Shown here one piece after another: positions 1 to 32,873 of a stretch of 32,873 nt of DNA. The notes under the pieces are model-generated. The model made no database searches. It was not told the origin of the DNA and worked only from the letters and a program-made list of their open reading frames with translations. Made by a program: the position numbers and the translations under genes. Source of the DNA: an uncultured Desulfobulbia bacterium (GTDB lineage: Bacteria; Desulfobacterota; Desulfobulbia; Desulfobulbales; SURF-16); contig CAZUZJ010000002.1 of the NCBI GenBank assembly GCA_964624225.1, positions 1 to 32,873 of the forward strand. Direction: 5' to 3'. Position 1 is the stretch's first letter, and the number at the start of each line of letters is the position of its first letter.

Positions 1-1
1 C

Positions 2-1765
2 GGCGCCCAAAAGGGTCTGGCCGATACCGCGTTGAAAACGGCCAACTCCGGCTATCTGACCAGGAGACTGGTAGACGTTGCCCAGGATTCCACCATAACG
101 GAGCGGGATTGCGGCACCCTGGACGGGATCATGGCAGAACCGCTGTTTGAGGGCGGTGAGGTCATCCAGCGAGTCGGTGAGCGTATTCTCGGTCGCGTCG
201 CCCTGGAGGACATCATTGATCCTTTTACCGGAGAAACGATTGTCAAGACCGGGGAGGAGATCACCGAGGACAAGGTAGATACCATTGAATACGCTGGCAT
301 CGACCGGGTCATGATCCGTTCGGTCCTTACCTGCAATTCCCGGCGCGGGGTCTGCGTTTCCTGTTATGGCCGCGATCTCGGGCGCGGCCACATGGTCAAC
401 ATCGGTGAGGCGGTCGGTATCATTGCCGCCCAGTCGATCGGCGAGCCGGGTACGCAGCTGACCATGCGAACCTTCCATATCGGCGGGACGGCCAGCCGCA
501 GCGTCATGCAGGCGGAAATCCGCACCCTGCATGGGGGCGAGATCAAGTTCCAGGATCTCCACTGCGTCAAGAACAGCGAGGGAAATCTGGTTGTCATGAA
601 CCGGAACGGTGAGATCAGCATCCTCGGCACAAAGGGCCGCGAACGGGAGCGGTATCCGGTGACCTACGGCGCTATTCTCCACGTCAATGACGGCGACACG
701 GTGGAACCGAACACCCTGATCGCCGACTGGGATCCCTATACCATTCCCATTGTCAGTGAGATTTCCGGTACGGTCAAGTTCGGAGACATTATAGAAGGAA
801 CCACCATGCAGGAGCGGGTTGATCCGATCACCGGCAAGGCGAGCTATGTCATCATCGCCTCCAAGCTAGCGGCGATGAATCCCCGTATCTCGCTCAAGGG
901 TGATAAGGGTAAGACCCTGAAGCTTGAAGGAACCGGAACACCGGCCCGCTATTCTCTGCCGGTCGGTACCATCATCAATGTTGAGGAAGGACAGGAGATT
1001 CTCGCCGGCACCGTGCTCGGCAAGATCCCACGCGAAACCACCAAAACCAAGGATATTACCGGTGGTTTGCCGCGGGTCGCTGAGCTCTTCGAGGTGCGCA
1101 AGCCCAAGGAGCATGCCGTTATCAGCGAGATCAACGGACGGGTCAGTTTCGGCAAGGATCTGAAAGGCAAAAAACGAGTCATTGTCACCCCGGAGATCGG
1201 TGACCCCAAGGAATACCTTATTCCCAAAGGCAAGCATATCAGCGTCCATGAGGGTGACTATGTCAAGGCCGGGGAACCCTTGATGGACGGCTCACCGGAT
1301 CCCAATGACATCCTTCGGGTCATGGGCGTCAAGGAGCTTGCCAAATTCCTGGTCAACGAGATTCAGGAAGTGTATCGTCTCCAGGGCGTCAAGATCAATG
1401 ACAAACACATTGAGGTCATTGTCAGGCAGATGTTGCGGCGCGTACAGATTACCCGGGTGGGCGACAGCACCTTCATGCTTGGTGAGCAGGTTGAAGCATG
1501 GAAATTCAACGAGGAGAACGAAAAGATTCTCCGGGAAGGCGGTCGACCGGCGGTTGCCGAGCCCTTGCTTCTCGGCGTCACCAAGGCGTCACTCAGCACG
1601 GATAGCTTCATTTCCGCGGCATCATTCCAGGAAACCACCAAGGTGCTGACTAATGCCGCCATGGCAGGCAAGTTTGATGATCTGAGCGGTTTGAAGGAAA
1701 ATGTCATCATGGGGCGGCTGGTCCCGGCCGGTACCGGACTTGCCAGTTACGCCCTGGAGGATTAA
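2..1765 (+). CDS. rpoC: DNA-directed RNA polymerase subunit beta' (C-terminal 587 aa; 5' end lies outside the window)
   Basis: The frame is open from nt 2. The translation [26 protein letters not shown]... and ...[38 protein letters not shown] match hallmark conserved RpoC blocks. TAA stop at 1763-1765. Confidence 0.97.
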
Positions 1766-1788
1766 GGGACGGTTTGGAAAAAGGTGAT

Positions 1789-1838
1789 GATGGCGACAAA
1801 GGCCGGATAAGTTTCTCCTTGACACCTTTGTCGCCATC
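1789..1838 (+). promoter_or_regulatory. Perfect 14-bp inverted repeat (GATGGCGACAAAGG / CCTTTGTCGCCATC) with a 22-nt loop; possible rpoC terminator/attenuator hairpin or operator
   Basis: The arms at 1789-1802 and 1825-1838 are exact reverse complements. A T5 run follows at 1853-1857. The loop contains the TTGACA box of the candidate rpsL promoter. Confidence 0.45.
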
Positions 1839-1847
1839 GTGTATCTA
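1819..1847 (+). promoter_or_regulatory. Candidate sigma70-type promoter for the str operon (rpsL)
   Basis: TTGACA (1819-1824), a 17-nt spacer, then TATCTA (1842-1847), about 80 nt upstream of the rpsL ATG. By-eye consensus match only. Confidence 0.45.
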
Positions 1848-1927
1848 TTCCGTTTTTCGATTGGACAAAATCGGAACACCTTCTCGGGAGGGTGTAAGAT
1901 ATAACTATTAATGTAGGAGTTTAATCA

Positions 1928-2299
1928 ATGCCCACCATCAATCAATTGGTACGGCACGGTCGCAAAAAAGCGGCAAAGAGAACGACGACCCCGGCCTTGC
2001 AGGCGTGCCCGCAGCGGAGAGGTGTCTGTGTTCGTGTCTATACAACGACGCCGAAAAAGCCGAACTCGGCTCTGCGTAAGGTAGCCAGGGTCCGGCTGAC
2101 GAACGGCATCGAGGTGACCTCCTATATCCCCGGTATCGGACACAACCTTCAAGAGCATTCCGTGGTGCTGATCAGGGGTGGCAGGGTTAAGGACCTTCCC
2201 GGTGTGCGCTATCACATCATCAGGGGCACGCTGGATACGCTCGGTGTCTCAGACCGGCGCCAGGGTCGTTCGAAGTATGGCGCAAAGCGTCCCAAATAA
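1928..2299 (+). CDS. rpsL: 30S ribosomal protein S12 (uS12)
   Basis: 123 aa. Motifs [27 protein letters not shown] and [14 protein letters not shown] are diagnostic of S12. AGGAG lies upstream. Confidence 0.98.
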
Positions 2300-2339
2300 T
2301 GTTGTTGCGTGTGAAGGAATGAAAAGGAGCTGAGAGGCT

Positions 2340-2813
2340 ATGCCCAGACGTAGATTGGTAGCAAAGCGAGAAATAAATCCGGACGCCCGCTTTAACAGTG
2401 TTCTGGTGTCGAAATTTATCAACGGCCTGATGCAGCGCGGTAAAAAAAGTGTTGCCCGGTCAATTTTTTATGATGCGATGGATATCATCGAGAAATCCCT
2501 CAAGGAAGACAATTCCCTGTCGGTCTTTGAAAAGGCCATGGAGAATGTCCGTCCCAAGGTAGAAGTTAAGTCCCGACGTGTCGGTGGCGCAACCTACCAG
2601 GTGCCGGTAGAGGTTCGACCTGAACGTCGGAATGCCCTGGCGATTCGGTGGCTGGTGGGCTACTCCGCCAAAAGGAGCGGCAAATCCATGGCTGAGAAGC
2701 TGGCAGCGGAGATTGCCGACGCCTATCATAACCGCGGAACCTCGGTGAAGAAACGCGAGGATACCCACAAGATGGCGGACGCAAACAAGGCTTTTGCCCA
2801 CTATCGCTGGTAA
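2340..2813 (+). CDS. rpsG: 30S ribosomal protein S7 (uS7)
   Basis: 157 aa. MPRRR start and the [14 protein letters not shown] and [11 protein letters not shown]-terminal blocks match S7. Canonical position after rpsL. Confidence 0.98.
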
Positions 2814-2878
2814 GCTGACGCGCTGTTGAACAATGAGTCCCCGGTACGCCGGTAGAGATGTTGCAGGGAGAAACGACG

Positions 2879-4963
2879 GTGGGACACAACGTCTCTTTGG
2901 CTCGATTGCGCAATATCGGCATCATGGCCCATATCGATGCCGGCAAAACGACAACAACGGAACGGATCCTCTATTATACAGGGAAAACCCATAAGATGGG
3001 TGAGGTTCATGACGGAGCAGCTGTCATGGACTGGATGGAGCAGGAGCAGGAGCGAGGAATAACCATCACCTCCGCTGCCACCACCTGCCAGTGGAAAAAC
3101 TTCTTTATTAATATTATCGACACCCCAGGCCACGTCGATTTCACCATTGAGGTCGAACGCTGTCTGAGGGTGCTGGATGGGGTGATTGCCGTCTTTTGTG
3201 CTGTCGGCGGTGTAGAGCCCCAATCCGAGACAGTTTGGCGTCAGGCGGATAAATACAAGATTCCGCGGATAGCCTTTGTCAACAAGATGGATCGCATCGG
3301 TGCCGATTTCGAGCGCTGTATCGCAATGATGGCGAGTCGATTGGGCGGCAATCCTTTACCGATGCAATTGCCGGTAGGTTCAGAGGAAAATTTTCGCGGC
3401 GTCATTGATCTGCTCAGTGGAAAAATGCTGACTTTTGATGACACGTCTCAGGGCGCGAAGTTTTTTGAAGAAGAGATACCGGCTGAATATCACGATTCGT
3501 TCACGGCTGCACGTATGGCCCTCGTCGAGAAGCTGGCCGACTTCGATGAGGGGGTCATGGAAAAATATCTGGAAGAGCAAAGTATAGCGGCAGATGAACT
3601 GCGAAGTGCCATTCGCCAGGCGACCCTCAAGCTTCAACTGGTCCCTGTTTTCTGCGGCAGCGCATTCAAGAATAAGGGGGTACAGCCCCTGCTTGATGCA
3701 ATAATCGATTACTTGCCTTCTCCAACAGATGTTCCTCCAGTCGAAGGAGTAAACAGCAGTGGCGACGTTGTTCATCGCCGCACCGGAGCCAGTGAGAAAT
3801 TCTGTGCCCTAGCTTTTAAGCTGACCACCGATCCATTTGTCGGAAATCTTGCCTATATTCGTGTTTATTCCGGAGTGGTAAAATGCGGGGACAAGGTATT
3901 CAACTCGGCAAAACAGAAGGTTGAGAAGGTCAGCCGCATCGTTAAGATGCATTCGAACAAGCGGGAAGAGGTTGTTGAGGTCGGCCCCGGTGATATAGCT
4001 GCATTGATAGGATTGCGCTTTTCGACAACCGGAGACACGCTTTGCGATCAGGATGATCCGATTATCCTGGAAAACATGGATTTTCCAGAGCCGGTTATCA
4101 GTATCGCCATTGAACCGAAGAGCAAAGCGGACGAAGAAAAGTTGAATGAAACCCTGACCAAGATTTCTCTTGAGGATCCCTCTTTCAGGGTGCGCACCGA
4201 TGTGGATACCGGGCAGAAGATCATCTCCGGGATGGGTGAGCTTCACTTGGAGATAATCGTTGATCGACTGATTCGCGAATTTAAAGTCGGGGCAAATGTC
4301 GGTGCGCCGCAGGTGGCTTATAAGGAAACCATCGAGGCGCAGGCATCCGGTGAAGGAACCTTTGTCCAGCAAACCGGGGCTCGCCACCAGTATGGGCATG
4401 TGAGGCTTGAAGTTCACCCACTGGGCCGCGGCAGTGGCGTCGTCTTTGCCAGCAACGTTGATGAGGAAAACATCCCTGCCCTTTTCATCCCTGCCATTAA
4501 GAAGGGAGTTGATGGGGGAGTGGAAAGTGGTGCCTTGGCCGGTTTTCCGGTAACCGATATCAAGATTACTCTGGTAGGGGGTTCCTACCATGAGGAAGAT
4601 TCGACGGAGCAGGCCTTTGGTGTGGCTGCAACCATTGCCATGCGGAACGCCTTGGCCGATGCCCACCCGGTTCTGCTGGAACCGGTGATGAACGTCGAGG
4701 TTGTGGTTCCGGATCAGTATGTCGGTGACGTCATTGCAGATCTCAATGCCCGGCGAGCTCGAATTAACGGAATCGGTACCAGGGATAACGGCTATCAGGT
4801 GATAACGGCGGAGTCGCCGTTGGCAGAAATGTTCGGCTACTCGACGAACCTGCGATCGGCTTCCCAGGGAAGAGCGAATTTCACCATGCAGTTTGCGGCT
4901 TACGATAAGGTCGCTGAGAAAACAGCTCAAGCAATTGTTAAAAAAGTGAAAGGGTTACTGTAA
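2879..4963 (+). CDS. fusA: Elongation factor G
   Basis: [24 protein letters not shown] and DTPGHVDF G-domain motifs, about 694 aa. I prefer the GTG start at 2879: GGGAGA lies 8 nt upstream and the N-terminus [12 protein letters not shown] aligns with the usual EF-G MARxVxLxxxRN. The longest ORF starts at ATG 2858. Confidence 0.95.
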
Positions 4964-4989
4964 ACAATCCGCAGCAATGAGGCGAAGGA

Positions 4990-6180
4990 ATGGCAAAGGA
5001 AAAGTTTGAACGTAAAAAACCCCATGTAAATATTGGCACCATTGGTCATATCGATCACGGGAAAACGACGTTGACCGCAGCAATCACCCAGGTGCTGGCC
5101 ACCAAGGGGTACGCCAAGAAGACCGATTTCAGCGAGATCGACAAGGCCCCGGAGGAGAAGGAACGCGGTATCACCATCGCCACCGCCCATGTTGAGTATG
5201 AGACGGATAATCGGCATTATGCGCATGTGGACTGCCCGGGCCATGCAGACTATATCAAGAATATGATCACCGGCGCTGCCCAGATGGATGGGGCGATTCT
5301 GGTGGTGGGTGCGGATGACGGACCGATGCCGCAGACCAGGGAGCACATTCTGCTGGCTCGTCAGGTTGGTGTGCCGGCGATCGTCGTGTTTCTGAACAAG
5401 TGTGATATGGTAGACGATGTCGAGCTGATTGAGCTGGTTGACATGGAGTTGCGCGAGCTGCTGAGCAAGTATGAATTTCCCGGCGATGACACCCCGATCA
5501 TCCAGGGCAGTGCCCTGAAGGCGCTGGAGAATCCTGCTGATCCGGAGGCGTCCAAATGCATCTGGGATCTGATGGCAGCGGTGGATTCGTTTGTGCCGCA
5601 GCCTGAGCGCGACATCGACAAGCCGTTTCTGATGCCGGTGGAGGACGTTTTTTCCATTTCCGGTCGTGGCACGGTGGCCACCGGGCGTATCGAGCGTGGT
5701 ATCGTGAAGGTAGGCGATGAGGTGGAGATAGTCGGTATTCGGACCACCCAGAAGACGACAGTGACCGGCGTAGAGATGTTCAGGAAGATCCTGGACCAGG
5801 GTCAGGCCGGTGATAACGTTGGTATCCTGCTGCGCGGCACCAAGCGTGAGGATATTGAGCGCGGGCAGGTGCTGGCGGCGCCGAAGAGCATCACCCCGCA
5901 TGTGAAATTCAAGGCGGAGTGCTACATTCTGACCAAGGAAGAGGGTGGCCGCCACACGCCGTTTTTTAATGGCTACCGACCCCAGTTTTATTTTCGGACC
6001 ACGGACGTGACGGGCATCGTCACCCTGCCAGAGGGGGTGGAGATGGTCATGCCTGGTGACAACGTGACGATAGACGGCGCCTTGATTACGCCGATCGCCA
6101 TGGAGGCGGGTCTCCGCTTTGCCATTCGCGAGGGTGGCCGCACGGTGGGCGCCGGTGTCATTAACGAGATAATCGAATAA
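4990..6180 (+). CDS. tuf: Elongation factor Tu
   Basis: 396 aa. Motifs [36 protein letters not shown] and NKCD. Confidence 0.99.
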
Positions 6181-6189
6181 GGATAGACA

Positions 6190-6501
6190 ATGATCCAGAC
6201 ACAGAAAATTCGTATCAGGCTGAAAGGCTATGATCATAAACTGCTCGACCAGTCGACCCATGAGATCGTCGATACGGCAAAGAGAACCGGTGCCATCGTT
6301 GCCGGCCCCATTCCCCTGCCGACCTCTGTCAATAAATATTGTGTTCTCCGTTCGCCTCATGTCGATAAAAAATCCCGTGAAGCCTTTGAGATGAGAACCC
6401 ACCGGCGATTGCTTGATATCCTTGAGCCTACCCAGCAAACCATTGACGCCTTGATGAAGTTGGAACTGTCGGCCGGGGTTGATGTGGAGATTAAGCTGTA
6501 A
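6190..6501 (+). CDS. rpsJ: 30S ribosomal protein S10 (uS10)
   Basis: 103 aa. [18 protein letters not shown] and [21 protein letters not shown] blocks match S10. It starts only 9 nt after tuf. Confidence 0.98.
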
Positions 6502-6692
6502 GGGTGATTGAGGCCAGGCAGTCGAGAGTGACGATTGGGTCTTGCTAACCCTGGAATCATCTATGTGCATCTGCCCCGTATGAACCATGCTGCATCAGGA
6601 TATGGACCGGGAAGTGAGCAAATAGCGCATTGCTGGTCGTACCTGCTAGTTGGCATTTGAATCAACGGCGGAAATAAACAAGGATAGGAATT

Positions 6693-7322
6693 ATGCCTAC
6701 GACACTTGGAATATTAGGAAAAAAAATCGGGATGACCCGAATCTTCACGGAGATGGGAGCGGCTGTCGGCGTTACTGTCGTCGAGGCAGGGCCATGTGTT
6801 GTCCTTCAGAAAAAAACCATTGCAAAGGAAGGATATAACGCCATTCAGGTCGGTTTTCAGCCGAAAAAGGAAAGTCGGGTTACCAAACCTCTGGCCGGGC
6901 ACTGCAAAAATGCCGGACAGGTTGGATATTATCATATTAAGGAATTTCGCATTGATGATCCTGATAAATATGAGCTTGGTCAGCAAATAGGTGTTGGTGA
7001 CCTTTTCAAGATTGGCGATATCGTTGATGTCAGTGGACGGGTAAAAGGGCGGGGTTTTCAGGGCGTCGTCAAACGGCATGGCTTCAAGGGTGGACGGAAG
7101 ACCCATGGCTCCATGTTTCATCGGGCACCGGGATCGATCGGCTGCAGCGCATGGCCCAGCAAGGTCATCAAGGGGAAAAAGCTGCCTGGCCGCATGGGAA
7201 ATAACATGATCACGAAGAAAAATATGATGATCGTCGATATTCGTGCTGACGAGAACGTCATGGTGATCAAAGGCTCCCTTCCGGGCACAGCAAAAGAATT
7301 GCTGCAAATTTTTTCAAAGTAA
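6693..7322 (+). CDS. rplC: 50S ribosomal protein L3 (uL3)
   Basis: 209 aa. N-terminus [18 protein letters not shown] plus [10 protein letters not shown] and APGSIG motifs. Confidence 0.98.
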
Positions 7323-7343
7323 TTACCAAAGAGGTGCCGGAAC

Positions 7344-7967
7344 ATGGCAGTAACAGGCGTGGTTAACATAAAGAATGAAAAAGTCGGCGATATCGAGCTC
7401 AATGATGCGCTTTTCGCCGTAGAAGTTAAACCGTATATTCTGCACGATATTGTCAGGATGCAGCTTGCTAATCGTCGAGCCGGTACAGCGTGCACAAAAA
7501 CCCGCGGCGAAGTGCAGGGCAGTAAGGCGAAACCGTGGCGTCAGAAAGGAACCGGGCGAGCTCGTTCCGGCAGTCGTCGCTCGCCGGTCTGGCGCGGAGG
7601 TGGAACGGTTTTTGGACCCAAGCCACGTGATTACAGCTACAAACTGCCGAAAAAGGTGCGCAAACTCGGAATGCGGATGGCTCTGAGTTCACGCTTTTCA
7701 GAAAATCGCCTTGTCGTTCTTGATAATTTTGAACTGGAAGAGATCAAAAGCAAAAAATTTGCCGCCATTATGGCGCAACTCAATATGGACAATGCGTTGA
7801 TCGTCATCCCCGATCATGATGAAAAGTTGGAAAAATCATCGCGGAATGTTGTTGGCTACAAGGTGATGCCAACTGCGGGAATTAATGTCTATGACATACT
7901 TCTGCATAAAAATGTAATATTACTGCAGTCATGTATTGGCCAGCTTGAAGAGAGGTTGCTTTCATGA
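7344..7967 (+). CDS. rplD: 50S ribosomal protein L4 (uL4)
   Basis: 207 aa. [25 protein letters not shown] motif. The stop overlaps the rplW start (ATGA at 7964-7967). Confidence 0.98.
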
Positions 7968-8254
7968 TCACTATTTATGATGTTGTGAAAAAACCTTGCC
8001 TTACTGAAAAAGGCATGACTTTGCAGGAAAAAAACAACCAGGTCGTCATGAAGGTACACCCTGACGCGAACAAAATTGAAATTAAAAAAGCGGTTGAACT
8101 GCTCTTTAATGTCAAGGTTGCCCATGTACGTACTGCAAACATGCACGGTAAAAAGAAACGTATCGGCTTGCATTTCGGACAGAGGTCTGATTGGAAAAAG
8201 GCAATCGTTACCTTGGCTGAAGGACACAAGATTGATTTCTTGGAACAGCTGTAA
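7964..8254 (+). CDS. rplW: 50S ribosomal protein L23 (uL23)
   Basis: 96 aa. Conserved position between rplD and rplB, with an L23-like sequence (KKAVELLFNVKVAHVRT). Confidence 0.95.
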   Translation: MITIYDVVKKPCLTEKGMTLQEKNNQVVMKVHPDANKIEIKKAVELLFNVKVAHVRTANMHGKKKRIGLHFGQRSDWKKAIVTLAEGHKIDFLEQL

Positions 8255-8299
8255 TCAGATGTTCATGCAAATCGTTTAAATACATTATCGGGGAAAGAA

Positions 8300-9124
8300 A
8301 TGGCAACAACGAAGACCTATAAACCGACATCACCGGGAAGAAGAAACTATGTTTCGCTTGTCAATCCGGAACTGTCTAAGTCCGGGCCTGAAGGTAGCCT
8401 GGTAAAACCGTTGCAGAAAAGTGGTGGCCGTAACAATTATGGACGTGTTACAGCCAGGCATATAGGTGGAGGCCATAAGCGTAAATACCGGATCATCGAC
8501 TTCAAACGTGATAAGGTGAATATCCCGGCAAAGGTCGCTGCTATCGAATATGATCCGAACAGGTCAGCAAACATCGCCCTGCTCTTTTATGCAGATGGTG
8601 AGAAGAGATATATCCTCTCACCCCTCGGCATCAAGGTCGGTGATGTGGTTGAGGCTGGTGAAAAGGTGGATATCAAGGTCGGTAACTGTCTTCCCATGGC
8701 CAATATCCCCCTGGGCAGCATTATTCACAATGTCGAGATGCGCATCGGCAAAGGGGCACAGATGGTACGCAGTGCCGGAGCTGCTGCACAATTGATGGCC
8801 AAGGAGGGTGACCACGTACTGGTTAAGCTTCCTTCCGGTGAGGTTCGCAAATTTCATCGTCTCTGTCGTGCCTGTATAGGTCAGATCGGCAATATTGAGC
8901 ATGAGAGCGAGAAAGCCGGTAAGGCAGGACGCAATCGCTGGAAAGGATTGCGTCCGAAAGTCCGCGGTGTGGCCATGAACCCGCACGATCATCCCATGGG
9001 TGGTGGTGAAGGCAAGAGTTCAGGTGGTCGTCATCCCTGTACTCCGTGGGGTATTCCGACAAAGGGATACAAGACTCGGAAACGGAAGCCATCTGATAAA
9101 GATATTGTCAAGAAACGGTCTTAA
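8300..9124 (+). CDS. rplB: 50S ribosomal protein L2 (uL2)
   Basis: 274 aa. [22 protein letters not shown] and [14 protein letters not shown] motifs. Confidence 0.98.
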
Positions 9125-9139
9125 TGAGGGAGAAGAATC

Positions 9140-9415
9140 GTGCCGCGATCAATTAAAAAGGGTCCTTTTGTAGACGACCATTTGATGAAAAAAGTTGAAA
9201 ACGCAAAGGAAACCGGATCACGCAAGGTTATTAAAACCTGGTCCAGGCGTTCGGATATCCTTCCTGAAATGGTAGGTCTGACTTTTGCCGTCCATAACGG
9301 GAAAAAATTTGTTCCTGTTTTTGTCACGGAAAACATGGTTGGACACAAGCTGGGTGAGTTTTCCCCGACCCGTACTTTTTACAGCCATGCTGGTGATAGA
9401 AAAGGCAAAAAATAA
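9140..9415 (+). CDS. rpsS: 30S ribosomal protein S19 (uS19)
   Basis: 91 aa with a GTG start. (M)[11 protein letters not shown] and [29 protein letters not shown] motifs. Confidence 0.97.
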
Positions 9416-9449
9416 CCAGTGCCTTCACCGTGAAAGGAGACAATGACTG

Positions 9450-9782
9450 ATGGAAGCAAAGGCAGTAGTAAAAAATATTCGCATCTCGCCGCAAAAGGCA
9501 CGGCTTGTTGCTGACATGATACGCGGTCAGCAGGTTGATGCTGCGATAAATACCCTGCGTTTTACCCCCAAAAAAGGGGCGCGGATTATTCGAAAACTCG
9601 TCGAGTCAGCAGTGGCTAATGCCAGCCAGAATGAGTCGATTGACGTTGATACACTCTATGTCAAGACGATTTATATTGATGGTGGCCCCATGCTGAAACG
9701 GATAAGACCACGGGCCATGGGCCGGGCCAGCCGTATCCTGAAAAGATCGAGTCATATTACCGTCGTTCTCGCAGAGGTGTAA
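9450..9782 (+). CDS. rplV: 50S ribosomal protein L22 (uL22)
   Basis: 110 aa. [18 protein letters not shown] and [16 protein letters not shown] motifs. Confidence 0.97.
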
Positions 9783-9965
9783 GCGCCGTCTTTTTTCCCT
9801 GGGTATGGGGAGGGTGCGGTCGGTTAACCATCTCCGCAGGCAAAATTTCCCTGGCATGGCGAGATGGATAGATGTTAGAGGACAGGTGGTTTTCGGAGTG
9901 GTTATCTATCAGCTGTGGGCAGCTGCTGAGAATTAAACAAATTGTTAATGTGATGGAGGAAGGTT

Positions 9966-10613
9966 TTGGGCCAGAAAGTTAATCCAATAGGTTTGCGTCT
10001 TAACATCGTTCGTTCCTGGGAATCAACCTGGTATGCAGACCGTGATTATTCCAAGTATTTACTTGAAGATCAGAAGATCAGAAAGTATCTCAAGCAACGA
10101 CTCTATCATGCGGGTATCTCAAAAATAAATATCGCCCGCACTGGTGAAAAACTCAAACTGAAACTCCACACAGCCCGTCCCGGCATCGTTATCGGAAAAA
10201 AAGGGGCGGAAATAGAAGCTCTGAAAAATGATCTCGACAAACTGACCAGACGTCAATGTGTCGTTGATATACAGGAAGTTCGCCGGCCGGAAGCTGACGC
10301 CCAGCTGGTCGCAGAAAACGTGGCGCTGCAGCTGGAAAGACGCGTCGCTTTCCGGCGTGCTATGAAAAAGGCGGTGAATATCGCCTTGAAGTTCGGTGCA
10401 AAAGGTATTAAGATTGCCTGCTCCGGTCGTTTGGGTGGCGCTGAAATGGCTCGTCGGGAATGGACTCGTGAAGGACGGGTGCCACTCCATACACTGCGTG
10501 CCGATATCGATTATGGTTTTGCCGAGGCGAAAACCACTTATGGTATTATCGGTGTCAAGGTCTGGATTTTCAAAGGCGAAGTCCTGGCCAACATGGATCA
10601 GACCGAGGAATAA
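9966..10613 (+). CDS. rpsC: 30S ribosomal protein S3 (uS3)
   Basis: 215 aa with a TTG start preceded by GGAGGAAGG. (M)[12 protein letters not shown]-terminus and [10 protein letters not shown] motif. Confidence 0.97.
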
Positions 10614-10737
10614 AGTCCGGATATTTTCACCGCCGGCGCGTGGTGGATTTCGACTGGTACGGCAGACCTGAAAATTTCAATATGAAGCAGGCACAATTTT
10701 GAAGAGGATGTGCCTGATACGGTAAAGGTATCTGACA

Positions 10738-11154
10738 ATGCTGAGTCCAAAAAAAGTCAAACATAGAAAACAGATGAAGGGGCGGATGAAAGGCACTGCA
10801 CTGCGGGGCTCTACCATCGCTTTTGGAGAATATGCCCTCAAAGCCACCGAATGTGGCAGGATGACGGCTCAACAGATTGAGGCGGCCCGTATTGCCATCA
10901 ACAGAACTGTCAAGCGCGGTGGGCAGATGTGGATCAGGGTCTTCCCTGATAAGCCAATTACCAAAAAACCGGCTGAAACCAGGATGGGAAAAGGCAAGGG
11001 CAGCCCCGAGTACTGGGTCGCTCCTGTCAAACCAGGTCGAATTCTCTATGAAATAACCGGAATTGAGGAAAGTGTGGCGATCAAGGCATTGACCCTGGCC
11101 GGTAATAAACTTCCTTTTGCCACCACAGTTATTTCGAAAAGGAGCAGTTTATGA
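10738..11154 (+). CDS. rplP: 50S ribosomal protein L16 (uL16)
   Basis: 138 aa. [20 protein letters not shown]-terminus and [15 protein letters not shown] motif. Confidence 0.98.
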
Positions 11155-11345
11155 AAGCCAAAGAAATCAGAAACTTCACCCTGGATGAGCTCAATGTCAA
11201 AGTGAAGGATCTTTCCGAAGAATTCAACAAACTGAAGTTTCAGCATGGATTCCGACCACTGGAAAACACCGCGAAACTGAAAGACTTGCGGAAAGATATT
11301 TCTCGGCTCAGAACGATCATTACCGAAAAGACGATTGCCCGGTAA
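11151..11345 (+). CDS. rpmC: 50S ribosomal protein L29 (uL29)
   Basis: 64 aa. [21 protein letters not shown]. The start overlaps the rplP stop (ATGA). Conserved position. Confidence 0.95.
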
Positions 11346-11392
11346 CACGTTGCGCGCAACATGGCATGCAACATTAATCACAGGAAATTCAG

Positions 11393-11659
11393 ATGGTTGA
11401 TAAAAAAGCAATAAAGAAAACAAGAATCGGCATCGTTGTCAGCGACAAAATGGATAAAAGCATTGTGGTGCGGACAGAAAGCCTGGTCCGGCATAAGCTG
11501 TACGGTAAATTTATTCGTCGTCAGGTGAAATATATGGCGGATGATCCGGATAGTCAGTGCAGCGTTGGCGATCGTGTTCTCATCGAGGAGTGTCGTCCGT
11601 TGAGTAAACGGAAACGGTGGCGCGTCAAGCAGATCGTCGAAAAAGCGATAGCCGTCTGA
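11393..11659 (+). CDS. rpsQ: 30S ribosomal protein S17 (uS17)
   Basis: 88 aa. GIVVSDKMDKSIVVRTE...HKLYGKFIRR...DRVLIEECRPLSKRKRW. Confidence 0.97.
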   Translation: MVDKKAIKKTRIGIVVSDKMDKSIVVRTESLVRHKLYGKFIRRQVKYMADDPDSQCSVGDRVLIEECRPLSKRKRWRVKQIVEKAIAV

Positions 11660-11735
11660 TACGGTTGTCCTTGCTGGATGAGAATGTACTCAATAATCAA
11701 TAATATCCAAACACATTTGGATAGTTGGTGAAAAT

Positions 11736-12104
11736 ATGATACAGACAGAAACTGTCCTCAATGTTGCGGACAATTCAGGTGCAAAGAAGGTGCTCTGCAT
11801 CCGGGTTCTCGGCGGCACCAGAAGAAGATACGCCACTATTGGTGATGTCATCGTTGTCTCCGTCAAAGAAGCGATTCCGAATGCCAAGGTGAAGAAAGGT
11901 GATGTGATGCGCGCGGTAATTGTCCGGACAAAACGGGAAATTCGCCGTCCGGAGGACACCCGGGTCAAATTCGACGAAAATGCCGCGGTATTGCTGACCA
12001 ATTCCGGTGAACCCATGGGTACCCGCATTTTTGGCCCTGTTGCCCGTGAACTGCGGACAAGGGGTTTCATGAAAATCATATCTCTCGCCCCTGAAGTTCT
12101 GTGA
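11736..12104 (+). CDS. rplN: 50S ribosomal protein L14 (uL14)
   Basis: 122 aa. [28 protein letters not shown]-terminus. Confidence 0.98.
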
Positions 12105-12170
12105 TTTACGGAGTCGTCCGGGTCACCAGTCTGTCTGTAGAGAGAGTTAAACTAAAGAAGAGGTAGCAGC

Positions 12171-12506
12171 ATGGCAGCAGGGAAGAATTATCTTAAACTC
12201 AATGACAAAGTTGAAGTCATTGCCGGTAAGGATAAGGGGCGTGTAGGCAAGATCACAAAGGTGTATCCTGATTCCGCCAAGGCAAAGGTAGAAAAAATCA
12301 ACATGGTGAAACGCCATACCAAACCCAATGTTAAGAACCAGCAGGGTGGTATCATTGAAATGGAAGCGCCGATTCACGTTTCAAACCTGATGTTGATCTG
12401 TTCCAAGTGCGCAAAGACGGTGCGGGTGAAAAAGACTATTCTTGCGGACGGCACCAAGGTGCGTCTTTGCAAGAAATGTGGTGAATCGATAGAATCAAAT
12501 GCGTAA
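12171..12506 (+). CDS. rplX: 50S ribosomal protein L24 (uL24), with C-terminal CxxC...CxxC
   Basis: 111 aa. KOW motif [14 protein letters not shown]-terminal [30 protein letters not shown]. Confidence 0.96.
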
Positions 12507-12531
12507 TCGCTTTGGTTTATTGGAGACAACG

Positions 12532-13071
12532 ATGGCAACATTGAAAGAATTTTATGAAAAAGAATGTATCCCCATGCTCGTTAAGGAGTTTGGATACAAA
12601 AATATGATGCAGGTTCCCCGTATTGAGAAGATCGTTCTCAATATGGGCCTGGGGGAAGCCGTGCAAAATCCGAAGATCGTTGAAAGCGCTGCCACTGAAC
12701 TTACAATGATTTCCGGGCAGAAGGCAGTGGTCACCAAAGCGAGAAAATCGATTGCCACCTTCAAGCTTCGTGAAGGTATGCCGATTGGCTGTAAAGTGAC
12801 ACTGCGCAAGGATCGGATGTACGATTTTTACAGTAAACTGGTCCATATCGCCCTGCCACGGGTTCGCGATTTCCGGGGGATCAAGGACAGCGGATTTGAT
12901 GGCCGTGGAAATTTCTCTTTCGGCATCAAGGAGCATATTATATTCCCGGAAATCGATTATGATAAAATCGATAAAATTAAAGGATTTAACATAACAATCA
13001 CCACCAATGCCAAAACTGATGCGGAGAGTCGCTTTCTCCTGTCGGCGTTGGGAATGCCTTTCCGTAAATAG
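12532..13071 (+). CDS. rplE: 50S ribosomal protein L5 (uL5)
   Basis: 179 aa from ATG 12532 ([11 protein letters not shown]..., GGAG upstream). The ORF-track start at 12499 adds 11 non-conserved residues and overlaps the rplX end. Confidence 0.96.
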
Positions 13072-13091
13072 CACAGTTCAGGAGGAAGAGG

Positions 13092-13277
13092 TTGGCTAAG
13101 AAATCTTTAATATCAAAAAGCGAGCGGAAACCGAAATTTCAGGTCAGAGCCCACAATCGTTGTCCATTGTGTGGGAGGCCGCGTGCCTTTATCAGAAAGT
13201 TCGGTATTTGTCGTATATGTTTCAGAACCCTGGCATCCCGCGGCGAAATCACCGGCGTGACGAAATCGAGCTGGTAA
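13092..13277 (+). CDS. rpsN: 30S ribosomal protein S14, short zinc-binding (type Z) form
   Basis: 61 aa with a TTG start after GGAGGA. (M)[44 protein letters not shown], with CxxC...CxxC. Confidence 0.96.
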
Positions 13278-13321
13278 AGAAAGAGTACGTCATTTATATG
13301 TGACTGAAAAGGAGTAGATTC

Positions 13322-13720
13322 ATGTCAATGAGTGATACCCTGGCAGATATGCTGACCAGAATAAGAAATGCTCGAATCGTAAAATTTGCAAGCCTTGAGA
13401 TGCCCGCATCGAAAGTAAAAACAGCGGTGGCAGAGATTCTGAAAAAAGAGGGATACATCGAAAATTATCAGGTTGCTGCAGACGGCAAGCAGGGGATACT
13501 GAAGATTTTCCTCAAATATGATCAGCATCGGAACTCTGTCATTTCTGGCTTGAAACGCGTCAGCAAACCAGGTTGTCGTGTTTATGTCAAAGCCGACAGG
13601 ATTCCTAAGGTGATGAGTGGTCTTGGGGTAGCCGTGCTGTCAACCTCTAAAGGTATCCTCACTGACAAACAGGCACGTGAATCCGGAACCGGTGGAGAAC
13701 TGCTCTTTACCGTTTGGTAG
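13322..13720 (+). CDS. rpsH: 30S ribosomal protein S8 (uS8)
   Basis: 132 aa. DTLADMLTRIRNA N-terminal motif and GGELLFTVW C-terminus. Confidence 0.97.
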   Translation: MSMSDTLADMLTRIRNARIVKFASLEMPASKVKTAVAEILKKEGYIENYQVAADGKQGILKIFLKYDQHRNSVISGLKRVSKPGCRVYVKADRIPKVMSGLGVAVLSTSKGILTDKQARESGTGGELLFTVW

Positions 13721-13810
13721 GATGACTCTCCGAGATTAGTGTGGCTCGCCTTTCAGGTGTTGCCGATTCTTATAAAGCAAGTACGTCAGTAGAAAGAGTG
13801 GAGATGACCA

Positions 13811-14347
13811 ATGTCAAGGATTGGCAATCAGCCCATATCAGTACCAGCCGCCGTCAAGGTGGATATCAATGGTACCCATGTGAAGGTTACCGGACCCAAG
13901 GGCGTCCTGGAAAGGGAAATCCGGCCTGAAATCAGTCTTGTTCAGGAGAATGGCGTAATATCAATAAAATGTCTTGATAACAGCAAGAGAACCCGTGCAT
14001 TCAGCGGTTTAACGAGAACCCTCGTCAACAATATGATTCTCGGTGCCGAGAAGATGTTTGCCAAAAAGCTCGTGATTGAAGGGGTCGGCTATAAGGCGGA
14101 CATTCAGCAGAATGTCCTGACCCTGAACGTCGGCTATTCAAATCCCGTTGTTTTCCCCTTGCCCCAGGGTGTTGAAGGGAAGGTTGAAAAAACAGCCATT
14201 ACCCTTGAATCGATTGACAAGGAACTGCTTGGGCTGACTGCGGCCAAGATTCGCTCGATACGTAAACCCGAACCGTACAAGGGCAAGGGAATTCGTTATG
14301 AAAATGAATATATCGCCAGGAAAGCCGGCAAATCAGCATCGAAGTAA
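13811..14347 (+). CDS. rplF: 50S ribosomal protein L6 (uL6)
   Basis: 178 aa. MSRIGNQPISVPAAVKV N-terminus and PEPYKGKGIRYENE motif. Confidence 0.97.
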   Translation: MSRIGNQPISVPAAVKVDINGTHVKVTGPKGVLEREIRPEISLVQENGVISIKCLDNSKRTRAFSGLTRTLVNNMILGAEKMFAKKLVIEGVGYKADIQQNVLTLNVGYSNPVVFPLPQGVEGKVEKTAITLESIDKELLGLTAAKIRSIRKPEPYKGKGIRYENEYIARKAGKSASK

Positions 14348-14381
14348 TTATCATATATATCCACAGTACAAGGTGTAAGAA

Positions 14382-14750
14382 ATGGCAAGAACGAACAAGA
14401 AAGCAACAGCACGCGCCAAAAGGATTCAGCGGATACGGAAGAAGATATTCGGTACCCCTGAAAGACCACGTCTGCGTGTTTTTAAAAGCGCAAAGCATAT
14501 TTATGCGCAAGTGATCGATGACCAGACAGGTCACACGTTATGTTCGATGTCCACCTGTGACAAGTCATATGCTGATCCGGCCGAGGGAAAAGGGAAAACC
14601 GCCAATGCCCATCAGGTCGGAGTGATGCTTGCCGCCAAAATGAAAGAGCAAGGCCTCACCAAGGTTGTTTTTGACAGGGGCGGCTATATTTATCATGGTC
14701 GGGTCAAGGCCCTCTCAGATGGGGCACGGGCTGGTGGACTTGAGTTTTAA
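14382..14750 (+). CDS. rplR: 50S ribosomal protein L18 (uL18)
   Basis: 122 aa. ERPRLRVFKSAKHIYAQVIDD and FDRGGYIYHGRVKALSDGARAGGLEF motifs. Confidence 0.97.
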   Translation: MARTNKKATARAKRIQRIRKKIFGTPERPRLRVFKSAKHIYAQVIDDQTGHTLCSMSTCDKSYADPAEGKGKTANAHQVGVMLAAKMKEQGLTKVVFDRGGYIYHGRVKALSDGARAGGLEF

Positions 14751-14805
14751 TAGGTCATAGACTTCAAAAATATCATAACAGTCCTGATTCAGGTGGGGGT
14801 GTAAG

Positions 14806-15312
14806 TTGTCCGATTTCAAGACCGAAAAGATGGATGATCAGCTTATTGAGAAGATCGTCTATATCAACAGGGTGGCAAAGGTTGTAAAAGGCGGCCGTCG
14901 CTTCAGTTTCAGCGCAATCGTGGTCGTCGGGGATGGTAATGGCAATGTCGGCTACGGACTTGGCAAAGCGAATCAGGTTCCTGAGGCGATCCGAAAGGGC
15001 GTGGAAAAAGCCCGCAAGGACATGAGGCCGGTTTCCATAACTGAAACGAGTATTCCCCATGAGATTAATGGAAAATTCGGCGCCGGCAAGGTTATGCTTA
15101 AACCTGCCTCTGCCGGTACCGGCGTAATCGCCGGCGGGGCTGTCCGTGCGGTGCTTGAAGCGGCAGGGGTCCAGAATATTTTGACCAAATGTCTGGGGTC
15201 GCATAATCCCCATAACCTGGTCAAGGCAACCCTTGACGGGCTGCGAAAACTGCGCAGCGTAGAAAAAGTAGCCGCCCAGCGGGGCATGACCGTCCAGCAG
15301 ATCCTCGCGTAA
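14806..15312 (+). CDS. rpsE: 30S ribosomal protein S5 (uS5)
   Basis: 168 aa with a TTG start after [44 protein letters not shown] motif. Confidence 0.96.
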
Positions 15313-15416
15313 TACAGTGGCAGCAGTGATGATCCTTGCCTAAAGGATCCGAAATGCTGTTGTTTGGTTGAGAGTTTTGCCACTATGTGGCTGATTTTTT
15401 ATACACGGGAAATATC

Positions 15417-15599
15417 ATGGCGAATGAGTTGAAAATACGATTGCGAAAAAGTGTGATTGGCAGCACGGAAAATGTGCGCGCCACCGTCACTGGCTTAGGA
15501 CTGACAAAAACGAACAAGACCGTTGTCCGCAAAGATACACCGCAGATTCGGGGAATGATCAGCAAGGTTGCACATCTTGTTGATGTGGAGGAAATATAA
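15417..15599 (+). CDS. rpmD: 50S ribosomal protein L30 (uL30)
   Basis: 60 aa from ATG 15417 ([29 protein letters not shown]). The ORF-track start at 15387 adds 10 non-conserved residues. The stop overlaps the rplO start (TAATG). Confidence 0.93.
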
Positions 15600-16039
15600 T
15601 GTTGTCACTGAGCAATCTGTCACCGCAGGAAGGATCACGCAAACTGCGGAAACGTGTGGGAAGAGGGCATGGTTCAGGGCATGGCAAAACAGCCGGCCGC
15701 GGTCATAAGGGCTTTAAAGCACGTTCCGGTAGTGGCGTGAAGATGGGCTTTGAAGGTGGTCAGATGCCTTTACAGCGCCGGCTGCCGAAACGAGGTTTTA
15801 CCAATATTTTCAAGGTTGTCTATGCGGTTGTTAATGTCCGCGATCTCAACAAGATGGCAGATGGTGCCCGTGTGGATCGCGACTCACTACTTGCCGCTGG
15901 CCTTATCCGCGCCACTGATCGTCACGTAAAGCTTCTCGGTGATGGCGCTGTTGAAAAGAAATTTACCGTCGCTGTTGACAGTGTCAGCCAGACTGCCCGC
16001 ATCAAGATTGAGCAGGCGGGCGGGTCAATAGAAGGGTAA
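15599..16039 (+). CDS. rplO: 50S ribosomal protein L15 (uL15)
   Basis: 146 aa. RKRVGRGHGSGHGKTAGRGHKG and EGGQMPLQRRLPKRGF motifs. Confidence 0.97.
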   Translation: MLSLSNLSPQEGSRKLRKRVGRGHGSGHGKTAGRGHKGFKARSGSGVKMGFEGGQMPLQRRLPKRGFTNIFKVVYAVVNVRDLNKMADGARVDRDSLLAAGLIRATDRHVKLLGDGAVEKKFTVAVDSVSQTARIKIEQAGGSIEG

Positions 16040-16048
16040 GGCATATCA

Positions 16049-17359
16049 ATGGCTGGTGGACTGCAAAGCGCAGCGAATATTCCTGAGCTGAGAAGGCGGA
16101 TAACATTTACTCTCCTGATGCTGGCTGTGTACCGCGCAGGTGTCCAGATTCCCACCCCGGGGATCAATGGTGAGGCCCTTGCTGCTTTTTTTGAGAAAAA
16201 CGCCGGGACCCTGTTTGGGATGTTTAATATGTTTTCCGGTGGCGCATTGGAGAATTTTTCCATCTTCGCCCTCGGTATCATGCCATACATCAGTGCGTCG
16301 ATCATTTTCCAGCTGCTGACCGTCGTAGTGCCGCAACTATCCGCCCTGTCGAAGGAGGGGGAGGCTGGTCGACGGAAAATTACGCAGTATACCCGGTATG
16401 CGACAGTTGGTCTGAGTATCATCCAGGGGTTGATGATCAGTATCGGCCTTGAAGGGATGGTTGCCCCGGCTGGCAGCGAGATGATTGTTATTGAACCCGG
16501 CTGGTCATTTCGCCTGATGACCATGCTGACCCTCACTTCCGGCACCGCTTTTATCATGTGGCTGGGGGAGCAGATGACGGAAAGGGGGATCGGTAACGGC
16601 ATTTCGATGATTATTTTTGCAGGTATAGTTGCCCGGATGCCGGCAGCCATTGTCAATACCTTTAAAATGATCACGTCAGGTGAAATGACCCTCATATTTC
16701 TCCCGATCCTGCTTGCCATGATGGCTGCGGTCATTTATTTCATTATATTTGCAGAAACGGCTCAGCGTCGCATCCCTATTCAATATGCAAAAAGGATGGT
16801 CGGTCGGCAGCTCTATGGCGGTCAACGTTCCCATCTTCCATTGAAAATCAATATTCCCGGTGTTATTCCGCCAATTTTTGCCTCATCAATTATGATGTTT
16901 CCAGCAACCATCGGCGGGTTCATACAAATAGACTGGGTGCAGCAGCTGACTTCGGTTCTCGCTTGGGGAAGTCCATTGCACAACGTGCTGTATGTTGGGT
17001 TGATCGTCTTTTTTTGTTTTTTTTATACCGCGGTAACTTTCAATCCAGTTGATGTTTCCGAGAATCTGAAAAAAAACGGGGGATTTGTTCCCGGTGTCCG
17101 GCCAGGCAAAAAAACTGCTGAATTTCTTGACAGGGTCATAACCCGTCTGACCGTCATCGGTGCCATTTATATCAGTGCAGTGTGCGTGTTGCCGACCATG
17201 CTGGTTGACCAAATGAATGTTCCTTTTTATTTCGGCGGTACAGCGTTGTTGATTGTTGTCGGAGTTGCCATTGACACCCTCTCGCAAATCGAATCACACG
17301 CCATTTCCCGGAATTATGATGGTTTTCTCAAGTCGGGCCGGATAAAGGGACGGAGGTAG
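16049..17359 (+). CDS. secY: Preprotein translocase subunit SecY
   Basis: 436 aa polytopic membrane protein. IPELRRRITFTLLMLAVYR, FALGIMPYISASIIFQLL and MWLGEQMTERGIGNGISMIIFAGI motifs. Canonical position after rplO. Confidence 0.98.
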   Translation: MAGGLQSAANIPELRRRITFTLLMLAVYRAGVQIPTPGINGEALAAFFEKNAGTLFGMFNMFSGGALENFSIFALGIMPYISASIIFQLLTVVVPQLSALSKEGEAGRRKITQYTRYATVGLSIIQGLMISIGLEGMVAPAGSEMIVIEPGWSFRLMTMLTLTSGTAFIMWLGEQMTERGIGNGISMIIFAGIVARMPAAIVNTFKMITSGEMTLIFLPILLAMMAAVIYFIIFAETAQRRIPIQYAKRMVGRQLYGGQRSHLPLKINIPGVIPPIFASSIMMFPATIGGFIQIDWVQQLTSVLAWGSPLHNVLYVGLIVFFCFFYTAVTFNPVDVSENLKKNGGFVPGVRPGKKTAEFLDRVITRLTVIGAIYISAVCVLPTMLVDQMNVPFYFGGTALLIVVGVAIDTLSQIESHAISRNYDGFLKSGRIKGRR

Positions 17360-17371
17360 TACCCTTATCTC

Positions 17372-18142
17372 ATGGCAGCACGGATCATCCTGAAAACTCC
17401 ATCAGAATTGAGGATCATGGAGGAGGCAAACCAGGTTGTTGCCGGCGCCCTCCAGATGCTGCGTGAGCATGTTCGGCCAGGAGTGAACACCTTGACGCTG
17501 GATCAGCTCGCCGAGCAGTATGCTGTTACGAGAGGAGCAAAACCAGCATTCAAAGGCTATCGTGGCTTCCCTGGTAGTTTGTGTGTTTCCCTCAATGACC
17601 AGGTGGTGCATGGGATTCCCTCAAAAAAGGTTATTTTGCGCGACGGCGATATTATCAGCATTGATTTTGGTGTTCTCTATAACGGGTACTACGGTGATGC
17701 AGCTGTCACCCTGCCAGTCGGATCTGTCAACGCAGAAGCAAGCGCCCTTCTCCAGATAACAGAGGATTCGCTAACAAAGGCTATTGAACAGGTAAAAATT
17801 GGCAACCGAATAGCAGACATCTCCCGGGCCGTACAGGAGCATGTAGAAGAGAAGGGCTATTCTGTGGTTCGGCAGTTTGTCGGTCATGGTATTGGACAAG
17901 CGTTGCATGAACCACCTGAAATACCGAACTATTTCCGTTCAGGGCCCAGCCCGAAACTCCTGGAGGGAATGGTGCTCGCCATTGAGCCGATGGTGAATAT
18001 CGGCGGTGCTGAGGTTAAAATTCTCCATGACGGCTGGACCGTTGTGACCAAGGACCACAGTCTTTCCGCTCATTTTGAGCATTCGGTCGCCGTCACCGCC
18101 GATGGTCCTTTGGTGTTGAGCAGGCCACGAAAAGATTGCTGA
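17372..18142 (+). CDS. map: Type I methionine aminopeptidase
   Basis: 256 aa. VHGIPS, DIISIDFG, GYYGDAAVT, FVGHGIG, LAIEPM and SAHFEHSVAVT metal-site blocks. Confidence 0.96.
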   Translation: MAARIILKTPSELRIMEEANQVVAGALQMLREHVRPGVNTLTLDQLAEQYAVTRGAKPAFKGYRGFPGSLCVSLNDQVVHGIPSKKVILRDGDIISIDFGVLYNGYYGDAAVTLPVGSVNAEASALLQITEDSLTKAIEQVKIGNRIADISRAVQEHVEEKGYSVVRQFVGHGIGQALHEPPEIPNYFRSGPSPKLLEGMVLAIEPMVNIGGAEVKILHDGWTVVTKDHSLSAHFEHSVAVTADGPLVLSRPRKDC

Positions 18143-18204
18143 TGAGGCCAATGAAAATTGTAGCGCAAACCGACGTAGTGTGCTAATATATATAATTCAT
18201 TTTT

Positions 18205-18233
18205 CGGCTCTGTGAGAACGGGGCCGGTTTTTT
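18205..18233 (+). terminator. Candidate rho-independent terminator between map and infA
   Basis: CGGCTC (18205-18210) pairs with GGGCCG (18221-18226, one G-U pair) across a 10-nt loop, followed by T6 (18228-18233). Confidence 0.45.
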
Positions 18234-18275
18234 GTCAGTAAACCCGGTGGGATTTCAAGAAGGAATGCAAGATAT

Positions 18276-18509
18276 ATGGCAAAGGAAGAGGCCATTACAG
18301 TCGAAGGAACCATCATCGAGCCGTTGCCGAATGCGATGTTCAGGGTTGAGCTCGACAATGGCCATAAAATTTTGGCCCATATTTCCGGTAAGATGAGAAT
18401 GCATTTTATAAAAATATTGCCTGGGGATCGTGTTACCGTCGAACTCTCACCCTATGACCTTAGTAGAGGGCGGGTAACCTTCAGGGCAAAGAACCAAAAA
18501 AAGAAATGA
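18276..18509 (+). CDS. infA: Translation initiation factor IF-1
   Basis: 77 aa. [53 protein letters not shown]. Confidence 0.98.
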
Positions 18510-18524
18510 TTTCAGGATACGACA

Positions 18525-18638
18525 ATGAAAGTACGTGCATCGGTTAAAAAGATATGCAGTGATTGTAAGGTCTTTAAACGCAAGGGAGTTGTGCGGGTTT
18601 CTTGTAAGGTGAAGAAGCATAAACAACGGCAGGGTTAA
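18525..18638 (+). CDS. rpmJ: 50S ribosomal protein L36 (bL36), zinc-binding form
   Basis: Not in the ORF track (37 aa). Hand translation: ATG 18525, [40 protein letters not shown] at 18636-18638. Canonical position between infA and rpsM. Confidence 0.95.
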
Positions 18639-18664
18639 TTGAAAGGATTATGAGGAGGTAGACC

Positions 18665-19033
18665 TTGGCTCGCATAGCAGGTGTAGATTTGCCCAAAAAC
18701 AAGCATATGGAAATCGCCCTGACCTATATCTACGGAATAGGAAAAACGACTTCCAGAAAAATCCTCGATGAGGCCGAAATAAGCTATACATTCAACAGTG
18801 ACGATCTGACCGACGATGAAGCGGTAAAGATCAGAAAGATCATTGATGGATCATATGCAGTGGAAGGTGATAAACGTCGGGAGGTTTCCCTTGACGTCAA
18901 GCGCCTCATGGATCTCGGGTGTTATCGCGGATTGCGGCACAGAAGGGGACTTCCCTGTCGTGGACAACGCACAAAAACCAACGCTCGGACTCGCAAGGGA
19001 CCGCGACGTATCGCCGGTGCGCGTAAGAAATAG
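18665..19033 (+). CDS. rpsM: 30S ribosomal protein S13 (uS13)
   Basis: 122 aa with a TTG start after GAGGAGG; an in-frame TAG lies 2 codons upstream. (M)[25 protein letters not shown]. Confidence 0.97.
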
Positions 19034-19077
19034 TTTTTGATTACGAGATCATCAACGGACCTGAACAGGAGAATTCA

Positions 19078-19467
19078 ATGGCCAGTCCGAAAAAGAAAGT
19101 AAAACGCAAAGAAAAGAAAAACGTGCCAGAGGGCGTCGTTCATATCAAGTCCACGTTTAATAATACCTTGATATCGATTACTGATAAGCAGGGTAATGTC
19201 GTCTCCTGGTCAAGTTCCGGTGTTCTGGGTTTTAAAGGTTCACGGAAAAGTACCCCTTTTGCGGCCCAAAATGCCGTAGAGGCTGCTGCTAAAGTAGCCA
19301 TGGAACAGGGAATGCGAAAGGTTGAGGTCAAGGTGAAGGGGCCAGGACCAGGGCGTGAGGCAGCTATCCGCGCTTTGCAGGTGGTTGGTTTTGAAGTGAG
19401 TCGAATCTCTGATGTTACTCCAGTGCCGCATAATGGCTGTAAACCGCCAAAAAGACGACGAGTTTAG
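19078..19467 (+). CDS. rpsK: 30S ribosomal protein S11 (uS11)
   Basis: 129 aa. [29 protein letters not shown] and [18 protein letters not shown] motifs. Confidence 0.98.
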
Positions 19468-19528
19468 TTGTATTTTTACACATATTGACACCAGAACGTT
19501 ATTGAACGTGAAATAACGGAGGTATACA

Positions 19529-20158
19529 TTGGCTAGATATCGAGGCGCAGTATGTCGGCAATGCCGACGCGAGAAATTGAAGCTTTTCCTAAAGGGTGAC
19601 AGGTGCTATTCAGATAAATGCTCTTTTGAAAAGAGGGCATTTCCTCCGGGGCAGCATGGGCAGTCCCGTTTGCGAAAGGTTTCTGATTATTCCATTCAGC
19701 TGCGGGAAAAACAGAAAGTTCGCCGTATATACGGCATGCTTGAAGGTCAGTTTCGTCGTTATTTTCAGATTGCCGAATCTTCGAAAGGTGTCACTGGTGA
19801 GAACCTGTTGATGCTGCTCGAAAGACGTCTTGATAACGCGATATTTCGTCTTGGTTTCGCATCATCTCGGACCCAGGCCCGTCAGCTTGTCAAGCATAAT
19901 CATATTTTGGTCAATGGTAAAAAAGTCAACATCCCGTCGTTTCTTGTTTCCCTAAATGATGTCATCTCAGTACGGGAAAAAAGCAAAAAAGTAGAATCAA
20001 TAATTGACAGCGTTGAATCGGTTGCTCGTCGTGGCGTACCTTCGTGGTTGGAGCTGGAACAGACGACCCTTACTGGAAAAGTCAAGGGATTACCTGTCCG
20101 CGAAGAAATTACCATGCCGATTCAGGAACAGTTGATTGTCGAGCTTTACTCCAAGTAG
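19529..20158 (+). CDS. rpsD: 30S ribosomal protein S4 (uS4), Cys-cluster form
   Basis: 209 aa with a TTG start after GGAGG. (M)[30 protein letters not shown], plus an S4 RNA-binding domain. Confidence 0.97.
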
Positions 20159-20215
20159 TTTCCGTCCTGGCCATTTTTAGCAGGAAAACGTTGATTTTAC
20201 AGCAAGAGAAAGACG

Positions 20216-21280
20216 ATGGCAAATGAGGAAACTTTGACACAAGAGTTATCACCATTTTATCGAAACTGGCATGATCTCATCACTCCCAATCCACTGGAGG
20301 TTGATCATGAAACCCATACAGCAAGTTATGGAAAATTTGTCTGTCATCCATTGGAGCGTGGATTTGCCACCACCATCGGCAACGGTCTTCGCCGTATTCT
20401 GTTGTCCTCGGTGCAGGGAGCTGCCATAACATCTGTCAAAATTGATGGTGCCCTCCATGAGTTTTCTACTCTTCCGGGAATCCTTGAGGATGTCACGGAA
20501 ATCATTCTGAACCTCAAAGAGGTTCGGTTGAAGCTTTTTGTCAATGATTCTGCCATTGTTCGTATTGAAAAACGCGAAAAAGGCAATGTCACGGCAGCTG
20601 ATATCATCGGTGGCGCTGCAGTTGAGGTGATGAATCCGGAAAAGCATATCTGCACCCTAACCGGTGACGCCCCTTTTGTCGCAGAGCTTGAGGTCAAATG
20701 GGGCAAGGGGTACTCGCCTGCAGAAAAAAACAAGAACGAAGAGCAGACTGTCGGTGTTATTCCCATTGATGCAATTTTCACTCCGATCAAGAATGTGAAG
20801 GTTGTTGTCAGTCAGGCCCGTGTCGGGCAGCGCACCGATTACGACAAGCTGACCTTGGAGATTCTCACCGATGGCAGTGTCAAACCTGAAAACGCCCTTG
20901 CCTATGCGGCCAAAATTCTCAAGGAGCAGATGAACGTCTTCATCAATTTTGATGAAGACCAGGTTGAGCGCGCCGAGGACGAAAAGGTCGTTATCCGTGA
21001 AGATCGGGAAATGAACCCGCATCTGTCCAAGAGTGTCGAAGATCTTGAGCTGTCTGTCCGGTCTGCAAACTGCCTCCGTAACGCCCAGATTTGTTACATC
21101 GGTGAACTTGTCCAGAAAACAGAGGCGGAAATGCTCAAGACGAAGAATTTTGGTCGCAAGTCGTTGAATGAAATCAAACAGCTTCTGTCCCAGATGGATT
21201 TGTCGCTTGGCATGAAGATAGATAATTGGGAACCGCCGGTGTCATCCCTATCCGATGAATCGGTTGAAGAAAGAGGGTAA
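20216..21280 (+). CDS. rpoA: DNA-directed RNA polymerase subunit alpha
   Basis: 354 aa. [24 protein letters not shown] and the C-terminal domain block [23 protein letters not shown]...[12 protein letters not shown]. Confidence 0.97.
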
Positions 21281-21282
21281 AA

Positions 21283-21666
21283 ATGAATCACAGAAAGACA
21301 GGAAGACGACTTGGTCGATCCTCAGCCCATCGTCGCGCCATGGTGCGCAATATGGTAACATCACTGCTGGATCATGAACGGATTGTGACAACGACTCCCA
21401 AGGCAAAGGAGGTCCGTAAGGTTGCAGACAAAATGATTACCCTGGCCAAACGTGGTGATCTGCATGCCCGCCGGCAGGCATTGGCCTTTGTTCAGGATCC
21501 TCGAGTGGTTGCCAAGCTGTTTGACAAGCTCGGCAATGAATATCGTGATCGCAACGGTGGGTACACCCGGATCATTCAAACCGGGAACCGCTATGGCGAT
21601 GCAGCGCCGATGGCTATCCTTGAGCTGGTCAATTATCAGCAGAACACTGCTGCCCAGAACGAATAA
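21283..21666 (+). CDS. rplQ: 50S ribosomal protein L17 (bL17)
   Basis: 127 aa. [37 protein letters not shown]. Confidence 0.98.
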
Positions 21667-21690
21667 CTCTTTCGTTTCATACATCATGAG

Positions 21691-21728
21691 AAAAACCCGG
21701 CCGACTGTCATGTCTGCCGGGTTTTTTT
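21691..21728 (+). terminator. Rho-independent terminator of the alpha operon; A-run/T-run flanks make it potentially bidirectional
   Basis: AAAAA-CCCGGCCGAC-TGTCAT-GTCTGCCGGG-TTTTTTT: a 10-bp stem with one mismatch, starting 25 nt after the rplQ stop. The convergent 174-aa gene ends at 21788. Confidence 0.85.
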
Positions 21729-21787
21729 GTGGGTGCGCGGAAGGGTCCGGAATTTTTTGCACTTTTGGCTTGACGGTATCGTTGCCG

Positions 21788-22312
21788 TCAATAGACGGTC
21801 AGGGTGTAGAGCCGATGATGATGGTATTCCGGCCATTCTGCTTTTTTTTCTTGTGATCCCTCCACATAGATGGCTTGGGCGGCAATAAGCTCTTGCGGAT
21901 AGCTGCCGCCCAGCAGTGCCTGTTTTTCCTCACTGCTCTGCGGGACTCGGACAATCAGGCAATCTCCTTTGTCGTTGAAGAGACTCTGCACCGCCGATGT
22001 CATCAGGTCAATCGTTTGCCATCGGGTAGCGGTGGTGAGCCCTCCTTTGCTTTCTTCCTCACTGATAAAGAGATACCATTTCTCTTTGATTTTACGGATA
22101 GAGAATTTTTTCATGAATTCCAGTGCTTTGTCCTGGTTTATGATCAGAGGGGTACATGCGGACGCCGTCCCTGGCATGGTTCTTTCGGGAATAATGTCAT
22201 CATGACAGCTGGCAATGCCGGAGCCGCTTGGAAAAGCGGCAACGGATGCTGGCAGCGCAGCAGAATACAGGGTCAGGATGACGGCGGCCAAAAGAGGGGA
22301 AAAACGTGTCAT
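21788..22312 (-). CDS. Hypothetical secreted protein (174 aa), no recognisable family
   Basis: Signal-peptide-like N-terminus MTRFSPLLAAVILTLYSAALPASVAA. TAAGGA lies 7 nt upstream of the ATG. No CXXCH motif. I recognise no motif. Confidence 0.6.
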   Translation of the reverse strand: MTRFSPLLAAVILTLYSAALPASVAAFPSGSGIASCHDDIIPERTMPGTASACTPLIINQDKALEFMKKFSIRKIKEKWYLFISEEESKGGLTTATRWQTIDLMTSAVQSLFNDKGDCLIVRVPQSSEEKQALLGGSYPQELIAAQAIYVEGSQEKKAEWPEYHHHRLYTLTVY

Positions 22313-22442
22313 TGGTGAATCCTTACCTTTAGCGGAAAATGAGGTGACTGGCCAGCAGTGGTGGATGCTGCCATGTTTTTTATGTGCTACACGAAGGATA
22401 CGAGAAAGTCAAACGCGATGAGCTGACCACGGCATGATCCAA

Positions 22443-22477
22443 TAAAAAAAGGAGCAGGCGGATAATCCGCCTGCTCC
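22443..22477 (-). terminator. Strong rho-independent terminator downstream of the large cytochrome gene
   Basis: Perfect 12-bp stem GGAGCAGGCGGA / TCCGCCTGCTCC (22451-22462 / 22466-22477) with a 3-nt loop. On the minus strand it is followed by a T8 run (the plus-strand A-run at 22443-22450). Confidence 0.88.
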
Positions 22478-22508
22478 AGGTTGCTACCGGGAAATATCCC
22501 GGAATGAT

Positions 22509-25500
22509 TTACGGAAGAACGACCTGCAGATCGCCGTCATCAGCGACGGTGTATGTGGTCTGACTGTAGTCGGCGGCCATAACTTTGACTGAGATGTCGT
22601 AGGTCTTGCCGCCGAGGGTGTAGGTGTGGGGCACACCTGCCGCCAGCTGCGCCGGGGTTACCTGGCTGGATTTCCGATCGCCCCAGTAGATATAGGCGCG
22701 GATGATGCCAGCGTCGAGAGCCGAGCCGGTCAGGGTTACTGTCTTTCCTGCCACCGCACTTGTAAAACCGGCATCGAGTACTTCCGGTTCGACGATTTGG
22801 GCCGTTGCAGTGACCTCCGCCTCGTAACATTCATCGGTGACTGAGTCACAGGCGATGACGCTTGCGGTGTAGTCAGCTGCCGCCGGGTAGGTAACCGTGG
22901 CGATGGCACCGTTGACGACCACTGCAGCACCTGCATCACCGGCATCAAAGGTAAATTCGCAGCCGTTGGGACAGGTCGTTCTGCTGGCATTCAACTCAAC
23001 CTCGAGATTGGTCGTCATGCTTGACAGGGCGCTCAGGAATGGCGTGAACGACGGTCTGATCCAGGGGTTCTCGGTTGAGAAGCCCCAGCTGGCATGGCAG
23101 GAGTTCGAGGCACAGCTACCCGCTGCCCCCATCGGGCCCGGGGTATAGGTGAAGGTAGAGACAACGCCGTTTTTGTCGAGCGGTTGACCCGCGTCGGAGA
23201 CGGTCGTGAAGTCGATGTTGCCGGCGCCGGTGGCGCTGTAATGGCAATTGCTGCACTTGCCGTAACCGGCTGCGACATGGCGGTTATGGACGGAGTTGAC
23301 CCTGGTGTTGAGGTAATCAACAAACTCGGCGCGGGTGCTGACAACGCCGGCCTGGGTGGTCTGGATCGGGACCCGCAGGGTGTTCTCCCACAGGGCCTCG
23401 GAGATATCCATATCACGCAGGGTGGTGCCAGCAGACACATTGAGGGCAATGGACCGGGCGTTCCCCTGGGAGGCTTTGGCAAACAGGGTCGGATGGAAAT
23501 CCGATGCTACCCCCCCGGCTTCGGTGGTGTTGACCTTGGTGAATGGGGTGCGGTCTGCACTTGCGTAGGAGATAGTCAGATCACGCGGCTTGACGGCATA
23601 GGAGCCGTTGTAAAAGCCTTTGTCCGCACCGTGACAATCGGTGCATCCACCTTTACCCCAGGCCTCTGCCGCAGGCGAGACGTTGTGGTTGACCTTGAAC
23701 ATGACACCCATGAAGGAGAGCTGCAGATTGGCCCCGGTTACATCAATGCCCACGGTGGGCAGGTAACTCAACAGGGCGGCACGCTGGTCGGCAACCTCGG
23801 TCGCATCAATCACACCGTCCTGGGTCATGGCGGAAATGCCAGCCGCGGCCATGGCGTCACGGACATGGGTCGGATTGACCTGATCCATGCCACCCATCTG
23901 GCCGTCGGCGTTGATGTCCACGGCAGTATCATTCTTATCGCGCCAGAACATGGAAATAAGAGAGTTGGTCTTGATCAGCTTGCCACCCTGCCAGGCCAGG
24001 GCCAGGTTGTTTTCCATGGAGCGTTCGACATAGAGATTCTCGTGGTCGGTGACCCGGCCTTCGGCATCAGGTCCGGAGAGATCAACCATGGCGCCGCCGG
24101 TGCCCCATTCGTAGAGTGAGCCGTGGGTGTCGCCACCCTCGGCCGCGGTCGGTCCATGGCCGAGTTTGCGAACATGGCAGGTGGAGCACTCCAGGATGTC
24201 GAGATGGCTGGCATTGCGGGTGCCGTCAACGCCGGTTTGCAGGATCAGGGAGGTCAAACCCAGTGCAGCATGTTTCGGGGTCGGGTCAATTGCACCGTAA
24301 TTTTCACCGTTGGGGGTGGCAGAGTGACAATCCTGGCAGTTCTTCATGGAGTTGTCATTCTTGTTCCACAGCGAGCTGTAGGGGGCATTGCCCTTGGCCG
24401 GATCATGACCGGTAAAGGTCGAGCTTGATTTGCCGTCGAGGAATTTCAGGTCGTCATACTGGCGCCAGGCGCCGCCACCGTAAACCGAGTCATCTTTTTT
24501 CGCATGACAGCTGACGCATTCGAGGGCGCCATGGACATCGGCCTCATAGGGGACGCCCCAGGAGTCGCCGCGCTTTTTCCAGTCAACGGCATGCATGTCG
24601 GCATGGCAGTTGGCGCAGTTTTCACTGGGGATGCCGTGCAGGTGAGAACCGGCCACACCGAGGGTCAGGTTGCCGCTGGAGATGCCGACCATGGCCGGGT
24701 CATAGGCAACGGTGGTGCCGCTGATGGGGGTGCCGATCTCAGCGCCGACCACGCGGGAGGCATCGAATTTGCCCTTGCGGATCGCCTCATTGCGTTCTTT
24801 ATAGGCATAGCCTTCCATGTGGCACATGAGACAGTCCATCTCAAGGACACCGGTTTGTGAATAATCCTGAGCAATGGCTTCGCCGAGAATGCCGTCGTTG
24901 TCCTCGTCATACTGATCGATGAAGAAGTTGAAGGAGTTGATGGTGTTGGGGAGGCTGGCTGTGCGCAACTCCTGGCGCGGATCGTTCGGCGTGCAGGTGA
25001 AATAATGGGTCTCGGTGTTGTACTGATAGGTGCCGCAGTATCCTTCGACATCCGTGGATGTACAGGGCTGACCGGCCATTCCGCTGTTGTTGGTGTAGGT
25101 CACACCACGGTAGACCTGTTCGCTTTGGCAGGTTCCGTTTGACAGCGACGTGCCCGGGGCAACGGGCAGATATTGCATGGCGCCGCCGCCGACATGGCAT
25201 TCGGCGCAGTCGCGCATCTGACCGGCGGCGGTCATGTCGGCTTTTTTCACGAAGGCGTCGAGATCGGCCGGCACGGCAGGATCGCCAAAACTGAAGAGGG
25301 TGTTGAAGTCGACCGCGGCCTTGAGGCGCGGTTTGATCGGGTTGGTCGCCTTGACATAGGTGGAAACACCACCTGCATCAAGCCTGCTGCCGTATTCATC
25401 CACCAGGGTGTCAACGCCGGCGGTATAGATGCTGTCGCCGTCATTATCTTCAAAATAGCCCATGGTGGTTGCGCTGTCCGCATTAAAGTTGACCTGGGCG

Positions 25501-25523
25501 CTGTTGGCAAAGAACCTCGACAA
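22509..25523 (-). CDS. Large multiheme c-type cytochrome, C-terminal 1004-codon segment (8 CXXCH + 1 CX4CH, two C-terminal PKD/Ig-like domains); probably not an independent gene
   Basis: Heme motifs CAECH, CLMCH, CANCH, CVSCH, CQDCH, CSTCH, CTDCH, CSNCH plus CASNSCH. C-terminal IYWGDRK...VPHTYTLGGKTYDISVKVMAAD is PKD-like. The ORF-track start is a TTG with no SD and no signal peptide. It is in the same frame as ORF 25542..25925. Confidence 0.85.
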   Translation of the reverse strand: MSRFFANSAQVNFNADSATTMGYFEDNDGDSIYTAGVDTLVDEYGSRLDAGGVSTYVKATNPIKPRLKAAVDFNTLFSFGDPAVPADLDAFVKKADMTAAGQMRDCAECHVGGGAMQYLPVAPGTSLSNGTCQSEQVYRGVTYTNNSGMAGQPCTSTDVEGYCGTYQYNTETHYFTCTPNDPRQELRTASLPNTINSFNFFIDQYDEDNDGILGEAIAQDYSQTGVLEMDCLMCHMEGYAYKERNEAIRKGKFDASRVVGAEIGTPISGTTVAYDPAMVGISSGNLTLGVAGSHLHGIPSENCANCHADMHAVDWKKRGDSWGVPYEADVHGALECVSCHAKKDDSVYGGGAWRQYDDLKFLDGKSSSTFTGHDPAKGNAPYSSLWNKNDNSMKNCQDCHSATPNGENYGAIDPTPKHAALGLTSLILQTGVDGTRNASHLDILECSTCHVRKLGHGPTAAEGGDTHGSLYEWGTGGAMVDLSGPDAEGRVTDHENLYVERSMENNLALAWQGGKLIKTNSLISMFWRDKNDTAVDINADGQMGGMDQVNPTHVRDAMAAAGISAMTQDGVIDATEVADQRAALLSYLPTVGIDVTGANLQLSFMGVMFKVNHNVSPAAEAWGKGGCTDCHGADKGFYNGSYAVKPRDLTISYASADRTPFTKVNTTEAGGVASDFHPTLFAKASQGNARSIALNVSAGTTLRDMDISEALWENTLRVPIQTTQAGVVSTRAEFVDYLNTRVNSVHNRHVAAGYGKCSNCHYSATGAGNIDFTTVSDAGQPLDKNGVVSTFTYTPGPMGAAGSCASNSCHASWGFSTENPWIRPSFTPFLSALSSMTTNLEVELNASRTTCPNGCEFTFDAGDAGAAVVVNGAIATVTYPAAADYTASVIACDSVTDECYEAEVTATAQIVEPEVLDAGFTSAVAGKTVTLTGSALDAGIIRAYIYWGDRKSSQVTPAQLAAGVPHTYTLGGKTYDISVKVMAADYSQTTYTVADDGDLQVVLP

Positions 25524-25553
25524 CTGTCGAGCAGAGGGGGGTCACCACTTGCC
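25506..25553 (-). other. In-frame TGA (25542-25544) plus downstream hairpin: candidate selenocysteine (SECIS-like) or readthrough site, or a nonsense lesion
   Basis: The mRNA reads GGCAAG-UGG-UGA-CCCCCCUCUG-CUCGAC-AGUU-GUCGAG-GUUC-UUUGCC. A perfect 6-bp hairpin (25516-25531) starts 10 nt after the UGA. The outer GGCAAG/UUUGCC pairing encloses both. Confidence 0.35.
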
Positions 25554-25925
25554 GACGTGGCCGGGGGACTGAACCCACGGTTTACCCTTGGTGGCGATGG
25601 AGTTCCAGTTGCCCATGGTCCAGGCGTTCCAGCCTGAGATCTCGTTGGCACCGAGTTGGGCATGGTAGGAATGGCGCTCAATTGCCTGGTAATCATGACA
25701 ACCGACCGCACCACAGGTCTTCTGGGCACTGAAGGCCGGGGCGGCGGCAGGAGGCGCATCCGCGACACCATCGCCATTGGTGTCGATCGCCGCAATAGCG
25801 TTACCTGAAGCATCGCGCAGGGTGACATTGTTGTGAGAAAAGGACTGCGCCTGGGAGGCGGCAAGCAGCAGGGCTGCAGCAGTCAGCGATGTGACCAGCA
25901 CTCCTCGTTGATACCTTTTTTTCAT
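25542..25925 (-). CDS. N-terminal segment of the large multiheme cytochrome (signal peptide + CX4CH motif), ending at the in-frame TGA
   Basis: 127 codons. AAGGAG lies 7 nt upstream of the ATG. Signal peptide MKKRYQRGVLVTSLTAAALLLAASQA, DTNGDGVAD Ca-loop-like motif, and CGAVGCH. Confidence 0.8.
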   Translation of the reverse strand: MKKRYQRGVLVTSLTAAALLLAASQAQSFSHNNVTLRDASGNAIAAIDTNGDGVADAPPAAAPAFSAQKTCGAVGCHDYQAIERHSYHAQLGANEISGWNAWTMGNWNSIATKGKPWVQSPGHVGKW

Positions 25926-26082
25926 TTTTCACTCCTTTCGTTACGTCGAGTTAACATCTTCACTGTTTTTTGCCGGCTCGCCTCAGCGGTTTGGGGGAAC
26001 CGTCTCTCTCTATCAGGGAATCCGGCAAAGTCACTACCTGTAACACGCGCACACAGTTGGGGAACTGTGCCCAAGTCATTTA

Positions 26083-26097
26083 GCATTGATCGTGCCT
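26083..26097 (-). promoter_or_regulatory. Candidate sigma54 (-24/-12) promoter for the large cytochrome gene
   Basis: The minus strand reads AGGCACGATCAATGC, against the consensus TGGCACG-N4-TTGC. GG and GC have the correct spacing. It lies about 160 nt upstream of ATG 25925. Confidence 0.3.
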
Positions 26098-26253
26098 TGT
26101 TGTTCCTTGGGTCGCGTTATTTTTTAGATACGAGTTCCTTTCCGGCGCTAACTGGCTTTATTTAAAGATGTTTTTTTTCTGGCAGGATCGGCAAAGAGCT
26201 CGCCATTCATAAAAAGCAGGGAGAAAGGAGACATTTGTTGATCCTGGAGGTAT

Positions 26254-26310
26254 GGGTGAAAAGGCTCAACTGTTGGGGTGAATTGCCCAGCGCTGGGTGA
26301 AAGGGGTGAA
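26254..26310. repeat. Four direct copies of GGGTGAA in a purine-rich tract
   Basis: Copies at 26254-26260, 26276-26282, 26295-26301 and 26304-26310, between the HAO-like gene terminator and the large cytochrome promoter region. Confidence 0.5.
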
Positions 26311-26342
26311 GTGAGGAAAAAAAGAGGGGAAAGAAGAACACG

Positions 26343-26376
26343 GCAGGGGGGTGAGAAGTATTCTCGCTCCCCCTGC
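26343..26376 (-). terminator. Candidate terminator hairpin after the HAO-like gene
   Basis: GCAGGGGG (26343-26350) pairs with CCCCCTGC (26369-26376), with an inner GAGAA/TTCTC stem. It starts 19 nt past the stop. The T-rich stretch on the minus strand begins only about 20 nt further on, so this is non-canonical. Confidence 0.35.
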
Positions 26377-26394
26377 AACGGTCACACGGCGGGT

Positions 26395-27546
26395 TTATCG
26401 CTGGCTGCGGCCGTGGCGGCCCATGTAGAGATTCATGCGGTAACGTTTTGTCTCGGCAAGGAATCGACTGTAATCATTGAGGAGTTCCCGGCGTTTATCC
26501 TCCTTTTTGGTATCCGCTATTTTTTCCAGGAAGTCGGCCACGGTCGGTTCCACCACCTCCTGCTGGTAGCGGGCCAATTCGGCGTCGGCTGCGGTGAAAA
26601 AACCGTCGATCAGGGCCGGGGCATGGCACTGGTTGCACGCAGCCTTCATGTTGGTGCGGAGGTTGTCGGCCCTGCTCGCCTGGGGCGCCATCGGTGAGGT
26701 GAGATCCCTGGGCAGATTCCAGGCCGGGTTGTGGCGGGTCTGCTGGCCCTGGCCGGAACCGCTCAGGTGGCAGAAGGCGCAGGTGGGAAAGCCCATCTCT
26801 TTGCCGGTGAGGAAAAAGCCGAGCCGGTCAAGCTGGTCTTTGGCGGCCAGGGTTTCATACCCCACTCCGTGCAGCGATGAACGGTAGATCTCTCCTTCCG
26901 GATAGTTGGCGCCGTCGTGACAGCGCAGACAGGTTTCCGGCTGGCGGGCGCCGGCCGCGGAAAAGCCATGGCCAAGGTGGCAGGCCCGACAGGTGCCGTT
27001 GACGCCGTCCGGGTTGTCGCGGCCAACGCCGCTGTTGGGCCAGGTGGCCGGGTCAGGTCGGTTCTGCTCATCAAAGGTAACCTTCACCCCGTGGCAGCCG
27101 CCGCACTGGCGGAAATTGTCATCCTTATACAAGGAAACAACCGGATAACGAGGGTTGTTTTCCTTCATCTCCTCCAGGAGTTCAAGGGAAAGGGCGTGGC
27201 CGCTGGAGATGAAGTCGAGATACTGCCCTTTATGACACTTGGCGCAAACCGCCGGACTGACCACCGCGGAGATGTAGAACTTTTCACCGTGGAGCACGGT
27301 CCCCGTTTTTCCTTTGGCCGCTTCGTGGCATTCGTTGCAGCCCACTCCGACCCGGGCATGGCTGCTGTTAAGCCACTGCTCGAAAATGGCCGGGGTGTCG
27401 TCCTGATGACACTCGATGCAGTGGGCGCTCTTGTTGAGGAGTTTGGCCGGGTCCTTGTGTTTGATGGCGGATTCGGCCTGGGGTGAAAATGCGGCAACCC
27501 CGAAAAAGAGTGCGGCAAGGGCAACGGTGCGTGTTGCATGGGTCAT
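26395..27546 (-). CDS. Octaheme c-type cytochrome, hydroxylamine oxidoreductase (HAO)-like family
   Basis: 383 aa with a signal peptide. Exactly 8 CXXCH motifs (CIECH, CNECH, CAKCH, CGGCH, CRACH, CLRCH, CAFCH, CNQCH) and no other Cys. The block TCRACHLGHGFS..ARQPETCLRCHDGANYPEGEIYRSSLHG resembles the conserved HAO-family core. GAGGAG RBS. Confidence 0.75.
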   Translation of the reverse strand: MTHATRTVALAALFFGVAAFSPQAESAIKHKDPAKLLNKSAHCIECHQDDTPAIFEQWLNSSHARVGVGCNECHEAAKGKTGTVLHGEKFYISAVVSPAVCAKCHKGQYLDFISSGHALSLELLEEMKENNPRYPVVSLYKDDNFRQCGGCHGVKVTFDEQNRPDPATWPNSGVGRDNPDGVNGTCRACHLGHGFSAAGARQPETCLRCHDGANYPEGEIYRSSLHGVGYETLAAKDQLDRLGFFLTGKEMGFPTCAFCHLSGSGQGQQTRHNPAWNLPRDLTSPMAPQASRADNLRTNMKAACNQCHAPALIDGFFTAADAELARYQQEVVEPTVADFLEKIADTKKEDKRRELLNDYSRFLAETKRYRMNLYMGRHGRSQR

Positions 27547-27771
27547 GGGTGGTTTCTCCTCTTTTCCGTAAAATGGTTCGGTTGATGACGGTTGACTGAT
27601 CCGGCACTGCCTGGCAGGTAGGCAATCAGCGGTGCTTATTATGCAACAAGCGGACCCCTTTCTATGCCTGTCCGGATTTTTTGGTAAAGGGCCTCTTCTG
27701 AGCGACAGAAAAACGGTCAGATGATGGGTAGTTTAACCCATAGGATTACAGTATGTCGGGTTGGGGTGGAA

Positions 27772-27789
27772 AGTGAAGAAATATTCACT
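27772..27789. promoter_or_regulatory. Perfect palindrome AGTGAA-N6-TTCACT in the divergent intergenic region
   Basis: AGTGAA (27772-27777) and TTCACT (27784-27789), about 225 nt upstream of the HAO-like gene and 330 nt upstream of the PPIase gene. Function unknown. Confidence 0.3.
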
Positions 27790-28118
27790 GATGGGGGATC
27801 CCACCCACTTGGGGAGAGGGTGGCGGCGGGGGTGGGCGAATTGCCCCTGTTCCGATTCGATGGTCCTGCCTGCCAAGGGGCACTGTTGCCCGATTGTTTG
27901 CGTGTGATGCTGCTGGCGTGCTATTTGCTTGATTAAACCACCATTGTCTGTCCGCCCTCCAGAAGCCCTGCATGGCAAACGTTTCTTTTTGCGATACCGA
28001 CAAAAAACTGGGTGCAAAGAATGGTAACTGAGGCTAGGGTGGAGGCGGGCAAATGAAACGGGGTGTCGCCTGACGGCAGGCATCTCAGAAGCAGGATACG
28101 TAACGATAAGGACATTCT

Positions 28119-29135
28119 ATGAACATTTTTTTCAATCATGGCAGGGTGGTGCGCATCTCGATGGTGCTGTTTTTTCTGTTTTTTGCATCCTTTTCCTGGG
28201 CCGCGGAGGAGGCCAAAAAGGATGAGGTCGTTGCCAGGGTGAACGACCAACCGGTTATGCGCAAGGATTTTGATGCGGCGGTCAATTCCGCCAAGCAGGA
28301 GTTTGCCGGGATCGGCTGGCAGGAAGGGGACGCGGCCCAGTTGGAGAAACTGCACAACATGGCCCTGGACCGTCTCATCGATCTGGAGTTGCTCTATCAG
28401 GCCAGCAAGAAAGAAGGGATCACGGTCGATAGTGCGGAGGTGGACGAACAACTGGCGGGCTTCAAGAAACAATTTCCCTCGGATGAGGAATTCGCCAAGT
28501 TCATGCAGACCAATGAGCTGACCGAGAAAATCATGAAAGAGCAGCTGTCCCGGCGCATGGCCCTGGAGGGCTTGCAGAAGAAGCTGCGCGAGGATTTCAC
28601 CGCCAAGGCCCAGGTTGGTGATGAGGAGATCCGCAAGTTTTATGATGACAACATGGATAAGATGAAGGAGCCGGAAAAGGTGCGTGCCAGTCACATTCTC
28701 GTCACCGTTGCCGAAAATGCCGATGAGAAGACGAAGGCGGCGGCCATGGCCAAGATCAAGGATATCCAGAAGAAAATCAAGGATGGCGGCGATTTTGCAC
28801 AGCTGGCCAAGGAAAACTCGGACTGTCCGAGCAAGGAACAGGGCGGCGATCTGAACTACTTTGTCCGCGAGCAGATGGTCAAACCCTTCGCTGACGCTGC
28901 TTTTGCCACGCCGGTCGGTCAGGTGAGCGATATCGTCACCACCAATTTCGGGTATCATCTTATTAAGGTGGTGGACAAGAAGGCGGAAACGACTCTGACG
29001 TTTGACCAGGTCAAGGAGAAAATCAAGACCTTTCTGTCACAGCAGGAGCTTGATGTCATGTTTCAGAACTACATCAAGGGACTGCGCGATAAGGCGAAGA
29101 TAGAGCGATTGCTGGCGGCCACCAAAGAAAAATAA
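28119..29135 (+). CDS. Secreted parvulin-type peptidyl-prolyl cis-trans isomerase (SurA/PrsA-like)
   Basis: 338 aa. Signal peptide ...VLFFLFFASFSWA. Parvulin core VRASHILV...CPSKEQGGDLNYFVREQMVKPFADAAF...VGQVSDIVTTNFGYHLIKV. Confidence 0.88.
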   Translation: MNIFFNHGRVVRISMVLFFLFFASFSWAAEEAKKDEVVARVNDQPVMRKDFDAAVNSAKQEFAGIGWQEGDAAQLEKLHNMALDRLIDLELLYQASKKEGITVDSAEVDEQLAGFKKQFPSDEEFAKFMQTNELTEKIMKEQLSRRMALEGLQKKLREDFTAKAQVGDEEIRKFYDDNMDKMKEPEKVRASHILVTVAENADEKTKAAAMAKIKDIQKKIKDGGDFAQLAKENSDCPSKEQGGDLNYFVREQMVKPFADAAFATPVGQVSDIVTTNFGYHLIKVVDKKAETTLTFDQVKEKIKTFLSQQELDVMFQNYIKGLRDKAKIERLLAATKEK

Positions 29136-29308
29136 GGCGGGAATCGCCATCCTTGCGAACGGGCGCCGGTTTTCGGATCAGGACATCTTTCTTATTCAGA
29201 AGAAAAATATCCGCAAACCGGCACCAACCCTTAAGAGTCGCAACATGACTAAAGTGGTCTGTTACCTGGCGGCAGAGCGGCAATCCGAAAAGGTAAAGGA
29301 ATTTTCTG

Positions 29309-29986
29309 ATGGCGAAAATCAGGGTACTGCTGGTTGACGACCATGACGTGGTGCGAAGCGGCCTGAAATCCCTGCTGGGCATGGACAATGAACTTGCCAT
29401 CATCGGTGAGGCGGCCAACGGCGTCGAGGCCCTGGCCAAGGTGGCGGAGCTTGGCCCCGATGTCGTGGTCATGGATATCTCCATGCCGGTGATGGATGGC
29501 ATGGAGGCGGCGCGGCGGATGCGGGTCCGTCACCCTGACTGCCGTATTCTGACCCTCACCGTGCATGAGGACAAACAGTATTTCTTTGAGATGCTGGCCG
29601 CCGGCGCCAAAGGGTATATCACCAAGCAGGCGGCGGCGGAGGATCTGGTCGCCGCCATCAAGGCGGTGGCCTCCGGCAATGTTTATCTGCAGCCGGCCCT
29701 GGCCCGCTGGCTGCTCGAAGATTATCAGCGGCTCAATAAAAGCGGCAGCGCCAACGGCGAGGAGTCCATGCCGTCGGCTGATCTCGATTCGCTCAGCAGG
29801 CGGGAGTTGCAGATTCTCGAACTGGTGGCGGAGGGGCTGACCACCCCGGAGATCGCAAAAAAAATTGATCTCAGCCCGAAGACCGTTTCCCGCCATCGGG
29901 AACGAATCATGAATAAGCTTAATCTCCATTCCACCACCGAGCTGGTCAAGTTCGCCATCCGTACCGGTCTGATCGGGGTGCATTAA
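29309..29986 (+). CDS. Two-component response regulator, NarL/FixJ (LuxR-type HTH) family
   Basis: 225 aa. REC domain (RVLLVDDHDVV, VVVMDISMP, AKGYITK) plus a LuxR HTH (LSRRELQILELVAEGLTTPEIAKKIDLSPKTVSRHRERIMNKL). Confidence 0.93.
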   Translation: MAKIRVLLVDDHDVVRSGLKSLLGMDNELAIIGEAANGVEALAKVAELGPDVVVMDISMPVMDGMEAARRMRVRHPDCRILTLTVHEDKQYFFEMLAAGAKGYITKQAAAEDLVAAIKAVASGNVYLQPALARWLLEDYQRLNKSGSANGEESMPSADLDSLSRRELQILELVAEGLTTPEIAKKIDLSPKTVSRHRERIMNKLNLHSTTELVKFAIRTGLIGVH

Positions 29987-30146
29987 GGATGAATGCGTCG
30001 TAAAAAGCCGTTTTCCCCACTGAGAACACAGCGGGCAGGGGAGATGTTTTCAATGACGCTCTGGTATCTCTGATGTCTCTGTGGTTGATTGTCAGTTCAT
30101 CTCCATGAAGGGATTACGGTTGCTGGCCGGAGATGGGCAGGGTTGT

Positions 30147-30180
30147 CGTCAACTGGCAACCGTCAACTGGCACCGTAACT
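30147..30180. repeat. Tandem direct repeat, about 2.5 copies of a 14-nt unit CGTCAACTGGCA(A/C)C
   Basis: CGTCAACTGGCA at 30147-30158 and again at 30161-30172, then the partial copy CGTAACT at 30174-30180. It lies 19 nt upstream of the preferred kinase start. Confidence 0.6.
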
Positions 30181-30198
30181 TTTCCCGGGAGTTGCCTG

Positions 30199-31713
30199 AT
30201 GCAGGATGATAAGGTGAATCGCTGCGGTATCTTTCCCTCCAGCTTTTTCCGCAGTCTGGTCTTTTTCTCCCTGGTGGCTGTTCTGGTGCTGCCCCTTTAT
30301 ACCTTTTTTTTCCTCTCTCCCTCGTTTGTCGATTTCATCATCAAATCCCATAAGGAACTGGCCATTGATGTTGCCGTGCACATGGAATCGAAACTTATTC
30401 CCGACGAGACTAAAAGCCTGACCCGCGACATCCTGACTCCTCTGGTTTTGCACCGGATCTCCACCACGGCGGAGGATTTCAATCTGCTCAAGGTGCGCAT
30501 CATGTTTCCGGACGGCGAGATATTTTTTTCCAGCACCCCCGGCGAGGTCGGCCGGGTGATCTCGTTTGCCGAGTTCAAGCGGACGGTGGCCACCGGCCGC
30601 CCCGCGGTGCAGATGATCCGCCGGGGTGAGAAGTCGTCGGAAGGACAGGTCATGCCAGGCGACATTGTCGAGACCTATGTCCCTATTCTTCGTGATGGCA
30701 AAACCATCGGTGTCTTTGAAATCTATTACGATGTCACCCGCCAGAAGGAAGAACTGAACAGTCTGGTCCGCTCCCTCTACTGGACCCTCTTCCCCATTGC
30801 CGCCATTCTTTTCTGCGCCGTGGTGTTGAGCTGCCGGCGCGCCAACAGTAACATTGCCCGCCGGATCGTCGCGGAAGCCGAACTGATGCGGCAGGGTGAG
30901 GAGCTGAAGGAAAAAAACGCCGAGCTCACCGAGGTTATTGCGGTCTGTCGAGAACGCCAGCAACGGCTGGAGGAGGCGCAGCAGGCCCATCAGCAGGCCC
31001 AGGAGCAGATCGAGCGGGAAATGTCCAAGCGGGAAAAGATGCGGATCGATCTGCTCCGGCACATGGTGCGGGCCCAGGAGGAGGAAAGGGCGCGGATCGC
31101 CAGGGAGTTGCATGACGAGACAGCCCAGACCCTGACCGCCGCGTCTCTCAATTTCGCCACCCTGAAGAATCTGCTCGCCGCCAGTCCGGAGATGGCCGAG
31201 ATTGTCGGCAACCTCCAGTTCCTCTGCAAGCAGATGCATAATGATCTGTATCGGCTGGTCCATGATCTGCGTCCGGCCCAGCTCGACGACCTCGGTCTGG
31301 TGCCCGCCCTCCGTTATCTGGCCGACGAGGGGCAGAAGGCAACCGGTCTCCGGGTTATTCTGGAAATCGGGGGAGAACCGAAAAAGCTGGAGCCCTTTGT
31401 TGAGACCATCATCTACCGCTTCGTACAGGAAGGGCTGACGAACGTTACGCGCCATGCCGGCACGGAACAGGCCGTTGTTTCCATCATCTATGAGGACAAC
31501 CGGGTGATCGCCCGGGTGGAGGATCATGGCCGCGGTTTTGATCCGAGCCGGCAGCAGCAGAATGGCGGGGGGTGGGGGCTGATCGGCATCTCCGAGCGGG
31601 CCCAGTCCCTGAAAGGTGATTTCCGGATCGAGTCAGCCCCGGGCAAGGGCACGATGATCGAAATCTCCGTGCCCCTGGAAATCGCCTCCTGCCCACTTGA
31701 CGCCTTGCACTGA
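30199..31713 (+). CDS. Sensor histidine kinase, HisKA_3 (NarX/LiaS-like) class, two TM segments flanking an extracytoplasmic sensor domain
   Basis: H-box EERARIARELHDETAQTL, N-box QEGLTNVTRHA, G-boxes DHGRGF and GGWGLIGISERA. TM segments at FFRSLVFFSLVAVLVLPLYTFFFL and LYWTLFPIAAILFCAVVL. I prefer ATG 30199 (GGGAG 7 nt upstream). The longest ORF starts at 30133. Confidence 0.9.
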   Translation: MQDDKVNRCGIFPSSFFRSLVFFSLVAVLVLPLYTFFFLSPSFVDFIIKSHKELAIDVAVHMESKLIPDETKSLTRDILTPLVLHRISTTAEDFNLLKVRIMFPDGEIFFSSTPGEVGRVISFAEFKRTVATGRPAVQMIRRGEKSSEGQVMPGDIVETYVPILRDGKTIGVFEIYYDVTRQKEELNSLVRSLYWTLFPIAAILFCAVVLSCRRANSNIARRIVAEAELMRQGEELKEKNAELTEVIAVCRERQQRLEEAQQAHQQAQEQIEREMSKREKMRIDLLRHMVRAQEEERARIARELHDETAQTLTAASLNFATLKNLLAASPEMAEIVGNLQFLCKQMHNDLYRLVHDLRPAQLDDLGLVPALRYLADEGQKATGLRVILEIGGEPKKLEPFVETIIYRFVQEGLTNVTRHAGTEQAVVSIIYEDNRVIARVEDHGRGFDPSRQQQNGGGWGLIGISERAQSLKGDFRIESAPGKGTMIEISVPLEIASCPLDALH

Positions 31714-31717
31714 TGCC

Positions 31718-32873
31718 ATGTTGACGAGAAAAGGACCATTTTTCTATCTGACCTGTTTTATTACCGGATTTGCCATTCTGGTTTTTGAGCTGCTTTCCTT
31801 CCGGATGCTCGCCCCCTATTTCGGTAATTCAAGCATTGTGATCGGCACCATCATCAACAGCATCCTCCTGGCCCTGGCCATCGGCTATTATCTGGGCGGT
31901 GTTATCGCGGACCGGAAAAAATCCCACAACCTCATGTATCAGGTCATTGTCGTTTCCGCCTGTTACCTCTTTTTTGTCTACCTGACCTATCCCGTCTTTC
32001 TGCGGAGCATTGCCGCCATGCCGGTGGTGACGGGTTCCCTGGTCGCCATTGTCGTTCTTTTTTTCCCGCCGATGATTCTGCTCTCCTTTGTCCCGCCCTA
32101 TCTGATCAAGCTGATTTCCTCAAAGGACGATATCGGCATCAGTTCCGGCATGATTTTTTCCATCTCCACCCTGGGGTCGATTGTGGGGGGAATTGTCACC
32201 ACCTTTTTTCTCATTCCCTTTATCGGCACCAAGATCAGCATGCTGGTCAGCGCCACGGTGCTGTTTCTGCTCGGGGTGGCGGGTCTGCGCAATGTTCGGC
32301 TTTTTTCCCTCGCCCTTGTCCTTGCCCTGCTTTCACCCTTTGCCCTGACCGTGCCCGGTGAATCGCAAATCGTTTATCATGACGAGTCGATCTACAACAT
32401 CATCAGCGTCAAACGTGACGGCGATATCTATTATCTGAAACTCAATGACAACATCGGTCACCATTCCGTCACGATCAATGAGAAGACGGTGTTGACCGGA
32501 ACCTATACGGACATGCATCTGCTTCCCTATCTTTTCGTTGATGCCGAGAGGGCGTTGGTGCTGGGCAACGGTGCCGGCAATATCATGATGCAGGTCGCCC
32601 GTTTTTCCCGGGCGGCCATCGACGGGGTGGAAATTGATCCGGATATCACCCAAGTGGGGGAAAAATATTTCGGCCTTGCCCTTGGTAACACCCGCCGGGT
32701 GTATCACGAGGACGCCAGGGTTTTTCTCAACAAAACCGGGGAGCGCTATGACGTCATCCATGTCGATCTCTTTGCCGGCAATCCCTATATTCCCTTTCAT
32801 CTGGCCACCGTCGAGTTTTTCCGGATGATTGATCGGGCCCTGACCGACGATGGCGTCATCGTCGTCAATTATC
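31718..32873 (+). CDS. Membrane-fused spermidine synthase-like protein (polytopic N-terminal domain + SpeE-like SAM-fold domain); 3' end lies outside the window
   Basis: Not in the ORF track. Hand translation from ATG 31718 is open to the window end (385 codons). It shows several hydrophobic helices, then ALVLGNGAGN, GVEIDPDI and YDVIHVDLF motifs typical of spermidine synthase-type folds. It starts 4 nt after the kinase stop. Confidence 0.8.
   Translation, partial: MLTRKGPFFYLTCFITGFAILVFELLSFRMLAPYFGNSSIVIGTIINSILLALAIGYYLGGVIADRKKSHNLMYQVIVVSACYLFFVYLTYPVFLRSIAAMPVVTGSLVAIVVLFFPPMILLSFVPPYLIKLISSKDDIGISSGMIFSISTLGSIVGGIVTTFFLIPFIGTKISMLVSATVLFLLGVAGLRNVRLFSLALVLALLSPFALTVPGESQIVYHDESIYNIISVKRDGDIYYLKLNDNIGHHSVTINEKTVLTGTYTDMHLLPYLFVDAERALVLGNGAGNIMMQVARFSRAAIDGVEIDPDITQVGEKYFGLALGNTRRVYHEDARVFLNKTGERYDVIHVDLFAGNPYIPFHLATVEFFRMIDRALTDDGVIVVNY

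Follow-up and report, generated by a model that had tools for sequence, protein, structure and literature searches.

A probable selenocysteine-containing multihaem cytochrome c with remote similarity to octaheme tetrathionate reductase in a Desulfobulbia bacterium

Results

Organization of the locus

The window, that is, the whole stretch of 32,873 nucleotides analysed here, was confirmed to carry a giant cytochrome gene on the minus strand. The earlier coordinates, 22509-25925, were correct. Its neighbours code for an octahaem cytochrome, a SurA-like isomerase and a two-component system, and a 174-aa ORF and ribosomal genes also lie in the flanks.

22451..22477, minus strand: intrinsic terminator 32 nt past the stop codon; 12-bp stem with 9 GC pairs, T-run
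22509..25925, minus strand: complete gene, 1,138 codons through one UGA, plus stop codon (22509-22511)
25848..25925, minus strand: Sec-type signal peptide, aa 1-26, predicted cleavage after SQA, without lipobox
26395..27546, minus strand: upstream neighbour, secreted 383-aa octahaem cytochrome of HAO/IhOCC type
28119-29135, plus strand: SurA-like peptidyl-prolyl isomerase, divergent neighbour
29309-29986, plus strand: NarL/GerE-type response regulator, divergent neighbour
30133-31713, plus strand: HisKA_3 histidine kinase, divergent neighbour (block 28119..31713)

The gene formed a single reading frame with a product of 1,138 aa when the lone in-frame TGA, codon 128 (window 25544-25542, minus strand), was read through. 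An AAAGGAG ribosome-binding site was located ahead of the ATG at 25925. The signal peptide, reading MKKRYQRGVLVTSLTAAALLLAASQA and followed by QS, contained no lipobox Cys; its presence and the absence of a lipobox agreed with the preliminary description. Cleavage at the predicted site would give a mature protein of 117.7 kDa. In agreement with the preliminary description, no porin gene was found in the flanks. The octahaem neighbour matched 4qo5 (E 1e-18) and HAO (E ~3e-14).

A conserved UGA codon

25542..25544, minus strand: UGA codon 128, read as selenocysteine; TGA in 57/59 distinct homologous sequences
25524..25577, minus strand: putative selenocysteine loop WVQSPGHVGKW-U-PPSARQ, aa 117-134, conserved
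25516..25531, minus strand: SECIS-like hairpin CUCGAC-AGUU-GUCGAG, 11 nt after the UGA

The motif that contains the UGA is the most strongly conserved one in the N-terminal region. The two other homologous sequences carried TGT and GAT, one each. In the 57 TGA-bearing sequences, from Desulfobulbales and Desulfuromonadales/Geobacterales, the frame was identical and contained this one TGA. W117, W127 and the nearby K115 were 100% conserved among homologues, and H123 was 97% conserved, with Met instead in type-B paralogues. The type A loop is that listed above; type B reads WTQATAMVGKW-U-SPSLRQ. Replacements at the Sec position were most often Cys (P0047, P0265, P0312, L036, L062 and L068), and Asp or Asn was found in P0037, P0188, one L038 paralogue and Chloroflexota relatives. 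The Asp/Asn variants suggested that the scaffold can work without a chalcogen residue. Relatives with Cys or Asp at the codon were single uninterrupted ORFs. A second conserved Cys was not found in the family alignment.

The hairpin downstream of the UGA covaried. Across 50 sequences 92.7% of cells were paired, a level reached by none of 500 shuffles, and compensatory changes were observed in three of the six pairs; one of them coupled an Ala-to-Ser replacement with a synonymous change of an Arg codon. The fold energy of the single sequence was unremarkable (z -0.1), and an Rfam search with the hairpin matched no family. There was no global reassignment of the code, since TGA serves as a normal stop for 6 of the 33 window genes. 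The single frame, the UGA conservation, the Sec/Cys replacement and the covarying hairpin are directly supported. Because a conserved TGA in the top motif, a covarying hairpin and rare Cys replacement coincide, UGA 128 almost certainly encodes selenocysteine, and we infer that selenium is incorporated there. This family-wide conserved selenocysteine codon had been overlooked in the preliminary description.

Family and annotation

The protein belongs to a widespread, undescribed family of selenocysteine multihaem cytochromes of about 1,100 residues, distributed mainly in Desulfobulbales and Desulfuromonadales/Geobacterales. GenBank, RefSeq and IMG split its members into two ORFs everywhere, for example into a 'cytochrome C' of 127-138 aa and a 'PKD domain-containing protein' or 'cytochrome c3 family protein'. 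Nearly all database homologues start just past the Sec position, and 108 separate N-terminal fragments are on record. The model bacterium Geobacter sulfurreducens has two copies, GSU3228+GSU3226 and GSU3223+GSU3221, each pair annotated as separate genes. No curated family model was matched by the haem core. Profile, sequence and PDB comparisons gave no strong full-length match to a characterised family; the GSu_C4xC_C2xCH model (TIGR01904) that had been proposed for checking was not matched.

Haem sites

25695..25715, minus strand: haem site 1, CGAVGCH (CX4CH), aa 71-77
25194..25208, minus strand: haem site 2, CAECH, aa 240-244, inside the invariant motif MRDCAECHVGGGA
24819..24833, minus strand: haem site 3, CLMCH, aa 365-369, invariant in 70 sequences
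24603..24617, minus strand: haem site 4, CANCH, aa 437-441, invariant, aligns with OTR haem 4
24504..24518, minus strand: haem site 5, CVSCH, aa 470-474, invariant, aligns with OTR haem 5
24324..24338, minus strand: haem site 6, CQDCH, aa 530-534, invariant, aligns with OTR haem 6
24174..24188, minus strand: haem site 7, CSTCH, aa 580-584, invariant, aligns with OTR haem 7
23631..23645, minus strand: haem site 8, CTDCH, aa 761-765, invariant, VNHNVSPA just before
23094..23255, minus strand: two-haem module HNRH...CSNCH (aa 891-895)...CASNSCH (aa 938-944), clade-specific

Haem motifs were scanned by regular expression, and 2,000 composition-preserving shuffles served as the null. The scan reproduced the earlier inventory of eight CXXCH (starting at aa 240, 365, 437, 470, 530, 580, 761 and 891) and two CX4CH (aa 71 and 938), and found no CX3CH or CXXCK in the window protein. 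The shuffles gave means of only 0.015 CXXCH and 0.019 CX4CH per sequence, and at least two CX4CH in 0/2,000, so the motifs were far above chance. This inventory is directly supported. Both CX4CH were plausible haem sites, as had been proposed, with haem-type motifs of varied spacing in the same columns of relatives. At site 1, Cys, Cys and His were 100% conserved and the spacing ranged from CX2 to CX8 in homologues at one alignment column (CXXCH, CX4CH or CX5CH, up to CX8CH); the N-terminal CX4CH is a variable-spacing form of haem 1. The two-haem module, CXXCH plus CX3CH or CX4CH, was present in the Desulfobulbales clade only and absent from Geobacter-type members, and its model confidence was low (pLDDT 41-55). 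Eight haem sites are family-wide, the last CXXCH and CX4CH being an add-on of that clade. The family has 11 conserved His residues, enough for six-coordination of all eight core haems.

The mature protein contained 11.8 kDa per haem, or 10.0 kDa without the PKD tail. A high protein-to-haem ratio is typical of catalytic multihaem cytochromes, and all those with more than 7 kDa per haem are described as catalytic (PMC7096707), so values of 10-12 kDa suggested an enzyme rather than a wire. This meaning of the ratio had been missed earlier.

Inserts, loops and PKD domains

24972..25154, minus strand: Cys-rich insert of ~60 aa with Cys 266, 288, 297 and 311, predicted beta-hairpins, clade-specific
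24879..24908, minus strand: DEDNDGILGE loop, aa 340-349
23883..23918, minus strand: DINADGQMGGMD loop, candidate Ca2+ site, aa 670-681
22791..23033, minus strand: PKD domain 1, ~aa 965-1045, profile and model evidence
22512..22766, minus strand: PKD domain 2, ~aa 1054-1138, profile and model evidence

The four extra Cys reported at 130-190 were those of the insert, at positions 132-177 of the downstream ORF. The insert was found only in the closest relatives, in which haems 2 and 3 were 125-140 aa apart versus ~75 aa elsewhere. Four further Cys (aa 985, 989, 1026 and 1033) were in the first PKD module.

Of the Ca loops claimed earlier, the DINADGQMGGMD loop held up as a family-wide feature: D670, N672, D674 and D681 were invariant in 70 sequences, and the model pLDDT was ~90. 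A profile search gave no EF-hand match in the window protein, and the other loops were clade-specific or partly conserved. DTNGDG (aa 48), DEDNDG (aa 340) and DINADG (aa 670) fitted D-x-[DN]-x-[DN]-G, while DNDGDS (aa 160) fitted DxDxD only. DTNGDG and DNDGDS were clade-specific inserts. Desulfobulbales and some Desulfuromonadales keep the DxDxDG form of DEDNDG, and the Geobacter/Geomonas clade has lost it; the adjacent D337 was invariant.

The two C-terminal modules described as PKD-like were identified as PKD domains, with direct support. The tandem PKD domains of the collagenase ColH aligned with both in the family profile (E 2.7e-11), and PrtV PKD1 superposed on them (Foldseek TM 0.74, rmsd 1.8 Å). 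The window sequence alone was under the Pfam PKD cut-off (18.7 vs 23.5 bits). ColH, ColG and PrtV are secreted bacterial proteases; here the domains are joined to a cytochrome instead.

Relation to octaheme tetrathionate reductase

Three weak lines of evidence suggested that the nearest characterised relative is octaheme tetrathionate reductase (OTR); this remote relationship had been overlooked earlier. Foldseek with the haem-core model gave a single significant match, the Shewanella oneidensis OTR structure 1sp3 (E 9.2e-4, probability 0.96, 490 columns), at a TM-score of only 0.33. Family member P0038 matched TIGR04315 (E 3.1e-9); in the profile search the window protein matched neither TIGR04315 nor PF11783. 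hhalign of the family against 70 OTR-family sequences gave a probability of 97.2% (E 4e-11) with haems 4-7 colinear, and haems 1-3 and 8 were colinear in the extended alignment. Shuffled and reversed controls of this alignment gave 0.1-0.2%. As a control, the profile of the family of HAO-like neighbours also reached 93.8% (E 2e-7, 52 columns), so hhalign separates multihaem families only moderately. HMMER with the family profile against one Sec-OTR sequence was not significant.

Both proteins are secreted. Haems 4-7 of their eight-haem cores pair one to one, haems 7 and 8 are ~180 aa apart in each, and the haem 1-haem 2 linker carries a reactive Cys/Sec. They also share V-x-H-x-V-x-P-A before haem 8: VNHNVSPA of the family resembled VEHEVMPA...CVQCH before the last core haem of OTR. 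However, the window protein is more than twice the size and has extra beta inserts, the Ca-type loop, the two-haem module and the PKD domains. The Sec motif is GKW-U-PPS in the family and NNF-U-ISI in OTR, and Sec lies ~110 aa ahead of haem 2 in the former and 9 aa in the latter. The Sec loop and the OTR Lys/Cys loop did not align confidently (probability 23-25%), and where OTR has its Cys/Sec, immediately ahead of haem 2, the family has no Cys. Sec-type OTR homologues such as WP_331457571.1 have already been tabled as selenoproteins (PMC12013277 Table S1). The remote OTR similarity is directly supported, and it was consistent with the core being a remote, enlarged relative of OTR, to which the clade has added the Cys-rich beta insert, the two-haem module (CXXCH + CX4CH) and the two PKD domains.

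Discussion

The protein is most likely a secreted selenoenzyme that reduces sulfur or selenium compounds; its catalytic role, substrate, electron donor and place in the cell are our inference. The fuller proposal, a secreted ~118 kDa Sec128 multihaem cytochrome c with an OTR-like core, the extra modules and a chalcogen-reducing mechanism, is one we favour with modest confidence. After export by the Sec pathway, haems would be attached in the periplasm. Periplasmic carriers, possibly the HAO-like octahaem cytochrome next to it as a redox partner, would feed electrons into the haem chain, which would conduct them to the catalytic pocket. The predicted catalytic pocket is the haem 1-haem 2 linker with K115, W117, H123, W127 and Sec128. 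There the selenolate would attack a chalcogen substrate (tetrathionate, polysulfide/S0, thiosulfate or selenite), and the haems would then reduce the selenolate-substrate adduct. Anchoring and stability may come from the PKD tail and from the invariant Ca-type loop.

The preliminary description regarded the product as an electron-transfer protein of unknown partner, which is less likely than a selenoenzyme given the conserved Sec codon and the high protein-to-haem ratio. A pure conduit or extracellular electron-transfer cytochrome, tethered to the surface by PKD domains and using Sec to tune haem redox or as a structural element, is unlikely but deserves some weight. Expression of its G. sulfurreducens homologues GSU3221, GSU3223, GSU3226 and GSU3228 rose 2- to 8-fold with hematite or magnetite (PMC4070692). 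Like the decahaem outer-surface cytochromes MtrC/OmcA/MtrF (PF22113, TIGR03507) and MmcA, the protein is a large, secreted one whose haem segments are separated by beta domains, and most homologues are recorded under the MtrC/MtrF domain II/IV family. PF22113 reached 28.6 bits over haems 3-5 (cut-off 30), and TIGR04314 (MmcA) was matched by P0005 (E 6.6e-11) and P0037 (E 5.7e-7); all of these matches were below curated cut-offs. The Asp/Asn variants, the sufficient His ligands and the PKD domains, which are typical of secreted and surface proteins, also fit a conduit. However, selenocysteine is, to our knowledge, costly and almost always catalytic, and here it is in the best-conserved N-terminal motif with Cys as its most frequent replacement. 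The protein-to-haem ratio matches catalytic cytochromes, and the sole structural relative found is an enzyme. Foldseek gave no match to any MtrC or OmcA structure, and in contrast to MtrC/OmcA/MtrF the gene has no neighbouring porin or periplasmic decahaem partner and no lipobox.

Reduction of nitrite or hydroxylamine together with the adjacent HAO-like cytochrome is improbable. This neighbour was upstream of the selenoprotein gene in ~16 fetched loci (several being one contig fetched twice), but it was absent from Geobacter/Geomonas loci that retain the selenoprotein. The two-component system is of NarL/NarX type, and a kinase and/or regulator homologue was beside the gene in ~29 fetched loci, in both orders; the regulator similarity was generic, however, with MctR, UvrY and NarL scoring alike. 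We know of no haem-based nitrite or hydroxylamine reductase with Sec or Cys chemistry. OTR itself also reduces both compounds (Atkinson 2007, listed in PMC8840924; PMC13510729). Far less probable still is a pseudogene or a pair of genes, in which UGA ends a monohaem cytochrome of 127 aa, leaving the other 1,004 aa as a separate gene or as dead sequence. The universal two-ORF annotation agrees with it, but the same frame and single TGA recur in 57 distinct sequences from two orders, the Cys/Asp relatives are uninterrupted and the hairpin covaries. Moreover, the part after the UGA, with nine haem motifs, lacked a start context, a ribosome-binding site and a signal peptide, and therefore could not have been exported to acquire its haems.

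Membership in the MccSep/ExtKL polysulfide-reductase selenoprotein family was refuted and can hardly be credited. MccSep/ExtKL (GSU2937+GSU2936; PDB 9wt8) resembles the window protein as a secreted multihaem cytochrome c selenoprotein with UGA-split annotation, the same taxonomic range and C-terminal Ig-like beta-sandwich domains (PMC13510729). However, the curated ExtKL model NF040886 was unmatched, the chains 9wt8 and 9wt9 in the PDB sequence set were matched by neither the protein nor the family profile, and hhalign gave a probability of 28.7%. MccSep has five haems versus 8-10 here, and the family has no conserved haem-ligating Cys. Its Sec325 is in an Ig-like domain beside the haem ligand Cys239, whereas Sec128 is N-terminal; with no second conserved Cys, an MccSep-like Sec/Cys mechanism cannot apply. 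For the selenoenzyme reading, MccSep, a five-haem cytochrome with Sec-dependent polysulfide reduction (PMC13510729), is a model of haem-fed, Sec-based cleavage of chalcogen bonds.

Gene structure and motifs

The preliminary description had placed a giant cytochrome at 22509-25925. These coordinates were correct, and the gene was found to be encoded by the minus strand (25925 to 22509). The product began with a Sec-type signal peptide without a lipobox.

Features of the cytochrome locus and the remaining window
1-21666, plus strand: conserved cluster of ribosomal-protein, EF-G, EF-Tu, secY and rpoA genes, which makes up the remaining window
21788-22312, minus strand: ORF of 174 aa whose product has a signal peptide and three Cys, downstream of the terminator, no family match
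22477-22451, minus strand: strong intrinsic terminator after the real stop codon of the selenocytochrome gene
25925..22509, minus strand: selenocytochrome gene, 1,138 codons, one in-frame TGA at codon 128 (25544-25542)
25516-25531, minus strand: hairpin CUCGNC-AGUU-GNCGAG with a 6-bp stem and an AGUU loop, beginning 11 nt after the UGA
before the ATG of the selenocytochrome gene, minus strand: AAAGGAG, read as a good ribosome-binding site
26395-27546, minus strand: HAO/IhOCC-type octahaem cytochrome of 383 aa, secreted; its gene is upstream of the selenocytochrome gene on the same strand
28119-29135, plus strand: SurA/PrsA-like peptidyl-prolyl isomerase, beside the selenoprotein gene

A regular-expression scan recovered every motif that had been listed. 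Eight CXXCH motifs (aa 240, 365, 437, 470, 530, 580, 761 and 891) were present, and CX4CH occurred twice, at aa 71 and aa 938. Composition-preserving shuffles of the protein gave approximately 0.02 such haem motifs per sequence, so the haem motifs were not due to chance. Loops of the form D-x-[DN]-x-[DN]-G were found at aa 48, 340 and 670, a DxDxD loop at aa 160 and four extra Cys at aa 266, 288, 297 and 311. At 117.7 kDa, the mature protein had one haem per 11.8 kDa, or one per 10.0 kDa when the PKD tail was not counted. Overall, the earlier observations were confirmed and their interpretation was supported in part.

Predicted selenocysteine codon and downstream hairpin

The read-through protein was used as a query, and 69 homologues were found. 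Nearly all of them started with 'MARLF/LARLF/MAHLF...', directly 3' of the UGA position. When the 127-aa N-terminal piece was used as the query, 108 separate small 'cytochrome C' ORFs were matched. At more than 50 loci for which the DNA was fetched, the N- and C-terminal pieces always shared one frame with a single TGA between them. The codon at position 128 was TGA in 57 of 59 distinct sequences (50+ loci), and the two exceptions had TGT and GAT. Two motifs were observed around the UGA: type A, PWVQSPGHVGKW-U-PPSARQLAR, to which the window gene belongs, and type B, PWTQATAMVGKW-U-SPSLRQVAN.

Cys occupied the Sec position in the homologous proteins P0047, P0265 and P0312, in locus L036 (TGT) and in the Calditrichota loci L062 and L068; P0047, P0265, P0312, L062 and L068 were uninterrupted ORFs. 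Asp or Asn was found in P0037, P0188 and Chloroflexota loci, also with uninterrupted frames. TGA was the stop codon of 6 of the 33 ordinary window genes, which indicated that the genetic code was standard. The segment after the UGA had neither a ribosome-binding site nor a signal peptide, and its own export for haem attachment would therefore be impossible.

The hairpin after the UGA was conserved and supported by covariation. In 50 sequences, 92.7% of cells were paired. Compensatory changes were observed in three of the six pairs, which was matched by none of 500 shuffles. RNAalifold alone predicted only 3 pairs, and the 6-bp stem was then tested explicitly. The single-sequence fold energy was ordinary, and no Rfam family matched the hairpin. 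A similar hairpin was retained in the Cys and Asp relatives. At columns 18 and 25 of the hairpin alignment (A4), four sequences including that of the window had the Arg codon CGA in place of CGC in the 5' arm, and in the same four sequences the paired codon had changed from GCG (Ala) to UCG (Ser). The coupling of a synonymous Arg-codon change to an Ala-to-Ser replacement argues for selection on the hairpin RNA. The protein substitution from RQLAR to RQLSR appears to have been driven by RNA pairing.

A conserved in-frame UGA, Cys homologues and a downstream SECIS stem-loop are the general signs of a bacterial selenoprotein, and all three were found. On this comparative evidence, UGA codon 128 is almost certainly a conserved selenocysteine codon. 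None of selA, selB, selC and selD was located within the 32,873-nt window. The use of Sec is known for Geobacter species (PMC1914089).

Family members and their annotation

The members in Desulfobulbales were Desulfurivibrio, Desulfocapsa, Ca. Desulfobia and many MAGs, and those in Desulfuromonadales/Geobacterales were Geobacter, Geomonas, Geotalea, Malonomonas, Desulfuromonas and Desulfuromusa. Outside Desulfobacterota, remote homologues in Chloroflexota and Calditrichota retained the N-terminal haem and the 'FGKW-x' loop. His123 was replaced by Leu in the Chloroflexota loci with Asp/Asn at the Sec position (L061, L063, L064, L067, L071, L075) and by Met in the Calditrichota loci with Cys (L062, L068). 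A search of the representative library gave 52,700 matches, a count that was inflated by giant PKD-repeat proteins, and the haem core was covered by only about 60 of the top 150 library representatives. A MAFFT alignment of full-length proteins together with N- and C-terminal fragments (A1) was bloated to 4,078 columns and was set aside.

G. sulfurreducens PCA (AE017180.2) carried two copies, which flanked a PAS/HisKA_3 kinase and a GerE-type regulator. They were located at 10001-13408 and 16307-19894 of the fetched locus L005, each had an in-frame TGA, and together they were annotated as four separate genes. From position, size and a literature that names them solely 'cytochrome c family protein', we infer that these genes are GSU3228+GSU3226 (137 + 991 aa) and GSU3223+GSU3221 (121 + 1,063 aa). 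The homologue genes were listed with unknown location (PMC13194489).

The family was described nowhere as a selenoprotein in literature searches with the locus tags, the motif and selenocysteine cytochromes. A 2007 stop-codon survey found only GSU2937+GSU2936 (PMC1914089). The family was missing from the table of prokaryotic selenoprotein families in a 2022 review (PMC9312934). Among its selenoproteins, this review lists a single 'cytochrome c family protein', which has a C554-type Pfam domain; we take this entry to be of the MccSep type. The motif was also missing from the deep-Sep catalogues of known selenoproteins in 20 organisms, of all previously reported families and of new predictions, and the deep-Sep list of known selenoproteins for G. 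sulfurreducens PL lacked the motif of either copy. A search of the full-text literature library did not recover the motif either. Annotation pipelines render the gene as two products, a small "cytochrome C" and a "PKD domain-containing protein" that lacks a leader. No NCBIfam model matched the window protein, so PGAP keeps splitting the gene.

Haem sites across the family

Seven CXXCH motifs were invariant in 70 sequences. The N-terminal haem site was universal with variable spacing: most members had CXXCH, the window clade had CX4CH, and Geobacter/Geomonas had CX5CH (up to CX8CH). It was always at one alignment column, which identified the CX4CH at aa 71 as haem site 1 of an eight-haem core. 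Eleven non-motif His were conserved, enough for six-coordination of all core haems. There was no conserved Cys outside the haem motifs in the family.

A conserved HNRH preceded a two-haem module made up of the eighth CXXCH (aa 891) with the C-terminal CX4CH (aa 938; CX3CH in some relatives). This module was restricted to the Desulfobulbales clade, and Geobacter-type proteins had an unrelated non-haem segment in its place. It was poorly modelled by AlphaFold (pLDDT 41-55). Ca. Desulfobia pelagia and its relatives (P0039, P0040, L047) had very large Cys-rich inserts between haems 3 and 4, as well as extra CXXCH motifs, which indicated that several loops of the scaffold can accommodate large insertions.

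C-terminal domains and Ca-type loops

The two C-terminal modules, which had been described as PKD-like, were verified as PKD domains. The family profile matched both modules to the tandem PKD1-PKD2 of collagenase ColH with E 2.7e-11 and aligned them with other PKD structures as well. Foldseek of the 1,004-aa post-UGA model (pLDDT 80.8) returned tandem Ig/FN3/PKD matches, including PrtV PKD1 with TM 0.74, and precomputed PKD matches were present in 27 of the 69 homologues. The window sequence alone scored 18.7 bits for PKD vs the Pfam cut-off of 23.5 (PF00801 / PF18911 tested).

The proposal of EF-hand-like Ca loops was supported only in part. In the loop at aa 670 (DINADGQMGGMD), a candidate Ca2+ site, D670, N672, D674 and D681 were invariant. 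The window protein matched no EF-hand family at E <= 1, and the other loops were not family-wide: the DEDNDG loop (aa 340) was retained in only part of the family, and the two N-terminal loops (aa 48 and aa 160) were clade-specific inserts. The four-Cys segment was likewise a clade-specific insert of approximately 60 aa with predicted beta-hairpins. The GSu_C4xC__C2xCH model (TIGR01904), named earlier for a profile search, gave no match to the CX4CH/CXXCH pair at E <= 1.

Relation to OTR and other cytochromes

The novelty of the protein had been made to depend on the lack of a strong full-length match, and the whole protein exceeded no match threshold in searches of Pfam, NCBIfam and the PDB sequence set. 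PDB sequence searches with the whole protein, the haem core and the N-terminal module profile also found nothing. Three independent lines weakly indicated that the family is related to octaheme tetrathionate reductase (OTR). The haem-core model (830 aa, pLDDT 79.8, pTM 0.80) had OTR 1sp3 as its sole significant Foldseek match (E 9.2e-4, probability 0.96, 490 columns, TM 0.33, rmsd 13 Å), and the next match had E 1.5. The homologue P0038, the sole one of 9 relatives, matched the OTR model TIGR04315 with E 3.1e-9 and 36 bits vs a cut-off of 375. The window protein showed no match to TIGR04315 or PF11783 at E <= 1. In the profile-profile comparison with 70 OTR-family sequences, the probability was 97.2% with E 4e-11, and haems 4-7 were in register; the extended alignment also paired haems 1-3 and 8 with low confidence.

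Shuffled and reversed controls of this comparison gave 0.1-0.2%, and the profile of the HAO-like neighbour family, used as a control in hhalign, gave 93.8% on 52 columns. With single sequences, hhalign reached about 90% on short stretches of paired CXXCH, equally for OTR and for the unrelated HAO-like neighbour, and these matches were judged generic. HMMER with the family profile gave no significant match to one Sec-OTR sequence.

Members of the OTR family that carry Sec in place of the active-site Cys have already been listed as selenoproteins (PMC12013277 Table S1). In OTR, Cys/Sec was found approximately 9 residues before haem 2 and Lys approximately 9 further upstream, both at 100% in 70 sequences. 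However, the selenocytochrome family had VDxSxAGxMRD-C at this place, without Cys or Lys. Sec128 and the invariant K115 were further upstream, in the same linker between haem 1 and haem 2. The alignment of the Sec loop with the OTR Lys/Cys loop was unstable and not significant, and it gave no confident residue equivalence.

Membership in MccSep/ExtKL, the five-haem Sec polysulfide reductase, was rejected. The curated (seleno)protein model NF040886 did not match, the family profile did not recover the MccSep chains present in the PDB set, and hhalign of MccSep vs the family gave 28.7%. In contrast to MccSep, the family had 8-10 haem sites, Sec at residue 128 and no conserved non-motif Cys. For the MtrC/OmcA type, the window protein scored 28.6 bits vs the PF22113 cut-off of 30; TIGR03507 did not match, and Foldseek of the haem-core model gave no MtrC/OmcA structural match.

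Proposed function

The best-supported reading was a secreted selenoenzyme on a divergent OTR-like eight-haem scaffold. In the Desulfobulbales clade, two more haems and the PKD tail would extend this scaffold, and electrons would pass along the haem chain into a pocket with Sec128. A high protein-to-haem ratio is characteristic of the 'peptide-replete, catalytic' class (PMC7096707), which the window protein fits. The analogy to OTR and MccSep suggests that its substrates would most likely be compounds with sulfur-sulfur or selenium chemistry, such as tetrathionate, polysulfide/S0, thiosulfate or selenite.

The main rival was a pure electron-transfer role. It would be in line with the reported up-regulation of the G. 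sulfurreducens genes by the iron oxides hematite or magnetite (PMC4070692), and with the existence of Asp variants at the Sec position. A lesser rival was a role with nitrite or hydroxylamine alongside the HAO-like neighbour. This neighbour matched Ignicoccus IhOCC 4qo5 with E 1e-18 and HAO with about 3e-14, and it was approximately 120-190 residues shorter than the HAO/IhOCC chains (500-582 aa). About 16 fetched loci of several lineages had its gene upstream of the selenoprotein gene, a count that includes some contigs fetched twice, and it was absent in Geobacter/Geomonas.

A further idea, which we consider improbable, is that the selenoenzyme represents an independently specialised multihaem lineage in which the ancestral OTR-type Lys/Cys active site was replaced by a new loop, K115...H123...W127-Sec128. 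No chalcogen other than the selenolate would be catalytic, and the selenolate might be a direct ligand of a c-type haem iron, which, if true, would be a natural selenolate-ligated haem. The two unrecognised copies in the genetically tractable G. sulfurreducens make this idea directly testable.

To our knowledge, only two kinds of multihaem cytochrome c selenoproteins are on record, MccSep/ExtKL and the Sec-type OTR homologues. The former was shown in 2026 to be a polysulfide reductase of sulfur respiration (PMC13510729). The selenocytochrome family adds a much larger architecture to this record. The kind was already known, as multihaem cytochrome c selenoenzymes and the OTR superfamily; new here is an unrecognised Sec multihaem cytochrome family, present and mis-annotated in a model organism. 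Desulfobulbales comprise sulfur disproportionators and relatives of cable bacteria. Recognition of the family would correct hundreds of gene models, give G. sulfurreducens two more selenoproteins and provide Desulfobulbales and Geobacter with a candidate terminal reductase for sulfur/selenium compounds or minerals. It would also offer a natural test of selenocysteine use next to haem.

Genomic neighbourhood

The SurA/PrsA-like gene adjoined the selenoprotein gene in Desulfobulbales and was immediately upstream of it in Geomonas (L003, L004, approximately 6300-7190). The isomerase may be a dedicated folding helper. A NarL/GerE-type regulator and a HisKA_3 kinase were found beside the selenoprotein gene in both orders, and a homologue of the kinase and/or regulator was present in about 29 fetched loci, some of the contigs being counted twice. 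The preliminary description had seen no porin nearby, and none was found near the gene in the window. The 174-aa ORF was conserved (60-83% identity) in the loci of the closest relatives only; it is beyond the terminator and is probably a separate transcript. The cytochrome locus abutted rplQ in convergent orientation.

In the MAG contig JAZDEG010000028.1 (L002), tandem type-A copies (5520-8966 and 9605-13144), each with its own TGA and hairpin, sat behind a single HAO-like octahaem gene. A 96%-identical copy of the window cytochrome locus was present in the Thermodesulfobacteriota MAG GCA_049323935.1.

Follow-up and report, generated by a model that had tools for sequence, protein, structure and literature searches.

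The segment 22509-25925 on the minus strand of the window (the whole stretch of 32,873 nucleotides that was analyzed) is very probably one gene, in which UGA128 is read as selenocysteine (Sec) by means of a hairpin located directly downstream. This inference is comparative; it is backed by neither selenium nor peptide data, and the sel genes of the source genome remain unchecked. Sec recoding of a single gene was the explanation preferred by a sequence-only reading of the same DNA, and it is now supported by the conservation of the TGA, by Cys forms at the same column, by a covarying hairpin and by codon constraint.

Two open reading frames (ORFs), 25925..25542 and 25523..22509, lie on the minus strand in the same frame, with only one TGA (25544-25542) to separate them as a stop. 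The upstream ORF encodes 127 amino acids (aa) with one CX4CH motif (C71-H77) and the downstream ORF encodes 1004 aa with eight CXXCH motifs and one CX4CH motif. Beyond the TGA, the translation of 22509..25925 contains no additional stops or frameshifts. This layout, with PPSARQ between the two ORFs, had been described before and was confirmed by re-reading the sequence, as were the sole signal peptide (residues 1-26) and the good ribosome binding site (AGGAG, 25936-25932) of the upstream piece, and the heme motif count and the TTG start without a Shine-Dalgarno sequence of the downstream piece. A similar hydrophobic leader is found in every homologous N-terminal ORF, and the architecture is kept over the full length in 38 complete loci. 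TGA was also said to be an ordinary stop in this DNA; it terminates seven other ORFs of the window, so it is not reassigned and codon reassignment can be excluded. The features of the gene and of its surroundings are collected in Table 1.

Table 1. Features of the predicted selenocytochrome gene and its neighbors in the window.
Feature	Position	Strand	Remarks
Complete selenoprotein gene (predicted)	22509..25925	-	1,138 codons, UGA128 and the final TAA counted; product a secreted cytochrome that has ten heme-binding motifs
Shine-Dalgarno sequence AGGAG	25932..25936	-	6 nt before ATG; read from the sequence
Sec-type signal peptide MKKRYQRGVLVTSLTAAALLLAASQA	25848..25925	-	Residues 1-26, ending SQA; the protein's only export signal
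Heme motif 1, CGAVGCH	25695..25715	-	C71, C76, H77; family-invariant when written CX2-5CH
His123	25557..25559	-	Five residues before Sec; family-invariant; Met in a paralogous subgroup
UGA128, putative selenocysteine codon	25542..25544	-	Next base C, giving UGA-C
PPSARQ codons, from UGA to the mis-called TTG start	25524..25541	-	Predicted to be translated: protein conserved, third positions vary
Candidate bacterial SECIS hairpin CUCGAC-AGUU-GUCGAG	25516..25531	-	6-bp stem, 4-nt loop with G-U; starts 10 nt past UGA, 16 nt from UGA to loop
Core heme motifs 2-8, all CXXCH	23631..25208	-	C240, C365, C437, C470, C530, C580, C761; invariant across the 38 full-length homologues
Heme motifs 9 (CSNCH) and 10 (CASNSCH)	23094..23255	-	Only in the Desulfobulbales-type subgroup, about 15/38
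C-terminal Ig-like/PKD beta-sandwich region	22512..23240	-	PDB profile, Foldseek, weak Pfam PKD
Intrinsic terminator	22451..22477	-	12-bp GC-rich stem, then T-run; 32 nt past the TAA stop
Octaheme cytochrome, 383 aa, upstream neighbor	26395..27546	-	8 CXXCH; Pfam Multi-haem_cyto, C554-like; adjoins the family in 13 loci
SurA/PpiC-type peptidyl-prolyl isomerase	28119..29135	+	Conserved neighbor, 13 loci
NarL/LuxR-type response regulator	29309-29986	+	With the family in 21-22 loci, G. sulfurreducens included
HisKA_3 sensor kinase	30133-31713	+	With the family in 21-22 loci, G. sulfurreducens included

The orthologue column, which the sequence-only reading had pointed to as a check, reads TGA in 52/52 stop-bearing homologous loci and never TAA or TAG, over protein identities of 30-96%, and the recurrent sense forms carry Cys. 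The TGA loci include isolates, namely seven Geomonas species, Malonomonas rubra DSM 5091 and Geotalea toluenoxydans. Two related MAGs, JBMONN01 and JBMONO01, are 96% identical. Cys is encoded by TGT in one homologous locus (L030) and by TGC in P0049/L074, and it is also found in the cluster representatives P0201, P0207, P0212, P0231 and P0246. The motif GHxGxW-U-PPSxRQ, which spans the stop, is invariant or nearly so in the family; conservation is at least 90% at each of P129, P130, S131, R133 and Q134, and the third positions of the PPSxRQ codons vary. The same Trp is the last residue of all 108 N-terminal homologues, and 67/69 C-terminal homologues begin just past it, without a signal peptide. 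The hidden UGA site is present in more than 50 related genomes in which the gene is annotated as two. Compared with the nearest relatives, the N-terminal part has a dN/dS of 0.12-0.17 and the C-terminal part one of 0.09, and from these ratios (0.09-0.17) it is inferred that purifying selection is acting on both halves. Some relatives have Asp, Ser, Tyr or Asn at the UGA column, which means that a redox-active residue is not universal there.

The perfect 6-bp hairpin that had been reported 10 nt past the UGA is indeed found at 25531-25516. The TTG at 25523-25521, which gene callers use as the start of the downstream ORF, falls in its loop and 3' arm. Across the homologues, explicit pair counting found 90.8% of the cells paired, with compensatory pairs at 27-40 (UA 37, GC 9) and at 30-37 (CG 38, AU 5, UG 5), and 0/500 shuffles reached the observed pairing score. 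Synonymous codons are constrained as well: Leu is UUG in 43/43 (8% in the background), Ala is GCG in 93% (background 13%) and Arg is AGA in 74% (background 7.5%). In the Asp and Cys forms the hairpin is degraded and the codon constraint is relaxed. Part of the hairpin conservation is protein-driven because the hairpin overlaps strongly conserved codons; yet the compensations, the codon fixation and the decay in the non-Sec forms show that RNA-level selection on the hairpin exceeds the coding constraint.

Bacterial SECIS (bSECIS) rules have been described as a loop of 3-9 nt, a stem of at least 4 bp, a UGA-to-loop distance of 16-37 nt, a minimum free energy (MFE) of -7.5 kcal/mol or lower, and a G among the first two loop positions followed by a U (PMC13188914). 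The SECIS-like geometry with a short stem that had been proposed fits these rules in its loop (AGUU), stem (6 bp) and spacing (16 nt), whereas its energy is borderline: the MFE is -7.4 kcal/mol for the hairpin alone, just short of the cut-off, and -8.8 kcal/mol for the UGA with 36 nt. The hairpin is short and its spacing is the minimum allowed. It resembles the E. coli fdhF-type SECIS, which is also a coding-region hairpin directly 3' of the UGA that constrains the encoded peptide and has a G-U in a small apical loop about 17-20 nt past the UGA, but its stem is a shorter, perfect 6-bp helix without a bulged U and its 16-nt spacing lies at the consensus minimum.

The window alone does not prove recoding, since the local fold is no stabler than shuffled sequence. 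A fold of the 81-nt region 25480-25560, which had been suggested as a check, gave z = 0.18 against shuffles. The outer pairing GGCAAG/UUUGCC that had been proposed around the hairpin does exist in the window, but only 50% of its cells are paired across 51 homologues and it was rejected as a conserved element. The consensus that RNAalifold gave for the 51-sequence alignment was essentially empty. A search of the whole window against Rfam gave nothing at the gathering threshold, and a search of the local region at E ≤ 10 gave no SECIS and a sole chance match to SAH (E = 9.7). A transcription attenuator is unlikely, as no conserved U-run follows the hairpin.

Another possible option is that the stop is read through without Sec, in which UGA-C and the hairpin favor the insertion of Trp, Cys or Arg, all standard amino acids, by a near-cognate tRNA and the same long protein is made. 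UGA-C is a weak terminator in bacteria and it is invariant among the homologues, but the recurrent sense replacement at this position is Cys and not Trp. The stem is short and has no SECIS match in Rfam; nevertheless, its loop and spacing match the SelB-type SECIS consensus. Moreover, Sec machinery is known from lineages in which the family occurs (G. sulfurreducens and Desulfurivibrio relatives), and for more than 50 species it would be costly to make a highly conserved enzyme of 1,138 aa by readthrough of low efficiency. We regard such readthrough as improbable.

Even less probable are two real genes, a secreted 127-aa mono-heme cytochrome and a 1004-aa protein that is started at the conserved UUG by termination-reinitiation. 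Every public annotation examined does split the gene in two, the curated G. sulfurreducens genome included, and the UUG is kept in 43/43 loci, 18 nt past the stop. Heme-attachment motifs require periplasmic maturation, yet the downstream product would carry nine of them without a signal peptide, from a UUG that is not preceded by a Shine-Dalgarno sequence. In addition, the six codons from the stop to the UUG are conserved as protein, and the Cys and Asp forms are single ORFs in which this UUG is replaced in frame by AUG, ACA or UCA. In this reading the UUG would be a start codon and not part of a SECIS loop, but the Ala GCG and Arg AGA biases past it are not explained by such a model. None of the orthologues is a pair of genes that both carry an export signal. 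A fresh nonsense mutation, a pseudogene or a base-call error in the source genome, which were the alternatives left by the sequence-only reading, can practically be dismissed: nothing speaks for them beyond the in-frame stop itself and the unremarkable window-only fold, and they are refuted by the TGA in 52 independent loci, finished isolate genomes included, and by the low dN/dS on both sides without other stops or frameshifts.

Returning to Sec insertion, the steps that we suggest are based on the comparative evidence and on the established bacterial Sec-insertion mechanism. When the ribosome arrives at UGA128, SelB with Sec-tRNA(Sec) would bind the hairpin at 25531-25516 through its AGUU loop, Sec would be inserted and translation would continue to a precursor of 1,138 residues. 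The whole chain would then be exported through the Sec translocon by its single N-terminal signal peptide, and the periplasmic maturation system would attach ten hemes, eight of which form the family-wide core. Without selenium or SelB, translation would stop at the UGA and only the 127-residue mono-heme product would be made. No tRNA was found in the window (33 kb of the source genome) and no tRNA-Sec was found in 40 related loci. Sec decoding has been experimentally proven in G. sulfurreducens (PMC13510729).

The family combines an eight-heme core with C-terminal PKD domains. The invariant Cys residues of the 38 full-length homologues are confined to heme motifs; the earlier remark that no Cys adjoins the UGA site is correct, and it extends to the absence of any invariant Cys outside these motifs. 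In a PDB profile search, ColH PKD domains match profile positions 895-1104, and PDB sequence and profile searches gave no matches other than PKD. Foldseek against the PDB gave only Ig/FN3/PKD matches, all from the C-terminal domains, so that neither Foldseek nor the profile search of the PDB found a solved structure resembling the heme core. In Pfam, the protein matches PKD weakly and bears a weak resemblance to cytochrome c7 and to domains II/IV of MtrC/MtrF.

The chemical role of the Sec is unresolved because the structure models failed around the site. AlphaFold2 gave a usable core for an Asp-type full-length homologue (P0037), with pLDDT <50 throughout residues 1-158, a segment that contains the Sec-equivalent site; for the N-terminal ORF of the window (74 sequences) pLDDT was <50 over residues 106-127. 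No Sec-to-heme distance can be derived from models of such confidence. His123, which is Met in the paralogues, is inferred to be a probable heme axial ligand, and Sec128 would follow it by five residues within the invariant loop GH-x-G-x-W-U-P-P-S-x-R-Q. A tentative suggestion, without structural support, is that Sec128 serves as a nucleophile next to a heme (a role as heme ligand being less likely) and reduces an anionic substrate of the chalcogen type, for example polysulfide, sulfur or selenite. The electrons would be fed by the heme wire, by analogy with the unrelated MccSep but without a partner Cys.

MccSep / ExtKL (GSU2937-2936; PDB 9WT8) of G. sulfurreducens, a polysulfide reductase and multiheme cytochrome c selenoprotein, is a multiheme selenocytochrome that was characterized in 2026 (Sci Adv 2026, PMC13510729). 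The two families share several properties: both are secreted multiheme c-type cytochromes whose annotation is split by one in-frame UGA with a SECIS-like hairpin directly downstream, both have Sec followed by Pro in a Gly/His-containing loop (HAGHSIPDG-U-PTPNR in MccSep, SPGHVGKW-U-PPSARQ in the window), and both have an Ig-like domain, members in Desulfobacterota and rare Cys forms. However, the window family has 8-10 hemes in about 1,140 aa, whereas MccSep has 5 hemes in about 450 aa; its Sec lies in the N-terminal module at residue 128 and not in a C-terminal Ig domain; and, unlike MccSep with its heme-ligating C239, it lacks an equivalent invariant Cys outside the heme motifs. No sequence relationship between the two can be detected: the window protein does not match NF040886 (MccSep / ExtKL), and searches with the single sequence and with the family profile both missed 9WT8, which was present in the searched library. 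Membership in MccSep / ExtKL was rejected on these grounds, together with the eight-heme core, the position of the Sec and the lack of an invariant non-motif Cys.

Two further selenoprotein families with heme motifs, NF041027 (GSU2204 family CXXCH protein) and TIGR04315 (tetrathionate-reductase-family octaheme cytochrome), are listed in a 2026 selenoproteome review, whose table does not contain the window family. Both listed families are, like the window family, extracytoplasmic CXXCH proteins of anaerobes with Sec in some members, and TIGR04315 (OTR) also has an eight-heme core. Membership in either was rejected, as no NCBIfam family matched the fused protein or ten diverse N-terminal modules at E ≤ 0.01. 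A likeness also exists to the MtrC/OmcA-type and Geobacter PKD-domain cytochromes, in the MtrC/MtrF II/IV and cytochrome c7 similarity and the C-terminal PKD/Ig domains. MtrC/OmcA-type membership was rejected, since the PF22113 score of 28.6 bits is under the gathering score of 30 and there is no PDB structural match. We know of no MtrC/OmcA-type or Geobacter PKD-domain cytochrome with Sec.

Selenocysteine recoding itself is textbook, but the window family appears to be a second multiheme selenocytochrome family, unrelated to the first and much larger; neither the current selenoprotein catalogues nor the NCBIfam models include it. If the reading is confirmed, hundreds of gene models would be corrected and the known selenoproteome of Desulfobacterota would be enlarged. 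It would also tie the availability of selenium to iron-oxide-responsive proteins of extracellular or periplasmic electron transfer, and GSU3227-3228 would offer a genetically tractable test of a lone Sec beside a heme chain. A systematic annotation trap would be exposed as well, in which the conserved UUG of the SECIS loop is taken for a start codon.

A broader hypothesis, which remains speculative, is that the window gene belongs to a large unrecognized superfamily of extracytoplasmic multiheme selenocytochromes, with an N-terminal mono-heme module that ends in [H/M]-x-G-x-W-U and a Sec that acts directly with heme without a partner Cys. Such a Sec could be an axial selenolate ligand or a lone heme-adjacent nucleophile, a heme-selenium chemistry unlike that of MccSep. 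The superfamily, including GSU3227/3228 and GSU3232/3233, may be located on the cell surface in bacteria that respire metals and sulfur. In a search that spanned 1.84 billion cluster representatives, 57/85 clusters stop exactly at the Trp, among the matches listed that reach the last one or two profile positions. G. sulfurreducens PCA has two split copies, GSU3227/3228 and GSU3232/3233, both with TGA at the column. The supplements of PMC7894505 hold only annotations for GSU3227, 3228, 3232 and 3233 and no proteomic detection data. These homologues lie within the GSU3218-3233 cluster, which is induced by iron oxides. If Sec is inserted, the junction peptide in G. sulfurreducens would read NWVQSPGHVGSW-U-PPSAR.

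The two open reading frames of the cytochrome share one frame and, as the sequence-only reading had stated, only a single TGA and six sense codons (PPSARQ) separate them. The upstream piece is preceded by AGGAG as ribosome-binding site and has a typical signal peptide and a single CX4CH motif. The downstream piece carries eight CXXCH and one CX4CH motifs; its N-terminus is not hydrophobic, and its TTG lacks a preceding Shine-Dalgarno sequence. It was also confirmed that TGA is an ordinary stop here; it ends seven other ORFs in the window, ribosomal-protein genes among them, and therefore the standard code applies.

Coordinates of the features in the window and in the loci compared with it
Feature	Sequence	Position	Strand	Description
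Upstream piece	window	25925..25542	-	127 aa
In-frame TGA (UGA128)	window	25544-25542	-	proposed Sec codon
Hairpin	window	25531-25516	-	CUCGAC-AGUU-GUCGAG
Conserved UUG (TTG)	window	25521-25523	-	Leu codon in SECIS loop and 3' arm
Downstream piece	window	25523..22509	-	1004 aa
Intrinsic terminator	window	22451-22477	-	12-bp stem and T-run
Secreted protein gene	window	21788-22312		174 aa
Octaheme cytochrome	window	26395-27546	-	383 aa, 8 CXXCH
Prolyl isomerase, response regulator, kinase	window	28119-31713	+	SurA/PpiC, NarL/LuxR, HisKA_3
Putative translation gene region	window	32-21666	+	
Two ORFs of that region	window	20216-21280, 21283-21666	+	conserved in L001 and L009
G. sulfurreducens copies	L071	8001-11408, 14307-16414		AE017180.2, ~3.540-3.549 Mb
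Short Geotalea toluenoxydans copy	L046	~5570-6320		249 codons after read-through

The fused protein used as query retrieved 69 homologues (33-96% identity), and in 67 of them the annotated start lies a few residues past the stop, without a signal peptide (MARLF..., LARIF...). The N-terminal piece retrieved 108, which are 107-157 aa long and without exception terminate at the same Trp. DNA was fetched for 70 loci from one-genome-per-species contigs. Recoding of the UGA as selenocysteine (Sec) within one gene had been proposed from the window alone, and the orthologues bear it out: the stop is TGA in 52/52 stop-bearing junction loci, within the motif GH-x-G-x-W-stop-PPS-x-RQ, and a Desulfocapsa MAG (L030) has Cys (TGT) in this column. 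Isolates among the loci include seven Geomonas species, Malonomonas rubra DSM 5091 (two copies) and Geotalea toluenoxydans. P0049 and P0037, both full-length proteins from the database, have no stop at the site and carry Cys and Asp there, respectively. At the protein level the six post-stop codons are conserved, and they vary mainly at third positions. Comparison of the window with its two nearest relatives gives a dN/dS of 0.12-0.17 in the N-terminal part and of 0.09 in the remainder. Taken together, these results rule out an arrangement of two separate genes, as they do a recent nonsense mutation and sequencing error.

The hairpin that had been noticed 10 nt past the UGA is present in the window and gives -7.4 kcal/mol alone, yet the window by itself is statistically unremarkable, as the 81-nt region is no more stable than dinucleotide shuffles (z = 0.18). 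Across 51 aligned junctions, 90.8% of the cells in the 6-bp helix are paired. Pair 27-40 is U-A in 37 and G-C in 9, so that the third base of an Ala codon varies together with the use of AGR or CGN codons for Arg. Pair 30-37 (C-G in 38, A-U in 5, U-G in 5) links a synonymous Arg position with an Ala/Ser replacement; the covariation score was reached by 0/500 shuffles. The strongest evidence for an RNA element comes from synonymous codon use, which points to one when the site is compared with the rest of the same genes: the loop Leu is UUG in 43/43 (background 8%), the following Ala is GCG in 93% (13%) and the following Arg is AGA in 74% (7.5%). The constraint is looser in the three forms that lack UGA, where Met, Thr or Ser replaces the Leu and the helix is shortened or lost. 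Under the bacterial SECIS consensus the stem has at least 4 bp and the loop 3-9 nt, one of the first two loop positions is a G that precedes G or U, and UGA and loop are 16-37 nt apart (PMC13188914). The element meets it, with the spacing at the lower limit and a borderline energy. The proposed outer GGCAAG/UUUGCC pairing did not hold up, since it is not conserved and only 50% of its cells are paired. Public annotations take the conserved loop UUG as the start codon of the downstream ORF, which explains the uniform 'MARLF...' N-termini.

Geobacter sulfurreducens PCA has two such split copies, GSU3227+GSU3228 and GSU3232+GSU3233, and in both the TGA is in frame and a hairpin is present. The pieces measure 137 + 991 aa in one copy (GHVGSW-UGA-PPSARQ) and 121 + 1063 aa in the other (MYGKW-UGA-SPSLRQ), which is more divergent and has its own hairpin. 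They flank a NarL-type regulator and a kinase in an iron-oxide-induced cluster of NHL-repeat proteins and cytochromes, and up-regulation of GSU3228, GSU3232 and GSU3233 with hematite and magnetite has been described. The annotation table of this organism marks FdnG as selenocysteine-containing (PMC7894505 supplement), and therefore Sec was recognised for FdnG but not for these two pairs. The family is a widespread, consistently mis-annotated multiheme selenocytochrome, and this model organism, in which genetic work is feasible, has copies of it.

An alignment of 38 complete genes contains eight invariant heme motifs (C71, C240, C365, C437, C470, C530, C580 and C761) and nine non-motif His that are invariant or nearly so (85, 88, 123, 465, 552, 574, 628, 747 and 811), with no invariant Cys outside the heme motifs. 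The clade of the window has two hemes beyond this core, and the C-terminus consists of PKD/Ig-like domains. Sequence, profile and fold comparisons matched the heme core to no solved structure. When 1.84 billion cluster representatives were screened with a profile of the N-terminal module, 273 clusters were found. In 85 of the 150 clusters listed, the alignment extends into the last one or two positions of the profile; 57 of these 85 end exactly at the Trp and 28 run on, the next residue being Cys (6), Asp, Ser, Tyr, Asn or others. A large subgroup of the listed matches has Met in place of His123. Such His/Met alternation is expected of a heme axial ligand, from which we infer that Sec128 would lie five residues from one. 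A much broader group of proteins, among P0197-P0323 (e.g. P0213, P0233, P0263, P0294 and P0322), ends in ...SPGM-x-GKW followed by a stop, and some, of 226-498 aa, have the module at the C-terminal end with DmsE/GSU2203-like decaheme similarity upstream; their protein sequences suggest further Sec-containing architectures.

Based on sequence comparison and established knowledge, we consider it very probable that SelB would insert Sec at UGA128, the single signal peptide would export the whole chain and the hemes would be attached in the periplasm. The chemical role of Sec is only inferred. One possible option, which we hold only tentatively and with more doubt than belief, is that Sec acts as a heme-adjacent nucleophile on an anionic chalcogen substrate, with the invariant Arg133 and Gln134 aiding substrate binding and no resolving Cys. 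That Sec itself is a heme ligand is less likely. The nucleophile role remains a hypothesis because pLDDT is <50 around the site in both AlphaFold2 models.

MccSep/ExtKL (GSU2937-2936), a polysulfide reductase with five hemes, contains an experimentally verified Sec (PMC13510729). Our family appears unrelated to it. Its structure, 9WT8, is among the PDB entries searched and was matched neither by the window protein nor by the profile of the family. No NCBIfam model matches the family, including those for ExtKL (NF040886), the GSU2204-family (NF041027) and OTR (TIGR04315), which are the only heme-motif families in the table of a 2026 review (PMC13188914). A 2007 Geobacter stop-codon survey found only GSU2937+2936, and our literature searches found no paper that describes these cytochromes as selenoproteins. 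Within the literature searched, they are therefore regarded as a new selenoprotein family; the novelty is the family and not the recoding mechanism.

Several genomes (L002, L032, L071, L074 and L075) have two paralogues close together, and in L074 and L075 a non-Sec copy (Cys or Asp) and a Sec copy occupy one locus, which would allow a natural comparison of the two forms. The short copy in the draft of Geotalea toluenoxydans JCM 15764 could be a pseudogene, or could result from a frameshift or from faulty assembly. A MAG labelled Thiobacillaceae, assigned to Betaproteobacteria (L022), has a Sec-type member with an intact hairpin, by either horizontal transfer or mis-binning.

The genes conserved around the family encode an octaheme cytochrome, a SurA/PpiC-type prolyl isomerase and a NarL-type two-component pair. 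The octaheme cytochrome gene, whose product is Multi-haem_cyto and cytochrome c554-like by Pfam, has the same orientation, starts 470 nt upstream of the selenocytochrome and adjoins the family in 13 loci; the isomerase and two-component genes accompany it in 13-22 loci. This set resembles the mccA sulfite-reductase cluster, with the isomerase and two-component genes like mccB and mccR/S. A strong intrinsic terminator lies directly 3' of the selenocytochrome gene, and therefore the secreted protein gene beyond it, conserved only in the closest relatives, is probably transcribed separately. To judge by the size and order of its ORFs, the plus-strand region appears to hold translation-factor and ribosomal-protein genes (fusA, tuf, the S10-spc-alpha operons, rpoA and rplQ), of which only the two tabulated ORFs were compared with other loci; the region is ordinary and has no connection with the selenocytochrome.
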